Shown here: positions 1 to 64,000 of the stretch, in pieces | How the letters are laid out: each line of letters begins with the position of its first letter | Numbering within the stretch: position 1 is the first letter of the stretch | Source of the DNA: a virus | Virus record (IMG/VR): IMGVR_UViG_3300012922_000001 | Span: 1 to 64,000 of that record | Reading direction: 5' to 3' (one strand) | Length of the DNA: 64,000 bases | Translations under genes and position numbers: made by a program | Notes under the pieces: model-generated | The model's input: the letters and a program-made list of their open reading frames with translations, nothing else | Databases searched by the model: none | What the model was told of the DNA's origin: nothing

Positions 1-495
1 ATTGGGCTGATCACGCAGGCCAACTTGTTGACACAGCTTCCGACGATCTGTGGCATGTCGCCCGGGAAAATCTACCAGATGGATGAAGCTCAACTATCAG
101 ATGACGGTGCGCCTATCCACGCCTTCTACTCGACCTATGGTTTCGTTGATTCGGCCAAGGCCTCGCAGAATCCGCTGCTTGGGTTCCATCGGAAGCGTTT
201 CTCGCTGCTCCAGCAACTCATCAGCGGTTCGGGAAACTGTGTCGTGAAGGTGTATCCGAATTTCATCCTGAACCAAAAGACGCTTGTGGTGAATGCGAGC
301 ACTTGGACGGTACCGGGTGGAATCAACTTGCAAACTCAGCCGATCGACGATCTGATTCGTCCGCTCAACATGGCCGGTAACCGCGTTTACGTGAGCTATG
401 AGACCAATGCGGTTGGGGCGAAATTCGATTTGAGCAAGATCATCATTGTCGGAGTTATCGAACAGCTCAACACACTCAATCCGAACGCGGGGTAG
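1..495 (+). CDS. virion structural protein, C-terminal fragment (5' end lies upstream of the window)
   Basis: Frame 1 is open from base 1 (IGLITQANLL...) to the TAG at 493-495. It is co-directional and tightly packed with the late array. No motif recognised. Confidence 0.45.
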   Translation: MGLITQANLLTQLPTICGMSPGKIYQMDEAQLSDDGAPIHAFYSTYGFVDSAKASQNPLLGFHRKRFSLLQQLISGSGNCVVKVYPNFILNQKTLVVNASTWTVPGGINLQTQPIDDLIRPLNMAGNRVYVSYETNAVGAKFDLSKIIIVGVIEQLNTLNPNAG

Positions 496-582
496 GGAGG
501 GCATATTCCCCAGTCAAGCAACTTCGATGGCGGCCGCGAGCTGGAGATAGTCCGGCAGAAGGACCCATTTCTCGGGTCACTC

Positions 583-1128
583 TTGCAGCGCACGATCGAC
601 GGCATGAACCGGCTCGCCAAGAATCTCGGTGCCGGTGTCATTGGACCAACAACGGCTCCTCCTCCGGTCGATAGCACGGAAGTTAAAGGAACTCTCAATA
701 CATCCACAAACACTCTGACGGTGCCCGGAGAAATCCTGCATTTCGTCCACACCCACAACACGCCGCTCGAGCGCGGAATCCAGTACGTTACCGAAATTTC
801 TACCGATCCACACTTCTCAAATCCTCATCCTGTCGATACAGGCTCAAGCCGTTCCGGATTCGTTCATCTTCCGACGATGGATGATAGTTCGACACCGGTT
901 GCTTATTTTTTAAGGGTAACCCCGCAATATCACGGCAGTGCTCCACAAACGCCAACGGTCTTCGGCGGAGTGAATGGTCCCACGAAGATCATCATGGGCG
1001 GTTCTACGAGCATGTCTCTTCTCTCCAGCCAGAGCGGCGGCACCGCCGCCCCCTTCCAAGGTGGGCAAGGACTCGGTGCTGTACAGGCGCGCGGCCCCAT
1101 CGGCGGACCGAAGAGAAACCTACCGTAG
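583..1128 (+). CDS. hypothetical virion protein (true start probably upstream of 583)
   Basis: Track ORF with a TTG start and no SD. It is in the same frame as the preceding ORF, and the 88 nt after the TAG (493-495) read as protein-like sequence (GGHIPQSSNFDGGRELEIVRQKDPFLGSL...). See finding. Confidence 0.5.
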   Translation: MQRTIDGMNRLAKNLGAGVIGPTTAPPPVDSTEVKGTLNTSTNTLTVPGEILHFVHTHNTPLERGIQYVTEISTDPHFSNPHPVDTGSSRSGFVHLPTMDDSSTPVAYFLRVTPQYHGSAPQTPTVFGGVNGPTKIIMGGSTSMSLLSSQSGGTAAPFQGGQGLGAVQARGPIGGPKRNLP

Positions 1129-1154
1129 CATCTAAGTCAATAGCAGAGAGTCTC

Positions 1155-1568
1155 ATGCAAAATGTTGTAGTCAGGGACTTTACCCTTGATGATCTACCGC
1201 GAGTAAAGGAACTGCATGAACGGATGGGACTCGATTACCGCCTACCAGACCTTCAAAGCCCGCTCTTCATCATTCGTAAAGTTGTCGAAGTTGACGGTCA
1301 GATTGTCGCCATTACTGCCGCGCGCGTCGAGGCAGAACTCTATCTTTTTGTCGATCACGAAGTCGCTGATCCGGAACAACGGTGGGACGCTTTGCAGCGC
1401 TTGAATGATTCCGTGATGGATGAGGCGTACTGGAGCAAAGGTCTCGATAACTGCGTGCTCTGGTGTCCGGTAGAAGTCGAGAAGTCTTTCGGTAAAAGGC
1501 TTACGGCTCTGGGTTTCAGTCGAGATCGTGAAGGTTTTCATAGCTGGAGCAGGCCAACAAAATTATGA
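1155..1568 (+). CDS. GNAT-family N-acetyltransferase-like protein
   Basis: 137 aa. Beta-strand/helix pattern (VVEVDGQIVAITAARVEAELYLFVD ... LTALGF) resembles the GNAT acetyl-CoA-binding core. It overlaps the next gene by ATGA. Confidence 0.4.
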   Translation: MQNVVVRDFTLDDLPRVKELHERMGLDYRLPDLQSPLFIIRKVVEVDGQIVAITAARVEAELYLFVDHEVADPEQRWDALQRLNDSVMDEAYWSKGLDNCVLWCPVEVEKSFGKRLTALGFSRDREGFHSWSRPTKL

Positions 1569-2215
1569 AAGTCACAACGCTGATCTCATGGGATGCCGAA
1601 GGAAACGTCCTTGAGCACGTCTGGCATGAATACAGCGGTCCCATAGAGCGTCTCGATCGCGCGGCCCAGAAAGAAGCGAAGCAAGCTGTCGGTGAGGCGC
1701 GGGACACTGCCGCTACTGAGCGCGGGGCTTCCGATGCCGAACGTGCCCAGCTAACTCCCTTCTTCCGTTCGGAAATGAATGCCCAGCACGGGTTCAATCC
1801 TCAACAGACTAACGAACTGCTGAATTACGCAGGATCGGCGATTGAAGGTGGCGGGGCGACGACCGGTGGCGAGGCTGCTTCCGAAGCGGCCAGAACGCGC
1901 AACACGTCAGGATTCAGTTCTGGATTGGATGAAGCTGCACGCCAGCGTCAGCAGGAAATGTCGAAGGCCAATCTTGGCATCGGTGCCCAAGACGTAGCAG
2001 GAGCGAAGCAGTTGAATCAGGAAGGCGCTGAGGGAATGGGTGGGCTTTTCAAAACTGATACTGGTGCCATGTTGAATTCGATGGGCCAGGAACACGAGGA
2101 TATCAACTCGCAAATTGAGGCTGGTCGCTCAGGATGGTTCCAAAACACAGTTGCCATGATCAATGCCCTGACAGGCGGCAAGGGATTGTCTATGCCTGGA
2201 AGTGGTCCTAAATAA
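1565..2215 (+). CDS. hypothetical protein, internal virion (ejection/core) protein candidate
   Basis: 216 aa, Gly/Ala/Glu/Gln-rich with no motif. It is the first of three consecutive proteins of increasing size placed just before the fibres, coupled by a TAATG overlap. Confidence 0.45.
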   Translation: MKVTTLISWDAEGNVLEHVWHEYSGPIERLDRAAQKEAKQAVGEARDTAATERGASDAERAQLTPFFRSEMNAQHGFNPQQTNELLNYAGSAIEGGGATTGGEAASEAARTRNTSGFSSGLDEAARQRQQEMSKANLGIGAQDVAGAKQLNQEGAEGMGGLFKTDTGAMLNSMGQEHEDINSQIEAGRSGWFQNTVAMINALTGGKGLSMPGSGPK

Positions 2216-3963
2216 TGGCCGTCATGATGCCGCGGATGATCGACGAGGAGGAAGATCAAGGGCCATCTCCGCTTGGAATGATGAACATTCCGGAGCCGAC
2301 TGTTGAAGAAGCGGCACTCGCACCGACGTCCAATGTTGCACCTGCTCCAGAAGTTCACGTCCACGTTCATGATGGCGAGAAGGCTCCGAAGGAACCGAAG
2401 GCTAAGAAGGAAAAGGCTGCCGACGTTCCAACCGCTTCGCCGACGGCGGCCAATGCGCCTGTAGCTGGTCCAGAGCCGCCACCTGATCTCCAACCTGACG
2501 TGCCCGCACCGACGCCACAGGAAGCTGGCGTACAGCCTGCGGCGGCTCCGGCCATCGCTGGGCCTGCTGGGACGCCAACACAAGCACCTGCGGCCACGGG
2601 GCATATGGCGAAGCCCTACGATCACCTCATTGCGGCCAATCGCGGTGACATGATCGCGTTGAACCCAATGGACCCGGATTACCGCAAGAAATTGGCTGCA
2701 CTGACGACTCACGAAGGGATGCTGCGTGCCGAGAACGCGCGCGAGGCCATCATGCACCCGTGGGGCACGTCGGAGAACCATCCTGGAGTTCTTGGAAAGA
2801 TTGGCCATGCTCTCGCTACAGTCGGGAATGTCGCCGGCGAAGCTCTGGCACCGCGACTCGTGGCGGCGATACCTGGATCTCGTGCGAATCTTGAAGAGCA
2901 AATCGCTAGCGGAGAAGGTGAGCAAAAAGAGGCCAGCAAACAAGATCTCGAGGGCGCACAGGCGGAAGCAGCAAGGAACAAAGAGCCAAAAGAGGCTAGC
3001 CCAGATCAGCAGGCATTCGACGCACGGCAAAGAATTGGCACTCCACAAGAGCAGCCAGATGATAAGGCAATTGTGCAGGCCTTCCAAGATCAAGCGGCCG
3101 ACAAGAAGGACAACCCGGACGCGGCAAGCAAGACGATAGCCACGGATAAGGGGATTATGCAATGGAATCCCAAGACCAAGGCCTACGATATCCCAGCCGG
3201 CAACGCGCCGGAGAAGTTGGGCAATGATTTTGAGCAGTATTACCACGACTACCTAACTGACAATCATCTTCCTGACAGCGCTCACAATCGACTTATTGCG
3301 CGAGAGGCATACCAACGTGCGGGCCAGAAGCCTACACAGGAGCCTGGCAACTATCTGCCGGTGACTAATGCTCAGGGGCAGACGATTGGCTATCTTGATC
3401 CAAAGTCACAGCACTATACCGCGCTCTCCAGTATCCCTGGAGTCACAGAAGCTCTGCCAGGTGGCGTCATGCAGCCGAAGCCAACCACGCAAGCGCGCAA
3501 TGTCGCATCGCAAGCCCAACTCGTTCATGCTGAGACGCCTAAAGTTCTGGCGGAGATTGACAGCATGGCTGGAGAACTCGGACCGTTCATGGGAAACTGG
3601 AACAAGTTCATGCAGGGCGAAGTTGGCATGGATGATCCTAAGTTCGCTGGGTTACGTGCCGATCTTCTAATGTACTCGAGTGCTGTTGCGTTGGCCCATG
3701 CTCGCGGTCGTTTGCCAGAAAACTTGCGTGAGGAATTCGATAGAGCGATCAATGCTCCGAAGCAGTCCGCAGCCAATCTTAGGGCCACCATCACCAAGAT
3801 CGACTCGTGGATGGAAGACAACATGAACATCATGGGAGGCGGCGAAACTGCGAAAGCTCCCACGGAGATTAAGCCGCCCAAGGCGGCCGACGCCGGAATG
3901 AAGTGGCAGCACACGAAGCCGGGTCCTGACGGACAGGTACAGTGGCGCCAGGTGAAGCAATGA
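2215..3963 (+). CDS. large Pro/Ala-rich internal virion protein candidate
   Basis: 582 aa with a long PA-rich low-complexity N-terminal third (PTASPTAANAPVAGPEPPPDLQPDVPAPTPQEAG...). Position and size resemble podovirus core proteins. Confidence 0.5.
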   Translation: MAVMMPRMIDEEEDQGPSPLGMMNIPEPTVEEAALAPTSNVAPAPEVHVHVHDGEKAPKEPKAKKEKAADVPTASPTAANAPVAGPEPPPDLQPDVPAPTPQEAGVQPAAAPAIAGPAGTPTQAPAATGHMAKPYDHLIAANRGDMIALNPMDPDYRKKLAALTTHEGMLRAENAREAIMHPWGTSENHPGVLGKIGHALATVGNVAGEALAPRLVAAIPGSRANLEEQIASGEGEQKEASKQDLEGAQAEAARNKEPKEASPDQQAFDARQRIGTPQEQPDDKAIVQAFQDQAADKKDNPDAASKTIATDKGIMQWNPKTKAYDIPAGNAPEKLGNDFEQYYHDYLTDNHLPDSAHNRLIAREAYQRAGQKPTQEPGNYLPVTNAQGQTIGYLDPKSQHYTALSSIPGVTEALPGGVMQPKPTTQARNVASQAQLVHAETPKVLAEIDSMAGELGPFMGNWNKFMQGEVGMDDPKFAGLRADLLMYSSAVALAHARGRLPENLREEFDRAINAPKQSAANLRATITKIDSWMEDNMNIMGGGETAKAPTEIKPPKAADAGMKWQHTKPGPDGQVQWRQVKQ

Positions 3964-6020
3964 GCGCCGCCGCGCAGTGGCAGGATTATGTCGAGCCGAA
4001 GACTAAAGGCGGCAAGGACGAAGAATGGGAAGATGCGGAAGGTACCGCACGCCCAGATTTCTCTCAGAATCCTCCTAGCGGGGTAACCAAGCCGCACATC
4101 AAAATGCACTACGATCCTGGCGGCGCGGAACCGGAGGGAATGCCTGGAGTTTCGGAAGGTGCGGGGCTCGCGGAAGGTCTTTCTGATTACGATAAGGCCA
4201 GCTTCGGCCAGATGGGTAGCGGCATATCCGATGTGGCGCATGGCCAGATTGCTAAGGGTGGCCATAAGATCATGTCTGGATTCGGCGCAGCCACTGTGCC
4301 CGCGCTGGCGCTTGGCGCGCCCGCAATGCTAGCTGCTCCTGCTGCCACTGGCTTGACTCTGGGAGGCGGGTATCTAGGCGGCAAGGTGGCGCGAGGGGTT
4401 ACTGAAGCTGCGGGGGGTTCTCTTGATCAGGCAGACTTTGCAGGCGATGTAGGCAACCTAGTTGGCGGTGCGGCTGGCCTGAAAGGACCAAAAGTCATCG
4501 GAAGCATGATGGATAGTATGGGAATTAAATCTCCACCAATCATGCAACGCGCTGCTCAGAAACTTGTTGCTCCGATGGTCTACGAGAACGTAGGTGAAAC
4601 GGCCCGTGATCGCACGCTGGGAGCAGTTCCTGAGCGCGGTATTGTGAATGAAGGTCATGTCGGCACCAAAACTCAGCTTGTGGGCAAGATGGATACTCGC
4701 ATCGGTGAGTTGAAGAATGCGGCGAACCAGATCCTCGACAATCACCCAAACTCGCGCCAGCTAATCAATGCCGAACCGATAGTGGACTCCGTAATCGACT
4801 CCGCCGTCAATGAAGCACAGAAGGGTGGCGAGAGCCCCGCGCGCCTTGAAGCGCTGCGAACCGCGCTCAAGACCAAGTATGGCAAGATGCAAGGCACACC
4901 GCGGGAAATGAACGACTTGAAGACGGATATTCAAGATCAGGCCATGAATCGAGGGGCCTACAAGAACACTCAACCACAGGAAGCAAGCGTATCGCGGGCG
5001 CTGGGCCAAGTCGCCTCTAGACTCCGTGCGGCCGTCGATGAAAAAGTCCCTGAAGCCGCTCAGATCAATCAACGCATTCAGGATCAGATTGATGCTCGTT
5101 CTGGCATCCAGAAGAACATCGACAAAGCCCGCGGCGAAGACATCTTCAAGGAAACGGCCAGCAACACTAGCGGACCATTCGGAAAGATTGCACAACGGAC
5201 GCTTGGATCCGCTCCCGTCCGCACCGGTCTAGCACGCATGTTGAATTTCGGCCACACGCAGGGCGTGCCTGAAGTTGCGCCCTATCAAGGTCCGCAGATC
5301 GCTGGCTTATTGCCTGCGAAACCTTCGCCACTTGGTCCGTCCACGGCAACTGGTCCACTGAGCGCACCGCCTAGTACCGTCCTTGAGAATCCAGCGGTCG
5401 GCCATACCAGAGCTGAACGCTTAGGTCTCATGCTGCCAGAACACGCCACGCCTGGCCCGACACCGATGGGACCTTCTACGATGACCAATCCGTATAGTCC
5501 AGCGCCAGCCTATGACGTAGGGACGGCTCCAGTACGTAAAGGTCTCTTGCTTCCCGAGCGTGCCGGTTCGCCGCACAACCTAGCACCGACGATGATGGGT
5601 GGAGCAGAAGGATTCCCCGGGTATGGGCCAGAGGGTCCGCATTATGCGCGACCGATGCAGACAGAGCGTCCCTATCAGCAGGAATCGGCGCAAGAGTTCG
5701 AACGCCGCGGGGCTTCGCGTAGTGCCGAAGAAGACGTGAAAACAGATATGGCCAATCATGCTCGGCAAGTCATTCATGATCCAAACTCGACCTATGAGCA
5801 GAGAGTTCAGGCCCTCAAGGAATTGCAAGATGCTACGGTCGGGCCTGCGAATGCCGAAAATATAGGCGCAAGAGCGCAGGCTGGGCTCTCTCGAAAGATG
5901 TCGCTGAAGCGGCCAGAAGTGGAAACCCCCACAGAAACTCGTAAAGGCGAGAAAGAATTCAGCCCGGAAGAGAGACTGGCGGAACGTAAGCGTCAGGCTG
6001 CTCGCGCACGAGGAAAGTAA
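3960..6020 (+). CDS. large internal virion protein candidate
   Basis: 686 aa from the ATG at 3960 (ATGA overlap with the upstream stop). It has a Gly/Ala hydrophobic segment (GAATVPALALGAPAMLAAPAATGLTLGGGYLGG) and a Pro-rich region with a repeated GL(M/L)LPE(H/R)A motif. Confidence 0.5.
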   Translation: MSAAAQWQDYVEPKTKGGKDEEWEDAEGTARPDFSQNPPSGVTKPHIKMHYDPGGAEPEGMPGVSEGAGLAEGLSDYDKASFGQMGSGISDVAHGQIAKGGHKIMSGFGAATVPALALGAPAMLAAPAATGLTLGGGYLGGKVARGVTEAAGGSLDQADFAGDVGNLVGGAAGLKGPKVIGSMMDSMGIKSPPIMQRAAQKLVAPMVYENVGETARDRTLGAVPERGIVNEGHVGTKTQLVGKMDTRIGELKNAANQILDNHPNSRQLINAEPIVDSVIDSAVNEAQKGGESPARLEALRTALKTKYGKMQGTPREMNDLKTDIQDQAMNRGAYKNTQPQEASVSRALGQVASRLRAAVDEKVPEAAQINQRIQDQIDARSGIQKNIDKARGEDIFKETASNTSGPFGKIAQRTLGSAPVRTGLARMLNFGHTQGVPEVAPYQGPQIAGLLPAKPSPLGPSTATGPLSAPPSTVLENPAVGHTRAERLGLMLPEHATPGPTPMGPSTMTNPYSPAPAYDVGTAPVRKGLLLPERAGSPHNLAPTMMGGAEGFPGYGPEGPHYARPMQTERPYQQESAQEFERRGASRSAEEDVKTDMANHARQVIHDPNSTYEQRVQALKELQDATVGPANAENIGARAQAGLSRKMSLKRPEVETPTETRKGEKEFSPEERLAERKRQAARARGK

Positions 6021-6030
6021 AAGGAGGCTT

Positions 6031-6714
6031 ATGCCCGCATACAACACTAATCCGCAGACCAAGCCCGCTGTACAGACCGCCGTCCCTGGCCTGCCGTGCT
6101 ACTTCTGGGGATCGCTCAATCGCCTCGTTGCGCCGACGCGCATGACTCTGATCAGTGGGTCGATCCTGACGAATGTGGCCACGATTGTCGCTCAGGTCAT
6201 CGAAGGCAATATTCCGGTGGTTGGCCAATTGATCACAGTGATTGGCTCCAATTCCAATTTCAGCGTGACGAACGTGGCCATTGCTACGGTATCAGCGGCT
6301 TTGGCTCCCGACACAGGCGTCTACACGATCACCTACGCCAAAACGGCGAGCAACCAGCCTAGCGTTCCCCTGACTGGGCCAGCGATTGCACCGCAGATTG
6401 AAATCGGGGAAACATTGGCTAACGGTGCTTCAATTCCATTCGCTCTCCAGTCCAACATTGGACCTAACAACGGAATGGATATCCGTGTCGATGTTACGTT
6501 CCCGACGATTCCAACCACAATGAATGTGGATGTGCAGACGGCAATGGTTGACCTTGATTCAGAGTATGTGATTTTGGGCACTGTGTCTTCGGTCGCTGGC
6601 AGTACCGTGACTGGACAGTCTCAGATATTCACTGACGTCCGAGCAAATTTCATCCGGTTAAACAACACTACCTTGGCTGGATCTGGAAAAATCATCGGCA
6701 AGTTGCTGGTGTAA
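6031..6714 (+). CDS. structural protein (fibre adaptor/baseplate-like candidate)
   Basis: 227 aa with a strong SD (AAGGAGG) 5 nt upstream. It lies immediately before the fibre genes. No motif recognised. Confidence 0.45.
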   Translation: MPAYNTNPQTKPAVQTAVPGLPCYFWGSLNRLVAPTRMTLISGSILTNVATIVAQVIEGNIPVVGQLITVIGSNSNFSVTNVAIATVSAALAPDTGVYTITYAKTASNQPSVPLTGPAIAPQIEIGETLANGASIPFALQSNIGPNNGMDIRVDVTFPTIPTTMNVDVQTAMVDLDSEYVILGTVSSVAGSTVTGQSQIFTDVRANFIRLNNTTLAGSGKIIGKLLV

Positions 6715-6727
6715 GCGAGGCTCACTT

Positions 6728-8650
6728 ATGAAAAAAATCTTGTTGCCATTAGTGCTATTGCTGACGGGCATAGCGTCGGGACAAATCACCCAGGCGAACG
6801 TGTTTCAATTCCGCTTCCAGCCTGCGGCACAGCATAATCCTCCTGCGAATTCTGCCTATCTCTACGTCTTCAACAACTCTCTTCAGTGCTTGCTCCCAAG
6901 TGGAGCAAGCTGCCTAGCAGGAGGTGGTAGCGGCACGGTGACGAATATTGCCACGACGGCTCCTCTCGGTGGAGGGCCGATTACCACAACTGGAACGCTG
7001 ACTTGTACGACATGCGCCACAACTACGAACGGCGGAGCGTTGACGGCAACAAATCCCATGCGCATCAGCGCGGCTGGAGTGATTGATATTCTGGGTACCG
7101 GGCAAGTGGCTGCCTCTGTGATGCCAGCCCTGACTGGAGACGTTACATCGTCGGCGGGCACGGTCGCGACTACGGTTGGCCAAATCTCAGGTGCGGCAAT
7201 TCCAACTTCTGCTTTCTTTGTTGGCACGAACTCCTCGAAACAATTGATTGCGGCTCAACCGTTTGTGACCAATGCGCAGACGACGACTTATCAGGCAGTG
7301 GCTGCGGATTTCACGGGCTGTAAGACGATCACAGTCGCGTCGGGGACGTTCACGGTCACCTTGGTCGCGTCGGGGACTCAACCGGCGAGTGGTCAATGCA
7401 TAAACGTGGTCAATTACGGTTCTGGAGTTGTGACGATTGCCCGATCTGGGCAGAACATCAACGGCGCGGCGGCTAACTTGACGCTAAATGCTGGTTCTGC
7501 ATCGGCGCCTACGAGTGTCACGATTACTTCAGATGGGACAAACTATTTTGCCAGCGTCGACGAGGGTACGGTAGGTACAGTCACCAGCGTGGCTACCACA
7601 TCTCCGATCACTGGTGGAACGATTACCGGGTCCGGAACGCTTGCTTGCGCTACTTGCGTCACGAGTGCGGCTGCTCTGACGAGCAATGCTGTGGTTCTTG
7701 GAGGCGGTGGCCAAGCAGCAGCTACCAACACAGCCTTCACCACGAACGGCACCACGACTCTGACGGTCGGAGTTGCTGCTGGTGGAAATGGCATCCTTGC
7801 GCTGGCTGGGAACACTTCAGGAACCGCAACGCTGACAGCCCCTGCCGTAGCGGGTACTGCTGGCAATCCTGTTTTAGCTTCCAATGCTCTCCAGCTTCCC
7901 GATGGCACACAAGCCCTACCTGCCTCACGCTTGACCACCAGCGCAACAGGCTGGTGGTATGGTTCCAGTGTCCCAGCACATATCTTTGGCACGACTACCA
8001 CCGATCATATTGGTTTTAAGACGAACGGAACTCAGCTTGGGATGAATTCTACGGGCGCTCTCACTTTTGGCAGCTCTAGCACCTCATTGAACGCCGCGAA
8101 CATGAACGCAGATACGGCGATTTCTCGTCTCGCCGCTGGCATTCTGGCTGTGGGAGTAAGCGCAACGTCAGGTAGTAAGACTGGACTGCTCCAATCTGGC
8201 ATGTCCGTATTCGTAACTGCGAACTTCACGACTTCCGGTGTCGGCACGGCGCTCGAAGCGATCACTGGCCTGACAATCACCGTTCCGGCAGTCGCAGCCA
8301 ATTGGACTTTCCATGCCCACTTGGCCTACTCCCAAGCGGTTGGCACTGCCGCTGTAGCCTTCGGCATTCAGGCCGTGACAAATAATCCTACAAACTGCTT
8401 TGCTACTGGTGAGATGTTCACGGCAGCCGGTACGGTCATTACCGGAACATTAGCTACCCTCACCACTACTACAGCTACGAATGTCGTCTCTGGGACTCCG
8501 GGCGCAACGGCGACGAACAACGTTGTGGACCTCTACGGAACTTGTGAGCTTGCGGCTTCGGCGAACACGATTCGCATTCTGACCTCGACCGCGACCGCCG
8601 CCGACACAGTCACGATTCTGCGTGGCAGTTACTTTGGCTTTAATCCCTAG
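6728..8650 (+). CDS. tail fibre-like protein with signal-peptide-like N-terminus
   Basis: 640 aa dominated by Thr/Gly/Ala/Ser with repeated GT..T strings. The N-terminus MKKILLPLVLLLTGIASG/Q has n-h-c signal peptide organisation. Confidence 0.55.
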   Translation: MKKILLPLVLLLTGIASGQITQANVFQFRFQPAAQHNPPANSAYLYVFNNSLQCLLPSGASCLAGGGSGTVTNIATTAPLGGGPITTTGTLTCTTCATTTNGGALTATNPMRISAAGVIDILGTGQVAASVMPALTGDVTSSAGTVATTVGQISGAAIPTSAFFVGTNSSKQLIAAQPFVTNAQTTTYQAVAADFTGCKTITVASGTFTVTLVASGTQPASGQCINVVNYGSGVVTIARSGQNINGAAANLTLNAGSASAPTSVTITSDGTNYFASVDEGTVGTVTSVATTSPITGGTITGSGTLACATCVTSAAALTSNAVVLGGGGQAAATNTAFTTNGTTTLTVGVAAGGNGILALAGNTSGTATLTAPAVAGTAGNPVLASNALQLPDGTQALPASRLTTSATGWWYGSSVPAHIFGTTTTDHIGFKTNGTQLGMNSTGALTFGSSSTSLNAANMNADTAISRLAAGILAVGVSATSGSKTGLLQSGMSVFVTANFTTSGVGTALEAITGLTITVPAVAANWTFHAHLAYSQAVGTAAVAFGIQAVTNNPTNCFATGEMFTAAGTVITGTLATLTTTTATNVVSGTPGATATNNVVDLYGTCELAASANTIRILTSTATAADTVTILRGSYFGFNP

Positions 8651-8677
8651 GAGGATCATGCGAAAACTGCTATGGCT
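8647..8677 (+). repeat. junction cassette copy 1 (stop-SD-start-signal peptide)
   Basis: CTAGGAGGATCATGCGAAAACTGCTATGGCT matches 11714-11744 at 26 of 31 positions by my alignment. The TAG is the stop codon of the upstream gene. Confidence 0.7.
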
Positions 8678-11600
8678 ACTGCTGATCTCCTCGGTCGTCT
8701 TCATTCCCTTAGCCTATGGGCAGACGCATGTCGCACCTGCTCTTGATCTGCCCAATACGTTCACTGGGCCGAATACTTTCACGAACGTGCTTACGTTGTC
8801 AGGTTTGACCGATGGATGCCTGACTGTGGCTTCCGGCATCGTTACCTCTTCGGCGGGTCCTTGCGGCGGTGGCGGAACTCCAGGTGGATCGAATCAACAG
8901 ATTCAATTCAATAACAATGGGGTCTTCGGCGCTGCGGCTGGACTGACTTCTGACACTTCCGGAAATGTTCTGATGCCGGGGACACTGGGAGTCACCGGTC
9001 AGGTCAATGGGACAACTGCCGGATTCACTGGCAATGTTTCAGCCCTAAGCTTCACTACAACCGGTGGCGGAGCGATGCACGTTCATACCGCCTTCGGTGC
9101 CACCCCAGCAACGCCGCTCGCAGGACAGAATGGAATTACTTTCGCAAATGACGGAAGCCTCCAGTGTTATCAGAATGGTGGGGCTGTGGGTAATTGCTTT
9201 GTTCCTGGTGTTGTGATCAATCCTGCGATCTCGCAAAGCATTGTCCAACCTTCAGTCGGTCGGCCTTCTGAGGGAACGTCCTTCGACGCCAACGTCTTCG
9301 CGCAGGTTCGTTACAATGACGCCCTCCAGAAGCAGTTTCCACTCTTCCCGGCAGGGACTATTTCGGTCGGTGTGAATACGATCACGATCAACGCCGTGCG
9401 CGGCATCAGCACTTATTCCTGTGTCAGTCCCGGAACAGGCTGCGCGAACACTTTTGGCACGCGAGGCACAACCCAGTATCTCCGCATCGCTGGAACTGGC
9501 ACTCCAGAGCAAGTAAAAATTGACGGCACGAATTGTGTAGGAGCGAACACTGGCACCTGCACAATCACCTTCACGGCGGCGAATACGCATAGCGCCGGGT
9601 ACACAGTCAGCAGCGCCACCGGGGGAATCATGGAGGCGCTGGTCGATTCCTACAGCCTCTCCTCGAATAATCCTGTAGGCAGCCGGACCATCGCCTGCAG
9701 CCCCTATCCTGAAAATGGCCACTACATTATTTATGCTCAGATCGTTGTGGATGATCTGCCTGCGACGAACTCTCCGCAGACCTTTCTAGAAGGAAATGGT
9801 TGCGTCCTTGAAGATGCCGTCTCGGGCGCTCCGATGATCAAGTTGAACAGCAATGCGGTTCATGCAACCATCGAGAATTTCACTTTTGCGACGTTAGTCG
9901 GAATCGGGAGAGCGGCGAATGGGACACAAGTTTTCGTCTACGACCAATCCCAGTTGATGCACTTCACCCGTAACCACTTCGCTCTTCCCGCCAACGGAAA
10001 TGCGGGCACCGATGTAGTGGATACTGTAGTCGAAGTTAACGCCGACCAAAACGCGACCATCGACCTTAATGATTTTGAAGGTGTGCCGATGAAGTGCGAC
10101 AGCACCTGGTGTGGCCCGATCATCTATGGAGATGCGGTCTCGAACGCGGCCATCGGAATCATTAACGCCAATTACTTCTCCACCAATCAAGACCCATTCA
10201 AATGGGATTCCGGCAACGGCGTATCCTTCGCTAACAATGTGTTTCAGAACTGGATTCACTACCCATATAAGTACAAAGGTGGCCTCCTTGCCCCAGCGAA
10301 TCAAGGAGGTAATTATTACGAGGGCAATTGTAGCCTCATTAACCCTGACTTTATAGACGTTGCCCATAGCAGTACCGGGGCGGGATACTCCTGTAACACA
10401 GGCCCACAAGTAGAGACTTCCGGATCACAGACGGAATATTCTCCTTTTCAGGATAGGAATGGCGCAGGATTAGCGCACCGCTTCACGGCCACCGGAGCCA
10501 ATGTCTATACCTACTACATCGTTGGGCATTCTGGGACGAGCCGGACACGTCCTCTATTCATCGGGGATGCAGCCACAGACGGAACCACCAATTTCAATGT
10601 GTTCTATCTCAAGTTCGGCGCGGATACTTACGATATTCTGCGCAGTGGACCGGCAGTCGGGGATGGTACCGACACCTCTCCGTTTGGCACGGCGAATTGG
10701 GCTGTAGCTACAGGCCTAGTCTGCTCCGCGAATCCATGTTTTTATCAGGAGACGTTCGCTGCGCCTACGTCTTACAATGTCTCCACCGACAGCGTGACCG
10801 TCACCTATACTCCGCCGATTGACTACTGGCCCGTTCCTCTCTTTATCCACGGAAGCTCCACATCGCCATCGACCTACCGAGGCCCCGTCACCACATTTGT
10901 GAATGGATCGGCAGTAACCGGCGCAGTCGGCTACTATGATGGAACTTTCACTTCCGAGAGCGGCGGCGAGGAACAACTTACCGGAATGCATGTTCTTCAT
11001 ATGGGGCCTTTGCAGAATGGCGGAACCAGCCATAACCCAGGAGCGATGATTCTTAATCCTGATATACAGACCAACAGCTTCACCGGGTTCAAGGGCCGCA
11101 TCAACATGCCCAGCTACTCAGTCCCGAACAACGTCTACCTCTCTAACCATGACAACATACTTTACCAGACGTTTGATCCTGATTCGGCCAAGACGATGGC
11201 GACTCCAGGACACCAACCGAAGCTTAACGCTGCCGGGACGGACTGCGGCATGGGGTACGACAACAATGCCAGCTATCTGATGTTCATGTGTGGGAATCCG
11301 ATTAGTTTCTATGTGGCACACAAGCCGGACTCTGGCACGTCGCCTGTTTTCCAATTACTTACTACTGGGGGAAAGACGCGTCTGCAATTTACCTCGACAT
11401 TGGCCACGGGAACGGCTCCCTTTGCAATCACCAGCACAACGCCAGTACCGAACCTTTCCGCCACGCCAACAACCTACAATGCGGCCGGAACGCAGCAGAC
11501 AAATGCTCACATCGTGGAAGGAACATGTACGCTCGGAACGAGTTGCGCAATTACTCTGACCGGTGCAGCCGTCTTCACCGGGGCTGCCAGCTACGCCTGT

Positions 11601-11717
11601 ACTGCGGAAGACACAACGGCAATCGCAGCGACACGAGTCGTGCAAGCATCAGGCAGTTCGGTGACATTCACGGGCACTGGGACTGATGTGCTGGTTTATC
11701 ACTGTGTGGGCAACTAG
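8658..11717 (+). CDS. tailspike-like protein, right-handed beta-helix (depolymerase candidate), signal-peptide-like N-terminus
   Basis: 1019 aa from the ATG at 8658 (SD GGAGG at 8650-8654). Asn/Gly/Val-rich repeats (NATIENFTFA..., NAAIGIINANYFS..., GVSFANNVFQNW) are typical of pectate-lyase-fold beta-helices. N-terminus is MRKLLWLLLISSVVFIPLAYG/Q. Confidence 0.55.
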   Translation: MRKLLWLLLISSVVFIPLAYGQTHVAPALDLPNTFTGPNTFTNVLTLSGLTDGCLTVASGIVTSSAGPCGGGGTPGGSNQQIQFNNNGVFGAAAGLTSDTSGNVLMPGTLGVTGQVNGTTAGFTGNVSALSFTTTGGGAMHVHTAFGATPATPLAGQNGITFANDGSLQCYQNGGAVGNCFVPGVVINPAISQSIVQPSVGRPSEGTSFDANVFAQVRYNDALQKQFPLFPAGTISVGVNTITINAVRGISTYSCVSPGTGCANTFGTRGTTQYLRIAGTGTPEQVKIDGTNCVGANTGTCTITFTAANTHSAGYTVSSATGGIMEALVDSYSLSSNNPVGSRTIACSPYPENGHYIIYAQIVVDDLPATNSPQTFLEGNGCVLEDAVSGAPMIKLNSNAVHATIENFTFATLVGIGRAANGTQVFVYDQSQLMHFTRNHFALPANGNAGTDVVDTVVEVNADQNATIDLNDFEGVPMKCDSTWCGPIIYGDAVSNAAIGIINANYFSTNQDPFKWDSGNGVSFANNVFQNWIHYPYKYKGGLLAPANQGGNYYEGNCSLINPDFIDVAHSSTGAGYSCNTGPQVETSGSQTEYSPFQDRNGAGLAHRFTATGANVYTYYIVGHSGTSRTRPLFIGDAATDGTTNFNVFYLKFGADTYDILRSGPAVGDGTDTSPFGTANWAVATGLVCSANPCFYQETFAAPTSYNVSTDSVTVTYTPPIDYWPVPLFIHGSSTSPSTYRGPVTTFVNGSAVTGAVGYYDGTFTSESGGEEQLTGMHVLHMGPLQNGGTSHNPGAMILNPDIQTNSFTGFKGRINMPSYSVPNNVYLSNHDNILYQTFDPDSAKTMATPGHQPKLNAAGTDCGMGYDNNASYLMFMCGNPISFYVAHKPDSGTSPVFQLLTTGGKTRLQFTSTLATGTAPFAITSTTPVPNLSATPTTYNAAGTQQTNAHIVEGTCTLGTSCAITLTGAAVFTGAASYACTAEDTTAIAATRVVQASGSSVTFTGTGTDVLVYHCVGN

Positions 11718-11744
11718 GAGACGCATGAGAAAATTGCTATGGCT
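11714..11744 (+). repeat. junction cassette copy 2
   Basis: CTAGGAGACGCATGAGAAAATTGCTATGGCT. See copy 1. Confidence 0.7.
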
Positions 11745-14457
11745 GACACTTTTATCCTCAGCCTTTGCCCAATTCAATGGGACGTTTAGCGGATCCGGAG
11801 TGCTGACCACTGATCCCTTGGGCCCTCCGGTAATCATTTCCTTCTCCTGCGTTTCCCCGATCACGAGCGGCCAAACAAGCTCTTGCAATTGGACGGTTAC
11901 CGGTCAAAGTGTTGCGCCAGGGTCCATCGCAATCAACAATGGCCTCTATTCATGTGGCAGTCCGTGTCCTAGTATAGACAATGCGACAACACCTGCTTCG
12001 ACTACGACAACCACCTATACCTTAACCGCTTCCAATTCCACGGCGACTGTGAATGTTCCAGTTACGGTAGTTGTTGGATTGACTCCCACGGCCACGATTA
12101 CTCCTGCTCCGACAGCGATTGATCTCAATACCTGCGGACTGGCTTGCTCAACGACCGTCTCCTGGACGGCAACGAATCAGGATACGATTGACATCCTGCG
12201 AGATTCGGATGGCGCTATCAAGTTGCACTGCGTGGTCGCTTGCGGTGGCAGCGGGAGCTTTGTGGATAGCCCACTGACCACTACGACCTATCACATCACC
12301 GTAACCGCACTGGGAGGTGCCACGGTCACTACAACGTCCGTGCCGGTAATCGTGACGCCAGTCTCCGGCGGAGGATCTCCTTCTGATACGAACCGCTATG
12401 ATAACCCGAACAACACATGCAACGGCTTGGTCACCGATGGCGGCGCGGCACCACCGGATAATTGCTTCTATACGGCTCTGGTAGGGACGCCTTCTCCCGG
12501 GAAGACTGTGGCCATCCCGGCTGGTTGTTCATCGTTTCCGTGTGTAAACGATTTAGCCACTGTCTTCAACGGTGCTGGCGTGAGTTGCGGAGATACGATC
12601 ACCATGGCTGCCGGTGCGCTCTGGAATTATACTTCGACGCATACAGCCACGCTGAACTCAAAAGGCTGCGACAACGCGCACTGGATCACTGTTCGCACCT
12701 CAACTCCAGACGCCAGCCTTCCTGACCAGAATACTGAGATCACGCCATGCTGGGCCAACATCGCGAGCCTGCCTGGGCGACCGTCATTCTCATGTCCTTT
12801 TGGCGGGGCGGCCGCTCTTGTTCCAACTATTTCCATTGACGGATCAAACGCCTTCAATATCGCTTGTGACCATTGCCGATTCATCGGAATACGCTTCACC
12901 ACTACAGCGTTCCTGCCGAACGGAACTACCCAACTCGTTAACATGACCGGAGCCAATCATGTCGTGTTTGACAGGATGCTCTACTCCGGCACGCCAACCG
13001 GGGACACACGGCGCGCGCTCGCGCTGAGTACGAGTCAATGGGTAGCCGTCATCAATTCCTACTTCTGGGATTTCCACTGCCATTCCGGCAATGCTTCACC
13101 CTGCAATCAATCTCAAACGATAGGGTTTGGGCTTGGTACGCAGACACTGGCTTCCCCTGCGACTCTCTGTCAAAAGGGTGTATCCGTCGTGCCCCCATGG
13201 TCTACAGGCTGTCCTGGGATCTATAAGTTCGTCAATAATTTCATGGAAGCAGCAGGCGAGAATCTATTCTCCGGCGGCGGTGGCGCCAACTATGTTCCAC
13301 CTGATATCGAGATCCGGCGCAACCACCTTTTCAAGCCGCTCTACTGGAATCAACTTTGTGCGTCCGATCTTGGATGTGGAACTCCGGGCGCCTACGTGAA
13401 TGGCTCGCCGATTGTCCTGACGAGCATTTTCAGAACGTCTAATTTGGTGGTTGCGGCGCTGCCTACACTGCCAACCGGTGTCACAACCGGTGGTCTCGCG
13501 ATCGTAACGTTCGCTGGTGTGAGTGATGCCTCTTTCAATGGCAGTTTCCAAGTCACAGTGTCAGGGTCCGGGCCTTACAGCTTGCGCTACGCAAAATCCG
13601 GTCCTGATACCGGTGTTCTGACTAGCGGAACGGCAATCATGCCACCGTTTGTGGTCATCAACTGCTTCGAACTGAAGAACGGCGTGCGCGTATTCTTCGA
13701 AGGGAATATCTGCGAGAACGGCTGGGGAGGTTTCAGTCAGCAGGGCTATGCCGTACTTCTCTCGCCCAAAAATCAGGTGGGCAACTGTCCGCTCTGCTAT
13801 GTCTCAGATGTAACAATGCGGTACTTTCCAATGACCGGATTCCCCGCATCGTTTCAGCTCGCAGAGTCGGTGGATCCCGGGTTTACTCCGGCGATCGGCC
13901 TCGAGCGAGTTTCGATTCATGATGTGGTTGCGGATGCCAATTTCACCGATGCGAACTCGAGCTCTTACGGGATTGAGATGACGTTCAATTGTGCGGCAGC
14001 CGCGGGCATGAACAATATCGTCTTCAATCATCTTTCCTTGGTCAAGGTCCTCAAGGGAGCTTGGCTGATGGGGACGCAGCAAGGCACCTGCAGCTTTCAT
14101 AACGTGACTTTCAACAACTCGATTATCGACGCTGGCACATTCCCAATGTCGGTGACGTCGACCGGAGACGGCTGCCAGCAATTGAACCCGGCGCATACCC
14201 CGCTCGGCATCTTCAATGCTTGCTGGACGCCGACCTATAACTTCTTGAAGAACGCGGTGACAACTTTCTCCGGGACTTGGCCAACCCCTCTGACAACTTT
14301 TCCTAGTACCTTAGGGGTATACACCAGTTACAATTCTGGTAATGGCGGGGACTACCGCGTGACTCTAGCGTCAGGGCTTCAGAACGCTGGGACGGATGGG
14401 AAGAATGTCGGGGCTGATATCAACAAAATTGCTACCGAGACGGCTGGGATCCAATAA
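11725..14457 (+). CDS. second tailspike-like beta-helix protein, signal-peptide-like N-terminus
   Basis: 910 aa from the ATG at 11725. It has a Thr-rich Ig-like N-terminal part followed by beta-helix-like repeats (NAFNIACDHCRFIGIRFTT, ANHVVFDRMLYSG, YKFVNNFMEAAGENLFSGGG). N-terminus is MRKLLWLTLLSSAFA/Q. Confidence 0.55.
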   Translation: MRKLLWLTLLSSAFAQFNGTFSGSGVLTTDPLGPPVIISFSCVSPITSGQTSSCNWTVTGQSVAPGSIAINNGLYSCGSPCPSIDNATTPASTTTTTYTLTASNSTATVNVPVTVVVGLTPTATITPAPTAIDLNTCGLACSTTVSWTATNQDTIDILRDSDGAIKLHCVVACGGSGSFVDSPLTTTTYHITVTALGGATVTTTSVPVIVTPVSGGGSPSDTNRYDNPNNTCNGLVTDGGAAPPDNCFYTALVGTPSPGKTVAIPAGCSSFPCVNDLATVFNGAGVSCGDTITMAAGALWNYTSTHTATLNSKGCDNAHWITVRTSTPDASLPDQNTEITPCWANIASLPGRPSFSCPFGGAAALVPTISIDGSNAFNIACDHCRFIGIRFTTTAFLPNGTTQLVNMTGANHVVFDRMLYSGTPTGDTRRALALSTSQWVAVINSYFWDFHCHSGNASPCNQSQTIGFGLGTQTLASPATLCQKGVSVVPPWSTGCPGIYKFVNNFMEAAGENLFSGGGGANYVPPDIEIRRNHLFKPLYWNQLCASDLGCGTPGAYVNGSPIVLTSIFRTSNLVVAALPTLPTGVTTGGLAIVTFAGVSDASFNGSFQVTVSGSGPYSLRYAKSGPDTGVLTSGTAIMPPFVVINCFELKNGVRVFFEGNICENGWGGFSQQGYAVLLSPKNQVGNCPLCYVSDVTMRYFPMTGFPASFQLAESVDPGFTPAIGLERVSIHDVVADANFTDANSSSYGIEMTFNCAAAAGMNNIVFNHLSLVKVLKGAWLMGTQQGTCSFHNVTFNNSIIDAGTFPMSVTSTGDGCQQLNPAHTPLGIFNACWTPTYNFLKNAVTTFSGTWPTPLTTFPSTLGVYTSYNSGNGGDYRVTLASGLQNAGTDGKNVGADINKIATETAGIQ

Positions 14458-14466
14458 GGGGGAGCG

Positions 14467-14946
14467 ATGCGGACGAAAAACATGCTGAAACTTGGCGGAT
14501 TCTGCGTAGCGATTATCGTTGGAGTTGTGAGTTTGGCCTATGCCGCGGGAACCCAACTGCAGGGGCCGGTGACGGTTTTGGGCGATCCAGCTAACCCAGG
14601 CGTGTTGCGCGCAGAGTTTCAGATTTCCAAGGCCTGCACAAATGCGACGAGCGTGGCGACTACGGCAACGACCCAAGCCACAGTCGTGGTCTGCTCCGAC
14701 GGTAAAGGAAGCCTCACGCTGTCCATGAACGGCTCTACGCCGGTCAGCATCGGCGGAGTAGGTCCGGTGGGTCCTCAAGGTCCGGCTGGGCCCACAGGGG
14801 CGCCTGGGGCGGTAGGAGCGCCGGGCCCGGCAGGCGTGCAGGGTCCTCAAGGGATTCCAGGGACAATGAATGGGCAGACATGTTCGGCGGCATCGTGGTC
14901 GATTGGAAGTGCTGGGCTGACTTTGGCGAATATCACCTGCAAATAA
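14467..14946 (+). CDS. collagen-triple-helix-repeat protein with N-terminal signal/anchor
   Basis: 159 aa. N-terminal hydrophobic segment LGGFCVAIIVGVVSLAYA, then 13 uninterrupted G-X-Y triplets (GGVGPVGPQGPAGPTGAPGAVGAPGPAGVQGPQGIPGTM). Confidence 0.7.
   Translation: MRTKNMLKLGGFCVAIIVGVVSLAYAAGTQLQGPVTVLGDPANPGVLRAEFQISKACTNATSVATTATTQATVVVCSDGKGSLTLSMNGSTPVSIGGVGPVGPQGPAGPTGAPGAVGAPGPAGVQGPQGIPGTMNGQTCSAASWSIGSAGLTLANITCK
14752..14868 (+). repeat. G-X-Y collagen-like coding repeat (13 triplets)
   Basis: Direct reading of aa 96-134 of the 14467 ORF. Confidence 0.8.
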
Positions 14947-14956
14947 GGAGCTAATC

Positions 14957-15259
14957 ATGAGCAGTTTTACCGCTTGGTTTACTTTGGACCATGTCGAGCA
15001 TGTTGGGTTGGCTATTCCGGTCGTGGCATCAGTGCTGCACACCTTCCTGCCGCCATGGGAGGCCTTTGGAGACTTTCCGACACTCCAGAAGTACTACAAG
15101 TTGTTCGTTTATTGTGTCGGCTACGTGGGCCTCAATGCCCGCAGCACGGTCTGGAAGTCACTGTCCACCAACTCTGGCCAGCAGCCCTCGGTAGCCGCTC
15201 TTAATGGCTCAGCTACGCAGCCTGTCCCGCCACCCTCGCAGCCACCCACTCAACCCTAA
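14957..15259 (+). CDS. holin candidate (small membrane protein)
   Basis: 100 aa with two or more hydrophobic segments (VGLAIPVVASVLHTF, LFVYCVGYVGL). It lies directly upstream of the endolysin. Confidence 0.4.
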   Translation: MSSFTAWFTLDHVEHVGLAIPVVASVLHTFLPPWEAFGDFPTLQKYYKLFVYCVGYVGLNARSTVWKSLSTNSGQQPSVAALNGSATQPVPPPSQPPTQP

Positions 15260-15513
15260 TGCCAGAGAACCTCACCGAGCTAGGCGTCGGGGCAGCCGTG
15301 GCACTCCTGATCCTCGACAGGGTATTTAACTTCCTGCGGAATGTCCGCAATAACCACGGGAAGGGTAAGACCCCTAGCGCCGGGGAGCTACCACCGGACT
15401 ATTGGGATCGCCGTTATGACAAGCTGGAGGCGATGCACATGACCAACCTCGAGCTGCTCAAGGAAGTGAAGATCCGGGTGGAGGCGTTAGTCAGATGGAA
15501 GGGGGATAGCTGA
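15259..15513 (+). CDS. lysis accessory membrane protein (holin/antiholin or spanin-like candidate)
   Basis: 84 aa with one N-terminal TM (LGVGAAVALLILDRVF) and a charged coiled C-terminus. It has overlap coupling on both sides. Confidence 0.4.
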   Translation: MPENLTELGVGAAVALLILDRVFNFLRNVRNNHGKGKTPSAGELPPDYWDRRYDKLEAMHMTNLELLKEVKIRVEALVRWKGDS

Positions 15514-16199
15514 TGGACTCAATTAGCGAACGACGGCTCTCGGAGGTTCATCCGCGACTTGCCAGCCTGATTCGTCAACTCGCCGGACTGCACGCTGCAG
15601 AGTTCCCCGACAACGCCCTCCGCGTGACGCAGGGGCTGCGGACGTGGGCAGAGCAGGATGAACTCTACGCCCAGGGACGGACGGCACCTGGCGAGATCGT
15701 AACCAAGGCTCCTGCCGGACACTCACAACATAATTTTGGCCTTGCCATTGATATTGTACCGCTGGATAATCATGGTGTTCCTATATGGGACAACACGCTA
15801 CCAGTTTGGAAGAGGCTAATAGCCCTAGCTCAAGGGTTAGGACTCGAATCAGGGGCTATTTGGAAAACACTGAAGGATTATCCTCATCTACAATTAACGG
15901 GCTCTTGGCCCGTCTCGCCAGATGACGCTCAACGATCAGCTTATGCTTCAGGTGGAATCGGAAAAGTCTGGGCTGATTCGGGTCTGCCTAGCATGCCCGA
16001 CGACATTCAAGACAGTCTGAGCGGCGTCCTTCTCAGAAATATTGCTCTAAGCGTTGTTACAAGCGCGAGTGGAAACGGCTCAAGGTGGGTTGGCAACCAC
16101 CTGCTGAGATTTTCTGTGTTATCTGCACCACAGTCTTTACTCGTGATCCATTCCATCCAAGAGGGCAGACTTGTAGTAAGTCCTGCTCAAGGCGTTTAG
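15513..16199 (+). CDS. endolysin, peptidase M15 (VanY / L-alanyl-D-glutamate peptidase-like)
   Basis: Zn-ligand motifs SQHNFGLAIDI and DYPHLQL, preceded by LRVTQGLRTWAEQDELYAQGR. The last ~70 codons overlap the HNH gene, look non-globular, and may be read-through. Confidence 0.8.
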   Translation: MDSISERRLSEVHPRLASLIRQLAGLHAAEFPDNALRVTQGLRTWAEQDELYAQGRTAPGEIVTKAPAGHSQHNFGLAIDIVPLDNHGVPIWDNTLPVWKRLIALAQGLGLESGAIWKTLKDYPHLQLTGSWPVSPDDAQRSAYASGGIGKVWADSGLPSMPDDIQDSLSGVLLRNIALSVVTSASGNGSRWVGNHLLRFSVLSAPQSLLVIHSIQEGRLVVSPAQGV

Positions 16200-16630
16200 A
16201 ATATAGGACTCATCGAGGTGCTTACTTTATACGGGCGTCGGCATGGGCTAAGGCTAACCCATCCGCTGTTAAGCAGTATCAGCAGACATCAAGGAATAAG
16301 AAGCCTGATTTATATAAAACTATCCGTCGAGTAAAAGAGCAGCGCCGTAATGCCAATATCAAGAAGGCCCCAGGTAATGGTGTTACTCGACAGGAATGGG
16401 ATTCAATCCGAACTAGCCAAAGAGATCATTGCTGGTGGTGTGGCCAAGAGAAGCCTCTTCACATGGATCATGTTTATCCGATCGTAAAGGGAGGCGCGCA
16501 CTCGCCGGAGAATATCGTTGGGGCCTGTCAATCCTGTAATTCTAAAAAGCGTGATCGCCTCTGGCCGAGAGAGAATGGGGCGCTGTATGAGGCTACTGGG
16601 GTGCCTACGGATGGCGTGGTGAACGCTTAG
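16085..16630 (+). CDS. HNH homing endonuclease
   Basis: HMDHVYPIVKGGAHSPENIVGACQSCNSKK is a classic HNH motif. The region is low in GC. A further Zn-ribbon-like stretch lies in frame upstream of the first available start codon (see finding). Confidence 0.75.
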   Translation: MGWQPPAEIFCVICTTVFTRDPFHPRGQTCSKSCSRRLEYRTHRGAYFIRASAWAKANPSAVKQYQQTSRNKKPDLYKTIRRVKEQRRNANIKKAPGNGVTRQEWDSIRTSQRDHCWWCGQEKPLHMDHVYPIVKGGAHSPENIVGACQSCNSKKRDRLWPRENGALYEATGVPTDGVVNA

Positions 16631-16827
16631 GCCGCCTCCAGCGCATCCCTTCTGACAATAGTGCACACCGGGCCTTCCGGCAGCACCCTCCAGCCCTCAG
16701 GATGGAATGTGACGTACTCGGGGGAGTCGTAGTAGACCATGTCGTCCACAATCGTGCCTAGCTTCCCGTTGAGTGCTCCATGGTAGGCGTTGTTGGTGCC
16801 GATGAATTTGAATTGCATGATTACCAC
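16627..16827 (-). CDS. hypothetical protein
   Basis: Track ORF of 66 aa, the last gene of the leftward operon. It is convergent with the HNH gene, with a 4-nt overlap. Confidence 0.4.
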   Translation of the reverse strand: MVIMQFKFIGTNNAYHGALNGKLGTIVDDMVYYDSPEYVTFHPEGWRVLPEGPVCTIVRRDALEAA

Positions 16828-16987
16828 TTTCTTATCTTGTCAGCTGACCGGATTGGTTACCGGCCAGTGAGCTACCGTCGCTCTCAACAGCAAGAGCCTT
16901 GCGGTTCTTACTGACCCGAGAATTGAACTCGGTCAGCTCACAAGACAGAAAAACCAGGCCACCAGCCTCAGCCAGTGGCCCTCCCTG

Positions 16988-17419
16988 CTACTGGTATTTG
17001 CCAACTACGTTGATTGAAGAAAACACCGTAGACGTGTTGATGACACCGACACATAAGCCAGCCCCTACAGGCCCAAGAATTGAGAATGTAGCAGGCGTAA
17101 CGTACTTATCTGACGGTTGCCCAACAGCAGGATTCACCGCCAAGCTAGTTCCCCACATAGCCAAGTTCGGCGGTCCGCACGTGCTCTGATTATAGAGATA
17201 TGCCTGCGTGGCGAGATAGGTCGTTGCCGAAGCGGATGCAATAGAAATGTCGATTCCTGTGATGTTGATAACACATCCGGAAATGGCCGGAATTGGCAGC
17301 GACGGGGTGTTTGGGTAAATAGCCGTCAGATGGAATGGGCCGATTGCGGCACAGGTAGCATGGGCAGGCAGGGAACAGACGGTGGCGAGCAACAGGGCGA
17401 GCAACAGTTTCATCTTCAT
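16988..17419 (-). CDS. exported Cys-containing protein
   Basis: 143 aa. MKMKLLLALLLATVCSLPAHA/T is a signal peptide. Confidence 0.55.
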   Translation of the reverse strand: MKMKLLLALLLATVCSLPAHATCAAIGPFHLTAIYPNTPSLPIPAISGCVINITGIDISIASASATTYLATQAYLYNQSTCGPPNLAMWGTSLAVNPAVGQPSDKYVTPATFSILGPVGAGLCVGVINTSTVFSSINVVGKYQ

Positions 17420-17433
17420 GTCTTCGTGGCCTC

Positions 17434-17670
17434 CTAAGCCACTGGATTGGTGAGTACAACATCACATTGTCCACTCACTTCATTGAGTTTCCGAGAAGTG
17501 GCTGAGACAAAGTGGACATCGCAGAGAACGCGTTGCTCAGACCATCGCAGGGTGCCCTTACTCCAGCACCCTTCTTGGTCACACTTCGCTTCTCCATAGA
17601 ACCTAGAGCCACGATAGTGTGGGTGACCATCTACTTTGTCCACGAGTCCTCCTAGTTTGCAGCAAGCCAC
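17434..17670 (-). CDS. hypothetical Cys/His-rich protein
   Basis: Track ORF of 78 aa with uncertain start. It overlaps the upstream gene's end. Confidence 0.3.
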   Translation of the reverse strand: MACCKLGGLVDKVDGHPHYRGSRFYGEAKCDQEGCWSKGTLRWSEQRVLCDVHFVSATSRKLNEVSGQCDVVLTNPVA

Positions 17671-17852
17671 GCCTGAGCGTGGGCAATCGTCTCGTCATCA
17701 GCCTTGTCAGAGGCTAGGATGGCAGCGGCGATGTTGGCCTTCTCATCACTGGAGAGGCTCATAATCGACTTGAGCGCCAGAAACTCCTTGACCACGAGCG
17801 GGCCGAGGCCGGCGATCAGGCCTACGATCTCACTGATTAACTGAGGATTCAC
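17652..17852 (-). CDS. hypothetical small protein (one hydrophobic helix)
   Basis: Track ORF of 66 aa (IVGLIAGLGPLVV), with an ATGA-type overlap with the lipoprotein gene. Confidence 0.35.
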   Translation of the reverse strand: MNPQLISEIVGLIAGLGPLVVKEFLALKSIMSLSSDEKANIAAAILASDKADDETIAHAQAWLAAN

Positions 17853-18316
17853 TGGGTACCTGCTTTCACTTCTTTGATGGTTGCGAGGACGGTATCGGCC
17901 AGAGAATAAATATTGTCCAAGTCCATCTTGAACGTCTGCTGGCTTCGTGGGTTCTTAACGCCCAGCGCTCCGCTGGCAATCGCCGCATCGCCCTCTGCCT
18001 TGATCTTATCCAGCAGAGCCGCGATGGAGTCGATGTTTGCCTGAGTGACCACGCTCTGCCCGAGAATCGCGGTGATCTGCTTGTGTAGTTCAGCCACATG
18101 CTCGGTGAAGGCAATGATCGGCTTGGCATTGGCGGATGTGAGCACTCCAGTTGTAACGGCCAGCTCCGCCCCCTGTTCGATAGCGTCATTGGCCTGGGCA
18201 AAGGCTGCGTTGTAAGTTGTGGCACGTTCCTTCGGCGTGACTGTTCCCGAAGCACGATGGATACAGCCAACCGTTGCCAGTGTGAGTACGAGGGGTAACA
18301 ATAGTTCTTTCTTCAT
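17849..18316 (-). CDS. lipoprotein, helical
   Basis: 155 aa. MKKELLLPLVLTLATVGC has a lipobox-like TVG/C. The remainder is Ala-rich and helical. Confidence 0.55.
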   Translation of the reverse strand: MKKELLLPLVLTLATVGCIHRASGTVTPKERATTYNAAFAQANDAIEQGAELAVTTGVLTSANAKPIIAFTEHVAELHKQITAILGQSVVTQANIDSIAALLDKIKAEGDAAIASGALGVKNPRSQQTFKMDLDNIYSLADTVLATIKEVKAGTQ

Positions 18317-18327
18317 AGTCCTCCTGA

Positions 18328-18525
18328 TTACTGTTCTTCTGCGTCATCCGCCAGCTTCTCTAGCCGTTGGCGTGTGTAGGATTTGTCTTGTTCGGTGACG
18401 ATGCCCGCGAGCGTTACCACATCCTTGGCCACCTCCACTGGAAGCATGACCGTATTCACTACTGTTCGAGCAAGTTGTCCAAATAGTTTCATCGCTGTCT
18501 CCATGAAACCCCCGTACAGCCCCAC
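18328..18525 (-). CDS. hypothetical protein
   Basis: Track ORF of 65 aa. The start may be the internal METAMKLF. Confidence 0.35.
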   Translation of the reverse strand: MGLYGGFMETAMKLFGQLARTVVNTVMLPVEVAKDVVTLAGIVTEQDKSYTRQRLEKLADDAEEQ

Positions 18526-18580
18526 TGATAGAAGCCCGACGAAGCTGTGGCACCCCAGCCTGACTGCACGGGGAGGTTGG

Positions 18581-19165
18581 TTACGCCGCTGGCTTGCCCT
18601 GACTCAGCACAAATGCGACAGGCGCAGGAGGCGGAGGCGGCGCAAGAATCGGTACAGTTGCCGAACCCGTGATTACCGTGCTATCCGGCAATGTCGCGCT
18701 CGTTGTGAGTGAGAAGCTGGAACCTGGCGTAGCGGTCGCAGCCGCAGTCACCACAGCCGACCTGCCGTCATCCGCAGCAACCACATTCACGGTCGTATCG
18801 CTGGAAACCCAGCTTGGCGTTGAACTCCCCGCTGGTAGGGCATCAGCGTTGCCGCTGGCGTCCACAGGCGAGGCGAAGAAGGTATCTGAGGCTCCGGGTT
18901 GTAGCCCGGTGATCGTTCCTGCTAGGGGCATATTCTCTCCTTGGGTGATGATTATTCTTACTGGGGTGGGCTCGTCATTGGCCAGAAGTTGGTCGATTTT
19001 GATGCCCAAATCCGCTACAGCCTTGATCTGGAAGATGTTCTGCCGGATGATGACCAGAAGCAGCCGCCCATTCGTGCGCTCGGCTCCCTCTAGTTCCTCC
19101 GTCTCCTCTTCCAGCCTACGGATATCGCGTTCGATCTGTTGCTCGTCGTCACGGATATTGCCCAT
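18581..19165 (-). CDS. coiled-coil protein with bacterial Ig-like (Big_2-like) domain
   Basis: 194 aa. An acidic coiled-coil N-terminus is followed by a beta-rich segment (ITGLQPGASDTFFASPVDASGN ... TTVNVVAADDGRSAVVTAAATATPG) resembling Big_2 domains. Confidence 0.45.
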   Translation of the reverse strand: MGNIRDDEQQIERDIRRLEEETEELEGAERTNGRLLLVIIRQNIFQIKAVADLGIKIDQLLANDEPTPVRIIITQGENMPLAGTITGLQPGASDTFFASPVDASGNADALPAGSSTPSWVSSDTTVNVVAADDGRSAVVTAAATATPGSSFSLTTSATLPDSTVITGSATVPILAPPPPPAPVAFVLSQGKPAA

Positions 19166-19222
19166 CAGTTGTGACTCCTTGGACCCTAGTCTAACCGTTC
19201 AGCGCTTGAAAACAAGGGTTTA

Positions 19223-19379
19223 TTCACTTCTTGTCAGTGATGCCGTAGCGCTGGTTGAACTCCTGATACCGTTGATGTCTTGCGTGCTGATCGTCAATCT
19301 TGATCCAGATCACGCCAACGAAAAACAAAACTATGCCGAGTTCTATCAGGCCAAACTGTATCCAATCTTTCGTGCTCAT
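19223..19379 (-). pseudogene. small single-pass membrane protein gene split by a 1-nt frameshift in a T6 run
   Basis: The ATG at 19379 has an upstream GGAGG and is ATGA-coupled to the upstream ORF. The frame stops after 27 codons. Removing one T from the T6 run (plus-strand A6 at 19320-19325) gives a 51-aa protein, MSTKDWIQFGLIELGIVLFFVGVIWIKIDDQHARHQRYQEFNQRYGITDKK. Confidence 0.35.
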
Positions 19380-19639
19380 CCCATCCTCCGTTCCCGCATC
19401 CACTGATTCACATCGCTCATATCCAGCACCCTAGCTCCGTCCGCCAACTTCGCTCCCCACAGATGCCCAGCACACGTACAGCTCAGGACTGAGCACCTAT
19501 CGCAGTCGTGAGCCTTTTGGGAGCACACGCTCGACATCCGACCCTGCCGGACCTGACGCTTGTACGGCTTGTGATTCATTGTGTTCATCGCGTAGCCTCC
19601 GGTATTCCTTCCACTTGGCCCGAGCTTCCCGATACCCAT
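19376..19639 (-). CDS. hypothetical Cys-rich protein (start probably the internal MNTMNHK at 19588)
   Basis: Track ORF with a HDCDRCSVLSCTCAGH cluster. It overlaps 19497..19769 in another frame, so one of the two tails is not real. Confidence 0.3.
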   Translation of the reverse strand: MGIGKLGPSGRNTGGYAMNTMNHKPYKRQVRQGRMSSVCSQKAHDCDRCSVLSCTCAGHLWGAKLADGARVLDMSDVNQWMRERRMG

Positions 19640-19769
19640 CCCCAGTCTTGATGAAGTGGGCCTTGGCGGATTCCCAAGCGGCTTTGGCGTCAGCTAGCTT
19701 CACGCTGCTCACCCCACAACTTGCGGCGACAGTCATGACAGAGCCCGTCTTGCTCACGATCGTCTCCAC
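19497..19769 (-). CDS. hypothetical helical protein
   Basis: Track ORF (KLADAKAAWESAKAHFIKTGDGYREARAKWKEYRRL). The start may be MTVAAS at 19736. Confidence 0.3.
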   Translation of the reverse strand: METIVSKTGSVMTVAASCGVSSVKLADAKAAWESAKAHFIKTGDGYREARAKWKEYRRLRDEHNESQAVQASGPAGSDVERVLPKGSRLR

Positions 19770-19887
19770 AATCAGAACAATAGCGTTGCCGATATCTTTC
19801 CTCAGACTGACCTTTGCGATATGTAGCCAAGAGCGCTAGGAGATATAGGAGTAAACACCCTACGCCGACTAGAACCTTGGTTATCAT
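19690..19887 (-). CDS. small membrane protein with C-terminal zinc-ribbon-like CxxC pairs
   Basis: 65 aa from the ATG at 19887 (ATGA overlap with the upstream stop). It has a TM (VLVGVGCLLLYLLALLATY) followed by CSDC...CHDC. Confidence 0.4.
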   Translation of the reverse strand: MITKVLVGVGCLLLYLLALLATYRKGQSEERYRQRYCSDCGDDREQDGLCHDCRRKLWGEQREAS

Positions 19888-20201
19888 CGTTCCCCCCGTA
19901 GAATATCTTCCAGCGAAATGATTGCTGCCCACTCCCCATACCCTCGCATCATCGCCGCATCCCAGGAATCGTCGATCTCCGTAGCCCCCTCTGTCTCGGT
20001 CTGCTCGGTGAATCCGTAGGCTTCGATGAGGACAGCTTTGCGGGCGGTTATGTCGGAGAGGGCTGCATCGGCAGGAGTACGTCCAGCGTTAAAGGCTGCT
20101 TCAACGTCATAATCAACAATCGGTCCTTTCGGATGCGCCTCGCAGTATGGTCGCCAAAAGTCTTCAAACGTGCCTGCGTGGAGACGGTGCTCGTGGGTCA
20201 T
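19884..20201 (-). CDS. hypothetical protein
   Basis: 105 aa from the ATG at 20201 (ATGA overlap with the stop of 20198..20380). Confidence 0.45.
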   Translation of the reverse strand: MTHEHRLHAGTFEDFWRPYCEAHPKGPIVDYDVEAAFNAGRTPADAALSDITARKAVLIEAYGFTEQTETEGATEIDDSWDAAMMRGYGEWAAIISLEDILRGER

Positions 20202-20380
20202 CGGGAAGCCTCGTGAATTCGCAGCGCTTCGCAAGCATTACAGAGGCCCAAAGCATCTTGTAGCGTGTTGCCGTTGGCCAGTGCATGAACATCGAACGTC
20301 TCGAAGCAGTGTTGGCAAGTTCTATGTATCAGGAAGTTACCATCTGACCTATATGCATATCCCAGTTGCGTTAGACTCAT
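20198..20380 (-). CDS. small zinc-ribbon-like protein
   Basis: 60 aa with CQHC ... CNAC pairs. It is overlap-coupled on both sides. Confidence 0.4.
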   Translation of the reverse strand: MSLTQLGYAYRSDGNFLIHRTCQHCFETFDVHALANGNTLQDALGLCNACEALRIHEASR

Positions 20381-21423
20381 CCCTTCTCCTCCCCACCAAC
20401 TCCCCCAGCTTCCCTCTCCCGCCTCAACAACTCCGCCAGAATCTCAGGTAGTTTAGCCCTCCCCTGTTGATTGAATAGCCAGATACGAGCGTCGTGGAGG
20501 GCTTTAGCGGCTCCGGCAGAGAATATTGGCCCAGCCGTGCAATCTAACGTCTGACCATCGTCATAGAAGTGCACCCATTTCCCATTTTCAAAACGCGGCG
20601 GATCATCAATTCGACAGCAATCGCAAGCTAATTCCCAAGGCTTCCTGTTTGGCGTCTCTTCGAACGACGGCGCAGGGGCTGGAGGCGCAATAGTTCGTTT
20701 AATTCCTCCATAGGTAGAGGCTATGTGCGAGGCCAATCCCAGACTTATTGCCTCTCCTGGCGCAGGTGCAAGATGACAATTACATGGCCCAAGACACTTC
20801 GGAAAGTCGCACCAATTATCATGCAGACTTTCTAGCGATTCCCCCTTTGCTGGCGTCCCTTGTACCTCAGGGGCAGGCTTTTTCTTGAGCCCATAAAACG
20901 TGATTTCCCCGGTCGCGATTTTCCCGCCAACATGCTCGTATCCCAAGAGGTCCATCGCTAGATCGCGAATTTTCATGGCTGCCGAAACTACTTCATCACT
21001 TGGCGGTGCATTTTCTTTGCTGGGTGTGGCTTCTGAGGGAACGCCGGGAGGTGGAGCTTCACTTCCGTCGATGAAGATACGACTTCCGGGTGGATAATTG
21101 CTGGCTATCGTGAAGTCGGTTGGCTTACTCGCAACTGTGCCACTAGGACGACGGTGCCAATGACCTACCGCATACCCACTAGGACCCGCAGAATCCTTCC
21201 CACACCCACAGGCACACTTGGTGACTCCTCCCTTCACCGGCGCGGCCTCTTGTCTGTCCTCCAGCGCAGCCCGCGCCATCCAGCCCTCCCAAGCCGATTG
21301 CACGAACGGACTTTCGTAGACTCCGGGAAGTACGCGCTCCATCGTGAATACTTTGAATCCCGGTTTCTTGGCTACCGCCGCTTCAAACCTTTTTCGTTCT
21401 TCCTCTACTCCGTAGGCCATCAC
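20377..21423 (-). CDS. hypothetical protein, Cys-cluster and Pro-rich linkers
   Basis: 348 aa, the largest ORF of the leftward block. It has Cys clusters (CACGCGK, CLGPCNCH, CDCC). No family recognised. Confidence 0.5.
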   Translation of the reverse strand: MMAYGVEEERKRFEAAVAKKPGFKVFTMERVLPGVYESPFVQSAWEGWMARAALEDRQEAAPVKGGVTKCACGCGKDSAGPSGYAVGHWHRRPSGTVASKPTDFTIASNYPPGSRIFIDGSEAPPPGVPSEATPSKENAPPSDEVVSAAMKIRDLAMDLLGYEHVGGKIATGEITFYGLKKKPAPEVQGTPAKGESLESLHDNWCDFPKCLGPCNCHLAPAPGEAISLGLASHIASTYGGIKRTIAPPAPAPSFEETPNRKPWELACDCCRIDDPPRFENGKWVHFYDDGQTLDCTAGPIFSAGAAKALHDARIWLFNQQGRAKLPEILAELLRREREAGGVGGEEKG

Positions 21424-21647
21424 TTATTCCTTTCCGCCGCCATGCCCGCGCAGAACGCCGCCCAGAGACGGTTCTCCAGATATTCCGGCGCTTTCAAGGT
21501 CTCGAAAGTCGCGCACCGCCTACCTTCTTCCGACTCAATCCAATCCGGCCACGGGCCACGAGATTTCGGATTCCTCTTCGGCTTCTCAAATTGGCTTCGT
21601 TCCTCAGAGGATCGGTCAGTCATCACTTCACCGCCTTTAAATTCCAA
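21420..21647 (-). CDS. hypothetical protein
   Basis: Track ORF of 75 aa, overlap-coupled. Confidence 0.4.
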   Translation of the reverse strand: MEFKGGEVMTDRSSEERSQFEKPKRNPKSRGPWPDWIESEEGRRCATFETLKAPEYLENRLWAAFCAGMAAERNK

Positions 21648-21844
21648 GATTCAATCAATTCGTGTTCTTTCCTTTCATTTAGTTCGCCGAGTTGCGCCGC
21701 GATTTCCCAGAGAGCCTGCATACAGTGCATGGTAGCGCTGAGTTGGACGCTGACGGGATTGTTGTGAGCCTTGAGGCCCTCATCCATCTGCACAAATACT
21801 TTGGCGCTGTGATCGCGCATTTCCTTAGGTGTCAAATCAGGCAT
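21623..21844 (-). CDS. hypothetical protein
   Basis: Track ORF of 73 aa, overlap-coupled. Confidence 0.4.
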   Translation of the reverse strand: MPDLTPKEMRDHSAKVFVQMDEGLKAHNNPVSVQLSATMHCMQALWEIAAQLGELNERKEHELIESWNLKAVK

Positions 21845-22001
21845 GGGGGACCTCCAGAGCTTTGCGGCGTTCTTCGATTGGCATGTTCCAAAGTTTCATA
21901 AAGCATTCATAGCTAATGTCGGTCGTGATCGTGCTATAACTGTGCCCTCTCGCGCATCTTCCACAAACCGGGCAGGCATTCTTCGGTCGGTTATTGGGCA
22001 T
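21837..22001 (-). CDS. small CxxC protein (below the track size cutoff)
   Basis: My translation is MPNNRPKNACPVCGRCARGHSYSTITTDISYECFMKLWNMPIEERRKALEVPHA. A GGAGG lies 6 nt upstream, and the stop overlaps the next start (ATGCCTGA). Confidence 0.4.
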   Translation of the reverse strand: MPNNRPKNACPVCGRCARGHSYSTITTDISYECFMKLWNMPIEERRKALEVPHA

Positions 22002-22032
22002 CTACAACCTCCACGGGTTCGTAATTCGCCGC

Positions 22033-22485
22033 TTAGCGGACATATCCCTCTCCGTCTAATTGCGGCGACCTTGAATATCCTTTCTCGTCCTTCGAAAGTG
22101 CCGGTCGTGTGGCGGCTAAGCCGTGCTTAGGGCAATCTTCCACGTCGGCGTACATCGAACATAAGCAGTCCTTGGTGATTGCGTCGGCATGGTCTCCGCA
22201 GGCGTAAATGATATCCACGACTTTCTGCCATTTCTCGCGCATCTCCGGCGTGAGCGATTCCGGGTCAGGAACCAAGCCATTTAATGCTGCGCCTAACTTC
22301 CCGGAAAGAAGGAGAGCCTTGTCCTGAAGTTCACACATATGCCTTAATTTGGCGTTTTCTGCTGCTAATTCAGTAGTGAGTGAATCGGCGAATTCTGCGG
22401 CATCGTGAGGGCCAAAGAGATCGCGACATAAAAGTTTCTGTAATTCTTGCGCCTTCTCCAGCGTTGTCTTACCTGCTTCTGTCAT
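22033..22485 (-). CDS. hypothetical protein
   Basis: Track ORF of 150 aa, with a helical N-terminal half and a Cys-containing C-terminal half. Confidence 0.45.
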   Translation of the reverse strand: MTEAGKTTLEKAQELQKLLCRDLFGPHDAAEFADSLTTELAAENAKLRHMCELQDKALLLSGKLGAALNGLVPDPESLTPEMREKWQKVVDIIYACGDHADAITKDCLCSMYADVEDCPKHGLAATRPALSKDEKGYSRSPQLDGEGYVR

Positions 22486-22817
22486 AGGAACTCAGCCTTT
22501 GCTAGCGCATTCTGGGCGCGAACGCCTATGCCGTCCTTGAGTCCGATGTGCTTGAATTCGGCCTCCAACTTAAGCGATAAATTTGGAACTTGGGCGATGA
22601 CGCGAAACGCCGCCGCCAGAGCTTCGCGCATCTCGGCTAGGTATTGATACAGTTCTGGAGCTGAGGAGATCAGGGCAGCATTGGCTTTAATGCACGGTGT
22701 CTCGGTACCGCGATCCAAACATTCGGCGATAGCGATTCCGTGATCTTCCATCACTAGAACAATTCCCGATGTTGTGCTCGCGTGCCAAGGCCCCGGTGTC
22801 CACTTCGTCGTCGCCAT
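22482..22817 (-). CDS. conserved phage protein (KWTPGPW ... ANAALISSAPELY type)
   Basis: 111 aa. The N-terminal W-x-PGPW and the ANA-x-LI-x-x-APE-L motifs recur in many prophage early proteins, from memory. Confidence 0.45.
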   Translation of the reverse strand: MATTKWTPGPWHASTTSGIVLVMEDHGIAIAECLDRGTETPCIKANAALISSAPELYQYLAEMREALAAAFRVIAQVPNLSLKLEAEFKHIGLKDGIGVRAQNALAKAEFL

Positions 22818-22848
22818 TTTGTTTCCTCCCTCAGCTAAGACAGGTTAG

Positions 22849-23067
22849 TCAGGCTGCTTCCCTAGAAGGCGGGTCTACTGGCGCGTATAGCCTGCGCCAA
22901 AACTCTGGCTGCCATGCAAGTACGCCGCGATTTCCGCAATGATCAACCGCATACCACTTGTCTCGGAAAGTCGCCCAGCACGAAAGCTGGTAAACAAAGA
23001 CGATCTCTCCGTGTGGTGGAGTGTACCTAGCGGCGTCGTGCCATTCGTATGGCGCAGGATACTTCAT
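22849..23067 (-). CDS. DUF551-like Trp-rich small protein
   Basis: 72 aa with a W-rich pattern (EWHDAARYTPP ... CWATFRDKWYAV ... LAWQPEFW). Confidence 0.4.
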   Translation of the reverse strand: MKYPAPYEWHDAARYTPPHGEIVFVYQLSCWATFRDKWYAVDHCGNRGVLAWQPEFWRRLYAPVDPPSREAA

Positions 23068-23281
23068 TTTTCCTGTCCTCCCTTGCTGAGAATGAATCGC
23101 GGGGTCCGGGGCTCAGGCTCGATGTAACCGTCCAACTACCGGACTTCCTTTTCAGGCTCTAGCGCATCCCTTCCACGCTGCCCCACGAACTTGGTGCGGG
23201 ACCCCAGTACTGGAAGCATCCATCCAGCCATGCAGCCCTCTGTTTCTACCCGCTTATACGTTCTGAGGGCCGGGGATTTCG

Positions 23282-23743
23282 TTAGTTTACCGTCGAGGTC
23301 CCGTTGGTAATAAAATACGAAGTCACTCGGCGAGTTCCACCACGCCCTCCGCCCTCGCTGTGAATCAAGGTTGCGATATATTGCACAGTCGTCCCCGAGA
23401 ACAGACTGCCATCGGTACAGGTTCCGCTGAACGACGCCGTGACCTGCCCGTCAGCGTAGGTCCCTGACATCGCCCCAGAGCATTCCAAGCCGCCTGTGGA
23501 GCTGTAGAGGCTGAAAGTGGGTGCTGGCCAGCCAACGTAGATAGGATCGGAGAAGCTCCCCGCGTAGAAGTTGGACAGAGCAATCGAACCACCGGCAATT
23601 GGCGCTTGGCAGCTTGTGGTAGGGGCTACGTAAGGCCCGTGCGTCAGGTAAGCGCAGTACTGACCCTGGCCGTTAGGGATGGTGGTCTGACCGGATGCGT
23701 TCAAGCTTACGAACGCGAGGAGGAGGGCTGAGAGGTACTTCAT
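23282..23743 (-). CDS. exported Cys-containing protein
   Basis: 153 aa. MKYLSALLLAFVSLNASG/Q is a signal peptide. A 214-bp non-coding gap lies downstream. Confidence 0.55.
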   Translation of the reverse strand: MKYLSALLLAFVSLNASGQTTIPNGQGQYCAYLTHGPYVAPTTSCQAPIAGGSIALSNFYAGSFSDPIYVGWPAPTFSLYSSTGGLECSGAMSGTYADGQVTASFSGTCTDGSLFSGTTVQYIATLIHSEGGGRGGTRRVTSYFITNGTSTVN

Positions 23744-23780
23744 TGTGATGCTCCTTGTGTTGCGATTTGACTGCTAAACT

Positions 23781-24848
23781 TTAGAACAACTCTTCGGCCG
23801 TGGGCGGTTGATCTTTGTAGACTCCGACGCCGACCACCTCGATCAGCTTGACCATGTTCCAATATCCCTTGTCGTTCTTCGCCATCTCTGCCGTGCAGAG
23901 CTTGTCTTTGCCGGCCAGGAGATACGAATGGTACTTCTTGTCGAAGACGTTGCAGGTGAATGGAACCTTGTCGTCACCCACAGCGTTGATCTGAACATAG
24001 GTCTCGGTTGAGTTCTTCTTCGGTTTCTCGGCGGCCGAAATGATCTTGAAAATCATAGCGGTAGTTGCCGGCTTGCTGACAACCTCGCCTTCCACTACAG
24101 GTGCTTCTTTTGCGGCTGCTGGTTTGGCGAACTCGCAGTCCGGAAGATGGCTGCCGATTGCTCGACACTTTCCGCACATGACATCGCCCTGGACGCCTCC
24201 CTGGGCCTTTGCCTGAGCTTTGGCTGCTTTCTTGTCCTGCCGCTGCTGTTGGACGGCACCTTCCGGTAGGTCTTCCAAATCCTGCTCAAACATACTGGAA
24301 GCTCCGGTCACGGTAAGCGTAGCATCAATTTGTGCGCGCTTCTTTGCCATCTTCAGGATTGTGTTAGCGAGGTCGGCCGGCTCTTGGCGTACCTGCATCT
24401 GTGTAGATTCCTTGCCTTCGTAGGTCTTGTAGATCGTGCGTCGACGGCTAGGGTCGGTGTTATCAAATTCTGCCTTCGACCAGCACTGCTTCCACTTGTA
24501 CTTGGTTTCGTTTGTGGAAGCCTCCCCAATGCCGGATCCTAGAAACTCCTGTGTCAAAACATTACTGAGACGTGCAGTGACACGGAAACGGAAGACGTCA
24601 TCTGCCGAAAGATCTTCCACGATAGGATCCACGGCGATCTGGAACATGGCCAGAATTTGCTCACTGCCTGACTTCCAGAGACTCGGCTTCGCGTTCTTCC
24701 CGAGACCTGGAATGACGCCATAATCAACATCTTTTTTCAGGACCTTGTCGAGGAGTTGCTGAATAGCTTCAAGCCGCTGGCTTACTTGTGCCGGTGACTG
24801 CCATTGCGTGATTTGATTCGACTGCTGTACAAGTGCCTGTGTGCTCAC
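23781..24848 (-). CDS. single-strand annealing protein candidate with C-terminal OB-like extension
   Basis: 355 aa. The segments VDYGVIPGLGKNAKPSLWKSGSEQILAMF and ILKMAKKRAQIDATL resemble phage SSAP (ERF/Sak-type) signatures from memory. It lies beside a PD-(D/E)XK nuclease. The C-terminus has CGKC...C and ends in an acidic-aromatic tip, AEELF. Confidence 0.45.
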   Translation of the reverse strand: MSTQALVQQSNQITQWQSPAQVSQRLEAIQQLLDKVLKKDVDYGVIPGLGKNAKPSLWKSGSEQILAMFQIAVDPIVEDLSADDVFRFRVTARLSNVLTQEFLGSGIGEASTNETKYKWKQCWSKAEFDNTDPSRRRTIYKTYEGKESTQMQVRQEPADLANTILKMAKKRAQIDATLTVTGASSMFEQDLEDLPEGAVQQQRQDKKAAKAQAKAQGGVQGDVMCGKCRAIGSHLPDCEFAKPAAAKEAPVVEGEVVSKPATTAMIFKIISAAEKPKKNSTETYVQINAVGDDKVPFTCNVFDKKYHSYLLAGKDKLCTAEMAKNDKGYWNMVKLIEVVGVGVYKDQPPTAEELF

Positions 24849-25558
24849 TTAGTCCTCCCGGCCAAAATTGGTTTGTTGCGTGCGATTACGCCCGGCACAG
24901 CCATGGTCAGCTTAAGCGCTGACGCCGTCTTATCCAGAGCCGATTGATTCGGCATGACGAATTCGGTTGACGCCTTACCTGCCGCGATGGCTCGGCACAG
25001 GGCTTTGATGTCGGTGACTTCGGCGACCCAATGGTCTCGCGATGAAACTCCAGCGGCACGTTGATAACTAGGTGCAAGGACTGGCGCCACGGCGACCGGC
25101 GGGGCCTCCATGATGGCGGTAACCTGCTCTTCGTCAGCACCGGCCTGCTCCGCTGCCACGGCTGCGGCAAGATTGCGCTCGCGCTCCAGTCGCTCTGCTT
25201 CTTCCTGAGCCTTCCGCTGTGCCGCCTGCCTGATACGCTCTTGCTCCTGATCCCAAGTCAGGATGGCCGACTTCAATTGACGTTCCGCAGCCTCGAGCGG
25301 CTTGTCCCCATCCGCTTTCTTTTGCAAAATGCCGTCGTAGACGTCATAGGCCTGTTTGCGAAGAGGCTCCCAATAATCAAACCAGCGCTTGCGCATCGGC
25401 TTGACCACTTCAATAAGCAGGTGCGCAGCATTATCGTAAGAAGGCTGGTCGACGACCTTGACCAATTGCACCTGCTGCTGCACGGTTAAAGCTTCCGACT
25501 TTAGTTCTTTCTCCTGCTCAACGACTTCAGCCACGGGTGTTTTCCTTTCGGCGGGCAA
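24845..25558 (-). CDS. coiled-coil protein of the recombination module
   Basis: 237 aa with a TTG start (an alternative GTG lies at 25534). It has a long charged helix (EQERIRQAAQRKAQEEAERLERERN). No family assigned. Confidence 0.45.
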   Translation of the reverse strand: MPAERKTPVAEVVEQEKELKSEALTVQQQVQLVKVVDQPSYDNAAHLLIEVVKPMRKRWFDYWEPLRKQAYDVYDGILQKKADGDKPLEAAERQLKSAILTWDQEQERIRQAAQRKAQEEAERLERERNLAAAVAAEQAGADEEQVTAIMEAPPVAVAPVLAPSYQRAAGVSSRDHWVAEVTDIKALCRAIAAGKASTEFVMPNQSALDKTASALKLTMAVPGVIARNKPILAGRTK

Positions 25559-25691
25559 TATCTCGCGCGATCCTTCGGGCGATCTTGCGCGTCATACCTT
25601 CGGCCCATGAGTAGGCACCGTGGCCGTGTCTTTCTTTCAACTGAGAGAAAATGCTATGAAAGCGCTGGTGATACGTATTTGATTTCGGCAT
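25527..25691 (-). CDS. small basic protein
   Basis: 54 aa from the internal ATG at 25691 (MPKSNTYHQRF ... RRIARDIARRKENTRG). It overlaps both neighbours. Confidence 0.3.
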   Translation of the reverse strand: MPKSNTYHQRFHSIFSQLKERHGHGAYSWAEGMTRKIARRIARDIARRKENTRG

Positions 25692-26349
25692 TCGCTTTTC
25701 CCTTTGCTCGAACAAAAGTAGAGTAGTCTCGGTCGAAGTCTTCCCGGGGGAACTCTTTGACACTGTAGGTTCCATCTGGTTTCAACAACACGGCAATCCT
25801 ACGCAGATACCGCGCCAACTGCACGCTCTGCATCCAGCCAACGCTATAGGCCGATAGCTGATATCGAACCCAGTCCTGTATCGGCCCATGGCCGGTCTTC
25901 AAGTCGATCAACGCATGACTGCCAGTCGGGTGCATCGTACTCGCTGGGAATGTTCCAACGCGATCCATAATGCCAGCAGCGTTATCCCAAGTGAAAATGT
26001 GCTCAATCGCGATAGGTTTGAATCCGGTCGCCTTTTTCCAGTCGTTCCAGCCCTTGCGAAACGGCCGCAATGCCTTCGGTACCATCCGGTAGTTCAATGC
26101 GCCTTGGTCCTCAAGCTGCGTCATCCAATGCACCGAACTGCCGCGCTTCATCCCGCGGTCCCTGAATTCTGCCGGCACGCAGGAGTAATCACAAAGTTCC
26201 GCTGCTGCTAGGATCTGAGTGACTGACCTTACCCGCGTGCCGTCTCCCGGCCGAGTGAACGTGTGTGTGGCCGGATCGAAGTTTATTGCGAGACTCATTT
26301 TTTCCTGAAGTCCGTTGCGTTCGGGCAAGTTCCCCAATGAGGCACGCAA
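25654..26349 (-). CDS. PD-(D/E)XK (Cas4/RecB-like) exonuclease
   Basis: 231 aa with GIMDRVG ... ALIDLKTGH ... YQLSAY, which matches the D...(D/E)xK...QxxxY arrangement. Confidence 0.6.
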   Translation of the reverse strand: MRASLGNLPERNGLQEKMSLAINFDPATHTFTRPGDGTRVRSVTQILAAAELCDYSCVPAEFRDRGMKRGSSVHWMTQLEDQGALNYRMVPKALRPFRKGWNDWKKATGFKPIAIEHIFTWDNAAGIMDRVGTFPASTMHPTGSHALIDLKTGHGPIQDWVRYQLSAYSVGWMQSVQLARYLRRIAVLLKPDGTYSVKEFPREDFDRDYSTFVRAKGKANAEIKYVSPALS

Positions 26350-26498
26350 TCTCCGCCTGGCTCAACGTCCATCGGCATCATCTTGCCCTTCGGCGTGCGG
26401 TACCACTCGATTGGCGCACCGCACGCCTTACAGTTGGAGTCGTTCTCGAAGACGTATCCAGCCTTCCGGAGTTCGTCGATTGTTTCAGGGAAGGGCAT
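26295..26498 (-). CDS. small zinc-binding protein
   Basis: 67 aa with CKAC ... C..HWGTC. Confidence 0.4.
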   Translation of the reverse strand: MPFPETIDELRKAGYVFENDSNCKACGAPIEWYRTPKGKMMPMDVEPGGDCVPHWGTCPNATDFRKK

Positions 26499-26893
26499 TA
26501 CGACTCCTCAGTTTCTTCCTCTTCGTCCTCGGAGTCTTCGGCTTCGTTGGCCGCATCCTGGGCGTCATCTTCGGCTTGCTCAAATCCGGAGTCGCCGACT
26601 TCGGCCTCTTCCTCGTCATCCTTCCGCGAGCTGATCACGACTTTGATCTTTTCCTTCTCGACGGTCAGGGTGATCGAAACTGGGCCATACTTGTAAACCG
26701 TGCGCTTGTGCTTGTGCATCAGTCGCATCAGGCTAGCTTTGGCATCGATCTCAGGTTTCTGAGCTTCGATGCGCTTGTCTCGGCAGGCTGCATACTCCAG
26801 AGCTGCCTCATGCAAGTCTTGCAACTTGCGATTGCGCATACCCGGCAATGCCGGTTGCTTGACGTCTTTCTTGCCTTTCTTCTTTCCTGCCAT
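26498..26893 (-). CDS. basic-N / hyperacidic-C protein
   Basis: 131 aa from the ATG at 26893 (SD GGAGG). It starts MAGKKKGKKDVKQPALPGM and ends in ~45 residues that are mostly D/E (DDEEEAEVGDSGFEQAEDDAQDAANEAEDSEDEEEETEES). Confidence 0.5.
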   Translation of the reverse strand: MAGKKKGKKDVKQPALPGMRNRKLQDLHEAALEYAACRDKRIEAQKPEIDAKASLMRLMHKHKRTVYKYGPVSITLTVEKEKIKVVISSRKDDEEEAEVGDSGFEQAEDDAQDAANEAEDSEDEEEETEES

Positions 26894-26906
26894 GTTACCT
26901 CCGAAA

Positions 26907-26918
26907 TCCAATGTTGGA
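26907..26918. promoter_or_regulatory. TCCAATGTTGGA dyad, copy 1
   Basis: Lies in the 27-nt gap between the wHTH gene stop and the 26893 start, 13 nt upstream of that start. Confidence 0.3.
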
Positions 26919-26920
26919 CG

Positions 26921-27355
26921 TTACAAATTCTTCAGCGACAACTGGCCGCCACTCTCGATGAGCAAGCCTTGGCGCAGCAAGACCGCAATGACATTCTTGG
27001 TGCAGTTGGAATAGTCCATCCGCATCGCAGCCGCTAACTGTGTGCGCTTGAGCGATCCTTGCGCCAAGAAAATGTCGATGGCCTCAGCCTGCCTCGGCGG
27101 GAGGCGCTTCTTGATGCCCTCCCACTTGCTAGGCCCGGCAGCGCTCTCCGTCGTCGCAAGATCAAACTTGCCCGATGCGACATGCCGAAGGGACTGCGCC
27201 AAGAGATTGAGCAGGCCGACCACCGCCTCTCGCTGGGCTCGGTCCTGCATGGCCTCAAGGTCTACGATGCGAACTTCAATCGCGGAGACGCGGCGTTCGA
27301 TTTCAGTCTCTGGTTCGACGTAGTCCTGCCGTCCTGCAAGCAGTGGCTGAGTCAT
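26921..27355 (-). CDS. winged-helix DNA-binding protein
   Basis: 144 aa from the ATG at 27355 (ATGA overlap). The C-terminal LKRTQLAAAMRMDYSNCTKNVIAVLLRQGLLIE resembles a MarR/wHTH recognition unit. Confidence 0.45.
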   Translation of the reverse strand: MTQPLLAGRQDYVEPETEIERRVSAIEVRIVDLEAMQDRAQREAVVGLLNLLAQSLRHVASGKFDLATTESAAGPSKWEGIKKRLPPRQAEAIDIFLAQGSLKRTQLAAAMRMDYSNCTKNVIAVLLRQGLLIESGGQLSLKNL

Positions 27356-27978
27356 TTCGCCTCCGACGCCTGCGCGGTCAACTGTGCTTTGAACGCTGTG
27401 GTCATAACACGCTCCAGAATCGCCGGTATACCCACGCGCTCCAGACCACGGAAATGAGCCAGAGCTGAACGCACAGCAGCCAAGTTCTGTCGAGCATCCG
27501 AGAAACGATCGCAAGGAATGCAGTTATCATGCTGTTGTGCGTTATCCCCTAAAACCCAGGCGCGGGCTTTCTTGCGGTACTCGCCAAGCTTGTGGAACAT
27601 CTGGATGTCGCCGCCTGAGCCGTTTGCTACTCGGTCAGGATGGTGAATCCCAACAAGGACCCGGTATGCTGAGTCGATTTCTTCCAGCGAGGGAGCTGGG
27701 TTGTCGAGTTTGAGTCCCGTCTGCCAAGAGAAGTCTGATGCGGGCTTCATTGAGAACCAGACAGCCACGCCAGGGTCAAGGCGTTCCTTGCCGGCATCAT
27801 TGCGCGAGATCGTGACAGCATTGGCTCCCATGCGCTTCAACTCGGCAATGACAGCTTCCCGATAATGGGAGAACGGCTTCTTCCACGAGGCCATTGTGCG
27901 CCGCTGGTCGATTAGAGTGCGGCTCCATCCTTCTGGCCATTTCAGGGGAATCTGATCTTCGACTTCCAACTGCTTCAT
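27352..27978 (-). CDS. J-domain (DnaJ-like) protein
   Basis: 208 aa. AYRVLVGIHHPDRVANGSGGDIQMFHKLGEYRKKA contains the HPD tripeptide in J-domain helix II/III context. Confidence 0.65.
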   Translation of the reverse strand: MKQLEVEDQIPLKWPEGWSRTLIDQRRTMASWKKPFSHYREAVIAELKRMGANAVTISRNDAGKERLDPGVAVWFSMKPASDFSWQTGLKLDNPAPSLEEIDSAYRVLVGIHHPDRVANGSGGDIQMFHKLGEYRKKARAWVLGDNAQQHDNCIPCDRFSDARQNLAAVRSALAHFRGLERVGIPAILERVMTTAFKAQLTAQASEAK

Positions 27979-28118
27979 TTCTTCACCTTCAACCCATCCC
28001 TCAAGGCGCGGCGGAGAACCTGAGCAACGGTACGCTCCTCCAGTTGCGCCTTCTTCCTCACAGCCTCCATTAGGCTGATCGGGATTCTCGTGGTCACCGT
28101 TTCAGTTTGTTCTTTCAT
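27975..28118 (-). CDS. ribbon-helix-helix (CopG/Arc-like) regulator (below the track size cutoff)
   Basis: My translation is MKEQTETVTTRIPISLMEAVRKKAQLEERTVAQVLRRALRDGLKVKK. It is the first gene of the leftward operon and its stop overlaps the next ATG (ATGA). Confidence 0.6.
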   Translation of the reverse strand: MKEQTETVTTRIPISLMEAVRKKAQLEERTVAQVLRRALRDGLKVKK

Positions 28119-28172
28119 GAGTGCAAACATTACCGCCGTTATTAAAAGTTGTCAAGCGTTATTCGATTTTTC

Positions 28173-28201
28173 TTGCATTTATTTTCAAACAGCGGTATAC
28201 C
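28173..28201 (+). promoter_or_regulatory. sigma70-like promoter candidate
   Basis: TTGCAT-N17-TATACC, inside the 394-bp divergent intergenic region. Confidence 0.35.
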
Positions 28202-28226
28202 TGCTTTCAGCGAAGCAAGCCTGGAG

Positions 28227-28270
28227 GACTGCCGCTGCCGGAATCTGAAGGGGAAGAGGCGGCGGCAGTC
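28227..28270 (+). other. 13-bp stem-loop
   Basis: GACTGCCGCTGCC / GGCGGCGGCAGTC, with one G-U pair if transcribed and an 18-nt purine-rich loop. Confidence 0.6.
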
Positions 28271-28369
28271 TATTGTTGTGGCTCTCTAGCGGAGGTAATC
28301 TTATGCGCGGGCTGTAACAACCCTAAATCGCGTACACACGAAAACATCGGGAGTACCAAAGTAACTGTT

Positions 28370-28402
28370 AACCCAGCGTCCAGAGGCGCTGGGTTTTCAC
28401 TT
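28370..28402 (+). terminator. intrinsic-terminator-like hairpin
   Basis: AACCCAGCG-tccagagg-CGCTGGGTT followed by TTCACTT (a short, imperfect U tract). Confidence 0.45.
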
Positions 28403-28430
28403 GACAGCACGTTTCAGGTTGCGCTACAAA
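28401..28430 (+). promoter_or_regulatory. second promoter candidate ahead of the replication genes
   Basis: TTGACA-N18-TACAAA, immediately after the hairpin. Confidence 0.3.
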
Positions 28431-28512
28431 AGAAATTGCTCTCGCCCAAGAGAGTTTCGCCCCAAGGCAGCCGATTAGGCCCGGCTGCTGCGGGGCACTA
28501 AAGGCCTAACAA

Positions 28513-29331
28513 TTGCAGAAGCCACCGATTATTGGCGAACGTTTTGTAAAGATGCCCCAAGAAATATGGGACGAAAACATCACCCTTAGCCTCTGTGAAT
28601 TCCGCCTACTCGGCTATCTCCTACGCCATCAACTCCGCACGAAAAACGAGAAAGTTTTGGTCTCTCAGGACGAGCTTCTGCATGGTCGACGCCGCAAGGA
28701 TGGATCGCGAATTGACCAAGGATGTGGCATTGGAAACGCCAGGAATCTAATCAAGGCACGCATTAGCCTCGAGGAACGGGGTTGGCTGCACATCCACAAG
28801 GGCGAACTCCATAATTCGCCACTTATCTATGAGGCTCTTTCCAGGGATATCGACGAGGAAGACGGTAGTGTCGAAACGATACCACCTGGTAGTGTCGAAA
28901 CGATACCGAAGCAGTTGCTTTTCGACACTACTTCCAGTGTCGAAACGACACCAGTAATATCTAAGGAAGTAGAAGAACTTAAGAAGAAGGTAGTAGAAGG
29001 TACTTCTCTCCCAAGTTGGGTTCCTTCTAGAGAATTCAACAACTGGGTAGAGAACAGAAAAGCTCTACGAAAACCACTCACCCCACATGCGCGTGATTTG
29101 GCGATCAAGGACCTCGAAAAACTTCGGACGGAGGGCGAGAATTTAGTGGAGGTGATCAACCTAGCTATCCTCAAAGGTTGGACTAGCTTCTACTCGGCGA
29201 AAGGCCGATATGGTACAACGCGAGCTTTAACCGCTGCGGACATCGCCCCCTACGATCCCCATAAGAACGATCCCAGCCGCAAGGTTCTACCGCGCGCTGG
29301 CGATACTTTCAGCGCGCGAGGAGTCCGGTAG
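28513..29331 (+). CDS. replication initiator / replisome organiser (lambda O-like arrangement)
   Basis: 272 aa with a TTG start (uncertain). The N-terminal wHTH-like LSLCEFRLLGYLLRHQL ... VSQDELL ... NLIKARISLEERGWL resembles phage replication-protein N-domains. Iterons lie inside the gene, and it sits directly upstream of dnaB. Confidence 0.55.
   Translation: MQKPPIIGERFVKMPQEIWDENITLSLCEFRLLGYLLRHQLRTKNEKVLVSQDELLHGRRRKDGSRIDQGCGIGNARNLIKARISLEERGWLHIHKGELHNSPLIYEALSRDIDEEDGSVETIPPGSVETIPKQLLFDTTSSVETTPVISKEVEELKKKVVEGTSLPSWVPSREFNNWVENRKALRKPLTPHARDLAIKDLEKLRTEGENLVEVINLAILKGWTSFYSAKGRYGTTRALTAADIAPYDPHKNDPSRKVLPRAGDTFSARGVR
28864..28952. repeat. iteron cluster (candidate origin of replication)
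   Basis: GGTAGTGTCGAAACGATACC occurs at 28864-28883 and again at 28888-28907. AGTGTCGAAACGACACC is at 28936-28952. An inverted core, TTTTCGACACTAC, is at 28919-28931. Confidence 0.7.
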
Positions 29332-30594
29332 GTGACCGACGTCCTCCATGAACGTGCCCTGCTCGGCGGTATCCTCCTCAACCCAGACGCAATCTACCAG
29401 TGCTCAGTCCTGAAGCCGGAAGACTTTGAGACCTTCGACCACCGGCGCGTGTTTTCGGCGATGCGCGAAATTGCCATGGTTGCGGATGTCATCGACCTGG
29501 TGACGCTCGGCGCCAAACTTCACAAGGCGGACGACCCCTCGCTGATAAGTGCCCTGCTGGACGGCATCCCTGACCGCCAGAACGTCGATACGTACGTCCG
29601 GATGGTTGTGGACTCCTCGCGGCGCCGGGCGCTCAGGCGGGCAGGCAACGCGATTGTGGCCCAATGTGACGATCCTGCCGAATCGACGGCGGATTGCATG
29701 GAAGTTGCTGCCAGCAAGATTCTCAACATTGCCGCCGACCGCGAATCGGGGGATACCGTAGTCGTCGGCGATACGCTGGCAGCCGTGCACACGTCCCTCA
29801 CCGAACGTGCCGCACGGCCTGCCGGTGAAACTATGGGGTTGTCAACTGGGATACCCACCTTGGATGCCTACATCGGCGGGATCGGTGACGAGTATGTGAT
29901 TGTGGGCGGCTATCCAAACGAAGGCAAGACGGTGCTTGTGGCACAGATTGTAGTCGAGGCAGCCAGGCGCTATCTGCCTGTGTTGTGGTTCTCGGCTGAG
30001 ATGAACCGGCGCAAGGTAGTGCTCAGGATGATTCCCCAGCTCGCCGACGGCTTGGTCACTGGAGAAATGCTGCGTGATCCGCGGAAGATGGGCACCGTAG
30101 AACTCCAGGAACTTGACCGAACGCGCGGCATCATGCAAGACTGGCCGATTTTCATCAACGACAAAGTTGGGATGGATGGCGACACGCTCTACTCGCACGC
30201 CATGGCCATGAAAGAGCGGCATGGGATCGTGCTCATCGTGGCCGACTACCTTCAACGCTTCCGCGGCAAAGGCGACAATACGACAGAGCGCATTGCAAAC
30301 CTCACGAGCATGTTTGGCAGGCTGCAGAAGACACTCCGGATACCGGTAGTAGTCGTCTCCAACCTTGCGCGGAATATCGAGAAGGCCAAGCGGCGCCCGC
30401 GCATCTACGATCTGAAGGGCTCAGGTGATATCGAGTACGATGCCGACGTGATTCTAATGCCGTTCCGCCCGGAGGACGAGCAAGGCGCATTCACGTACAA
30501 AGACGAAATCATCATCGGCAAGCACCGCGACGCGCAAATAGGCTCCGTGCCTGTTGAATTTCATAACCCTACGTTAACGTTCAAGGAGCGGTAG
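29332..30594 (+). CDS. dnaB: DnaB-family replicative helicase
   Basis: 420 aa. The N-terminal domain (ERALLGGILLNPDAIYQ ... FETFDHRRVFSAMREI) is followed by a RecA-like core (Walker A GGYPNEGKTVLV, Walker B-like LIVADYLQ, later SNLARN ... DLKGSGDIEYDADV). Confidence 0.85.
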   Translation: MTDVLHERALLGGILLNPDAIYQCSVLKPEDFETFDHRRVFSAMREIAMVADVIDLVTLGAKLHKADDPSLISALLDGIPDRQNVDTYVRMVVDSSRRRALRRAGNAIVAQCDDPAESTADCMEVAASKILNIAADRESGDTVVVGDTLAAVHTSLTERAARPAGETMGLSTGIPTLDAYIGGIGDEYVIVGGYPNEGKTVLVAQIVVEAARRYLPVLWFSAEMNRRKVVLRMIPQLADGLVTGEMLRDPRKMGTVELQELDRTRGIMQDWPIFINDKVGMDGDTLYSHAMAMKERHGIVLIVADYLQRFRGKGDNTTERIANLTSMFGRLQKTLRIPVVVVSNLARNIEKAKRRPRIYDLKGSGDIEYDADVILMPFRPEDEQGAFTYKDEIIIGKHRDAQIGSVPVEFHNPTLTFKER

Positions 30595-30831
30595 ATGAAT
30601 GGCCATTTTGAACTGACGAATCCGACCGATACCCTGATAATGGAAATTTCCCTGCCTGAAATCAAGCAGCCAAGTCTAGCTCTGACCTATGCGATGGCCC
30701 TGTGCTGCTCCGCTAAGACCGACTGGCGCGCAGTCAATCAAGCGATCATCGCGCGCTGGAGTTTTTCCGGTCTCGAACGCGTCAAGAAGCTTGCGTGGAA
30801 GCGTGTTGAGTCCAGAAAGCTCCACGCATGA
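30595..30831 (+). CDS. hypothetical protein
   Basis: Track ORF of 78 aa, adjacent to dnaB and overlap-coupled downstream. Confidence 0.4.
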   Translation: MNGHFELTNPTDTLIMEISLPEIKQPSLALTYAMALCCSAKTDWRAVNQAIIARWSFSGLERVKKLAWKRVESRKLHA

Positions 30832-31493
30832 GCACTCAGGCAATCAATGGCCTCGCCGGTGAAGTGGTGATGCCGCTCGAAGATGTGGCGCTGTATCATG
30901 ACAGCCGAGTCCGTGAGATCGATCGCCAGGTCCGCGAGTCATGGTCAGAGCTCGCCGCTATCTGCACTCAGGTGAAGGATCGCCAGGAGTGGAAACTGCT
31001 CCCCTCACGTCCAAGTTTGGATGTAAATGGGAATCCTCAAGCCGTGCCCTACCACTCATTCGACGATTGGCTCGCGGATGCCGCGCCGGTCTGCCGGTCG
31101 ACAATCTACACGGGCATGGGCGTGTTGAGCGTACTCGCCGCGGATGTGGCGCCAGCAGACTTGGCAGGCATGGAAATTGGCAATGCGAAGATGCTGGTCG
31201 GGGTCTCGTCGAGCGTTCGCCAGGACCCAGAAGTTATTGAGGCGGCCAAGGGTGGTCGGCATACCCGCAAGTTGCGCGATATAGTCCGCGCGAAGTATCC
31301 GGACCAACTCATCGAAGAGACACATGTGTTGAAAGTAGCCTTTGAGATGTCGGCTTGGGAGAACACAGTGGCGCCGGAGATTGAGGCGTATCGCGCGGAG
31401 AACGAAGACCCCGGAATGTCCTTGGCTGCAGTGATTGAGGGGATGTGCATTGAGCGGCGCCTGACGCGGAGTCTGGAAAAGGGGCTCGCTTGA
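30828..31493 (+). CDS. hypothetical replication-module protein
   Basis: Track ORF of 221 aa. It may be DNA-binding (ELAAICTQVKDRQEWKLL ... FDDWLADAAPVCRSTIYTGMGV). No firm family. Confidence 0.45.
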   Translation: MSTQAINGLAGEVVMPLEDVALYHDSRVREIDRQVRESWSELAAICTQVKDRQEWKLLPSRPSLDVNGNPQAVPYHSFDDWLADAAPVCRSTIYTGMGVLSVLAADVAPADLAGMEIGNAKMLVGVSSSVRQDPEVIEAAKGGRHTRKLRDIVRAKYPDQLIEETHVLKVAFEMSAWENTVAPEIEAYRAENEDPGMSLAAVIEGMCIERRLTRSLEKGLA

Positions 31494-31813
31494 TTCCGGT
31501 GACAGTCGACAACACCTACCGACTTTTCGATGATGGCCGCCAAAAATGCCTGCAGACGCCAAAGGGGAAAGCTGAGTACGCTCATCGACGTGAGGCAATG
31601 GCTATGCGACAGATGTGGATTTGCGCCTGCGGCTGCGGTCGGCCCATGATGCGCACAATGGGCTTTGCCAGCTCGATAACGTTCCAGCACGACAAGCTAC
31701 GCGGCAAGGATATCGACGAGCGCATTGTCGATGCCGATGGTGGGTGGTTGAATTGCGCTATGCGATGGGACTGTAACGGAGCGATGGGTAGTCGGCGGAG
31801 GTTAACAGCATGA
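31490..31813 (+). CDS. small HNH-fold-like nuclease candidate
   Basis: 107 aa. CACGCG ... ITFQHDKLRGKD ... NCAMRWDCNGAMGSRR loosely follows the H-N-(H/N) plus CxxC pattern. Confidence 0.3.
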   Translation: MIPVTVDNTYRLFDDGRQKCLQTPKGKAEYAHRREAMAMRQMWICACGCGRPMMRTMGFASSITFQHDKLRGKDIDERIVDADGGWLNCAMRWDCNGAMGSRRRLTA

Positions 31814-32262
31814 AATTCACGGTAGTTGGTACACCAATCCCCCAAGGATCGCTCAAGGCCTTCATGCCGAAAGGCTGGACTCGGCCTGTGCTCACGGCCG
31901 ACAACAAGAAAACTAAACCGTGGCGGCAGCTAGTGGCTGTCGCGTGCCAGCGCGAGCTTCGCGGGGATTTGCCGGCGGGCAATGGTGTGCCGATGCGCGT
32001 TGAGTTGGAGTTTTACTTCGATCGGCCGCAATCGGTGAAGAAGTGGGCCGACAAGACTACAAAGCCTGATATCGATAAACTTGCGAGATCGATTTTGGAT
32101 GCCTTGACCGGTGTGGCCTTTGAGGACGATTCACAAGTTACTGAGCTGCGCTGCGTGAAAGCCTTTGGGAGCCCGGCACGGGTAGAGATAGTGGTCGAGG
32201 AGGCTTTACCGCCGGCAGTGAGGCTTGCACCAGTGCAAGAGGCGTTACCGCTCCCCTTCTGA
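31810..32262 (+). CDS. rusA: RusA-family Holliday junction resolvase
   Basis: 150 aa. VVGTPIPQGSLKAF ... KPDIDKLARSILDALTGVAFEDDSQV matches the RusA signature (PDxDN/K ... D-x-L ... DD-x-Q-V). Confidence 0.8.
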   Translation: MKFTVVGTPIPQGSLKAFMPKGWTRPVLTADNKKTKPWRQLVAVACQRELRGDLPAGNGVPMRVELEFYFDRPQSVKKWADKTTKPDIDKLARSILDALTGVAFEDDSQVTELRCVKAFGSPARVEIVVEEALPPAVRLAPVQEALPLPF

Positions 32263-32520
32263 ACCATGGTACCATACGCGCCAGCAGGCGCCACGCTGCG
32301 CGCCAGGCTCGGACGGCGGGTTCTAAGTCAGACGAAAAGGACCATAGTGATCGCAAGAATCGCAAGATGTGAGAGAGTGAGTCGCTTGGTAGATTTGACG
32401 CCAACTTCTTACTGGGATTCTTTGTAAACTCTCCATAAGCCAGCATTGTGCGGATAGCCTCGTTTTTCCCTAATATTCTCAACTCCCCTCGAACCCAGAT
32501 TGTGTCCCAAATTACACGCA

Positions 32521-32877
32521 TCATGCCCTCCGTCTCGCCAGTTTGCGCGCAAACTCTTCGAATGACAGCATGGAGCCCCTGAGGATGTCCCCGCGCTCGA
32601 TGATCGCCTTTGCCAGGGCGTGCACATCGTCTCGCGGTTCGTTCTCTCTTGGGAGATATGTTCGGGATGGCTTCTTCTTCGGCAGGTTGGTGCGCTCCCT
32701 GAGCTGGCGCTCGGCAAGATCCATATGCTTTTTGGTGTCTGATCCTGCTTTGCAAAGTGTACAGTAGCCTGAAGTGTAGGGCTTTCCGCTGGGCGCCAAG
32801 TGTTTCAGTATCTTTCGAGCGCCGTAGATGGTCAGATCATGGCCAAAGTTGCAGTGCGTTTTCCTATTTCTTCCCAT
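32521..32877 (-). CDS. hypothetical protein with His-Me-finger-type zinc loop
   Basis: 118 aa. KTHCNFGHDLTIYGARK ... SGYCTLC resembles the Zn-binding loop that accompanies phage HNH proteins. It is overlap-coupled to the recombinase gene. Confidence 0.4.
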   Translation of the reverse strand: MGRNRKTHCNFGHDLTIYGARKILKHLAPSGKPYTSGYCTLCKAGSDTKKHMDLAERQLRERTNLPKKKPSRTYLPRENEPRDDVHALAKAIIERGDILRGSMLSFEEFARKLARRRA

Positions 32878-33535
32878 TAAACTCCCTTTGGCGCTTGAGT
32901 ATCTTACTCACGGTCGCACTGTGCCAGCGTTTGCCGTGCCTTGTCTTAAAGCCCACGTGATTTAAGTTGACGGCAATATGTGAGGGGCTCGCTCCGGCCT
33001 TTGCGTGCGTCAGCATATATCGCAGTGCTTCGTCTTCACCTAGCTTACTTCCAAACGGGAGAACACCTTCGGCACGCTCGCCCGTCGCCCGCTTTCGGGC
33101 TCGTGCCGCCAATAGCTTGCTGACAATCATGGAGCGCTCGTACTGCGCAAAAATGCCGAGAATCTGCCGAATGAGCGTGCGCGTTGGGTCGGTTCCGCAT
33201 AGGTCATCCTCGCCGGCAGTGGCCGACTTGAGTTCGATGCCGTTGTTCTTGAAGTCAGCGAGGATGGTTTCTTGGATCAAGATGTCACGCGCGAGTCGGT
33301 CCAAGCGTTCCACGATGACGGTACGCACGCCATTGGATACTAGCTTGGCGCGCATCTCGCGAAACTCTGGGCGCCCGTCAAGGTCGGTACCGGTGTGAGA
33401 CTCCACATACCAGTCTTCAATCTGCATGAAATTTCGCCGTGCGAACTCTTCGATGGCAAGGCGCTGGCGTTCGGGCCCGTCGCCGGCCATTTGGCCAATC
33501 CCGGAGCATCTGACATATCCGAAGGCTGGCGTCAT
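32864..33535 (-). CDS. small serine recombinase (resolvase/invertase family)
   Basis: 223 aa from the ATG at 33535 (ATGA overlap). It has FGYVRCSGIGQ (catalytic Ser context), VIVERLDRLARD, and a C-terminal HTH-like segment (GKRWHSATVSKILKR). Confidence 0.8.
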   Translation of the reverse strand: MTPAFGYVRCSGIGQMAGDGPERQRLAIEEFARRNFMQIEDWYVESHTGTDLDGRPEFREMRAKLVSNGVRTVIVERLDRLARDILIQETILADFKNNGIELKSATAGEDDLCGTDPTRTLIRQILGIFAQYERSMIVSKLLAARARKRATGERAEGVLPFGSKLGEDEALRYMLTHAKAGASPSHIAVNLNHVGFKTRHGKRWHSATVSKILKRQREFNGKK

Positions 33536-33750
33536 TTCTGCCACTCCCAGATTGCGATTGCCCATGTGGTTAGTAGCAAGAGTGCCGCAGTAAGAGCGGC
33601 ATACTCACACGCTCCCCAAGGCTGGCCCGCCAGCGGTCGCCGCGCGACGGGTTCTGTGTAGGCTCTACTCGGCCGCTCCTGCTGACTTACTCCATGCGGC
33701 TCCATGAGGATTAGTTTGCGTTTCCACTGCTCGAACTCATGGTTACGCAT
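33532..33750 (-). CDS. small protein with C-terminal TM helix
   Basis: 72 aa from the internal ATG at 33750 (ATGCGTAA overlap with the upstream stop). The C-terminus is YAALTAALLLLTTWAIAIW. Confidence 0.35.
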   Translation of the reverse strand: MRNHEFEQWKRKLILMEPHGVSQQERPSRAYTEPVARRPLAGQPWGACEYAALTAALLLLTTWAIAIWEWQK

Positions 33751-33979
33751 TGCCAGGCTTCCCGTACTGCAGGAGAATCTGCGCCATTTCCGTGTCTTCC
33801 CAGAGGCGGATAAATCCCTGCACGACTTCCAAAGGAACTGCGGCATACTCGACGAAGGGGTCAATAACGCGCCGGGTTTCGACTTCGGGGTTCTCTTGGA
33901 GAAACTGCTCCATGATCGCGGCCTGTTGAATTCGCTGCGCGATCTCTAATTGCTTTTCAAAGCATTCTTCTTTCGTCAT
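33743..33979 (-). CDS. hypothetical acidic helical protein
   Basis: Track ORF of 78 aa, the first clearly protein-like gene of the recombinase operon. Confidence 0.45.
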   Translation of the reverse strand: MTKEECFEKQLEIAQRIQQAAIMEQFLQENPEVETRRVIDPFVEYAAVPLEVVQGFIRLWEDTEMAQILLQYGKPGNA

Positions 33980-33993
33980 TTGAGACCCCTATG

Positions 33994-34005
33994 TCCAATG
34001 TTGGA
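33994..34005. promoter_or_regulatory. TCCAATGTTGGA dyad, copy 2
   Basis: Identical 12-mer, 14 nt upstream of the 33979 start. The flanks also match (GT.AC). Confidence 0.3.
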
Positions 34006-34446
34006 TGTAACTGCCTCGACCATGAATCCGTCTTGCCGTGCGCACCAACGATGCCAAAGGCATAATTGGATATTCACGATTGTTAGTCCGCCTGAGACGA
34101 TGCATTCCTGCACCGTCCAACCGGAATTGCTGCAAATGTGCTGCGCGTTTCTTTCGTCGTAAGCTTGGCAGGTCACAACGCTCCTGAGACGTCGCCGCGG
34201 ATCAAAGCTCGCAGCAACACAAACCCGATAATAAGGCCCGGCACGATTGCCGGCGCCAAAATGAGCCATTCAATACCACGCATGGGGATGCGCTCCTATT
34301 CTGAATTAGTGCCAAGGCTTACGTACCTTGGCTGCCGGATACCGTCCGGACGTTTCCTTGGCCCGGAAATAGGCCGTGGGGGAAAGTCAAATTTCGCTTT
34401 GCCTTCCATATTCCATCGCATTTGGTACACTCTGGCAGGTGACCAC

Positions 34447-34917
34447 ATGGATAAAGCAGACTACCGCAGAGCATGGAAGGTCAAACGTAAGGCGAGAGGC
34501 CTGTGCTTCCAGTGCCCGGAGCCAGCCCGAAAAGGTAACAATTTGTGTGCAGAATGCATAAGCAAGGCGCGACCACATCAGCGTAAATCTAACCTTAAGC
34601 GCACGAGTGCACGCTTGCAGTGGCAGCGCACGAAGTCCGCAGAACGTAAAGCGATTGTGTTTGCGCATTACGGAAACAAGTGTGTGTGTTGCGGCGAGGC
34701 TGGCCAAGAGTTCTTGACTATTGATCATGCCGAACGCAACGGTAGCAGCGATCCGCGATGCCATTACCCAGGACAACCGAAGCGGTACCGTGTGACTGGT
34801 GGTCGGTGGTATCACGTAATCATTAAGCTGGGATTTCCCATTGACCTGCGACTGTTGTGTTGGAACTGCAACCATGCTGAGCACATTTATGGAACGTGCC
34901 CACATCAGCGCCCATAA
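34447..34917 (+). CDS. HNH homing endonuclease
   Basis: 156 aa from the internal ATG at 34447. It has Zn-ribbon pairs (CFQC ... CAEC, CVCC), then LTIDHAERNG ... LLCWNCNHAEH. Confidence 0.75.
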   Translation: MDKADYRRAWKVKRKARGLCFQCPEPARKGNNLCAECISKARPHQRKSNLKRTSARLQWQRTKSAERKAIVFAHYGNKCVCCGEAGQEFLTIDHAERNGSSDPRCHYPGQPKRYRVTGGRWYHVIIKLGFPIDLRLLCWNCNHAEHIYGTCPHQRP

Positions 34918-35065
34918 GTCGCCGACCGCTTGCGGCATGTACTTGTCGGAAAGGGACTGCGGGAAAACTAAACCTGCTTGACTCATGTTCTTTCGCTCCT
35001 GCCTCTGGTAGAGGCTTTGTACTTCCCTAGGGCCCGCACGCGAACCCTAAGACTGCACAAAGGCT

Positions 35066-35477
35066 TTAGCTTTGCGAGACGACCGCATCCAACAAGGAAC
35101 TACCAGTACTCGGCGCATCCCGGTAGGTTGTGGCGTATACCGCAGGATTGCCGACAGTGGCTTCCAAGAGCACACTCAAAGCCTGAGTCTTGAGTGCATC
35201 CCCTGTACCGAATACCGCACCTTGCGCGCGCACTTGGTCTACGCTCAACCCGTTTGTCTTTTCCGTCATGCGTCTCAATTGCTACCATCCCCTGCTCGCG
35301 GTTAAACGTCATGATGTCTTGCAGCGTCACGGGCCAATCCAGATGCGCAAGCTTCATAGCTTCCGCCCAGGTTGCGGCATTCTCGGTGCGCTGCCCAAGG
35401 TGATGCCAAGCAGCCTCGCGGCCGCCTACACAGAACATTGCACGTTCGCCATCAATTGTTGCCAGATTGTGAGCCAT
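35066..35477 (-). pseudogene. DUF932-like (phage/plasmid protein) gene remnant, frameshifted and truncated
   Basis: The N-terminus MAHNLATIDGERAMFCVGGREAAWHHLGQRTENAATWAEAMKLAHLDWPV matches the DUF932 start pattern from memory. The reading then degenerates into an R/C-rich tail, while protein-like sequence continues in another frame (35066..35278). The total is far shorter than typical family members as I recall them (roughly 300 aa or more). Confidence 0.45.
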
Positions 35478-35541
35478 TGTTTTTCTCCTGCCCTTGGTGG
35501 GGCTTATTGAAGGGTTGAGCCCTTCCCACGCGCGTCCTGCA

Positions 35542-35553
35542 TCCAACCTTGGA
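35542..35553. promoter_or_regulatory. TCCAACCTTGGA dyad, variant copy
   Basis: Lies in the intergenic gap upstream of the DUF932-like remnant. It is nested in a larger GCGCGTCC/GGACGCGC inverted repeat. Confidence 0.25.
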
Positions 35554-35568
35554 CGCGCCTAGACTGGA

Positions 35569-35853
35569 CTAACGCTGATTCTTTGCCGCGTCCTCGTACT
35601 GCGATTGGCCGTGAAGTACTTCGGATTCGGCTGGGGTATCGAAGTAGATTCCCTTTGCGTCCCCATTGTCCCAACACTCTACCGCGCGTACTTCAATCGC
35701 TTGGAAGCCAAGCTTTACCGTCAAGTCTCGCTCAAACAGCCCTAAAGCAATTTCGGCGGCTTCTCGAGTGCTGTAGAAGTTCCTACCTTGATTCGCAAAC
35801 ACTAGTGTGCGCAAACCATCTTTCCCTAAGTGCGTTAAAGTGAATTGGATCAT
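35569..35853 (-). CDS. hypothetical protein
   Basis: Track ORF of 94 aa with clean protein-like composition. Confidence 0.5.
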   Translation of the reverse strand: MIQFTLTHLGKDGLRTLVFANQGRNFYSTREAAEIALGLFERDLTVKLGFQAIEVRAVECWDNGDAKGIYFDTPAESEVLHGQSQYEDAAKNQR

Positions 35854-35888
35854 TGGCTGCTCCTAGACGTTGGTTGCGTCTTGCATTG

Positions 35889-35957
35889 AAATTAAACGCA
35901 GTCCGTATAATTGTCAACGGAAATCGTACTTGACGCGTAAAATAAACTGCTCTACTC
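35889..35957. promoter_or_regulatory. divergent promoter candidates
   Basis: Minus strand: TTGACA (35917-35912)-N17-TAATTT. Plus strand: TTGACG (35929-35934)-N17-TACTCT, and a perfect TATAAT at 35906-35911. Confidence 0.3.
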
Positions 35958-35968
35958 TCTAAAGCACC

Positions 35969-36145
35969 ATGATTCAACAGGTTTCCATCCCTGCCTTCCG
36001 TTGCAACTGCGGTCACACTTGGCCCGCCAAAGGCCAGGAAGACCCCAAGCGCTGCCCTAGGTGTCAATGCAAGGCGAATGTTGTTAAAGGCCAACTCCGA
36101 GCTGGCAGGCCTGCTAAGGGCAAGACTAAGGCGACCGCTTCCTAA
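35969..36145 (+). CDS. zinc-ribbon protein (below the track size cutoff)
   Basis: My translation is MIQQVSIPAFRCNCGHTWPAKGQEDPKRCPRCQCKANVVKGQLRAGRPAKGKTKATAS, with CxC ... CxxC and a basic tail. Confidence 0.45.
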   Translation: MIQQVSIPAFRCNCGHTWPAKGQEDPKRCPRCQCKANVVKGQLRAGRPAKGKTKATAS

Positions 36146-36146
36146 G

Positions 36147-36175
36147 CGCTGCAGCCTGACAAATTTGTCGCAGCG
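36147..36175 (+). terminator. hairpin containing the perfect palindrome GACAAATTTGTC
   Basis: CGCTGC-agcct-GACAAATTTGTC-GCAGCG, directly after the stop at 36143-36145 and followed by a T-rich stretch (TCATAATTTCGGTTC). Confidence 0.35.
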
Positions 36176-36580
36176 TCATAATTTCGGTTCACTGTGTCTC
36201 ATAACTCCCTGACAAGTGTGGACAAAATGTCCCAGTTTGCGCCCATTAGCCAGAATCGGCACAGCGCGCCAGGTCGCCACTCGCCTGCCCGTGGAGCATC
36301 ATACTTGCCGATCTGAGTTAAACTACCGTTCTATCAGTCACTTACAGAATCGCTGTAGATTCGCAGCCGATTCGCGGGCGATGCGCAAACCCACAACGCG
36401 GCCCGCGCCGGCGGACTCTCGTGGCCAGGAATGAATTGCGCTTTCTGGAAGCAGAGCATCGTACCCAGGAACTCGACCCCATGCCCCTTTTCCCTTCTAC
36501 AGAGAAGCTGGGACTCCTACCCCCCTCCGTCCATTTGCCGTGCCACTTTTGGACTTCCTAAGTAAAGTAAGTGAATTGTA

Positions 36581-36608
36581 TTGACAGCGGGGAGAATGGT
36601 GGTAAGTT
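36581..36608 (+). promoter_or_regulatory. promoter candidate for the rightward late array
   Basis: TTGACA-N16-TAAGTT. The ATG at 36618 follows only 9 nt later with no SD, so the transcript would be near-leaderless. Confidence 0.4.
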
Positions 36609-36617
36609 GAGTAAGCG

Positions 36618-37175
36618 ATGCCGAATTTGAATGTGGTGGTGAGTGAAGAACTGTTGAAGGCGATTAGGGTGAAGTGCGCAGAGGATGGGGTGGCGCAGAA
36701 GGATTGGGTGCCTGAGGTGTTGGGGAAGGCAGCGGGGGTGAGGGATGGATCAGGGAGAGCGGGGAAGCGAAGCGGAAAGGCTTTACGTGTACGCGTGGAA
36801 CCGGATGGGGCGCAAGGGGGAATTGTGCCGAGTGTTGGTGAGGTCAACGATGAACAGTTGCGCGGTGGAGTTTCTGAAGGACGGGTACAGGGCAGTAACG
36901 AGCCGAAGCGCGTTGAGGAGAGTAAAGCCGGAAAAAGTTTAGACTGTCAGCGTTGTGGGAAGCCGACATTGAATTGGGGAAGCGGGCTAAGGCGGTGTGT
37001 GGTGTGTTCGGTAACATGGGGCGCAAATGGGAAGATGGTGGTGGCAACGCCGGTGAAGAGGTTGGCGGGGGTGGTGAATGGAGTTTGGTACAGCCGGGAT
37101 GGGGAACAGCGTTGTAAGCATAGCCAGTTGGAGTGCAGGGCATGCGGGGGGACGAAGGGGGATGGCCGTGGCTGA
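36618..37175 (+). CDS. RHH-like N-terminus plus zinc-ribbon protein (regulator candidate), in the G-rich island
   Basis: 185 aa. LNVVVSEELLKAIRVKCAEDGVAQKDWVPEVL resembles an RHH fold, followed by CQRC ... CVVC and C ... CRAC pairs. Confidence 0.45.
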   Translation: MPNLNVVVSEELLKAIRVKCAEDGVAQKDWVPEVLGKAAGVRDGSGRAGKRSGKALRVRVEPDGAQGGIVPSVGEVNDEQLRGGVSEGRVQGSNEPKRVEESKAGKSLDCQRCGKPTLNWGSGLRRCVVCSVTWGANGKMVVATPVKRLAGVVNGVWYSRDGEQRCKHSQLECRACGGTKGDGRG

Positions 37176-37371
37176 ATCGAGTATTGTGCAGCACTGGGAG
37201 TTGACGAAGCAGATGACGGACGAGGAGAAGCGGAAGTTTTTTGATACTGCGCGAGCACGTAGGTTGGAACAAGACCGGGCCAAGGGCGGCCATTTGGCAA
37301 AAGATGGAACGGTGTGCGGGGATGGGCTGCTTTACCATCCTGGGTGTACGAGTCCGGGTAAGGGCAAGTGA
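37162..37371 (+). CDS. hypothetical protein
   Basis: 69 aa from the internal ATG at 37162, with a 14-nt overlap with the upstream gene. Confidence 0.35.
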   Translation: MAVAESSIVQHWELTKQMTDEEKRKFFDTARARRLEQDRAKGGHLAKDGTVCGDGLLYHPGCTSPGKGK

Positions 37372-37378
37372 GGAGTTT

Positions 37379-37513
37379 ATGTTCCCGGTTTTCGAAGAGC
37401 AGCAGGACGAGACCTACAGGCGGATTGGCTGGAGGGAAGAGCCTGCGCTTGAGGACGAGGTGTTTGAGATGCTGTTGAGGATGCCAGAGACGTGGGAGGA
37501 ATTGGCGCAGTGA
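37379..37513 (+). CDS. small acidic protein
   Basis: 44 aa from the ATG at 37379 with SD GAGGAG at 37370-37375. Confidence 0.35.
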   Translation: MFPVFEEQQDETYRRIGWREEPALEDEVFEMLLRMPETWEELAQ

Positions 37514-37710
37514 TTCAAATCACAAAAGTTATTCAGCCAGAGCGCGGGTCAATCACTATGGCTAGGTGCGTCAGTTGCGGCGAGGTCCTGATCCAGCTTG
37601 ATGAGGATAGTGAGCGCCCGAGCGAAGGCGATCTCTGGGTTTTCGAAATCAATCATGCGAAAGAGTTTTCGAAGCGGCGTCCCTACTTCGCCGACACGGT
37701 AAGCCGATGA
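37510..37710 (+). CDS. small zinc-ribbon-like protein
   Basis: GTGA overlap start at 37510, or ATG at 37558 (MARCVSCGEV...). Confidence 0.35.
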   Translation: MIQITKVIQPERGSITMARCVSCGEVLIQLDEDSERPSEGDLWVFEINHAKEFSKRRPYFADTVSR

Positions 37711-38285
37711 GCGATACCAACCAGCAGGAAAACGATACAGGGCCAGTGATCGGCCAAAGCATCATGCCGGAAGCGGCGGAGGATGACGTCCACCACGCAA
37801 CCATCACCGGCGTGCGATTGCTTCGCAAGGATGACGGGCGCTGCTTCTTCATTATAAAAGTTTCCAGCCACGACAAGAACTATGTGAATACCTTGGACCT
37901 GCAGATTCCCAACGGCTTTGATGATGGCGTTGCCGAAGGCAGTAAGTTCGATCCCATGAAGCTGCCTGAAGACGATGAGAACGGGCGCCAGCAGAGTCTC
38001 TACCGCGTGAATTTCGCCAACCGCAAGAACGATGCCTGGCTGCAGCGTCTCGTCTTTGGGCCCTATTCCCTGGCACGAAAATTCGGCAAGAAATCAACGG
38101 AACTCGACATCATTCTAAAACCGCAAACGCTCGAGGACTACGCGCACAACCTGCATGAGATGCTGAGCGGAGTAGAATGCCTCATGATGCAGCGCGGCGG
38201 GAAGATTTGGAATCTCGTGGCGGAGACGGACGACTTCAAGGATGCGAAGTGGAAGGGGTACAAATTCGCGTGGGAGAAAAACTGA
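37707..38285 (+). CDS. hypothetical protein
   Basis: Track ORF of 192 aa with globular-looking composition. No motif recognised. Confidence 0.5.
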   Translation: MSDTNQQENDTGPVIGQSIMPEAAEDDVHHATITGVRLLRKDDGRCFFIIKVSSHDKNYVNTLDLQIPNGFDDGVAEGSKFDPMKLPEDDENGRQQSLYRVNFANRKNDAWLQRLVFGPYSLARKFGKKSTELDIILKPQTLEDYAHNLHEMLSGVECLMMQRGGKIWNLVAETDDFKDAKWKGYKFAWEKN

Positions 38286-38289
38286 CGAA

Positions 38290-38865
38290 ATGAACGATAC
38301 GATTGATCGTGAACCGTACGGAAATCCTCGCTACCACGAGCACATATCGATCACAGCGTTCTTGTATTCCCCCGGGGCCGCGATGGCTGGCAACGTTCCA
38401 GTCTCGGCAGAGACAAAGCCGCAGTGGGGCGGCTGTGAAGTCCTTCATCGACTCTACTCTCCCTACGTCATCGAACTGATTCTGCTGGATCCACCAAGAT
38501 TTGTGAGTGTTGTGCGCGAACTCCCGCCGTTCGTCCAAGATTGCGTCTTCCAGTTCTACTTCCTCGGCCGCCTGCCGGCGCAGATAGGGTTTCTGCTAGG
38601 CTCCCATCGCAATTTCGTGCAGCGCGCACTCGCGCTCTCGGAAAAGGCCATCATCGCCAAGGCCTGCGGCGTCGAGCCGGAAGGGATTGATGAGGTTTGG
38701 GCGGAAATGAAGAGGCTGAACCACCAAAGGCGACGCGATGGCGTGCAACTCAAGGTGAAGGCGCCCGTCAGTCTAGGGAAATTTGTAGTCAAGCTCGAGG
38801 ATTCTGCGTTTCCTCAGTTTTTCCCTCCGCGGGAATTGAACGGATCGATTGTCAGGGCGATGTGA
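38290..38865 (+). CDS. sigma-70 region-4-like HTH protein (late transcription regulator candidate)
   Basis: 191 aa from the ATG at 38290. LPPFVQDCVFQFYFLGRLPAQIGFLLGSHRNFVQRALALSEKAI follows the region 4.2 HTH pattern. Confidence 0.4.
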   Translation: MNDTIDREPYGNPRYHEHISITAFLYSPGAAMAGNVPVSAETKPQWGGCEVLHRLYSPYVIELILLDPPRFVSVVRELPPFVQDCVFQFYFLGRLPAQIGFLLGSHRNFVQRALALSEKAIIAKACGVEPEGIDEVWAEMKRLNHQRRRDGVQLKVKAPVSLGKFVVKLEDSAFPQFFPPRELNGSIVRAM

Positions 38866-39444
38866 ATGTTGATTGAGCAAGGGGAAGTTGAGAATTTAGG
38901 CGAAAAGCCGTGGGCTGGCATTGAGTTGACCAGCGACACACGCATCGAAGAAGCTGTCCTGCACATTGGGACTTGGGCTAGGCAGTTTTTGAAGGGCGAG
39001 CCGTTCCAATTGCTGTTTCCCATCCAAACTCGCGATCTCGGCGGCGTAACAATGCTGTCTCCCTACCTGATGGCGAGAACTCTGGACTTGAAGAAGCTGA
39101 AGAAGATCGGCTCGATCCGCGGCGTGCAGGGTTTGGAGTGCGATGAGCGTGGCCGGGTGTTTGAGATTGACAACACGTTCGTCCAGCAGGTGCGAGAGCG
39201 CGCCGAGAAGGCCCAGCAGTCGTGGAGTGAGGGAATTTCGGTAGGATCATTCGTCCGGTGCCTAGTTGGGAGCGGCCGGATGCTCTGCGGCAACGTGGAA
39301 TGGCGGGATGAGACGCACGCTCGAGTCCGTGTTGAGCTTTTGAGCCGGGATATCGTGGTCACCTGTCCGATTCGGACGCTGTTGAACCTTGGGGATGTTC
39401 CAGAAGAGAAGCGCACATATTTTTACGTGCCGGGGTTGCTGTGA
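38866..39444 (+). CDS. NusG/RfaH-like protein (NGN + KOW), antitermination factor candidate
   Basis: 192 aa. The NGN-like part is PWAGIELTS ... LLFPIQTRDLGGVTMLSPYLMAR ... IRGVQGL. The KOW-like part is VGSFVRCLVGSGRMLCGNVEWRDETHARVRVELLSRDIVVTCP. Confidence 0.5.
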   Translation: MLIEQGEVENLGEKPWAGIELTSDTRIEEAVLHIGTWARQFLKGEPFQLLFPIQTRDLGGVTMLSPYLMARTLDLKKLKKIGSIRGVQGLECDERGRVFEIDNTFVQQVRERAEKAQQSWSEGISVGSFVRCLVGSGRMLCGNVEWRDETHARVRVELLSRDIVVTCPIRTLLNLGDVPEEKRTYFYVPGLL

Positions 39445-40181
39445 AGCCGTACTACGAACATGCCGGGATAACGATCTACCATGGTGACTGCCGGGGTATT
39501 CTTCCCGCGATCGACAACTCAGCGCCGATTTTTGCCGATCCTCCTTACGGAGAAACTAGTCTTGAATGGGACACATGTTGCGAAGGTTGGCTTCATGGCG
39601 TGACGTCGACGTGCCTCTGGTGTTTCGGGTCATTCCGGTTTTTCATGGCAAATGCTGCCGAATTTTCAATTTGGGAATTTGCGCAGGATGTTGTCTGGGA
39701 GAAGCAAAACGGGAGCGGTTTTACTGTCGATCGATTTAACCGAGTCCATGAACTGGTTACTCAATGGTATCGCGGAAAATGGTCAGATCTGCGTCACGAA
39801 GTTCCCCGCTCGCCTGTTAAGAACTGGAAGCGTGCCCATAGAACAGAAAATCGTGGTGCCACGCCACATCGTGGAGGAATAACCACTGCGCCTTGGCAAG
39901 ATGATGGATTTCGATTAGAGAGATCCGTGATTTACGAGCGCAATTGCCACACTCCCAGCGGAGCGGAGCACCCGACACAGAAACCGATCCAACTTCTACA
40001 ACGCCTTATTTCTTACTCAGTGCACGAAGGAGAAGTAGCGATCGACCCCTTTATGGGCAGCGGTACAACGCTCCTCGCGGCAAAACAAATAGGCAGGAAG
40101 GCCATCGGAATCGAAATCGAGGAGAAATATTGTGAGATAGCGGCAAAACGGCTTAGCCAAGAGGTCTTTGATTTCGCATGA
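39441..40181 (+). CDS. DNA methyltransferase, beta-class N6A/N4C (DPPY)
   Basis: 246 aa. Motif IV IFADPPYG precedes motif I VAIDPFMGSGTTLLAA, and the N-terminus ITIYHGDC is typical of the family. No cognate nuclease is seen. Confidence 0.85.
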   Translation: MKPYYEHAGITIYHGDCRGILPAIDNSAPIFADPPYGETSLEWDTCCEGWLHGVTSTCLWCFGSFRFFMANAAEFSIWEFAQDVVWEKQNGSGFTVDRFNRVHELVTQWYRGKWSDLRHEVPRSPVKNWKRAHRTENRGATPHRGGITTAPWQDDGFRLERSVIYERNCHTPSGAEHPTQKPIQLLQRLISYSVHEGEVAIDPFMGSGTTLLAAKQIGRKAIGIEIEEKYCEIAAKRLSQEVFDFA

Positions 40182-42142
40182 GGATAGCTCTCGTCACTTC
40201 TCTCGAAGGCAAGGGGCTCCAAGTCGATGCCGAACTCGTGCAAGGCCTCTTGCAAACGTGGGGGCACGAGGCAGAATTGATTGCCTACGATCAACCGTGG
40301 CCCGGCGGCGAGTTTGATCTTGGAATCTGCTTCGAAGTAGTCGTTCCTAACCTTTTTGCACAGATACCGCGCTGGTTCTGGTTCCCCAACTGCGAATGGC
40401 TCAAGCCGGAGATGGTAAAACCGGCACAGAAGTTCGATTTGATCCTCGCGAAGACGCGCGCGGCCGAAACCTCACTCCTCCAGTCCTTCCCCAACGTGGT
40501 TTACACCGGATTCCTGACGCGAGACCAATATGACGGCACCGTGGCGCGAGAAAAGCGGTTTTTACACATTGGCGGGGCCGGAGGTTACCGGAATACGCCT
40601 GCTGTGATTGCCGCCTGGCGCGAATATCGCTATTGGAACGGAACTGAGGCGGAAAGCGCAGAATTGACGATCGTGAGCCGGTCGACGACGGTCACTTTCG
40701 AGGAAACGCCGGGAATCACGTTCATCAAACGCGCGACCGACGAAGAAATCAAGCGTTTGCAAAATTCTCACCTATTTCACCTCTATCCGAGCGCGGCAGA
40801 GGGCTGGGGGCACGCGCTGCACGAGGCTGAAGGCGTTGGAGCCATTCTTCTGACGGCCGATGCCGCTCCAATGAACGAAATCGACGCTCCATTCTTCATT
40901 CCCGCGACCAAAATCAGGCAGGAGAACCTCGCGACACTCTACAGCGTGAATCCGGCGCATATCCGCGAAGCCGTGCCGAAGATGATGGCGCAGACACAGG
41001 TGGAAATCGAAACTCGGCAGTGGGCGGCACGCGATCGCTTCGAAATGGGCAATGCGGAGTTCACGAAGCTGTTTTGGCCGCTGTTGGCTGCGCCGGTCCC
41101 AACGAGCAAGACGAAGCCATGCAAGTATGGTGATGTCACCTGTCCATGTCAAGATGGAGACCCATGCCACTATGAAGGGGAAAACCCGATGACGCCTCCG
41201 CGCAAGGAAGCGCGCACACAGAAGGCTCGCATCGCCCTACTCGGCAACTTTGGTCCCCCGCACTCGACAGAGAACGATTTAGCGTGGACGCTGCGTGACA
41301 TGGGACATGATCTTCTGAAGTTTCAGGAAAACAAAGTTATGACCGAGCAGATTCTTGAGGACTGCAAGCAATGGGGCGTGGATCTTCTCTGTTTCGTGCA
41401 TACCCACGGCTGGAACACGCCTGGTGTCATGTCGCTGGACGAACTATGGCAGCAGTTGAGACGTCATGGAGTCAAGACGTGTTCTTTTCACCTTGATAAA
41501 TATTGGGGGCTAAACCAGAACGACCATCGCGAAGATTTAATAGGGCGGCACGCCTTCTGGAAAACTGATGCCGTGTTTACTGCCGATGGCGCGGACCATC
41601 CATGGCCGAAGAGATTGGTCAACCACTATTGGCTCCCGCCTGGAGTCGTAGGCCGCGATTGTATTCCGGGACAGTACCGGGATGATCTGGCAGTGGACGT
41701 TGGATTCGTCGGGGCCCGTTCGTATCACCCAGAATATCCCTTCCGCGGAGAACTGATTTCATTTCTGGAGCAAACTTATGGAGATAGGTTCCGTATCTTC
41801 AGTGGTTTTCGCGGACAAGTGCTCAATGATTTGTATGCATCCATGAAAATATGTGTGGGCGATTGTTGTTTTTCTGGAGAGCCTAATTACTGGAGCGACC
41901 GGCTTCCAGAAGCGTGCGGACGCGGAGCATTTTTATTGCATCCACAAATCGAAGGCATGTGTATTCCTACAGCTACATATGTTCCTCGAAGCTTGGACGA
42001 TCTTCGCCAAAAGATAGACTATTATTTGGAACATGATGAGGAACGTGAGTTGATCCGCAAGGCTGCACATAAGCATGTTGCGGAACATGATACTTATCAC
42101 AACCGGATGAAAGCCCTTCTGGAAATTACGGGAGTCTCATGA
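40178..42142 (+). CDS. two-domain glycosyltransferase (GT4-like GT-B core + CgeB/DUF3880-like C-terminal domain)
   Basis: 654 aa with an E-x7-E segment (EGWGHALHE). The C-terminal half (RIALLGNFGPPHSTENDLAWTLRDMGH ... DVGFVGARSY ... YWSDRLPEACGRGAFLL) resembles CgeB-type GTs. Confidence 0.7.
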   Translation: MRIALVTSLEGKGLQVDAELVQGLLQTWGHEAELIAYDQPWPGGEFDLGICFEVVVPNLFAQIPRWFWFPNCEWLKPEMVKPAQKFDLILAKTRAAETSLLQSFPNVVYTGFLTRDQYDGTVAREKRFLHIGGAGGYRNTPAVIAAWREYRYWNGTEAESAELTIVSRSTTVTFEETPGITFIKRATDEEIKRLQNSHLFHLYPSAAEGWGHALHEAEGVGAILLTADAAPMNEIDAPFFIPATKIRQENLATLYSVNPAHIREAVPKMMAQTQVEIETRQWAARDRFEMGNAEFTKLFWPLLAAPVPTSKTKPCKYGDVTCPCQDGDPCHYEGENPMTPPRKEARTQKARIALLGNFGPPHSTENDLAWTLRDMGHDLLKFQENKVMTEQILEDCKQWGVDLLCFVHTHGWNTPGVMSLDELWQQLRRHGVKTCSFHLDKYWGLNQNDHREDLIGRHAFWKTDAVFTADGADHPWPKRLVNHYWLPPGVVGRDCIPGQYRDDLAVDVGFVGARSYHPEYPFRGELISFLEQTYGDRFRIFSGFRGQVLNDLYASMKICVGDCCFSGEPNYWSDRLPEACGRGAFLLHPQIEGMCIPTATYVPRSLDDLRQKIDYYLEHDEERELIRKAAHKHVAEHDTYHNRMKALLEITGVS

Positions 42143-42999
42143 AAACGAACGTGATCTGGTACCCACACGATAGAATCACCTGCTCGGCAGCGACGATGTT
42201 CAACGAGATGCTTGATCTCTACGACGTCAATCACTGCAACGGTTTCGGCAACGTCCCTTTGGATGCTCGCGGAGCCGTCATCGTATTCCACGGCCAACAG
42301 AACGCACAGAAGCCGAACATCGGTGAGCGCCTGACGCGATATTCAAAAGAACTGGACTGGGTGATTTGGGTGTCGATCGGAGATGAAGGATGCGACTTCC
42401 CCTACGGTGACTTTGACCATCGGCGCCAGTATCTCTGGGTCCAGACGCCAAAGCCCGGCAAAGTGGCCGCGGATCGCTACTTAATCGAGGGCTACCATCC
42501 AAATACGCGAGTATTGCTGGCAAGAGTTCAGGATTCGCCGCGGACCTTGGATTGGTTCTTTGCTGGGCAGATTAACCACGAGCGCCGCCAACAGTGCAGC
42601 GATGCTCTCAGGAGCGTTCCTAATGGGCTGCTGATAGGAACTGAAGGATTTATGCAGGGAGTCTCTCAGGAAGAGTATTACGACCGAATGAAGCAAGCCA
42701 AGATCGTTCCGTGCCCAGCCGGGCCTCTGACGCCGGACAGCTTCAGGTTCTGCGAAGCACTTGAGGCCGGCTGCATCCCGATTCTGGACGCCTACAGTCC
42801 AGATCACATCCCTAACTACTGGGATATGGTCATCCCTGGGCATCCGTTCCGAGTAGTCGAAGACTGGAGCATGCTACCGCAGGTGATGGATGAGATTCTC
42901 GCGGACTACAGGCAAAATCTGCGGCGTGCGGAGTACTGGTGGCATTACGAAAAGCTACGCTTTAGGCAGTGGCTGAAGCAGGACATGGATTCCTTATGA
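42139..42999 (+). CDS. exostosin/GT47-like glycosyltransferase candidate
   Basis: 286 aa. KIVPCPAGPLTPDSFRFCEALEAGCIPIL matches the conserved C-terminal exostosin-family block from memory. Confidence 0.5.
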   Translation: MKTNVIWYPHDRITCSAATMFNEMLDLYDVNHCNGFGNVPLDARGAVIVFHGQQNAQKPNIGERLTRYSKELDWVIWVSIGDEGCDFPYGDFDHRRQYLWVQTPKPGKVAADRYLIEGYHPNTRVLLARVQDSPRTLDWFFAGQINHERRQQCSDALRSVPNGLLIGTEGFMQGVSQEEYYDRMKQAKIVPCPAGPLTPDSFRFCEALEAGCIPILDAYSPDHIPNYWDMVIPGHPFRVVEDWSMLPQVMDEILADYRQNLRRAEYWWHYEKLRFRQWLKQDMDSL

Positions 43000-43127
43000 G
43001 AATTTGGATGGCTATCAAGCTACGCGACATGGCGTTCTGGTTGTTGGGTTATAAAAGTTTCGGGGGCGCCAATTATGTCCCTGGCATTGATGACGAGTGT
43101 ATTGTCTTTTATGGACGAAAGAGATGA
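42996..43127 (+). CDS. 43-aa micro-ORF, coupled on both sides
   Basis: ATGA overlaps at both ends. My translation is MRIWMAIKLRDMAFWLLGYKSFGGANYVPGIDDECIVFYGRKR. Confidence 0.35.
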   Translation: MRIWMAIKLRDMAFWLLGYKSFGGANYVPGIDDECIVFYGRKR

Positions 43128-43690
43128 ATCGTCTCTGTGAACTCGCCTTAAAGTACGGCACTGACAAGACCCCATACTGGAACAACTGCACCGGCCACTG
43201 CTACACGCCGTTCTACGAGGACTTGCTGCGCGGGCGGGAGATCAAGAACATCTTGGAGATCGGAATCTGCACTGGCGCTAGCCTGCGCATGTGGGAAGAG
43301 TACTTTCCGGAAGCGAAGATTTGGGGCATTGACATTGATCCGAATGTGCTTTTCGATACGGATCGTATCAAAACGTTTCAGTGTGACGCAGGAGACGAAG
43401 ATGACCTCATGAAATTTGAGGAAAGTGTTGGCTTGGATTGGGCGGACTTTGACTTAGACCTGATCATCGATGACGGATCGCATCTAGTCAAAGATCAAAT
43501 TATTGCTGCGCGCTGGATGATTCCGACTCTGTCGGAGAAGGGCCTATACGTGATCGAAGACGTCCAGCAGGGTACAGAGGAAGAAATCGCGTCCAAGATT
43601 GGATGTCAGCACCACATCGTCTATCCGACGTCGAATGTGGCACCGCATCGGTCGGACGATTGCTTGATCGTCGCTTGGAGAACGGAATGA
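43124..43690 (+). CDS. class I SAM-dependent methyltransferase
   Basis: 188 aa from the ATG at 43124. It has YGTDKT..., motif I ILEIGICTGAS, WGIDID, and LIIDDGSH. Confidence 0.7.
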   Translation: MNRLCELALKYGTDKTPYWNNCTGHCYTPFYEDLLRGREIKNILEIGICTGASLRMWEEYFPEAKIWGIDIDPNVLFDTDRIKTFQCDAGDEDDLMKFEESVGLDWADFDLDLIIDDGSHLVKDQIIAARWMIPTLSEKGLYVIEDVQQGTEEEIASKIGCQHHIVYPTSNVAPHRSDDCLIVAWRTE

Positions 43691-43776
43691 CGGGCGCCGA
43701 TTTGCTGTCAATCGCGATACTAGCTCTGGTTGCTAGTTTGATGTTGTGGCTGTCAGAAAAATCGGAGGATGAATGA
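43687..43776 (+). CDS. 29-aa hydrophobic micro-ORF
   Basis: ATGA overlaps at both ends. Translation is MTGADLLSIAILALVASLMLWLSEKSEDE (one TM-like helix). Confidence 0.3.
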   Translation: MTGADLLSIAILALVASLMLWLSEKSEDE

Positions 43777-44369
43777 ACGAGCCGACGAAGCCCGAAGTCT
43801 GCATTGCTACCTCCACATGCCCGCGTCCGGATCGCTGGCGCTGCTACGACGATCAGGCGACGGAGGTTGAGGTTCTCGACTTCCTCTATGCGCTAGTGGT
43901 CATGCTAAAGCCGGATCGCGTGTTGGAGACAGGTTGCTACTACGGGTATGGAACAGAGCGCTTGGCGCGTGGATGTCGAGATAATGGATTCGGCACAGTT
44001 CTGACCTGCGACGTTGGTTCGGACCCAGTTAATAAAACGATTGCTCGCCTAACCGAGAACGGTTTGATTGCTCACGCAATAGTTTTGCAGTGTACGGGGC
44101 TTGCCTTAATCGAAATGGATATTCCAGGAAATATAGGACTTTCCTTCCTCGATTCCGGTCCCGACGAGAACCGCGTTGACGAACTCCGCGCCGTGTTGCC
44201 GAAGATGACGCCGGGCGGAGTGATTGCTATCCACGACACAGGCATCCACGGATTTTTGCGCGAAAAGTACCTTCCCCCGGCGCTGCGAGAACTCGGCCTG
44301 CAATTCATTTTCTTCGATACACCGAGAGGCATCACCCTCTGCCGCAAGCAGCCGGAGATTTACCCATGA
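43773..44369 (+). CDS. class I SAM-dependent (O-)methyltransferase
   Basis: 198 aa with VLETGCYYGYGTERLA, LSFLDSGPD, and GGVIAIHDT. Confidence 0.7.
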   Translation: MNEPTKPEVCIATSTCPRPDRWRCYDDQATEVEVLDFLYALVVMLKPDRVLETGCYYGYGTERLARGCRDNGFGTVLTCDVGSDPVNKTIARLTENGLIAHAIVLQCTGLALIEMDIPGNIGLSFLDSGPDENRVDELRAVLPKMTPGGVIAIHDTGIHGFLREKYLPPALRELGLQFIFFDTPRGITLCRKQPEIYP

Positions 44370-44545
44370 AGAATGCAGGAATGTTGCTGAATACAGTCGC
44401 TTGGGTCACAGACCGCAAGTCGGTTCTCTACTGGATTGAAAAGGAAATTGACCAACTTCTTGATGGTTCAACCACGGGCTGCTTCATTGTTAAGCTGAAG
44501 GGGCCGATGAGCAGTGATGAAGTAGCGGCAGAGGAAATCACATGA
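44366..44545 (+). CDS. 59-aa hypothetical protein (below the track size cutoff)
   Basis: ATGA overlaps at both ends. Translation is MKNAGMLLNTVAWVTDRKSVLYWIEKEIDQLLDGSTTGCFIVKLKGPMSSDEVAAEEIT. Confidence 0.4.
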   Translation: MKNAGMLLNTVAWVTDRKSVLYWIEKEIDQLLDGSTTGCFIVKLKGPMSSDEVAAEEIT

Positions 44546-45207
44546 TCCCTGTGACCGTGATAATCACCACGTCGCCCCGCCCGAGTCACCCGAGCACGCG
44601 CATCATCGACGAGACGATTGCCAGCGTGCGTGAGCATTTTCCGGATGTGGGAATCGTGATTACCTGCGATGGGCCGATTGAGTACGGTACGCCATACAAT
44701 GATTTTTTCCGTCAAATAGTAACAAGACGCGATCCTGTCTTCGCGTCTCTGGGTGGCCATATTCATCAGAGCGGCATGATGAATATGGCGCTCGATGTCA
44801 TAAAAACCCCATTGATTCTCTATGTCGAGGACGATTGGAGCATCCTGCCAAATATCGAATGGGAGGCCCTAGCCAAGACGATTCTCGATGGAGCGGCCAA
44901 CTACATCCGCCTCTATGCCGCCAAGCGTATCCATCCCTGCCATGAGCCGATGATGCGCGAGCGCCTTTATCTCAATGGCGTGCCCTTCGTGAAGACGGTG
45001 CAATTCTCGGCCAATCCGCACCTGGCTTCGACAAAGTGGTATCGCAAGATCGAAGAGCAACATCTTCGCGGGAAGTGCGATTACATCGAGAACATTTTGC
45101 ACGGCCCAATTGGCGGAGCGCCGTGGGAAGAGTACAAGCTGATGATCTACAACCCGGAATTTGGGGATTTCAATCGTGTTCTACATTTGGACGGAGACCA
45201 ACCGTGA
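44542..45207 (+). CDS. GT-A fold glycosyltransferase-like protein
   Basis: 221 aa. IPVTVIITTSPRPSHPS (Rossmann-like start) and a DxD-like LYVEDDW. Confidence 0.5.
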   Translation: MIPVTVIITTSPRPSHPSTRIIDETIASVREHFPDVGIVITCDGPIEYGTPYNDFFRQIVTRRDPVFASLGGHIHQSGMMNMALDVIKTPLILYVEDDWSILPNIEWEALAKTILDGAANYIRLYAAKRIHPCHEPMMRERLYLNGVPFVKTVQFSANPHLASTKWYRKIEEQHLRGKCDYIENILHGPIGGAPWEEYKLMIYNPEFGDFNRVLHLDGDQP

Positions 45208-45824
45208 GTGATGTAAAAATTGTTGTCCTCAGTCGGTACGCCGACCTGTTCACTGGGTTCTATAACAACGTGAATTTGATGGAGCCGCGCACCGGCAAGC
45301 TGCTCGTTAGAGACGGTGACGAGATTGATTACGACTCCTTGCGCCTATCTGGTGGCTGGGATGTGTGCTTCGGGAAATCTCCATTCGTCTATGCCGCAAA
45401 CGTCAACCACGGCTGGGACGCATACTGGAAATCTGATGTTATCCTCTGCGGCGACGATATCCGGTTCGATGAACCGTTCGTCGAGAAACTTCAGTATGCA
45501 GCCTATTCCGATGAGAAAGTAGGTGTGTCCACAGTGCAGCTCTGGGGGCAGAGCCCCTTCGTTTGTGGATATTTTAAGCGCCACATCATCAACGCAGTCG
45601 GGCCCATGGACGAACGCTTCACCGGTTATGGTAAGGACGACGTTGACTGGTGCCGTCGAATGGAAGACCTGGGCTATGTGACGTTGCCCACGGAGATCAA
45701 GGCCAGGCACTCGGGAGGCACATCATTCGTCCGCCGCGCGAAGGAATTGGGTACGAGCATGGAAGCGCTGTGCAACACAAACAACGAACTCTACGATGAA
45801 AAATGGACACCAAAGACTGTGTAG
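45204..45824 (+). CDS. glycosyltransferase family 2-like protein
   Basis: 206 aa from the GTG at 45204 (GTGA overlap). It has ILCGDDIRF and FTGYGKDDVDWCRRMEDLGY (a GT2/GalT-like C-terminal block). Confidence 0.55.
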   Translation: MSDVKIVVLSRYADLFTGFYNNVNLMEPRTGKLLVRDGDEIDYDSLRLSGGWDVCFGKSPFVYAANVNHGWDAYWKSDVILCGDDIRFDEPFVEKLQYAAYSDEKVGVSTVQLWGQSPFVCGYFKRHIINAVGPMDERFTGYGKDDVDWCRRMEDLGYVTLPTEIKARHSGGTSFVRRAKELGTSMEALCNTNNELYDEKWTPKTV

Positions 45825-45969
45825 CGCCTGCGGGAAGAGGCCGCCAAAGTATCGGCATCTGTGCCTCGATGGGAAGACTCGCCTCAAGTCGCGAGACAAT
45901 CATGATCTCTGCTTGGAATGCTTTCGAGATGAGAAGAATCGGCAACGGGAGGCAGAGTGCGCGAAATGA
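45796..45969 (+). CDS. 57-aa zinc-ribbon protein (below the track size cutoff)
   Basis: My translation is MKNGHQRLCSACGKRPPKYRHLCLDGKTRLKSRDNHDLCLECFRDEKNRQREAECAK. Its stop overlaps the GIY-YIG start (ATGA). Confidence 0.4.
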   Translation: MKNGHQRLCSACGKRPPKYRHLCLDGKTRLKSRDNHDLCLECFRDEKNRQREAECAK

Positions 45970-46697
45970 AGTTTTACACCTATCTCTGGCTGCGTGAAGA
46001 CGGGACGCCCTATTATGTCGGGAAGGGGAAAGATCGACGTGCATTCAAATCTAGGAGAATAGGTGATGCACCTCCTAGGGATCGCATTATCATAGAAGAG
46101 TTTTTCAATGAAGAATCTGCTTTCGAAGCAGAAAAATTCCTGATTTCGTATTACGGTCGTGAAGATATGGGATTGGGGTGTTTATTAAATTTAACGGATG
46201 GTGGTGATGGTATGGACAATCCCTCCGCCGATACTAGAAACAGAATGAGATTAGCTCACGAGGGGAAGTCTCTTTCTCGGGAGCACGTACTACGCGTAGC
46301 TGAAAGCAATAGGGGTAAAAAACGATCAAAAGAATTCTGTGAATTTCAAAGTCGATTGCACAGCGGACAAATAATAAGCGATTCTCATAGGAAGGCAGTA
46401 AGTGAGTCAAATAAGAGACGTGTGGTTTCCGAAGAAACACGTAAGAAAATAAGCCTTGTTCATCTTGGAAATAAGTACATGACGGGCAAGGAATTGTCGG
46501 TTGTAACTAGAACAAAAATGAGCGAATCTCACCGTAAGAGGTTTGATAACGCGAGAGGATGGAAATTTCATAAAGGTAGAAATAAACCATATCAGGCGAT
46601 CATATCTGTAGTGGGAGTCAGCAAAAGCTTGGGTTACTTTTTTAGTGCTAACGATGCCCACGTTGCATATCGAAAGGCGGTCGAATGCGCGAGATAA
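45966..46697 (+). CDS. GIY-YIG homing endonuclease with NUMOD3-like repeats
   Basis: 243 aa. FYTYLWLREDGTPYYVGKG is followed by repeated S-x-x-x-R-x-K-x-S units (SADTRNRMRLAH, SDSHRKAVSES, SEETRKKISLVH, VVTRTKMSESH). It sits in a conspicuously AT-rich pocket. Confidence 0.8.
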   Translation: MKFYTYLWLREDGTPYYVGKGKDRRAFKSRRIGDAPPRDRIIIEEFFNEESAFEAEKFLISYYGREDMGLGCLLNLTDGGDGMDNPSADTRNRMRLAHEGKSLSREHVLRVAESNRGKKRSKEFCEFQSRLHSGQIISDSHRKAVSESNKRRVVSEETRKKISLVHLGNKYMTGKELSVVTRTKMSESHRKRFDNARGWKFHKGRNKPYQAIISVVGVSKSLGYFFSANDAHVAYRKAVECAR

Positions 46698-47593
46698 TAA
46701 TTGTTCCGACTTTTCAGAGGAGCGAATTGTTATATTGCTGTTTAGAGGCTATTAGGCAAGCCGATCCTATTGCGGAGGTGCACGTTTTCCCAGACCGTGG
46801 AACCAAAGAACTCGATGTCTGCAACAAGTTCGGGGCCACTCACCATTTGACTTTTGTCCACGGATACCACGGGAACTCGTTCAATGTCTGCGAGGCCTTG
46901 AAGTGGGCTTCGACTCAGGCTCCGGCGACGGTTTACGTTGTTGAAGACGACGCAATTATCGACAAAACGTTCTTCTCTTGGTGCCGAACGGCCTTAGTGA
47001 AATTCCCACAAGCTTTCGCCGCTTGTGGCTGGAAGTATTCTCCCGATGCCATTATCGGCACGTGGTCTGCGCCGGACATGTTGCTGGCGTGGTATCTATC
47101 GGTCTGCGCAGCCCTTCCGTGGTCATCGGTCCAGAGCATTGCCCAGCACGCCCGACCCGATTACTACGAGAACATGAAGGACTACCTCGACAAGGCCTAT
47201 CCGACTTCAACCAAGCGCGGGACTCAGCATTTTGAGCAGGACGGTCTCTGCTATCGCGTTATGGAATCCGAGTCAAAGCGCTGTGTCTGGCCGCGCCTGC
47301 CACGCGCGACCCACGTTGGCTACCATGGATATCATCAAGGCGGAAAGGCCCTAGAGGGCACGTTTGAAGAGCGCGTGTATCTCACGAAGCTGGCGATCAA
47401 GAAACCGGGAATCCTCGCAACGTTGATGAATGGCGGATCGACTTTGCGCATGGGAAGATGTTCGACTTGTAAGGCGTTGCTCGCGGTCGACCGGCAAGAC
47501 CTGACGGCAATATGCTCTGAATGTTTTCACTCCAAGCATCCCAATCTTGCGGTTACGTCGGATTCTCACTACTATCTTGGCAAGGGAGCCTAA
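46685..47593 (+). CDS. GT-A fold glycosyltransferase-like protein with C-terminal zinc ribbon
   Basis: 302 aa. IIIVPTFQRSELLYCCLEAI, a DxD-like YVVEDDAII, and a C-terminal CSTC ... CSEC. Confidence 0.5.
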   Translation: MREIIIVPTFQRSELLYCCLEAIRQADPIAEVHVFPDRGTKELDVCNKFGATHHLTFVHGYHGNSFNVCEALKWASTQAPATVYVVEDDAIIDKTFFSWCRTALVKFPQAFAACGWKYSPDAIIGTWSAPDMLLAWYLSVCAALPWSSVQSIAQHARPDYYENMKDYLDKAYPTSTKRGTQHFEQDGLCYRVMESESKRCVWPRLPRATHVGYHGYHQGGKALEGTFEERVYLTKLAIKKPGILATLMNGGSTLRMGRCSTCKALLAVDRQDLTAICSECFHSKHPNLAVTSDSHYYLGKGA

Positions 47594-47781
47594 TGGCGAA
47601 ACGCATCGAACTCACTCGCGAAGAGTATCGGAAGAAAACAGGGATCACTCCACAGCCGGATTCAATCGGAGCCATCTTTTGCAACGCGGCCCGCGATCGC
47701 GTATTGATTGAGTTTGTCTTCAAAGATGGCTCTGAAAGAGACGACCTTGAGCGTCTCGGCCGCTTGGTGGACCCGCGATGA
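47593..47781 (+). CDS. hypothetical protein
   Basis: 62 aa from the ATG at 47593 (TAATG overlap). Confidence 0.4.
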   Translation: MAKRIELTREEYRKKTGITPQPDSIGAIFCNAARDRVLIEFVFKDGSERDDLERLGRLVDPR

Positions 47782-48362
47782 ACCTGACTGCGGCACAAGA
47801 CGAAATGCGCTCGCGCGCGGTCGGTAAAGAAGTGCAACTCAATAAAGCAGGACGGCGCTGGGGTGGAGACAAGGGCGGAAGGTATAGGTTGGACATGGAG
47901 CCCTCCGATCCGCTCTACGAGATGCTCCCGGTGCCGGAAAAGATCGAAGAGCTGAAGTGGAAAGCGCCCAAGGCATACGAGATGCCGCTTACCATGCGTA
48001 GCACTGGCATCCAGGAATCGCTGAAGTTGTCCCACTCCACGATCGTGCGCCAGTTTCTTTTGGACGAACGCAAGTCTCAATGCGATCGCCAGGGCCGCAA
48101 CCGATTCTTGCAGCTCCTCATGAGACTGCATGAGATTGGCATGAGTAAGAGTCCGCAGGCTGTAGCGGCAATCAATGCGCTTTTGGATCGCGGCTTCGGA
48201 AAGATTAAGCCGAGCGATGAGGAAATAGAACTGAACAAGAACCGCGGCTACAAGGTAGTCCACATCCACAGCGTGCAGGGGAATATCCCGGTCGAATCCG
48301 ATCAGCCTGCCTTGCCGCCAGCCCCTCAGTTTCTTGAGGCAGAATTTGGAGAGCGAGAATGA
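47778..48362 (+). CDS. terS: terminase small subunit candidate
   Basis: 194 aa immediately upstream of terL. The INALLDRGFGK motif is common in small terminase subunits, from memory. Confidence 0.5.
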   Translation: MNLTAAQDEMRSRAVGKEVQLNKAGRRWGGDKGGRYRLDMEPSDPLYEMLPVPEKIEELKWKAPKAYEMPLTMRSTGIQESLKLSHSTIVRQFLLDERKSQCDRQGRNRFLQLLMRLHEIGMSKSPQAVAAINALLDRGFGKIKPSDEEIELNKNRGYKVVHIHSVQGNIPVESDQPALPPAPQFLEAEFGERE

Positions 48363-48610
48363 GCGGCGGAAGCTATATCGCAACGAAAGACGAACTGAAA
48401 AGTGTTGCTCTGGATACCGAAGCGGGAATGGATGAACTCCGGGCGGCGCACAACAACAATGCGGCTGTCTTGAATCTGCATCGGTTTCTGCTCGAGAAAT
48501 TCATCCCTGCCGGTCTTCTGGAATCTGCGTGCAACGAATGGCACGCCATTCAAATGAAGATGATTGAAGAGGAGCGCGCAAAGGCCAATGGCCCTCACGC
48601 TCAAGCCTAA
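48359..48610 (+). CDS. hypothetical protein
   Basis: Track ORF of 83 aa, lying between terS and terL. Confidence 0.4.
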   Translation: MSGGSYIATKDELKSVALDTEAGMDELRAAHNNNAAVLNLHRFLLEKFIPAGLLESACNEWHAIQMKMIEEERAKANGPHAQA

Positions 48611-50249
48611 AGAACTCAAAATCGAGTACGCCTTCCAAGAGTCTCAGACGAGGCTCTTTAAGTATGTCAGCAGACAAGGCCATTCCTACCTTCAGCACAT
48701 TGCTCCTCAGGACCTAGAAGTTGGCGGCCAGCGCAGCGGAAAAACCACTGGCGCCCTGATGTTTGGCATCATCAACTACTGCCTAGCCTTTGCCCATTGT
48801 GACATTCTCGTTCTCCGACGCACGATCCCAGAACTTGACGCCGGCGTCATCCAGGACTTCAAGAAGTTCGTTCCAGAAGAGCTTTATGATTTCAATCACA
48901 CAACGCGCATTGCTAGGTTCAAAGAGAATGGCTCCAGAATCGTCTTCGCCGGTTGCGCGAATAACGTAGAGCGCGACATTGAGCGGTACCTGGGCCAAGC
49001 CTATCCCTACATTTTGGTCGATGAATGCGCGCAGTTTAGTCCTGACGTGTGGCAGCGTCTCTATGCCCGTAACTTGGTGAATGCGGCTTGCGAACCCGAT
49101 AAATTTGGAAATCTTCCGATACCGGAAATCGTAGGCTGTACGAACCCGATTGGTGCGCACTGGGCCTTCTATCACACGCAGTTTGTGCTCAAGGAACCGA
49201 TGGAGCGCGAAGAGGGGGCACGCAAGGCCAAAGATGGTTCTTGGTGGGTGCTGGATGCTGGTGAGTGGCGCTGCATCTACAATCCCAAGGATTACGCCTC
49301 GAATCACACAACTGTCTTCGACAACGCCGCCTATCTAAAGCGTGATCCAGGCATCGTGAACCGTCTGCGAGCTCTGCCGAAGGCGAAGATGAACAAATTC
49401 CTGCTTGGTCTAATGGATCGGCAGGAAGGGCAGTATTTCGATTGCTGGAGCGATGATTATCATGTCATCGACCTACGCGAAGACCCGGAAGCAATCATTT
49501 GGCAGGATTGGCAGCCTGTCTGGGGTGGTCAGGACTGGGGCGTCGGCCACTGGAATGCTTTCTATCTATTCACGAAGGCGCTGGTGAGGCGATCGATCGG
49601 CGATGATTATCTGACCAAAACCGTGTGCTTCAAGGAAGTGGCGCCGGAGACCACCGGGCACACGAACATCGCTTTTGCCGACATGATTCAGGCGGCAGCT
49701 TTTTACCCTAAGCTTCCGGAAGAGCATCCGCAGCATTCTCGTATCTCAGGCAAGCCGTGTAAGGTTCGCGCCATCTACTTCTCTCACGAAAAATTCTCGC
49801 GAGTGATGGAAGCGCACTCGCCGGCAGACGACTACTCAAGACTGCTTCGGGCACGCGGCCTGCCGCCGGTATCGCGTGGAACCACGGATCGTATTGGCTC
49901 GGCATCCTATACGTACAATCAATTAAAAATCGGCCGTCTCGTTGTACTCAAAACCTGTGCTGGCATAATCCAAGCCTTCCCGCAGCTCATGCGGAATCCG
50001 CAGGAATTGGATGATGTTCTCAAAACGAACACTAAGGCTGACGACCGCTACGACGGATTCCGGCTCGGTCTCTATGGTGAATTCAAGGCTCGCGGAACTC
50101 CGGAGATCGAAGCCGTCAACGAGTTCGAGAAGAACATGGAACCACTCGCGCGCTACATCCACGCCCACAAGAAGAAATACGAACTCGCGCACGCGAAGGA
50201 TTCGTTTAGACAAAAAGAGGTGCCTCTATGGCAGGCGAAATTGCAGTAA
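48564..50249 (+). CDS. terL: terminase large subunit
   Basis: 561 aa. Walker A is GGQRSGKTT and Walker B is YILVDECAQF. The nuclease-domain-like block is GGQDWGVGHWNAFYLF. The start may be the ATG at 48588. Confidence 0.85.
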   Translation: MKRSAQRPMALTLKPKELKIEYAFQESQTRLFKYVSRQGHSYLQHIAPQDLEVGGQRSGKTTGALMFGIINYCLAFAHCDILVLRRTIPELDAGVIQDFKKFVPEELYDFNHTTRIARFKENGSRIVFAGCANNVERDIERYLGQAYPYILVDECAQFSPDVWQRLYARNLVNAACEPDKFGNLPIPEIVGCTNPIGAHWAFYHTQFVLKEPMEREEGARKAKDGSWWVLDAGEWRCIYNPKDYASNHTTVFDNAAYLKRDPGIVNRLRALPKAKMNKFLLGLMDRQEGQYFDCWSDDYHVIDLREDPEAIIWQDWQPVWGGQDWGVGHWNAFYLFTKALVRRSIGDDYLTKTVCFKEVAPETTGHTNIAFADMIQAAAFYPKLPEEHPQHSRISGKPCKVRAIYFSHEKFSRVMEAHSPADDYSRLLRARGLPPVSRGTTDRIGSASYTYNQLKIGRLVVLKTCAGIIQAFPQLMRNPQELDDVLKTNTKADDRYDGFRLGLYGEFKARGTPEIEAVNEFEKNMEPLARYIHAHKKKYELAHAKDSFRQKEVPLWQAKLQ

Positions 50250-50599
50250 GCGAAAAAATCAGGATGTTCTTTCGGCAGTTACTCGGTTCCAGGATGGCAT
50301 CGCATCTTGAGGACGAGATGGTGCGCTTGCGCGGTGACTATGAAGTACGCTTGCGTGAGCGCGAGCAGTACATTTCCGATCTGAAAGAGGAAAAGCAGTC
50401 ACTTCAGCGTAAGGTTTCGGAGTACGAACTGATCTTGATTCCGCTGACATCGGGTAACCTGCTTGGAGCTCCCAAGGGACCGCGTCCAGTCTTCGAGGAT
50501 GTGGCACCTACTAATTCGTGGAAAGCCGAGCAGGATCGTTTCTATAAGCAGCAAGAGGAAGAAGCCGCGCAGGAAGCGGCTAAGGCTCAAGCGCAATAG
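50228..50599 (+). CDS. coiled-coil protein
   Basis: Track ORF of 123 aa (EMVRLRGDYEVRLREREQYISDLKEEKQSLQRKVSEYE). Confidence 0.45.
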   Translation: MAGEIAVSEKIRMFFRQLLGSRMASHLEDEMVRLRGDYEVRLREREQYISDLKEEKQSLQRKVSEYELILIPLTSGNLLGAPKGPRPVFEDVAPTNSWKAEQDRFYKQQEEEAAQEAAKAQAQ

Positions 50600-50638
50600 T
50601 GGCATCTGGGGCAACGATAGAGAGTCTCCGGAGGAATC

Positions 50639-51061
50639 ATGATGCAAGCCAGCGACGGAAAACAGTTCGGTAATAAATTTCGGATGAAGCGCTACGAGAG
50701 CGCGCACAGCGGGAAGCCTGCCGGCCCCCGCGCTGAGGCCAATGCGATGAATGCTGGCCCGCATGAAGGTCCCGAAGGCGGCGTGGTGGATGAGGCCAAC
50801 GGTGCGAATCCGGAGCAGATGGCGAGCGAGCACGGCCCGGCACATGAAGTCCACATTACTCACGATCACGAAGGCGGAAAACACCACGTCCACGTCGTTC
50901 ATGGCGACGGGCACGAGCACCATTCCGATCATCCCTCCGCCGACCACGCGCATCATCACGCCGCGGTATCCGCTGGCGTCATGGCTCCGCCGATGGAAAA
51001 AGAGGAATCCGAGCACGAACCTGCCGGCGAAGATCCATATGAAAGCGAGCCCTTGGACTAA
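50639..51061 (+). CDS. histidine-rich protein (metal-binding candidate)
   Basis: 140 aa with the segment HEVHITHDHEGGKHHVHVVHGDGHEHHSDHPSADHAHHH. An SD (GGAGG) lies upstream. Confidence 0.55.
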   Translation: MMQASDGKQFGNKFRMKRYESAHSGKPAGPRAEANAMNAGPHEGPEGGVVDEANGANPEQMASEHGPAHEVHITHDHEGGKHHVHVVHGDGHEHHSDHPSADHAHHHAAVSAGVMAPPMEKEESEHEPAGEDPYESEPLD

Positions 51062-51246
51062 TGCCATCCGTCAGCCAAGCGCAAGGGCGCTTCTTTCGGT
51101 GGGCTGAACATGATCCTGCGCAGGCCAAGAAAGAAGGCGTCGATATGACACATGAGCAAATGCACGAATTTGCTGTGACGCCGGATGCGGGCCTGCCGGA
51201 ACGCAAGACCAAGAAGTTCTCCCACGCCAGTAAACGGAGCCAGTGA
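51061..51246 (+). CDS. DUF3008-like small protein
   Basis: 61 aa. MPSVSQAQGRFF ... HEFAVTPDAGLPE follows the S-x-AQ-x-R ... EFA-x-T ... LPE pattern I associate with that family. Confidence 0.4.
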   Translation: MPSVSQAQGRFFRWAEHDPAQAKKEGVDMTHEQMHEFAVTPDAGLPERKTKKFSHASKRSQ

Positions 51247-51737
51247 TGCCGTCAGGGGTTTATGTTCGAAAAGAAAGCGTATTGCAAATGCTACGCACTA
51301 GAGTCAAGTTAATAGCTGGCACTGGCGCAAGGCCTAAGCAGACGCATTGCCAAAACGGGCATGCTCTCATAGACGGCAATCTTTATTGGAAGAAAAACGG
51401 TAAAGCCCGCTGTTGTAAGACGTGTGTTCTAGCGAAAGGCAAAAAGAAAAGAGAACTTTTCCCTGATGAAGAAAAGAAGCACGCTCGCCGGAGTAGGCTC
51501 TTGCGAAATGGTTGGACCCCCGAGGAATATATTGTTGCTTTTGCTCTTCAAAACGGGGTTTGTGCTATTTGTAAAAAAGCTGAGACGGTTGGCTATAACT
51601 TACGTGCGGACCATGATCACGCTACCGGAAATAAAAGAGAACTATTGTGTCACCGTTGCAATGCAGCGATAGGGCTTCTTCGAGAGCATCCGGAAATTTG
51701 TCGAGCGGCAGCTGATTACATAGAAAAGCACAAATAG
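51243..51737 (+). CDS. endonuclease VII-type (His-Me finger) homing endonuclease
   Basis: 164 aa. An N-terminal Zn loop (THCQNGH ... CCKTC) is followed by CAICKK ... LRADHDHATGNKRELLCHRCNAAIGLL. It sits in a low-GC pocket. Confidence 0.75.
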   Translation: MMPSGVYVRKESVLQMLRTRVKLIAGTGARPKQTHCQNGHALIDGNLYWKKNGKARCCKTCVLAKGKKKRELFPDEEKKHARRSRLLRNGWTPEEYIVAFALQNGVCAICKKAETVGYNLRADHDHATGNKRELLCHRCNAAIGLLREHPEICRAAADYIEKHK

Positions 51738-54401
51738 ATGCCAGACACCCTCGAAGAGCGCCCCGCCGAACTGCCTGCGGGCGATCAGGAAACAGAACTT
51801 GAACAGAAAAAAGACCCATCTTTTGACGAAATCGGGCGCTATTGTGCCTTCGATTGGGTGCCAGAACCGCACTATCTATCGAACGACAAAGTTTGGATCC
51901 CCGAACTCTTTCAGGACGATCCAGATAATCCCCGCGATATCTCCCCACTCTCAGAAGACGCTCGTAAAGCCCTTTTAGAGATCGACCAGATTGCCGCGAA
52001 AACTGATGTCTCCCCCCGGCGCATAGAAATCGAGTGCGCATGGCGTGCGAATCACTATCAAAGGGGCTACCAGTTCCTTCTTCACCATCGGAACGGTGGA
52101 TTCACGCTGCCCGGAAACGGCAGTCCATTCTCGGCCGCAAATCAGCAACTCCTTTCGCACACTTACCACACGAACATCTACGGTGAAAAAGGCGAGATCA
52201 TCATTGCGGCGCTCTCGCGCGAAGTCCCGCGGGTAGAGTTCTTTCCGGCCAATCCCGAGCACGGGCCGGATCAGGCCATGGCTTCGGTCGCCGAAGACCT
52301 GAAGGACATCTGGGCCAAGAACAACAACCTCCAGTCCATCCTTCAGGATGCAGCTTCGCTCTTTTGGACGGACGATCGGTGCCTTTTCTGGACGCGCTAC
52401 GAGCTCAATGGCGACGAATATGGTTATGAAGAGGAAGAAGAGCCTACCGTACCTGAAAACGAGATCATGCCGCCAACCACGCCCACGGAGACGGCGGGCG
52501 CCGAAGAATATCAGGACAGCAATGACTCACCGCTGAAATCGGCCACGCGGAAGCCCCGCGGCCGAGTGCGCACGACTGCCATGGGCAAGCTGGACCACCA
52601 AGTCCCGATTTACGTTGATGGTCAGTTCCAGATGGGCACAATCACAATTTTCGAAGACAAGGATCTGGCGATTGCAAAGGCCCAGTTCCCATGGATGAAA
52701 GACAAGATCAAGGGTGGCGGCGACGGCGTAGGCGAGGTTGAACTGGGGCGCATCGCCCGCGAGAATGTCCGACAGGCGGTTCCCGGGCAGTACGTGACCG
52801 GTGATTCTCTCAACCGGCATTCCGTCGTGAAGCACACCTACATCCGCCGCGCCATGTTCTTTGACGATTGCGTGAAAACCCAGGAAATCCGGGAAGAACT
52901 GCTCGAGAAGTTCCCCGATGGCGCGTTGCTCGTCAAAGCTGGACCTGATTTTGCGTTCGCACGCAACGAGGGCATGGATGACCATTGCAGCATCGGTCAT
53001 CCTTTCCCCGGAAAAGGCCAGAACCGGCGCGCCCTGGGCGACTCCTTGCTTCCGATTCAGGATTATGCAAACGAACTGATTTCATTGGCGCTGGACTTCG
53101 CCAAGCGAACTATCGCGAAAAAGTGGATGGATTCGGAGACTTTCAACGTCGAGGCGCTCAAGAATCAGACAAACGTGCCAGGTTCGATCGGCCCATTTAG
53201 TCGTGTGCCCGGCGTCGGCATTGATCAGCTTATCTTCATCGAGCCAACCCCGACCCCACAGCCGTGGCTGATCACTTTCATTCAGTGGGTAGTCACCAGT
53301 TTAGCCGAGCAGATTTCCGGCGCGCTCCCTTCTCTATTCGGTGCCCAGATCAGTGGACAGGTAGGTTCTGAAGGTGTCGCTACACAGCGTGACCAGGCCA
53401 TGCAGCGTCAGGGATGCCCTTGGAACTCCGTACAGGCCATGTTTGCCTCCGCGGCGCGCCAGGCGGCCATGCTGATGGCTCGCTGCACCGCCAAGGACAT
53501 CAATGATGTGGTTCCCGGCAAGGGAAAGATTTCGATCAACGTCAACAGCCTCAAGGGAAATGTGCTGTGCTTTGCCGAGCAGAATCCAGAGTTTCCGGAA
53601 AGCTGGTCGCAGAAGGAAACGCGCATCATGTCGGTAGTTGACAAGGCCCTAGCATCGCCGGGATCGGAATTCTCGAAACTCGTGTTGGATCCGAAGAATC
53701 TCAAAGCCATCCGCTCGGCGGTACGCCTCAACGACTTCACCATCAAGGGATCGGCGTCAGTCGAGAAACAAGAGGCGGAGTTCGAAATCCTGCTTCGTTC
53801 CGGCCCGCGCGATAACCCGGCCAAGATGAAGATTCAAGCTGCCATAGAGCAGGCCAAGGCCGGCGCGCTACAGCACATTGCCGAATCTCAGCAATCTGGC
53901 CAGGAACCGCCTCCAGACGTGCAGCAGCAAGTCCAGCAGGCGCCACAGATGATCTCCTTCTTGGAGCAGCAAGCACAGCAGATGCCGGATCAACTTTCCA
54001 CGGTGCCGGTACGCGGCGATGGTTCTGAGGATGACGACGTGGAAGCCGGGCTTTGCTTCGATTGGATGAACTCGGCAGATGGGAGGAAATACGAGAATGG
54101 TGACCCAGGGCAAAAATTGGCGTTCGCGAACGTCCATTTGCACTGGAAAGAACACAGCGATTCTGCTAAGAAACAGGCGGCCGCAGCCGCACCACCACCT
54201 CCGCCACCGAAGGTCAGTTTTTCAGTGGCGGCAGACAAGGAACCACCGAACGTACAGGCGGCCATTGTTGCGGCAGGAGGTATTAAATCCAGTCCAGCGG
54301 AGTTCGCACAGCATCAAGAGACGCAGGCAAATATCGACATCCAGAAGAAGGTGATTCCGGACACCGTGTATTTGCAAGGTCTCCACAAAGAACCGCAGTA
54401 G
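51738..54401 (+). CDS. portal protein candidate
   Basis: 887 aa, the largest head-module ORF. It follows terL and precedes the scaffold and capsid genes. No motif recognised, so the call is positional. Confidence 0.6.
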   Translation: MPDTLEERPAELPAGDQETELEQKKDPSFDEIGRYCAFDWVPEPHYLSNDKVWIPELFQDDPDNPRDISPLSEDARKALLEIDQIAAKTDVSPRRIEIECAWRANHYQRGYQFLLHHRNGGFTLPGNGSPFSAANQQLLSHTYHTNIYGEKGEIIIAALSREVPRVEFFPANPEHGPDQAMASVAEDLKDIWAKNNNLQSILQDAASLFWTDDRCLFWTRYELNGDEYGYEEEEEPTVPENEIMPPTTPTETAGAEEYQDSNDSPLKSATRKPRGRVRTTAMGKLDHQVPIYVDGQFQMGTITIFEDKDLAIAKAQFPWMKDKIKGGGDGVGEVELGRIARENVRQAVPGQYVTGDSLNRHSVVKHTYIRRAMFFDDCVKTQEIREELLEKFPDGALLVKAGPDFAFARNEGMDDHCSIGHPFPGKGQNRRALGDSLLPIQDYANELISLALDFAKRTIAKKWMDSETFNVEALKNQTNVPGSIGPFSRVPGVGIDQLIFIEPTPTPQPWLITFIQWVVTSLAEQISGALPSLFGAQISGQVGSEGVATQRDQAMQRQGCPWNSVQAMFASAARQAAMLMARCTAKDINDVVPGKGKISINVNSLKGNVLCFAEQNPEFPESWSQKETRIMSVVDKALASPGSEFSKLVLDPKNLKAIRSAVRLNDFTIKGSASVEKQEAEFEILLRSGPRDNPAKMKIQAAIEQAKAGALQHIAESQQSGQEPPPDVQQQVQQAPQMISFLEQQAQQMPDQLSTVPVRGDGSEDDDVEAGLCFDWMNSADGRKYENGDPGQKLAFANVHLHWKEHSDSAKKQAAAAAPPPPPPKVSFSVAADKEPPNVQAAIVAAGGIKSSPAEFAQHQETQANIDIQKKVIPDTVYLQGLHKEPQ

Positions 54402-54471
54402 GGTTGCATCTGTGGGAAGGATAGCGGGGCAACCCGCTAATTCACGGGCCTAGCCCGATAGGAGTCTCCAG

Positions 54472-55800
54472 ATGGCCTCAGGTGACGTTTCCGCCCTTCT
54501 TGACATAGCCGGTTCCGCTCCACAGGTTGACCCAGCCCCAGTAGACACCCCCGATATAGCACCCCTCGAAGAAACTCCTGAGTCAACGCCTGCCGATGGT
54601 GCGCAGCCAGAAGCCGCCGAAAGCACCGAAAAGCCAATCGACGCGCGCACGAACCCAAAGGCGATTCGGGAAGCGCTGAAAACCCTCCGCGATTCATCTC
54701 CGGAAAACGCGCCAATCGCCCGCGAATTGAACAACATAGTGGGGAGGCACGCTGCCTACAAGGCGGAATTCCCGACCGTGGCCGAAGCGCGCGACGCCAA
54801 AGCTCTCCTGACGGCAGTTGGGGGCAATGAGGGGCTTGCGCAGCTCCAGGCGACGATCAAAGACGTGGGCGAGACGGACGCCGCGCTCTATGCCGGCGAT
54901 CCGAAGGTTCTCGATAACCTGATCGAGGACATGAGGTCCGAAGGCAAGCTGGATGCTTTCACGAAGCTCGCAGGTCCATTCTTGGACAAACTGCGCTCGC
55001 TGGACGCCGAAGGCTACATCAAGACGCTGAAACCGCACTTCCACCAAGGGCTTGTTAGCGCCGGGCTCCCGAAGATGCTTCAACTGCTCACTCAGTCCCT
55101 TTCCGGCGCCACGCCTGACGTTGCTACCACCAAAGCTCTCGTTTCTGAGATGGCAGACTGGTACGAGAGCATCAAGAGTTCGATCGAAACTGATGACAAG
55201 ACCAAACTCGATCCTGATCGTCAGGCCTTCGAGAAAGAGCGCTCCGATTTCCAGACCACCAAGCAGAAAGAGTTCAACAACACCGTCGGCACAGCCTGCG
55301 AAACCCACAACAACCGGGAACTCGGTCTCGAGCTTGGAAAGTACTTCAAGACGCCATTCTTCAAGACATTACCGCTCGCCTCGCGGCAAGATCTTGCGTC
55401 AGGCATCAAGAATCGACTCTTCTCGGAACTGAAGGCCGACAAGACCTACCAGTCGCAAATGGAGGCGTTCTTCTCGTCCAAGAGCCCTGATAGGGAGAAG
55501 ATTGAGCGGTACCATGAGGCCAGAGTCAAGACCATGGCCGCGCGCGTCGTTAAATCGGTCATTGAGACGCGCTATCCGAACCACAGCAAAGTTGTCGCCA
55601 TGCGCCCAGCGGCCGCCAGTCCTGCCGCTCCGGCCGCTGCCGCTGCACCAGCCAGTAGCAAGCCGGTATTCGTCACCGCCAAGCCAGCTTGGGAGCAGTT
55701 GGATATGGACAAGGACCCTCAGCGGATGCTGTTTGCTTCCGGCCGCGGCTATCGCAAGAGTGATGGAAAATTCATCACCTGGAACCCGAAGTTCAAGTAG
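54472..55800 (+). CDS. scaffolding protein candidate
   Basis: 442 aa, acidic and helical with an Ala/Pro-rich tract (AAASPAAPAAAAAPASS). It lies between the portal and capsid genes. Confidence 0.45.
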   Translation: MASGDVSALLDIAGSAPQVDPAPVDTPDIAPLEETPESTPADGAQPEAAESTEKPIDARTNPKAIREALKTLRDSSPENAPIARELNNIVGRHAAYKAEFPTVAEARDAKALLTAVGGNEGLAQLQATIKDVGETDAALYAGDPKVLDNLIEDMRSEGKLDAFTKLAGPFLDKLRSLDAEGYIKTLKPHFHQGLVSAGLPKMLQLLTQSLSGATPDVATTKALVSEMADWYESIKSSIETDDKTKLDPDRQAFEKERSDFQTTKQKEFNNTVGTACETHNNRELGLELGKYFKTPFFKTLPLASRQDLASGIKNRLFSELKADKTYQSQMEAFFSSKSPDREKIERYHEARVKTMAARVVKSVIETRYPNHSKVVAMRPAAASPAAPAAAAAPASSKPVFVTAKPAWEQLDMDKDPQRMLFASGRGYRKSDGKFITWNPKFK

Positions 55801-55818
55801 AATCGGTGCGGAGGTTTT

Positions 55819-56256
55819 ATGTCAGGAACAATCGCAACCGACGCAACTCTTTCAGCAACCGGGACCATTACTCTTTCAACCGTAGCGCCACCCCGAATCG
55901 CCGCGACTTATACAGGGAATGGCGTAATCTCTCAAAAAGAAGGCACGGTTCTCATAAGTTCCGCTACTGGTGGACTTGCTCTTACTCTTGCGACCCCAAC
56001 GAGCGGTACGGATGATGGGAAAGTTCTTCGGATCGTTGATGTAACACCCAATGGGAGCGGTGGAAGCGCAAATACGATTACTACTTCAAATGACTCCTAC
56101 GGAGACAGCGGGAGCGGGCAGTCAGCATGGAATGAACTGGCATTTAACACTGCCACCGATGGTTTCGGTTTTGTCGCTGAACTTTTTGCCTATGCCGGCC
56201 ATTGGTATCTCATCGACGCTTCGTCTAGCACGCGGCTCAATCTCTACTACAACTAG
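55819..56256 (+). CDS. Thr/Gly/Ser-rich small head-module protein (decoration candidate)
   Basis: 145 aa with SD GGAGG upstream. No motif recognised. Confidence 0.4.
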   Translation: MSGTIATDATLSATGTITLSTVAPPRIAATYTGNGVISQKEGTVLISSATGGLALTLATPTSGTDDGKVLRIVDVTPNGSGGSANTITTSNDSYGDSGSGQSAWNELAFNTATDGFGFVAELFAYAGHWYLIDASSSTRLNLYYN

Positions 56257-56258
56257 CC

Positions 56259-56831
56259 GTGAATCTTGCGAACGCTCTCAAAATTGATGGCTGGATGAAC
56301 GATGCCGAGCTTTTATGGCTAGCTCGACAAGCATCGTGTCATGGCATGATCCTTGAAATAGGATCATGGAAAGGCCGTTCAACGAGAGCGTTCGCAGATC
56401 ACACTCCTGGCCTGGTTTACGCGGTGGATATGTGGGAATCTTCTCCTGCGGGATGGATGGATCCAGCTACTTACACAAAAGCCATATTGCAGAAGCGGCC
56501 TGAGGATTACATTTTCCAAATCTTTTGCGACAATCTCAGGTCTCACATCGAAAGTGGCAAGGTTCATCCAATTAGAAAATCCTCTATCGAGGCAGCCGAA
56601 GAGTGCATTCTGTGGTTCGATCTCATCTTCATCGACGCCGCCCACGATTATGAAAGTGTGGCACGTGATATCACTATTTGGAGTGGAAAATTACTTCCGG
56701 GTGGACTTTTATGCGGTCACGATTATTCCGAGCATTGGCCCGACGTGATGAAAGCGGTTGATGACGCGATTCCTCATCGAAAAGTGGTCCCCGGAACCTC
56801 CATCTGGTATGCAAAAATTGCGACTGTGTGA
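56259..56831 (+). CDS. class I SAM-dependent methyltransferase (Methyltransf_24-like)
   Basis: 190 aa with a GTG start. It has ILEIGSWKGRST, LIFIDAAHDYESV, and GGLLCGHDY. Confidence 0.65.
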   Translation: MNLANALKIDGWMNDAELLWLARQASCHGMILEIGSWKGRSTRAFADHTPGLVYAVDMWESSPAGWMDPATYTKAILQKRPEDYIFQIFCDNLRSHIESGKVHPIRKSSIEAAEECILWFDLIFIDAAHDYESVARDITIWSGKLLPGGLLCGHDYSEHWPDVMKAVDDAIPHRKVVPGTSIWYAKIATV

Positions 56832-56984
56832 ACGATAGAGAGACATGAGCGGGTGGTCTGCAAAGACCGTACAAAAACCTAGTCCGACTGTTTCCCTCGT
56901 AGGTGGTAGTTTTGGAGTCTCCAATGCAGGGTCGCTGCGTCTCACGGCGAACGCCTAGCCCACACCGACCACGAGGGTACAGCT

Positions 56985-58352
56985 ATGGCCATCGCAAGTC
57001 CCAACCCATTGCTCGAGGCAGCCGTCGAGTCCATTGAAATTGAACAATTTGCAGAGCAGATCCCGGATCTAGTGTTCCACGGGACCACCGGCTACAGCCT
57101 TTTCAAGCAGAAAGCCCACACTGTCAAAATCTCGAATGAAACCAGCGCCGGCGGCACCGCGCGGCCCCCGTTCCGCATTCCGTTCCGGGTGCAGTCCGGC
57201 TCGGCCATCACGCAGGGTACTGGTAATGGCGATTCGATCGGCCGCGGTAGCGGTTCACAATGGCAGTCGTTCGCGGTTGCTCCTGTCTACGTGTACAACG
57301 TCTGCGAAATTTCTTGGTTGTCGCAGCAGTCCACGAACGGCAAAGAGCGCGGCCTGTTTGAAGTGAAGGCCCAGGAGATGAAGAACTCGCTTGACTCTGC
57401 GATGCAGGGGCTCGAGGGGCTCGTCAACTCAGACGGCAGCGGCATGTTGGATCAGATTCCGACCACCGCGACTGTTAACAGCGGCACCGGCCCGGTAGGT
57501 CCTGGATTCTCGTCCATTGTTGGACTTAACATCGCCGCAGCTTTCAGCGATCAGCAGAATGTGACCGTTTACCCCACGGAAACCTCTGCCTCCCCCCGCG
57601 GATCCTTCACCATCAGCTACATCGATCCGGTGACCCAGACGATCTATTCGGCGACGGCTCTGCCTTCGACCGGCGGTGCTACCCAGACCGGCGATTACCT
57701 GTTCATCTACAACAGCGGAACCGCATCTGGAGCTGCTTCGGCTTCGATCCTTGGGATCAAGGCTTGGCAGATCAATGCCAATACGGGAACCATTGGCGGC
57801 TTGAATCGCGCCAGTTTCCCCGGCCGCATCTCAACCCCGACCATCAACCTTGGCGCCTCAGTCTCCGCCGGCCTCTCGCCGCGTGCGCTGACGCTCCTCG
57901 GCCGCGCCCTCGGCCCCGACGCTCCAGCCATCAAGTCGATGATTTGGTACACCGGATCCGACCAGGGCTACGCCATGGCCAACCTTCAGTACAACGTCAA
58001 CTTGGAGATTCGCTCCAGGGTTACTGGCGACAAAACCGAAGACATGGCCTACAAACTCTTCCAAGACACGTTCGGCGGACGCCCGCTGCACATCTCTTGG
58101 ACGGCTACCCCCGGCCGCATCGACGGACTCGTCATGGACAACTGGTACCTCGGCGAACTCGAGCCGCTGGAGCTTTACGATTTCGGTGGAGGGGCTGTCG
58201 TCATGCCTGTACCTGACATACCTGTAAGTCCTACAGGTCAGAATACTTACTTAAGCAGCCACATGTTCAGCTACGTCTGTAGCTGGAACTTAATAAATGC
58301 TGCCCCCAGAAATTCTTTGTACGTCTCAAATTGCACGCAGCCAGTTATCTGA
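56985..58352 (+). CDS. major capsid protein candidate
   Basis: 455 aa in the position after portal and scaffold. It is followed by the clearest intrinsic terminator in the window. Confidence 0.6.
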   Translation: MAIASPNPLLEAAVESIEIEQFAEQIPDLVFHGTTGYSLFKQKAHTVKISNETSAGGTARPPFRIPFRVQSGSAITQGTGNGDSIGRGSGSQWQSFAVAPVYVYNVCEISWLSQQSTNGKERGLFEVKAQEMKNSLDSAMQGLEGLVNSDGSGMLDQIPTTATVNSGTGPVGPGFSSIVGLNIAAAFSDQQNVTVYPTETSASPRGSFTISYIDPVTQTIYSATALPSTGGATQTGDYLFIYNSGTASGAASASILGIKAWQINANTGTIGGLNRASFPGRISTPTINLGASVSAGLSPRALTLLGRALGPDAPAIKSMIWYTGSDQGYAMANLQYNVNLEIRSRVTGDKTEDMAYKLFQDTFGGRPLHISWTATPGRIDGLVMDNWYLGELEPLELYDFGGGAVVMPVPDIPVSPTGQNTYLSSHMFSYVCSWNLINAAPRNSLYVSNCTQPVI

Positions 58353-58374
58353 TTCCAAAAGAGTTACTGGTTTT

Positions 58375-58409
58375 AAGGCCGGAGCAAATAGCTTCGGCCT
58401 TAATTTTTT
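58375..58409 (+). terminator. rho-independent terminator
   Basis: AAGGCCG-gagcaaatagctt-CGGCCTT followed by AATTTTTT. Confidence 0.7.
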
Positions 58410-58422
58410 GCAATAATAAGTA

Positions 58423-58450
58423 TTGACACATATGAAATCATAGATATATA
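58423..58450 (+). promoter_or_regulatory. promoter candidate for the inserted endonuclease gene
   Basis: TTGACA-N16-TATATA in an AT-rich spacer. Confidence 0.4.
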
Positions 58451-58469
58451 GTTCGTAGTGGAGGCGTTG

Positions 58470-59294
58470 ATGCCATTCACTACTGGGAATGTATTGGGAA
58501 AACACAATAACCATAACAAGGGTCACGAATGCTATAACCGTGAGCAGTTGAAGAATTCTAAGTGGATGCAAAAAGATGGAATCACGAGACGGATACCATC
58601 GGAGGAAGTTGAGCAGTCTCTTATTGCTGGCTGGATTATGGGACGCCCAGCGCCATCGGCATTAACACGCGAAAAGCAATCAGAATCTGGCAAGCGAGCC
58701 GCCAATCCTGGGCATTGGAAAGTGGGCCAAGTCGGATGGAATTTGGGTATGAAAATGTCAGATTCCGTTCGTCTAAGCATCTCTGCACGCCAGCTTTCAA
58801 AACATGGCGTAACCCGCGAACAGATTGAAGAAGCTTGGGCTAATGATAAGCGGTGGTGTTCGGAGCATCTCATATTTGAGCCGACCGAGAATTTCGCGGT
58901 TCTGCAAGGCGATAAGCAGTCAACTCGCTGTAAGATGAGCCACAAGAAGCACAGTCCATGGTTCAGAGAAAAACTGGAAAGTCAGCATGGCGTATGCGCT
59001 TTATGTGACGGGCAGTCTGTTAACGACAGGGCTCTTTGTGTAGACCACAGCCACGATTGTCCTAATCCAAAACATACCCGCAAGAATGCTCCGCTTTTGG
59101 GATGTGAATGCAGCCGGGGACTACTCTGCCATCACTGCAATATCAGGATTGAGGAAGTCGAGACGTTCATGTCTCAGGGATCAGGGTTTACAGCCAATCC
59201 TGGCACTTGGCTGGAGAAGGCTCTGCTCTACCTCGCCAGCTACCCCTTGACATCCGTGCTAGATTCTAAACAGGAGTCTCAAGATGCCCGATGA
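58470..59294 (+). CDS. endonuclease VII-type homing endonuclease with NUMOD-like N-terminal repeats
   Basis: 274 aa from the ATG at 58470 (SD GGAGG at 58460-58464). It contains CALCDG ... LCVDHSHDC ... GLLCHHCNIRI. Confidence 0.75.
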   Translation: MPFTTGNVLGKHNNHNKGHECYNREQLKNSKWMQKDGITRRIPSEEVEQSLIAGWIMGRPAPSALTREKQSESGKRAANPGHWKVGQVGWNLGMKMSDSVRLSISARQLSKHGVTREQIEEAWANDKRWCSEHLIFEPTENFAVLQGDKQSTRCKMSHKKHSPWFREKLESQHGVCALCDGQSVNDRALCVDHSHDCPNPKHTRKNAPLLGCECSRGLLCHHCNIRIEEVETFMSQGSGFTANPGTWLEKALLYLASYPLTSVLDSKQESQDAR

Positions 59295-59736
59295 GGTAGA
59301 AGTAACGGACCTGCGTCCGTCGAAAGAAGTCAAGGATTTTCACCCCTTCAAGCCCATATTAGATCGCCTTCTTCTGCGCCGATTGGCGGCAAAAGAGGAT
59401 GCCAGTGGATTCGAGATCCCCTCAAAATTCAGAGAGCCGGAAGCGCGCGGTGAGGTTATGACTGTCGGCGACGGGGTGACTCTGGGCGGGGCCTGGCACG
59501 CGATGACGGAGTTCGTGAACGTCGGCGACCACGTGCTGTTTGGCGAGCACACGGTGGAAAAGATCATCATCGACGGGGAAGAGTTCGATATCGCTCGACT
59601 CCAAGACATCCGCGGCGTGCGGCGGCTGAAGCGACCCTGTAATCATCAGTGGGTGGAGACGCAGAAAGTCGGTAGCATAGTATTCAGAGTCTGCCTGAAT
59701 TGCAACGAACGAGGGGTGGACGAATCAAATGTCTAA
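59284..59736 (+). CDS. groS: GroES (Cpn10) co-chaperonin with C-terminal zinc-ribbon-like extension
   Basis: 150 aa. FKPILDRLLLRR ... ASGFEIP ... ARGEVMTVGDG ... VGDHVLFG ... IDGEEFDIARLQDIRGV aligns with the GroES pattern. An extra tail carries C-x16-C-x2-C (CNHQWVETQKVGSIVFRVCLNC). Confidence 0.8.
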   Translation: MPDEVEVTDLRPSKEVKDFHPFKPILDRLLLRRLAAKEDASGFEIPSKFREPEARGEVMTVGDGVTLGGAWHAMTEFVNVGDHVLFGEHTVEKIIIDGEEFDIARLQDIRGVRRLKRPCNHQWVETQKVGSIVFRVCLNCNERGVDESNV

Positions 59737-61339
59737 GTCCATCGTCTCCGGCGCCGAAGCGCGCCTCAAGCTACTCGCTGGTATCAACCTGATCGCGGAC
59801 GCCGTGAAAGTCACCCTCGGGCCCTCCGGCCGCAACTGCGTCTACGAACGTGCCCAGACGAACCTGCCGGTGTCGACGCGCGACGGCGTGACAGTAGCGG
59901 AGCAGATTGAAGCACAAGATCCACACGAAAACATGGGTGTAAATCTCATCAAAGGAGTGGCGCGTGAAGCGGTGGATGCAAGCGGTGACGGAACGACTAC
60001 GGCGACTCTTATGGCGCAAGCAATCTTCGCAGAAGGCGTCAAGCAAATCACGGCTGGAGCAAATCCAGTATCTCTCAAGCGGGGCATCGAGAAGGCGACG
60101 GCCTATTGCCTGGTTCGACTGAAAGAGCAGGCGATACCGGTATCCGGGGAGATGATCCGGCAGGTGGCGACGATCTCGGCGAACAACGATGAGTTTCTGG
60201 GTGGGTTGATTGCCAAGGCGATGGAGAAGGCTGGCGACGACGGCGTGGTGACGGTGGAGATCAGCCGGAAGCCGGATTCCTACCTCGAGATCGTTGACGG
60301 GCTCCAGTTTGCCGGAGGGTTCCTGTCGCCATACTTCGTGAATGAGCCGGAGCGCAACGAGTGCGTGCTCGAGGATGTGGCAATCTTCTTGTATGAGTCG
60401 AAACTGGCCAGTATTCGCGATATGCTGCCCCACATTCAAGAGATTGCGAAGCAGGGAAAGTCGCTGCTCGTGCTGGCGGAGGACGTCACAGACGAGGCAC
60501 TGGCGGTGCTGGCGGTCAATTGTCAGAAGGGTCTGCTCAAGGCGTGCGCGGTGAAGCATCCGGGAAGTCTAGACCACCTGCAGGATATTGCCGCCATGAC
60601 CGGCGCCGTGGTCGCGACGGAGCTTTCTGGGATGAAGCCGAAGGATATCACATTGCAGCACCTCGGGCACGCTAAGAAGGTGATTGTGAAATCGCAGTCG
60701 ACGACGATTATTGCCGACCCGGGGAAAAATGAGGCCCTGGCGCGGCGGCTGAAGGAATTGCGGACTCAGGTATCGTCTGCGACCGACGAAACGCAGCGGT
60801 TGCGGCTACAGGGACGTCTGGCGCGGCTCTCTGGCGGCGTGGCTGTGATCAAGATCGGTGCGGCGACCGAACTCGAGATGAACGAAAAGAAGGACCGGCT
60901 GGACGACGCCATCCATGCCACACGATGCGCGAAGGCGGAAGGCGTTGTCGTAGGCGGTGGAATCGCGTTGCTACAATGTCACATGATCCCAACGCCTGAC
61001 TGGAAGGATGATGACGAGCGAGCTGGTGCACAAATCGTTTCCAAGGCCTGTTATGCGCCATTGCGGACCCTTGCAGAGAATGGCGGGGAATCAGCAGATT
61101 ATATCGTCAAGCAGGTACTCTCCGGCAACCCTCATCGTGCAACTTCGATAGACATGATGCATAAAGACAACAGTCGCCATTGGGGCTGGAACGCTCGCAC
61201 CCGCACCTTCGAAGATTTGGTCGCCGCGGGCGTGCTTGATCCCTTGCGCGTTGTCCGCGTAGCCCTGGAGAGCGCGGCCAGCGTGGCGGGACTTGCTTTA
61301 ATCACGGCGACATTGGTCGCCAATGAAAGGATGAAATGA
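59729..61339 (+). CDS. groL: GroEL (Cpn60) chaperonin
   Basis: 536 aa and collinear with bacterial GroEL. Matching blocks include ADAVKVTLGPSGRN, ASGDGTTTATLMAQAI, GGFLSPYF, LSGGVAVIKIGAATELEMNEKKDRLDDAIHATR, and VLDPLRV. It lacks the C-terminal GGM repeats. Confidence 0.95.
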   Translation: MSKSIVSGAEARLKLLAGINLIADAVKVTLGPSGRNCVYERAQTNLPVSTRDGVTVAEQIEAQDPHENMGVNLIKGVAREAVDASGDGTTTATLMAQAIFAEGVKQITAGANPVSLKRGIEKATAYCLVRLKEQAIPVSGEMIRQVATISANNDEFLGGLIAKAMEKAGDDGVVTVEISRKPDSYLEIVDGLQFAGGFLSPYFVNEPERNECVLEDVAIFLYESKLASIRDMLPHIQEIAKQGKSLLVLAEDVTDEALAVLAVNCQKGLLKACAVKHPGSLDHLQDIAAMTGAVVATELSGMKPKDITLQHLGHAKKVIVKSQSTTIIADPGKNEALARRLKELRTQVSSATDETQRLRLQGRLARLSGGVAVIKIGAATELEMNEKKDRLDDAIHATRCAKAEGVVVGGGIALLQCHMIPTPDWKDDDERAGAQIVSKACYAPLRTLAENGGESADYIVKQVLSGNPHRATSIDMMHKDNSRHWGWNARTRTFEDLVAAGVLDPLRVVRVALESAASVAGLALITATLVANERMK

Positions 61340-61689
61340 TTCAGCCGATCGATGTCTACAATGCATTGAGGACGCAGCCACTACTCGACTATGTTGAAAC
61401 TGCTGTTGATTTCAGTGAAGATTTGAAAAGTATCGTGGTCGATGGTACCGTCGATTGCTGGGAAATCGCCAGATTCCTTAACGAGAAGGCAGCCATGAAC
61501 TCCTTGGCGTTCGGTCACCTTCCTCCCATCGGTTGCAATTTCATCCCAGTAATGCCGGGTCATCCAAAAGCTACTGGAACCTGCGTATGCGACCTTGGAT
61601 GCGGTCACAATGCGACCGAATATCAGTTTTACCGGAACGCCAAAAATATCAAACGCCCCAGTCTGGGAGAAGGACTTCCGATTCTGTGA
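61336..61689 (+). CDS. hypothetical protein
   Basis: Track ORF of 117 aa, with an ATGA overlap with groL. Confidence 0.45.
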   Translation: MIQPIDVYNALRTQPLLDYVETAVDFSEDLKSIVVDGTVDCWEIARFLNEKAAMNSLAFGHLPPIGCNFIPVMPGHPKATGTCVCDLGCGHNATEYQFYRNAKNIKRPSLGEGLPIL

Positions 61690-62399
61690 CATGGCGCATC
61701 GTAGGGCCAGAGCGCAATATGCCTCCGGAAGCCTTTCAAGAAAGGCTTACTGATCTCGGGGGGATAAATAAATTTGACGAACCAATTTTCAGACTGTGGT
61801 GGGGGCCTTACGCCTATGGCGATGGATCGTTTACCGCAGGGGGAGCATGGAGCGTCGATGAGGCTGCATACACCGGATATCGTAAAGTTCTAAGGGCGAG
61901 TGGTTCACCATGCTTTTGTCTTGGCATGTGGCATGACGCTCTTGAATATGGAACTCCAGAGCGATATTACGTGGAAAATTACGATGATTCCACTGGACTG
62001 TCCGTCTTGGGAGAGTATCCCTATTCGGGTAGGGTCGAACTCATGTACGAATTGCGCTGGCATGAAAAAATCGGCGACCGCATGGAGTTCCACACGATGC
62101 CGCTGACGTCCTGGGTCTTCGACATGGTGGTGCCAATCATCATGAAGGCCAAGGAAGTCTCCGCCGAGAAGCGTATCGCGGCGTTCTTGGATGCACGCAA
62201 GAAGGATGAGGACGAAAAGACGGTACAAATCGAACGCCATTTGCGTGCGAATGCGCTGCCATTCACGGATACCGTCTCCTACACCCGGCAGGGTATCCGG
62301 TCGACCGTGATTGACGCCAAAATGCGTACCATGAATGCCTACTGGAACGAGATGTCGAACGCTGCGCGCTCGCTGCGGCCGGGACTCCAAACCCGGTAG
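61686..62399 (+). CDS. hypothetical virion-module protein
   Basis: 237 aa from the GTG at 61686 (GTGA overlap). The longer track ORF overlaps the upstream gene out of frame. Confidence 0.45.
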   Translation: MTWRIVGPERNMPPEAFQERLTDLGGINKFDEPIFRLWWGPYAYGDGSFTAGGAWSVDEAAYTGYRKVLRASGSPCFCLGMWHDALEYGTPERYYVENYDDSTGLSVLGEYPYSGRVELMYELRWHEKIGDRMEFHTMPLTSWVFDMVVPIIMKAKEVSAEKRIAAFLDARKKDEDEKTVQIERHLRANALPFTDTVSYTRQGIRSTVIDAKMRTMNAYWNEMSNAARSLRPGLQTR

Positions 62400-62449
62400 A
62401 TTTCCTAGCATCTGGGACAAGGATAGAAACTCACCATAGGAGTCTCATC

Positions 62450-63328
62450 ATGTCCTTGATGGAAGTGAAGGAAGTTCACCCAGTGTCAACCTCGGCTCTG
62501 GGCGGGAATGTCCGCTATACCGGAGTCGCGTGGCAGCCAACCTACATCCCTGAGTATCACGTTTATATCTTCAACGTCTCCCAGCGCAGCTTTGCGAAAG
62601 TCGGGCCTTGGGCGAACACGTCCATTCCCGGAGTGGTCGACGACGATCCGGTCCTTCCTGGGATGAAGGCGAACGAAAAGTACCACTTCGTCGCGTCTTA
62701 TCCACAGCCCATGCTGATGCCGAAACTCAGCGATCAGTCTTCTGAGATGGATGCTGTCCGCGTCGACGCCCGGCGTTATGTTATGGACATCATCAATCCT
62801 GACAACGCCACGTTGAACATGGATACGGTAGTCCCCGCCGAGCATCGGCTGTCGATTAACAACGATCTGTCCATCAAAGGCGTCTTCTACTCGCTGAACA
62901 ATCCGCCGACGCAGCACGAAGTGCGCTCCGCGATCGACCGCATGGAGAAGTACTACCGCGCACTACTTGAGAAGGCCCGCACGCTTGAGTTGACGGATAA
63001 GGCAAAGCTCTCAGAGGAACTTGCATCGAATCCTGACTTCGCCTATGCCGCCGAGTACTTCGGCGTCGAGATGTCGTGGAACAAACGGCAATCGCGGCCG
63101 GAGCAGTGCGCAAACTGCGGTGAGTCCAAGCCGTTCGGCGCCAAGTTTCACGTCAACAAAGAACTCGGGTTCGTCTGTGTCGAGCCGACCGCAGAAGGTT
63201 GGAAAGCGGCGTGTATGGCTGGCGTCAAGCGCAGGGAGGATGTTCCCCCGGGCCTTGGTCTGGAATGGTGGAAGAAGGACAAGGGTATGCCGAAGCCTGA
63301 AGAACCAGACGGCGAGTCGACACAATAA
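62450..63328 (+). CDS. hypothetical virion-module protein
   Basis: 292 aa with SD context ATAGGAGTCTC upstream. A C-terminal CANC ... C motif is present. Confidence 0.5.
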   Translation: MSLMEVKEVHPVSTSALGGNVRYTGVAWQPTYIPEYHVYIFNVSQRSFAKVGPWANTSIPGVVDDDPVLPGMKANEKYHFVASYPQPMLMPKLSDQSSEMDAVRVDARRYVMDIINPDNATLNMDTVVPAEHRLSINNDLSIKGVFYSLNNPPTQHEVRSAIDRMEKYYRALLEKARTLELTDKAKLSEELASNPDFAYAAEYFGVEMSWNKRQSRPEQCANCGESKPFGAKFHVNKELGFVCVEPTAEGWKAACMAGVKRREDVPPGLGLEWWKKDKGMPKPEEPDGESTQ

Positions 63329-63423
63329 ATCTTCCGGCCTGCCGAATTCTGCCCAGTACGCGGGCTTGAGACTCCCTCCGGATCGGCGGGACGACGCGGG
63401 CCGGATGCCTTTTTGAGGACTGA

Positions 63424-64000
63424 ATGGCTGTTTACCTAACCGATCCATCGGGAAACTTCTGGAGTCTGTCGGTCACGTCGACCGGGCAGCTCACGTGGAC
63501 GGAAGGTATTCAGCCTGGCCCTCCGGTTGCCGGCGGTTACCCTTCGATGGGAACCGTCATGGATCTTGTCCGGGTCTACCTCAACGATTGGCTCGCTGGC
63601 GCCACAGGCACGCCCGGTGAAGGCCAGATCACCACAAATACCTCTCCCCAGACCCTCCCCACGTTCAACGCGGCACTGCGCGAACTCTATCGCCAACTGC
63701 GCAACGTAGGAGCCCCGTCACTGATCCGCGACAATGTGCTTATCAACCTGCCGGCGAATGCCCTAGATGGACCTACGGTACAGACGACACTCTCGGCGCA
63801 AGGTTACTTCGATGGCTCGGTGCAGCACGCAACGCCCACGCTGCCCACGGACATGATTGCTCCTCTGGAACTTTGGGAGCAGCAAACCGGTTCGGGGCTG
63901 CCATTTGTTTTGATGTCTCAGCCCCAGGCGGGACTGGCATCAGTCCAGAGCCAGGGAACCTTGCTGCACTACTGGGAGTGGCGCGGCGGGGCGCCATTTA
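63424..64000 (+). CDS. structural protein, N-terminal fragment (runs off the window)
   Basis: Not in the track because there is no stop. The ATG at 63424 is followed by 192 open codons (MAVYLTDPSGNFWSLSVTSTGQLTWTEG ... LLHYWEWRGGA). Confidence 0.5.
   Translation, partial: MAVYLTDPSGNFWSLSVTSTGQLTWTEGIQPGPPVAGGYPSMGTVMDLVRVYLNDWLAGATGTPGEGQITTNTSPQTLPTFNAALRELYRQLRNVGAPSLIRDNVLINLPANALDGPTVQTTLSAQGYFDGSVQHATPTLPTDMIAPLELWEQQTGSGLPFVLMSQPQAGLASVQSQGTLLHYWEWRGGAPF

Follow-up and report, generated by a model that had tools for sequence, protein, structure and literature searches.

By textbook account, tailed phages assemble wholly within the cytoplasm, and one would not expect their receptor-binding proteins to be substrates of the Sec translocon. 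The characterised tailspike and depolymerase enzymes are made and attached to the particle in the cytoplasm. Sec-dependent accessory proteins are encoded near phage fibre and lysis genes, among them lambda Lom and Bor, T5 Llp, spanins and SAR endolysins, which are small envelope proteins. Fibre-like proteins that act outside the cytoplasm are known from Bdellovibrio, whose cell-encoded MAT fibres are modular and phage-fibre-like, all start with a signal peptide, conserve a beta-rich domain of ~130 amino acids (aa) after it and often carry an S74 chaperone-protease (PMC10769870). In the ‘Bacteroidetes Q-rule’, Gln occupies position +1 of the signal peptidase I site, a feature described as Bacteroidetes-specific (PMC5837995, PMC10653852). 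Phages of P. gingivalis carry five genes with Q-rule signal peptides, of unknown function and discussed as host-surface modifiers (PMC10367356).

Here we analyse 64,000 nucleotides (nt) of viral DNA (IMG/VR virus record IMGVR_UViG_3300012922_000001, positions 1 to 64,000; the window), in which four consecutive genes in the tail-fibre position (genes 1–4) encode proteins with signal-type N-termini. Genes 1–3 resemble Q-rule substrates in having a basic n-region, a hydrophobic h-region, small residues at −3 and −1 and a Gln exposed by predicted cleavage, but the hosts here are Terriglobia rather than Bacteroidota, and gene 4 has Ala at +1. As in the P. gingivalis phages, these are phage-encoded predicted signal peptidase I substrates with Gln at +1, read as use of host secretion; here, however, the signals belong to large fibres and depolymerases encoded at the fibre position, family-wide and together with cysteine parity. 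Unlike the MAT genes, those of the window are phage-borne in a late operon, and we found in them no ~130-aa domain, S74 domain or Pfam match. With tailspikes and depolymerases (HK620 tailspike, CBA120 TSP3 and Klebsiella depolymerases), gene 3, and probably gene 2, shares a beta-helix and a position at the end of the virion module, whereas the canonical fibre and beta-helix relatives that we retrieved have no signal peptide and few, unpaired cysteines. Secreted beta-helix enzymes (V. cholerae RbmB and alginate lyase) match gene 3 in fold by Foldseek and have their parallel in its Terriglobales homologues with export signals, but gene 3 is phage-encoded in a late operon and has extra beta-rich N-terminal repeats. 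The Lom, Bor and Llp type of protein likewise uses host export and is fibre- or lysis-adjacent, and two small open reading frames (ORFs; 16988–17419 and 17849–18316) may be of this kind, whereas the fibre and beta-helix proteins of the window are 640–1019 aa long. The searchable literature yielded neither a description of signal-bearing, Cys-paired tailed-phage fibres nor a precedent for periplasmic fibres being added to a tailed phage.

Layout of the fibre-position genes

Genes 1–4 are co-oriented and near-contiguous, with virion genes on the upstream side and lysis genes downstream. Each opens at a Shine–Dalgarno-backed ATG that lies 3–7 nt 3′ of the motif and 8–13 nt past the preceding stop. 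The features are as follows.

6031..6714, + strand: last ORF without a signal in the virion module upstream, 227 aa with 1 Cys, ending 13 nt before gene 1
6717–6720, + strand: Shine–Dalgarno motif GAGG of gene 1, for ATG 6728
6728..8650, + strand: gene 1, fibre protein, 640 aa, with repeated GTVT(S/N)..PITxxGTLxCxxC fibre modules
7640..8644, + strand: C-terminal receptor-binding-type domain of gene 1, aa 305–639
8649–8654, + strand: Shine–Dalgarno motif AGGAGG of gene 2, for ATG 8658
8658..11717, + strand: gene 2, 1019 aa, with the fibre motif GGSNQQIQFNNNGVFG, a probable beta-helix in the centre and a small C-terminal domain with 4 Cys
11716–11721, + strand: Shine–Dalgarno motif AGGAGA of gene 3, for ATG 11725
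11725..14457, + strand: gene 3, 910 aa, with a predicted signal peptide, low-confidence beta-rich repeats and a beta-helix; 32 Cys
12382..14454, + strand: right-handed parallel beta-helix of gene 3, aa about 220–910, mostly confident in the model
14458–14464, + strand: Shine–Dalgarno motif GGGGGAG of gene 4, for ATG 14467
14467..14946, + strand: gene 4, collagen-like minor fibre, 159 aa, 4 Cys in the mature part
14755..14865, + strand: Gly-X-Y collagen-type repeat of gene 4, aa 97–133, a readable tract
14957..15513, + strand: two small membrane proteins, of 100 aa with two hydrophobic segments and 84 aa with one N-terminal transmembrane segment
15513..16199, + strand: endolysin, peptidase M15/VanY by Pfam and PHROG searches, with neither a signal nor a SAR segment

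Alternative longer ORFs for genes 2 and 3 (GTG 8622 and ATG 11686) extend the n-region only, and none of the four genes has a Shine–Dalgarno-backed internal start just past the hydrophobic segment that would yield a signal-less isoform. Database gene calls for genes 1 and 2 (P0073 and P0001) agree with ours in sequence and length. Within the gene 1–4 stretch there are no promoter or terminator signals above shuffle expectation, which together with the packed, co-oriented layout suggests that they are expressed late in the lytic cycle.

The three large signal-less ORFs directly upstream of gene 1 (2215–6714) contain 0–1 Cys, and the last of them is without a Pfam or PHROG match. The virion module of this phage was unannotatable by the searches run, so an unrecognised signal-less receptor-binding protein may exist. 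Downstream, the two small membrane proteins, whose homologues adjoin the fibre genes in the sister contig L066, are by their hydrophobic segments candidates for a holin and a holin partner or i-spanin; because the endolysin has no export signal, a hole-forming holin should be needed. A serine recombinase gene is also present in the window, which makes a temperate lifestyle possible.

Signal-type N-termini and their conservation

The initial annotation quoted four N-termini with a basic n-region, a hydrophobic h-region and a small-residue c-region; all four read exactly as quoted and have these features. They are given here with the other ORFs flagged by the same scan (↓, predicted cleavage).

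6728..6781, + strand: predicted signal peptide of gene 1, MKKILLPLVLLLTGIASG↓Q, 18 aa
8658..8720, + strand: predicted signal peptide of gene 2, MRKLLWLLLISSVVFIPLAYG↓Q, 21 aa
11725..11769, + strand: predicted signal peptide of gene 3, MRKLLWLTLLSSAFA↓Q, 15 aa
14467..14544, + strand: predicted signal peptide or signal anchor of gene 4, MRTKNMLKLGGFCVAIIVGVVSLAYA↓AG, 26 aa, with the longest h-region of the four
16988–17419, − strand: small secreted-type ORF, MKMKLLLALLLATVCSLPAHA↓T, 4 Cys in the mature part
17849–18316, − strand: small lipoprotein-type ORF, ..LATVG↓C, 67% identical in L066
23282–23743, − strand: small secreted-type ORF, MKYLSALLLAFVSLNASG↓Q, 4 Cys

In genes 1–4, respectively, the net positive n-regions read MKK-, MRK-, MRK- and MRTKNMLK-, and the uncharged h-regions span 12, 17, 12 and about 20 residues, gene 4 being at the long end; the best 8-residue Kyte–Doolittle mean over the four h-regions is 2.1–3.4. 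The predicted sites (ASG↓Q, AYG↓Q, AFA↓Q and AYA↓A) have Ala at −3 and Gly, Gly, Ala and Ala at −1. All four genes thus show the n-region charge, h-region, small −3/−1 residues and lack of Pro at +1 of type I signal peptides, as scored by our own heuristic (hydropathy, charge and the −3/−1 residues) and by eye rather than by a trained predictor (SignalP or DeepTMHMM). Applied to the ~89 ORFs of the window, this crude scan flagged genes 1–4 and the three minus-strand ORFs listed above, with one further weak flag (ORF 35783–36094); no head or other upstream virion-module ORF was flagged. At a background of roughly 8%, four flagged ORFs in a row have a chance of about 4 × 10⁻⁵ per position. The ORF at 16988–17419 has weak, below-threshold similarity to the same-position ORF in L066. 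Genes 1–4 have no lipobox with Cys at +1 for signal peptidase II and no RR in their n-regions that could form a Tat twin-arginine motif (S/T-R-R-x-F-L-K); DARRPxGRLFY, conserved in the n-region of a prophage clade of homologues, is off the Tat consensus too.

A stronger argument than the background rate comes from homologues, across which the signal features are conserved as a family trait rather than arising by chance. A hydrophobic core and an [AGS]Q junction are found in 16/16 gene-2 homologues (median signal length 21; A, G or S at −1), and the four close gene-3 homologues all keep a signal-type N-terminus with Gln at +1. For gene 1, with 403 homologues found, a core is present in 92/110 homologues, 84 of these 92 have [AGS]Q, and signal-bearing family members far outnumber signal-less ones. 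The gene-2 profile family comprises 1557 clusters; among its best 144 new representatives, 112 of the 131 proteins that start with Met have the core, and the others look truncated. Residue −1 is A, G or S in every family case counted, [AGS]↓Q occurs in about 90% of signal-bearing homologues and in three of the proteins of genes 1–4, and median signal lengths in the families are 18–21. The N-terminal sequence itself drifts, while the n–h–c architecture and the A/G↓Q junction are retained.

Loci of these relatives occur in 51 GTDB species genomes, almost all of Terriglobia (Acidobacteriota); judged by sequence, this is a soil phage whose hosts are Terriglobia. Host-type signals in Terriglobia loci often end in A/G↓Q as well. 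The loci with recognisable phage genes (16–30) share a conserved prophage-like locus beside an S24 repressor and a DSPc phosphatase, and in contig L009 the major head protein gene lies ~3 kb upstream of the fibre-gene homologues. Sequence following the signal varies among close gene-2 relatives (P0002–P0016) and is conserved in the prophage clade, in which a domain directly after the signal is followed by a varying downstream part, with C-terminal parts reaching about 2400 aa; such constancy behind the signal, with variation further downstream, is usual in virion-anchored fibres. Some prophage homologues (L024, L032 and L045) have N-termini that are anchor-like, not signal-like. In the more distant IMG/VR relatives of the gene-2 domain, the N-terminal domain is mostly of another, signal-less kind, which is replaced in the signal-bearing forms. 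One prophage neighbour carries beta-helix and polysaccharide deacetylase domains behind a signal peptide.

Cysteine parity and protein folds

The mature chains of genes 1–4 contain 10, 22, 32 and 4 Cys, corresponding to 5, 11, 16 and 2 possible disulfide pairs. Mature Cys counts are even in 90/92 signal-bearing gene-1 relatives (binomial p = 9 × 10⁻²⁵), none of which has zero, in 17/17 gene-2 family members and in 100/112 profile-family representatives (p = 1 × 10⁻¹⁸). Non-signal proteins of the window, used as a control, show no parity bias (18 even, 24 odd and 10 with zero); clearly signal-less fibres of the gene-1 family have 3, 3, 3, 3, 3, 2 and 0 Cys, and canonical viral fibres with the same fibre motif contain 0–4 Cys and lack a signal. 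Of the conserved gene-2 pairs 293/301, 480/485 and 689/694, five residues are invariant and the sixth, C301, occurs in at least 90% of sequences; gene 3 shares its Cys with its cellular homologues. Even, paired cysteines are typical of secreted disulfide proteins, and we infer that the disulfides form in the periplasm. Parity indicates a need for oxidation and not its location, and the disulfides could form after release into oxic soil.

Gene 1 has no Pfam, PHROG or PDB sequence match and no recognisable enzyme domain. Its aa 305–639 match the C-terminus of a 467-aa fibre without a signal in the sister phage contig L066 at 88% identity and the corresponding fibre C-terminus in L064 at 60%. In both sister contigs the signal-less fibre is followed by a 132-aa ORF, a possible assembly helper, and stands beside signal-bearing gene-2 and gene-3 homologues; in these phages the signal-bearing proteins need not be virion receptor-binding proteins. 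The window has no signal-less copy of the gene-1 binding domain and no counterpart of the 132-aa ORF.

The description of beta-helix proteins at this position held for gene 3, through its model and Foldseek matches, and is suggestive for gene 2, which gave a poor model with weak structural matches only. The AlphaFold2 model of gene 3 (pLDDT 71.6, pTM 0.70) predicts a polysaccharide lyase/hydrolase-type beta-helix, preceded by beta-rich repeats that are possibly Ig-like. Foldseek matched it to alginate lyase 6kfn (E = 3 × 10⁻⁵), AlgE4, galacturonidase, HK620 tailspike and V. cholerae RbmB, with probability 1.00 to lyases and tailspikes, and it also matches viral beta-helix, tailspike and depolymerase models. 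Roughly 40 gene-3 homologues in Terriglobales have secreted or lipoprotein signals, and one cellular homologue lies in a polysaccharide-synthesis locus with a Wzx-type flippase. No recognisable N-terminal particle-binding anchor domain was found in genes 2 and 3. Gene 4 scores 26.3 bits against Pfam Collagen, just below the 27.2 cutoff, and PHROG tail-fibre families match its Gly-X-Y tract only.

The initial proposal of cleavable Sec-type signals at a tail-fibre position is supported by conservation of the features in >200 homologues, by Cys parity and by the secreted and lipoprotein cellular homologues of gene 3, as is the view that export signals are unusual there. We consider it likely that the N-termini of genes 1–4 are genuine, cleavable Sec and signal peptidase I substrates.

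Proposed export, possible virion attachment and alternative fates

The best explanation, which we favour tentatively, is that these are Sec-exported, periplasmically folded fibres and depolymerases that dock late on virions. Related Terriglobia phages and prophages would send them through the Sec translocon late in infection; the signal would be cut in the periplasm at A/G↓Q, exposing an N-terminal Gln that can cyclise to pyroglutamate, and folding of the exported proteins would involve many structural disulfides of a kind that do not form in the cytoplasm. Assembly of DNA-filled particles would meanwhile proceed normally in the cytoplasm. Once the holin had opened the inner membrane to the M15 endolysin, which has no signal, cytoplasm and periplasm would merge and the pre-folded proteins would dock on the particles as the last assembly step (‘late arming’), with any surplus released as free enzyme. 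Given export, the chances of attachment to virions seem evenly balanced. We count in its favour that gene 1 shares the binding domain of the sister fibre with no signal-less copy in the window, that a free, non-enzymatic binding domain would presumably compete with the phage’s own adsorption, and that the conserved post-signal domain, the operon packing and the L009 position near the major head protein fit anchored fibres. Periplasmic routing for modification, suggested earlier, may occur: the modification to which the data point is disulfide formation and possibly pyroglutamate, and nothing links genes 1–4 to the glycosyl/methyltransferase island at ~39–48 kb.

The proteins might instead be exported depolymerases and adhesins that never join the virion, soluble or envelope-associated, as a functional extension of the lysis cassette, the true receptor-binding protein lying elsewhere; this is a real, if somewhat doubtful, possibility. 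Their action would break down or remodel the thick exopolysaccharide around the infected cell and neighbouring cells, freeing progeny and exposing receptors, or would eliminate or mask the receptors of the dying cell. The signal-peptide and parity evidence fits such a role equally well, and release is the topologically simplest fate for a Sec substrate. It also agrees with the gene-3 fold, with the cellular homologues of gene 3, which are secreted or lipoproteins and one of which maps to a polysaccharide-synthesis locus, with Foldseek neighbours that include RbmB (in its PDB entry a Vibrio-polysaccharide lyase) and alginate lyase, and with the beta-helix–deacetylase fusion behind a signal peptide, the classic signal-less fibre retained by sister phages beside signal-bearing proteins, the different, signal-less N-terminal domain of distant canonical relatives, absent from the signal-bearing forms, and the abutting lysis genes. 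Set against this, gene 1 has fibre modules and a domain 88% identical to that of a virion-type fibre, with no recognisable enzyme domain and no signal-less copy in the window, and if released, such binding domains would compete with the phage’s own adsorption; gene 4 resembles collagen-type fibres; constancy just after the signal, combined with C-terminal parts that vary and can be very long, is how anchored fibres are laid out; and signal-bearing members dominate the gene-1 family.

Display on the host surface by lysogenic conversion, with prophage-expressed fibre-like adhesins and enzymes that benefit the host or block superinfection in the manner of Bdellovibrio MAT trimers, is improbable. 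The occurrence of relatives in 51 GTDB species genomes at a prophage-like locus with S24 repressor and DSPc phosphatase, the serine recombinase of a possibly temperate phage, the MAT precedent for cellular export of fibre-like trimers (PMC10769870) and the Q-rule proteins of P. gingivalis phages, proposed host-surface modifiers (PMC10367356), speak for it, but the late-operon position without internal promoter or terminator signals points to lytic expression, crossing the outer membrane needs an extra pathway for which no signal was seen, and no S74 domain or other MAT hallmark was found. It is unlikely, too, that export fails to occur, the N-termini being uncleaved docking, trimerisation or membrane-tethering helices, or export being prevented in infection, with cytoplasmic assembly and oxidation after release. 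Textbook topology, the h-region of gene 4, long enough to anchor in a membrane, the anchor-like N-termini of some prophage homologues and the possibility of post-lysis disulfides are in keeping with this. A packing helix should, however, keep its sequence, whereas only n–h–c physics, small −3/−1 residues and Gln at +1 are kept; the lengths (median 18–21) fit signal peptides rather than transmembrane helices; folding 10–32 Cys in a reducing cytoplasm for later oxidation is hard to square with near-perfect parity selection; the cellular gene-3 homologues are secreted or lipoproteins; and signal-less relatives have the same fibre modules, so the helix is not needed for fibre structure. AlphaFold monomers give a short, isolated, low-confidence helix followed by disorder, and the docking helices proposed in the initial annotation are disfavoured on this ground as on that of sequence drift. 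It is highly improbable that the start codons are wrong or that the hydrophobic N-termini lie in a row by chance: the gene calls are our own and genes 2 and 3 have upstream alternative starts, but Shine–Dalgarno motifs and the 8–13-nt spacing back the chosen ones, database calls for genes 1 and 2 are the same, and the feature recurs in hundreds of independently assembled homologues.

The sequences suggest that this phage group matures host-recognition proteins outside the cytoplasm, a process not described for tailed phages. The family extends over hundreds of sequence clusters and 51 host species genomes in one of the most abundant soil phyla. The Gln+1 ‘Q-rule’ may reach beyond Bacteroidota, annotation pipelines may discard signal-bearing proteins as non-structural, and stable depolymerases could be engineered from proteins of this family. 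Cultured acidobacterial phage–host pairs exist in the Tunturi viruses (PMC11924767); if these isolates encode signal-bearing fibres too, the export question is directly testable there. In a wider and more speculative reading, a large clade of Terriglobia tailed phages may complete virion assembly outside the cytoplasm, with a pyroglutamate cap and host Dsb cross-links producing disulfide-hardened recognition proteins suited to prolonged survival in acidic soil. Should the proteins be part of virions, phage morphogenesis would have a periplasmic branch, which would be new for phage biology; if they are not, up to 8 kb of late genes would be spent on exported matrix-degrading enzymes and fibres for egress, which would also be new.

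A predicted export signal on each fibre-position protein

The four consecutive fibre/depolymerase-type genes (g1–g4) share one orientation and are almost contiguous, with each ATG 8–13 nt past the previous stop and just downstream of a Shine–Dalgarno-like motif (GAGG, AGGAGG, AGGAGA and GGGGGAG for g1–g4). No signal in promoter and terminator scans inside the block exceeded shuffle expectation.

Genes of the fibre block and landmarks elsewhere in the window
6728–8650, + strand: g1, 640 aa
8658–11717, + strand: g2, 1019 aa
11725–14457, + strand: g3, 910 aa
14467–14946, + strand: g4, 159 aa
15513–16199, + strand: M15/VanY endolysin, without an export signal
48564–50249: large terminase, weak match
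59284–61339: phage-encoded Cpn10 (GroES)/GroEL pair, within the head-gene region

Upstream of g1 lie large low-complexity open reading frames (ORFs; 2215–3963, 3942–6020 and 6031–6714) that have 0–1 Cys each and no family matches, and downstream of g4 are two small membrane proteins, the endolysin and an HNH endonuclease. Other genes encode DnaB, a serine recombinase, a DNA methylase and several glycosyl- and methyltransferases. This gene content and order mark the genome as that of a tailed phage, with g1–g4 in the fibre position, directly 5′ of the lysis cassette. The GC content of g1–g4 (0.53–0.57) is similar to that of the remaining window, which, with the tight operon packing, rules out a recent insertion of host genes.

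The initial annotation had read Sec-type signal peptides at the N-termini of all four proteins (6728–14946), and the N-termini read as it stated: in each, a basic n-region precedes an uncharged hydrophobic stretch, with Ala at −3 and with Gly, Gly, Ala and Ala (g1–g4) at −1. The residues after the predicted cleavage sites are Gln, Gln, Gln and Ala. These calls are candidates from our own heuristic and by-eye reading rather than trained-predictor output; they fit type I signal peptides by each of the sequence criteria applied. A crude scan of the roughly 89 ORFs in the window found signal-like N-termini only in g1–g4, three small minus-strand ORFs and one weak case. Wrong start codons were ruled out by the Shine–Dalgarno motifs and independent gene calls, as were dual isoforms, there being no Shine–Dalgarno-backed internal start that would give a signal-less form of g1–g4; lipoprotein and Tat signals were rejected.

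Two of the small minus-strand ORFs (16988–17419 and 23282–23743) are predicted to be exported through signal peptidase I and have 4 mature Cys each, and a third (17849–18316, −) is of lipoprotein type, its only Cys being that of the lipobox; none of the three has a Pfam match. Parts of this region are mosaic. The fibre genes, the two small membrane-protein genes and the ORFs at 17849–18316 and 18581–19165 are common to the window (1–19200) and the sister phage contigs L066 and L064, whose upstream virion genes have no similarity to those of the window. Identity between the lipoprotein-type ORF and its L066 counterpart is 67% despite those unrelated upstream genes; similarity of 16988–17419 to L066 is weak. 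L066 keeps the g3 signal peptide (17 aa, 71% identity) in a 518-aa ORF, where it is joined to a different mature protein; this hints that the intergenic-plus-signal segment may act as a recombination joint. Four stand-alone nuclease genes that resemble homing endonucleases are dispersed over the late region (51243–51737, 58458–59294, 16085–16630 and 45957–46697): two of endonuclease VII type, one HNH and one GIY-YIG/NUMOD3. About 115 nt at the 3′ end of the endolysin ORF are shared with the HNH ORF.

Conservation of the signal and the predicted host

Pfam and PHROGs searches with g1–g3 and neighbouring virion ORFs returned only a collagen tract, the M15 endolysin, the weak large-terminase match and GroEL. 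GenBank phage DNA and protein searches found no relatives of g1, g2 or the head-module ORFs of 887 aa (51738–54401) and 455 aa (56985–58352), PDB sequence searches with the g2 profile, g3 and g1 gave zero matches, and single-protein searches of IMG/VR gave a short common fibre motif or no match. The signal is conserved among homologues. All 16 database homologues of g2 (41–86% identity, one at 27%) begin with a differing sequence of the same design, of median length 21, ending A/G/S↓Q (the arrow marks the putative cleavage junction). The same design is present in 4/4 close homologues of g3, and 92 of the 110 full-length g1 homologues have the hydrophobic core, with [AGS]Q in 84. A profile search with the g2 family retrieved 1557 cluster representatives at E ≤ 1e-3; a hydrophobic N-terminus is present in 112 of the best 131 new Met-start representatives, and the others mostly look truncated.

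A GTDB scan with one genome per species located 51 loci, nearly all in Terriglobia (Terriglobales, Acidobacteriaceae, Ca. Sulfotelmatobacter). Many have one prophage-like order of S24 repressor, DSPc phosphatase, signal-bearing g2 homologue, signal-bearing beta-helix protein, large terminase and portal. Because the loci are almost all in Terriglobia, the predicted host belongs to Acidobacteriota, and the signal, conserved as it is, characterizes the fibre-type proteins of these phages.

Across the prophage-like locus (L007, L011–L061), the S24 repressor occurs in 26 loci, the DSPc dual-specificity phosphatase in 30, the large terminase in 16 and the portal in 9. The fibre genes lie 5′ of the terminase gene and include a signal-bearing giant fibre of up to ~2400 aa; a signal-bearing beta-helix protein is found in 22 and in one of these also carries a polysaccharide deacetylase domain. 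The n-regions of these fibres have the motif M(F/L)DARRPxGRLFY in common. The serine recombinase of the window (32864–33565, −), with Resolvase and Recombinase domains in only 233 aa, suggests that the phage is temperate; the many related prophages would agree with this.

Signals ending A/G↓Q are also frequent among host-type secreted proteins of these Terriglobia loci. The frequency estimate is noisy, as it comes from a crude cleavage heuristic applied to loci with both prophage and host genes: in L011–L062, [AGS]Q occurs in the c-region of 57/136 signal-like N-termini of ordinary-looking small host proteins, Gln makes up 13% of the residues following Ala or Gly in the c-region, and Gln ranks first among the +1 residues even with a Gln-blind heuristic. 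Host homologues of g3 are an exception (ALA↓AAPP). According to its descriptions (PMC5837995, PMC10653852), the Q-rule is particular to Bacteroidetes; a few proteins that follow it, without known function, are encoded by Porphyromonas gingivalis phages (PMC10367356). Gln at +1 agrees with this rule but the predicted host is not a member of Bacteroidetes, so the likeness is a resemblance and not membership.

Cysteine parity and the g3 fold

The mature g1–g4 proteins contain 10, 22, 32 and 4 Cys, mainly in close pairs. A few counts depend on cleavage-site assignment. The number is even in 90/92 signal-bearing g1 relatives (p ≈ 9e-25), none of which has zero Cys, in 17/17 g2 family members and in 100/112 g2 representatives. 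In the g2 alignment, every sequence has Cys 293, 480, 485, 689 and 694, and at least 90% have Cys 301. As controls, signal-less window proteins comprise 18 with even, 24 with odd and 10 with zero Cys; clearly signal-less fibres of the same family have 3, 3, 3, 3, 3, 2 and 0; and canonical viral fibres that carry the g2 motif GSNxQIQFNNNG have 0–4 per 560–1700 residues and no signal. Parity indicates a need for oxidation and does not fix where oxidation takes place.

The model of g3 shows a right-handed beta-helix over residues ~220–910 (pLDDT 71.6, pTM 0.70), with alginate lyase, AlgE4, galacturonidase, the HK620 tailspike, the Vibrio cholerae polysaccharide lyase RbmB and phage depolymerases as structural neighbours. 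Classic tailspikes have the same fold; the canonical fibre and beta-helix relatives retrieved lack both signal and paired Cys. The AlphaFold2 model of g2 (pLDDT 47.7) is too poor for a dependable fold search, and its matches to PL3 pectate lyase and tailspikes are suggestive at most. Cellular relatives of g3 comprise about 40 Terriglobales proteins of ~620 aa with signal peptides or lipoboxes. One (P0031; L062/L063) ends a Terriglobales polysaccharide-synthesis cluster with a sulfotransferase, an oxidoreductase, an epimerase, a Wzx-type flippase and a He_PIG protein; this ~620-aa homologue probably serves the cell itself in matrix processing and is a likely evolutionary source of the phage enzyme.

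Export and the question of particle attachment

We consider export of g1–g4 to be quite probable. The initial annotation had also offered uncleaved packing helices; given the Cys parity, the g3 fold, its secreted cellular relatives and the host signals, these are far less likely than real export. A packing helix would be expected to conserve its sequence, and signal-less proteins composed of these fibre modules lack the hydrophobic segment. Non-export is unlikely in our estimate. For the proposed connection of the fibre proteins to the glycosyltransferase island (39441–47593) we found no evidence. The island encodes an N6/N4 DNA methylase, GT1-like, weak GT47/RXYLT1-like and GT2 glycosyltransferases and two SAM methyltransferases, and an extra methyltransferase lies among the head genes (56259–56831); none of these genes has a signal peptide.

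Whether exported proteins would join the particle is a separate question. L066, the closest phage contig, has a g2 86% identical to that of the window. It also encodes a signal-less 467-aa fibre (MSSFSNGSSGGGSGTVTS..., 3 Cys), whose C-terminal 335 residues share 88% identity with g1 305–639, followed by a 132-aa ORF that, from its position, is possibly an assembly helper; L064 is similar. Both the fibre N-terminus and the 132-aa ORF are absent from the window, which leaves signal-bearing g1 as its sole carrier of this binding domain. A free, non-enzymatic binding domain would be expected to compete with the phage's own adsorption, which favours attachment. Prophage homologues have a conserved domain immediately after the signal (..TTISDTVYRADGTPAGGTLLIS..) and vary further on, the usual layout of an anchored fibre, and in L009 the signal-bearing genes lie ~3 kb 3′ of the head gene. 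Against attachment, the sister phages have a normal fibre next to signal-bearing g2 and g3 homologues, and g3 resembles secreted cellular enzymes; our literature searches also gave no precedent. Moreover, distant IMG/VR relatives of the g2 central domain (L067–L103) show no Cys parity and mostly have a different, signal-less N-terminal domain with a common motif (..AAFPxxVATDAxLKVAxNxxQTTL..), similar in appearance to a canonical particle-binding domain. In a minority (L068, L082, L094, L103 and L088), a signal and A↓Q take its place. Exported free depolymerases or adhesins acting in egress are a possible but somewhat doubtful reading; display on the lysogen surface is very unlikely.

Our tentative preference is for late arming, the docking of periplasm-folded fibres onto particles once holin opens the inner membrane. 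The g1–g4 proteins would be Sec substrates cleaved by signal peptidase I and would fold in the periplasm with disulfides; holin, in opening the inner membrane for the signal-less endolysin, would then make them accessible to particles. Phages normally receive their fibres or tailspikes at the end of assembly, and several model phages can be fitted with them in vitro, so shifting this step to lysis would need little change. Our search of the literature on signal peptides of tail fibres and tailspikes found no account of the phenomenon, and the Tunturi virus paper makes no mention of signal peptides or fibres. Bdellovibrio exports fibre-like MAT trimers (PMC10769870), but these are cellular and have hallmarks not seen in g1–g4. 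The gain from a periplasmic route would be disulfide-stabilized host-recognition proteins, and late arming, if shown, would be categorically new.

Follow-up and report, generated by a model that had tools for sequence, protein, structure and literature searches.

To our knowledge, mycobacteriophages are the only phages with proven virion glycosylation. Among cellular enzymes, CgeB and SpsA of Bacillus act in the mother-cell cytoplasm on the surface of a proteinaceous particle, the spore. The mycobacteriophages Che8, Corndog and Myrna, as summarised in PMC12363180, use their own glycosyltransferases (GTs) to decorate capsid and tail-tube subunits in the cytoplasm, which alters antibody recognition (Freeman et al. 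2023, via PMC12363180). In chlorovirus PBCV-1 the capsid bears a methylated glycan, which soluble multi-domain GTs make together with an exostosin-like GT and two methyltransferases (PMC9614988, PMC11571054). Sugars can also be placed on phage DNA, and the gene clusters responsible can adjoin terminase and methyltransferase genes (PMC13326640; 10.1101/2023.12.21.572611).

Just 5' of its DNA-packaging genes, an uncultured 68-kb phage has a 7.4-kb operon, at 40178-47593 of the window (the whole stretch of 64,000 nucleotides that was analysed). This island comprises six GT domains in five proteins, i.e. a GT4-like/CgeB-like fusion, a GT47/GT114-like GT-B protein and three GT-A proteins, together with two sugar-type SAM O-methyltransferases. 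Its closest described analogue is the PBCV-1 machinery for the glycan of the major capsid protein Vp54 (A064R, A061L, A075L and A111/114R), and the original prediction that no described system matches the island was therefore too strong. All of the island ORFs are present on the + strand; they and their context are as follows.

39441..40181, + strand: DNA N6/N4 methyltransferase with a DPPY motif (PF01555 9.5e-34, phrog_67 3.9e-47)
40178..42142, + strand: GT654, a two-domain GT-B protein of 654 aa with a GT4-like N-terminal and a CgeB-like C-terminal half
42139..42999, + strand: GT47/GT114-like compact GT-B protein of 286 aa
43124..43690, + strand: MT1, class I SAM methyltransferase of the MycE/TylE deoxysugar O-methyltransferase type
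43773..44369, + strand: MT2, Methyltransf_24 class I SAM O-methyltransferase
44366..44545, + strand: 59-aa ORF with an ATGA overlap at each end
44542..45207, + strand: GTA1, founding example in this analysis of a GT-A family without a Pfam model
45204..45824, + strand: GTA2, GT-A protein related to beta-1,4-galactosyltransferase 7 (GT7), with a GTG start in a GTGA overlap
45957..46697, + strand: GIY-YIG/NUMOD3 homing endonuclease (phrog_314 1.4e-19, NUMOD3 1.1e-5)
46685..47593, + strand: GTA3, GT-A protein related to GnT-I (GT13)
47593..50249, + strand: three small overlapping ORFs (62, 194 and 83 aa; candidate small terminase), then TerL, as downstream context
48564-50249, + strand: large terminase TerL, 22-26% identical to annotated Arthrobacter phage terminases
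56259..56831, + strand: MT3, outlying third Methyltransf_24 methyltransferase (precomputed PF13578 match; phrog_2675 3.8e-16)

The proposal that every sizeable ORF of the island is a sugar- or methyl-transfer enzyme is borne out by family matches and structure models, and the GT and methyltransferase assignments were upheld by Pfam HMM searches, structure prediction and Foldseek (models of the GT47-like protein and GTA1). The only interruption is, as predicted, the low-GC endonuclease (0.428 vs 0.548 for the window), a mobile element that has inserted between the GTA2 and GTA3 genes and lies outside the pathway. It is missing from the island in all relatives, where the GTA2 and GTA3 genes overlap, and its homologues are located elsewhere, e.g. 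just 3' of TerL in loci L019 and L021. The DNA methyltransferase gene overlaps that of GT654 by ATGA; it is counted as context rather than as a member of the glycan pathway. From this gene to GTA3 there are nine junctions, of which six overlap (by ATGA in four cases, by GTGA in one and by 13 nt in one) and three are gaps of 82-132 nt; this bears out in part the claim that nearly all junctions overlap; overlaps of this kind are frequent throughout the contig and not peculiar to the island, and TAATG and ATGA overlaps continue 3' of it. The 59-aa ORF has no family match, and tblastn of the relatives' loci recovered only the ORF itself; in L003 the MT2 and GTA1 genes overlap directly. The small ORFs 5' of TerL likewise have no family match, although the 194-aa ORF is kept 5' of TerL in relatives. 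TerL is 46-70% identical to its counterparts in 80 IMG/VR loci.

None of the island enzymes has a transmembrane (TM)-like segment. The absences noted earlier hold among the Pfam matches of the whole contig, which include no nucleotide-sugar gene, flippase, polymerase or polytopic membrane protein and no thymidylate-synthase homologue, TET/JBP, C5-methyltransferase or other base-hydroxylating enzyme.

The C-terminal half of GT654 (about residues 345-654) matches PF13524 (Glyco_trans_1_2) above cut-off at 5.4e-14 and phrog_28745 at 6e-29. Its N-terminal half matches Glycos_transf_1 weakly (E 0.006) and carries the E-x7-E motif EGWGHALHE (E208 to E216), in which E208, G209, G211 and E216 are invariant across 32 homologues; the GT4-like core and CgeB-like domain first proposed are thus both recovered. 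Homologues of GT654 (n = 110) are 31-57% identical and mostly on phage-sized contigs, and no sequence relative was found in the PDB. For the GT47-like protein, the exostosin-like assignment agrees with profile matches to RXYLT1_C (4.5e-6) and Exostosin_GT47 (1.8e-5), both slightly below cut-offs, and with an AlphaFold2 (AF2) model of GT-B fold (pLDDT 95.9) for which the GT47 domains of EXT1 and EXT2 are the top Foldseek matches (2.8e-5). Its best profile match in the PDB is PBCV-1 A075L (E 0.008), which ranks seventh in Foldseek with a TM of about 0.4. Most of the 269 members of the family have a precomputed match to PF24785 and/or PF03016.

Both predicted class I methyltransferases of the island were confirmed. 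MT1, for which the mechanical ORF start is GTG 43097, is homologous to PDB 3ssm (2.4e-13), which we take to be MycE, and to the demethylmacrocin O-methyltransferase 8ia9 (5.1e-12), and matches phrog_21658 (1.1e-23). MT2 matches PF13578 (4.2e-11), RMNT_CmcI and Methyltransf_3 weakly, and O-methyltransferases in the PDB weakly; it is kept in L003, L006, L035 and L083 at 53-73% identity. Of the three methyltransferases originally counted, the third sugar-type enzyme, MT3, lies outside the island in the head-gene block, directly 5' of the probable major capsid gene (56985-58352), and its homologues (42-46% identity) lie within the GT island of L035/L087, L098, L101, L102, L110 and L126.

The three GT-A proteins with DxD-like motifs also proved well founded. 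GTA1 has no Pfam, PHROG or NCBIfam match and no sequence match in the PDB, and its AF2 model (pLDDT 92.1) has a clear GT-A fold, with B4GALNT1 (2e-8), SpsA, GnT-I and ppGalNAc-T2 (TMq 0.66) among its Foldseek matches. An invariant E96-x-D98 occupies the DxD position and TSPxPSHPST forms an N-terminal motif. Of its 307 homologues, 120 were listed, none with a Pfam match and all on contigs of at most 110 kb. GTA1 hardly occurs outside viruses: when 185,579 species genomes were scanned with a single pattern, only six loci emerged, all of which carry the CgeB-like/GT47-like/GTA1 triad and at least some of which are phage-like. GTA2 matches phrog_2456 (3.9e-6) and, by profile, the beta4GalT7 structure 3lw6 (7.4e-4), and has an invariant GDD; it is confined to the closest relatives among the loci compared and has no match among GenBank phages. 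GTA3 matches Glyco_tranf_2_3 (4.5e-6) and, by profile, GnT-I in the PDB (5.1e-5), with an invariant E87-D-D89 and, in the present copy, a C-terminal CxxC...CxxC segment.

A core of CgeB-like GT, GT47-like GT and GTA1 was found in 55 retrieved viral or phage-like loci with GC contents of 0.32-0.69. Its genes never differ in strand, and its median span is 5.8 kb. In 21 of the 55 loci a single fused gene encodes the GT47-like protein and GTA1, and an FkbM or Methyltransf_24 methyltransferase accompanies the core in 39. Contigs with the triad include ones attributed to Actinomycetota, Bacillota, Bacteroidota and Gammaproteobacteria, and this spread over hosts argues for a host-independent acceptor. 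The neighbours of the module that can be named are head or packaging genes. It lies directly 5' of candidate terS/TerL here and in L001-L003, L005, L006, L035 and L060, 5' of TerL-portal-p455 in L093-L095, and 2-4 kb 5' of portal in L118, L122, L147 and L168. Nine loci have the order portal, HK97 capsid (PF05065), CgeB-like GT, the last starting about 260-450 nt past the capsid ORF; eight of these are distinct phages with capsid proteins 43-76% identical.

The island is best read as a pathway that builds a methylated oligosaccharide on virion proteins in the cytoplasm, the capsid being a likelier acceptor than the fibres, and we consider this mildly probable. Acceptor, donor sugars, order of steps and benefit are inferred as follows. 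The five soluble proteins with their six GT domains would add sugars singly from host nucleotide sugars to a molecule already in the cytoplasm, most likely a virion structural protein. The chain would then receive methyl groups, probably as a cap, from two or three SAM O-methyltransferases (MycE/TylE-like and Methyltransf_24). With the capsid as the favoured acceptor, particles would exit the cell coated with methylated oligosaccharide, and the examples of mycobacteriophages and chloroviruses suggest that such a coat may shield them from antibodies, proteases or adsorption.

Glycosylation of the virion is supported by the predicted island activities, all of which are sugar or sugar-methyl transfer, by the lack of TM-like segments, by the near restriction of GTA1 to viruses, by the absence of base-hydroxylating genes, and by the place of MT3 beside a probable capsid gene here and inside the GT island in relatives. 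In several phage lineages the module adjoins genes for terminase, portal, capsid or tail, which strengthens this reading, gene neighbourhood being a circumstantial pointer to the acceptor. The GT47-like protein's nearest sequence relative among solved structures, A075L, is a capsid-glycan xylosyltransferase (PMC11571054), and this weak link (by the values above) lends further support. Counting against it, DNA-modification clusters too can adjoin terminase or structural genes (10.1101/2023.12.21.572611), and a DNA methyltransferase flanks the island 5', with homologues near the module in 13 of the retrieved loci. Capsid candidates of island-carrying and island-lacking relatives differ only by small Ser/Thr-rich loop changes, with no clear acceptor tail, and homology searches gave no support for p455 as a capsid protein. 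None of the five GT proteins has a match in the mycobacteriophages, and the contig's early genes, many without annotation, could conceal an unrecognised partner enzyme. The fibre proteins, originally proposed as extremely Thr/Ser-rich acceptors, contain 20-26% Ser+Thr, which is ordinary for fibres, and nothing in the analysis points to them.

The same soluble enzymes might instead act at the inner membrane face on the lipid-linked precursors from which a host surface polymer is made (O-antigen, teichoic acid, capsule or S-layer glycan), so that superinfection is blocked or progeny are kept from sticking to debris. The prophage-encoded TarP, a soluble GT acting on lipid-linked intermediates, modifies wall teichoic acid; with this precedent the absence of TM segments is compatible with lipid-linked acceptors, and the original step from missing membrane proteins to a pre-existing cytoplasmic acceptor fails to dismiss a host glycan target. 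For the GTA1 model, the cell-wall GT-A enzymes TarP, TarS and RmlT are structural matches almost as good as protein GTs, a small serine recombinase (PF00239) encoded on the contig makes a temperate lifestyle possible, and the triad is also present in a Nocardia isolate genome, possibly in a prophage. Envelope remodelling is nevertheless unlikely, since the three-enzyme core is conserved at 32-69% GC across four bacterial groups whose surface polymers share little, and six GT domains are more in keeping with building an entire chain than with altering one that is already there. Moreover, the whole contig has no Gtr-type, Wzx/Wzy or acyltransferase membrane partner, the module sits in late head/packaging operons and not in a lysogenic-conversion position, and cellular polysaccharide loci hardly ever contain GTA1.

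DNA would also be a host-independent acceptor and fit the wide GC range; a methylated oligosaccharide on a modified base, added after replication and before packaging, could protect against restriction or CRISPR, as glucosyl-5hmC, arabinosyl-5hoC and 5mYOX-dependent glycans do. With a DNA methyltransferase on one side and the terminase genes on the other, the island may be expressed just before packaging, the N6/N4 methyltransferase homologues recur near the module in the 13 loci, and the GTs with which phages glycosylate DNA are varied, include both GT-A and GT-B types and can make di- and trisaccharides (10.1101/2023.12.21.572611; PMC13326640). All described routes, however, require a hydroxylated base from a thymidylate-synthase homologue or from a C5-methyltransferase with 5mYOX/TET, whose genes are as a rule found together with those of the GTs; none occurs in the whole-contig Pfam matches or in the annotatable recurrent neighbour families of the retrieved loci. 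The PF01555 match and DPPY motif of the flanking methyltransferase point to an amino-methyltransferase and not a C5 enzyme, and the CgeB-like GT follows the capsid gene in eight distinct phages. We know of no sugar O-methylation described for DNA glycans, which further makes this acceptor very unlikely. Only a slight chance is left, jointly, for a non-structural phage protein or host protein (flagellin, pilin or defence protein) as acceptor and for a free or lipid-bound methylated oligosaccharide akin to mycobacterial polymethylated polysaccharides. Flagellin glycosylation islands, as outlined in PMC4875605, do join soluble GTs with FkbM-type methyltransferases, and most genes neighbouring the module are without annotation; yet host proteins and metabolites fit poorly with conservation across very different hosts, the repeated placement beside capsid, portal and terminase genes is left unexplained, and neighbour clustering shows no candidate acceptor gene co-varying with the module.

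Compared with known systems, the island resembles PBCV-1 in its virus-encoded soluble GTs without signal peptides, working in the cytoplasm (predicted for the island), its multi-domain GT proteins (about 640-860 aa), its exostosin-like compact GT-B of about 280 aa (A075L in PBCV-1), its separate class I SAM methyltransferases with terminal-sugar methylation (again predicted here) and its clustered genes (PMC9614988, PMC11571054). It differs in that PBCV-1 is a eukaryotic giant virus with N-linked glycans on a double-jelly-roll capsid protein and encodes nucleotide-sugar enzymes, of which the window has none; the acceptor of the island is a presumed one. Homology is marginal and limited to one enzyme (E 0.008; TM about 0.4, behind EXT1/EXT2), and was undetected for the others. 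Like the mycobacteriophages, as portrayed in PMC12363180, this is a tailed phage encoding its own GTs for predicted cytoplasmic decoration. Unlike them, it has six GT domains and two or three methyltransferases beside packaging genes, and in tblastn against 50,697 GenBank phage records its five GT proteins matched no Mycobacterium phage.

DNA-hypermodification clusters (T-even glucosyl-5hmC, RB69/DLP3 arabinosyl-5hoC, MT/5mYOX glycans) use several GTs in series, as predicted for the island, and so build mono- to trisaccharides. They need a thymidylate-synthase homologue or 5mYOX with a C5-methyltransferase, none detectable on the island contig, and are not known to contain sugar O-methyltransferases, of which the island has two. 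The likeness to Bacillus extends only to domains or folds, with the C-terminal domain of GT654 belonging to the same CgeB-type Glyco_trans_1_2 family and SpsA being among the best structural matches of the GTA1 model, whereas CgeB and SpsA are cellular sporulation-programme enzymes. Streptomyces phages carry the two halves of GT654 as separate genes: Satis gp53 is about 34% identical to the N-terminal half, and Yara gp28 about 28% identical to the CgeB-like half. In Satis, gp53 is adjacent to gp54 (27-29% identical to GTA3), and the genes for tail assembly chaperone and tape measure come just 3' of the pair; in Yara, the genes after gp28, at the end of the structural/lysis block, encode a hypothetical protein and a methyltransferase. 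The set compared (Satis gp53/gp54 with relatives, Yara gp28-gp30) is annotated as 'glycosyltransferase' only, and we know of no functional data on these GT pairs. Both phages are cultured and can thus serve as experimental proxies, although they are without the GT47-like and GTA1 genes of the island. Rather than the elaborate one-off pathway first supposed, the island is a variant of a widespread viral module, whose core recurs in dozens of other uncultured phages, often beside head genes.

The window covers 64 kb of a 68.4-68.6-kb metagenomic contig (Logan SRR6266850, ENA ERZ27253175) and comes from an uncultured tailed phage. Its large terminase, TerL (48564-50249), shares 22-26% identity with the annotated terminases of Arthrobacter phages and 46-70% with 80 loci in IMG/VR. 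Among 50,697 GenBank phage records, tblastn with TerL found no close cultured relative, and blastn with the island, the cluster of glycosyltransferase (GT) and methyltransferase genes at 40178-47593, found no resemblance at the DNA level. The contig also encodes an M15 endolysin, DnaB, RusA, a small serine recombinase and GroES/GroEL, and its large structural ORFs have no match in Pfam or PHROGs. GroES (PF00166; phrog_3188) and a full-length GroEL (536 aa; PF00118; phrog_5725, 8e-129) lie at 59284-61339 within the morphogenesis block, an unusual pair in a phage of ~68 kb. Four free-standing homing-endonuclease-type genes are present (16085-16630, 45957-46697, 51243-51737 and 58458-59294), one of the HNH, one of the GIY-YIG and two of the Endonuclease VII-like class. 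Several relatives have a TerL match of 2.3-2.5 kb rather than 1.7 kb (L035 9254-11761, L060 4639-7122 and L067 10001-12328), which suggests an intron, intein or endonuclease insertion inside the terminase gene. A scan for promoters and terminators gave counts at or below shuffled expectation.

Genes of the island, the adjoining DNA methyltransferase gene and the separate methyltransferase gene MT3
39441-40181, + strand: DNA N6/N4 methyltransferase (PF01555, 1e-33)
40178-42142, + strand: GT654, two-domain GT of 654 aa (C-half PF13524 5.4e-14 and phrog_28745 6e-29; N-half Glycos_transf_1, E 0.006)
42139-42999, + strand: GT47-like protein, GT-B type (RXYLT1_C 4.5e-6, Exostosin 1.8e-5)
43124-43690, + strand: MT1, methyltransferase (profile matches 3ssm 2.4e-13, 8ia9 5e-12)
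43773-44369, + strand: MT2, methyltransferase (Methyltransf_24, 4e-11)
44366-44545, + strand: 59-aa ORF, without conservation in relatives
44542-45207, + strand: GTA1, predicted GT-A fold (no Pfam, PHROGs or NCBIfam match)
45204-45824, + strand: GTA2, putative GT-A protein (beta4GalT7 profile match 7e-4)
45957-46697, + strand: GIY-YIG/NUMOD3 endonuclease (GC 0.428 vs 0.548 for the window)
46685-47593, + strand: GTA3, putative GT-A protein (Glyco_tranf_2_3 4.5e-6; GnT-I 5e-5)
56259-56831: MT3, third Methyltransf_24 gene, in the head block directly before the probable capsid gene

The ORFs and families found at 40178-47593 agree with the original prediction of a GT/methyltransferase island upstream of the terminase genes, interrupted by a GIY-YIG endonuclease; three small ORFs follow GTA3 and are in turn followed by TerL. 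The island had also been described as an overlap-coupled unit. Overlaps do occur at 6 of the 9 junctions from the DNA methyltransferase through GTA3 (ATGA at four, GTGA at one and 13 nt at one), but the remaining three are gaps of 82-132 nt and overlaps of the same type are found throughout the contig. Overlap coupling was thus rejected as a hallmark of the island; the overlaps reflect tight operon packing. The GIY-YIG gene lies between GTA2 and GTA3, two genes with a 4-nt overlap in the relative L003, and its homologues in other relatives lie just after TerL. Two small uncalled ORFs in this region are without conservation in relatives. The one at 45796-45969 encodes a 57-aa CxxC...CxxC zinc-ribbon-like peptide that bridges GTA2 and the GIY-YIG gene; the other, at 43687-43776, encodes a 29-aa hydrophobic peptide with an ATGA overlap at each end, and was rejected as a membrane partner since it is neither conserved nor called as a gene.

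Pfam searches of the island ORFs, together with structure prediction and Foldseek for GTA1 and the GT47-like protein, supported the GT and methyltransferase families and folds proposed for the island; NCBIfam gave no informative match for any island protein. In the N-half of GT654, a putative GT4-like retaining GT-B domain, residues E208, G209, G211 and E216 of the E-x7-E motif are invariant across 32 homologues. This half scores 16.6 bits against the PF00534-type domain, under the cut-off of 26.4, and many homologues have a precomputed PF00534 match. The C-half reaches 52.8 bits against PF13524 (CgeB-like Glyco_trans_1_2; cut-off 25) over aa 526-649, and a sequence-profile search of GT654 against the PDB returned nothing useful. 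The GT47-like protein scores just below the Pfam cut-offs (26.7 vs 27; 24.7 vs 33.4), and most members of its family carry PF24785 and/or PF03016. Its AF2 model (pLDDT 95.9) has a GT-B fold, for which the top PDB matches in Foldseek are the GT47 domains of EXT1/EXT2 (2.8e-5, TMq 0.50-0.55), ahead of PBCV-1 A075L at rank 7 (E 1.8e-4, TM about 0.4). When a sequence profile was searched against the PDB, A075L came first, at a weak E of 0.008 and over the C-terminal domain only. The product of 42139-42999 is assigned to the GT47/exostosin clan, with a predicted GT-B fold and an exostosin-type donor-binding domain.

GT-A enzymes have a single Rossmann-like fold in which beta-strand 4 is followed by an acidic motif of the DxD type. 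GTA1, which has no relative in a sequence-profile search against the PDB, has 307 homologues by profile search; among the matches listed, 120/120 are without a precomputed Pfam domain and on contigs of <=110 kb. Its AlphaFold model (41 sequences; pLDDT 92.1, pTM 0.91) is matched in Foldseek by B4GALNT1 (2e-8), SpsA (2.5e-8), GnT-I, RmlT and TarS/TarP, with the top TMq (0.66) given by ppGalNAc-T2, and only by generic GT2-like proteins of <=17% identity among predicted viral structures. E96 and D98 are invariant, and the model points firmly to a GT-A fold enzyme. GTA2 and GTA3 are predicted from their profile matches and conserved residues to be GT-A fold glycosyltransferases, the motif being an invariant GDD in GTA2 and invariant E87/D89 in GTA3, which also has its match in Pfam. 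MT1 is homologous to 3ssm, the structure of MycE, and to the demethylmacrocin O-methyltransferase 8ia9, both of them deoxysugar O-methyltransferases.

In the closest relatives of the phage (TerL 56-70% identical; L001-L003, L005, L006, L035 and L060), the island is syntenic, directly upstream of TerL, and has no GIY-YIG gene. Relatives with TerL identity of 46-55% in which at least about 6 kb upstream of TerL was examined have no island gene there, and several on 60-109-kb contigs (such as L017, L019, L021, L023, L034, L036, L037 and L064) are also absent from the GT654 scan. For GT654 there are 110 homologues (31-57% identity); one is on a phage-like contig of 332 kb, and most are on contigs no longer than about 120 kb. 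Scanning IMG/VR with an alignment gave 78 loci, and scanning viral contigs with the GT654 protein alone gave 1 locus. The neighbour genes of the relatives were clustered and annotated through one representative per cluster, which placed a CgeB-like GT at 83 loci, a GT47-like GT plus GTA1 at 55, an FkbM methyltransferase at 50, a GT4-like GT at 36, GTA3 at 26, an NAD-dependent sugar epimerase/dehydratase at 17 and a GT2/GT7C-like GT at 11. At the 55 loci with the triad of CgeB-like GT, GT47-like GT and GTA1, the module genes are all on one strand (median span 5.8 kb), and GC ranges from 0.32 to 0.69. The GT47-like protein and GTA1 are fused as one ORF at 21 of these loci, and an FkbM or Methyltransf_24 methyltransferase is present at 39.

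When 185,579 species genomes were scanned with a single pattern, GTA1 was found at only 6 loci, including Nocardia sp., a scaffold of 'Mycolicibacterium moriokaense' and three MAG contigs, always in the order CgeB-like, GT47-like, GTA1. The Nocardia locus also holds an FkbM methyltransferase, DUF4417, a further GT and an HNH endonuclease; megablast of this and the 'Mycolicibacterium' locus against phages gave no match. The latter (L168; QQBJ01000015.1, 'Mycolicibacterium moriokaense DSM 44221' scaffold_14) has the triad together with a portal gene at a locus GC of 0.505, far under the value expected for the genus, and a phage or other foreign origin is probable for this stretch of the scaffold. 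Among the 50,697 GenBank phages, tblastn finds no match for GTA1, GTA2 or the GT47-like protein, and for the GT654 halves and GTA3 it finds matches in Streptomyces phages only. A contig of 332.5 kb (L082; ENA ERZ25039587 contig_128715) carries GT654, the GT47-like GT, Methyltransf_24 and GTA1, and the 22 kb of it that were inspected show no genes other than phage-like ones. More genes for GT-methyltransferase fusions are present, as is an SNF2 helicase gene, and the contig may represent a jumbo phage whose module is enlarged.

Those neighbours of the module that could be identified all belong to the head, packaging or tail genes. In the window's clade the module lies immediately upstream of the putative small terminase gene terS and TerL, and in L093-L095, where TerL is only 31% identical, it is upstream of TerL, the portal gene and p455, a 455-aa protein (56985-58352 in the window). 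Nine loci of another phage lineage (L134, L135, L142, L143, L146, L151, L156, L157 and L162) share the order portal (phrog_2662), HK97-type capsid (PF05065, 2e-41), CgeB-like GT, then FkbM and/or GT4, with the CgeB-like GT starting about 260-450 nt past the capsid ORF. Eight of the nine are distinct, and their capsid proteins are only 43-76% identical, so the capsid-GT adjacency is conserved over considerable divergence. At L118, L122, L147 and L168 the module is 2-4 kb upstream of the portal gene. Streptomyces phage Satis encodes gp53 (GT654 N-half) and gp54 (GTA3-like) just upstream of the tail assembly chaperones and the tape measure gene, and Streptomyces phage Yara has a GT, a hypothetical protein and a methyltransferase at the end of its structural and lysis block. 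MT3 in the window is located between p145, a Ser/Thr-rich 145-aa ORF (55819-56256), and p455; in L035, L098, L101, L102, L110 and L126 the homologues of MT3 are within the GT island, and in L007, L008 and L074 they directly follow TerL.

Position, conservation and a weak DGSG motif mark p455 as a probable capsid protein; neither searching the PDB with a profile nor comparing profiles with PF05065-type capsids gave a match. Between island-carrying and island-lacking relatives, p455 shows only small differences in Ser/Thr-rich loops, and p145 is not conserved even in the nearest relative. The fibres had been put forward as acceptor for their extreme Thr/Ser richness. That argument failed, as their Ser+Thr content of 20-26% is ordinary.

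In the proposed pathway, soluble GTs would add sugars stepwise to a cytoplasmic acceptor, with host nucleotide sugars as donors, and O-methyltransferases would then methylate the chain; the epimerase/dehydratase carried by some relatives hints at a deoxyhexose in the glycan. We infer the acceptor, donor sugars, step order and benefit of this pathway. For the acceptor, virion proteins, and the capsid first, are the likeliest candidates, with a chance somewhat above even. A core that is conserved among very different hosts requires an acceptor that does not depend on the host. Virion proteins are further favoured because links of the module to head and packaging genes recur, because its families are almost virus-restricted and because the enzymatic prerequisites for DNA glycosylation are missing. 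Precomputed and fresh Pfam matches, together spanning the whole 68-kb contig, include no nucleotide-sugar enzymes and no Wzx, Wzy, WaaL or Gtr-type (GtrA/GtrB) membrane proteins. They also include no thymidylate-synthase homologues, TET/JBP, 5mYOX or C5 DNA methyltransferases, although a novel enzyme could hide in unannotated ORFs. The survey is thus in line with the absence of nucleotide-sugar, Wzx/Wzy/WaaL-like and base-hypermodification genes in the original prediction. The sole DNA methyltransferase of the contig is of the PF01555 family with a DPPY motif, and no island enzyme has a TM-like segment.

The lack of TM proteins is also compatible with remodelling of the host envelope glycan through lipid-linked intermediates. 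TarP, a soluble and prophage-encoded enzyme, offers a precedent, and it is found with TarS and RmlT among the fold matches of GTA1. Envelope remodelling is nevertheless unlikely: it agrees poorly with so wide a range of hosts, with so many GT domains and with a position in a late operon, and for a Gtr-type system of lysogenic conversion that modifies O-antigen or teichoic acid no flippase, polytopic GT or Wzx/Wzy partner is seen on the contig by Pfam. DNA hypermodification would be compatible with host independence and with the location of the island between a DNA methyltransferase and the terminase; however, described pathways require ThyA-like or 5mYOX enzymes clustered with GTs, none of which is seen on the contig, and we regard DNA as an improbable acceptor. 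Acceptors other than virion proteins, host envelope glycan or DNA have a similarly small probability.

On the virion-protein reading, the island may be one case of an unrecognised, widespread virion-glycan pathway of tailed phages, distantly related to the chlorovirus capsid-glycan machinery, a tentative proposal that we place a little short of even. The core of such a pathway would comprise a CgeB-like GT, a GT47/GT114-like GT and a new GT-A family that has no model in Pfam, and would build a conserved methylated oligosaccharide on the capsids of phages infecting hosts of 32 to 69% GC. In most cases a sugar O-methyltransferase would accompany this core, and in some a nucleotide-sugar epimerase/dehydratase. 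If true, phages hold far more elaborate glycosylation pathways (six GT domains and methyl capping), many uncultured phage lineages with very different hosts have a three-enzyme core in common, and a GT-A family is gained that Pfam, PHROGs and NCBIfam do not cover. Elaborate virion self-glycosylation would then be common in environmental phages and not an actinobacteriophage curiosity, a question made testable by the module parts in cultured Streptomyces phages (Satis-like, Yara-like) and a Nocardia isolate. Glycan-coated virions are relevant to phage stability, adsorption, grazing or immune recognition and phage engineering, and the island enzymes are soluble, compact candidates for glyco-engineering.

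To our knowledge, virion glycosylation by phage-encoded enzymes has been demonstrated in a few mycobacteriophages only, in which it alters antibody recognition. The present system resembles theirs in its phage-encoded GTs but has six GT domains, on a contig with terminase, endolysin and structural-size ORFs, and the GTs of Che8, Corndog and Myrna show no homology to the five island GT proteins at the tblastn level (50,697 GenBank phage records). In the literature on CgeB/FkbM phage modules and the Satis GTs, no functional description was found. The nearest described analogue in mode of working is the capsid-glycan machinery of PBCV-1, in which soluble cytoplasmic GTs, including three-domain A064R and A111/114R and exostosin-like A075L, act together with methyltransferases that methylate the terminal rhamnose (PMC9614988, PMC11571054). 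Sequence homology to this machinery is marginal and concerns one island enzyme only (GT47-like protein vs A075L, CAZy GT114), whereas the likeness lies in island GTs without a TM-like segment, the two-domain GT654, a MycE/TylE-like MT1 and the Methyltransf_24 enzymes MT2 and MT3.
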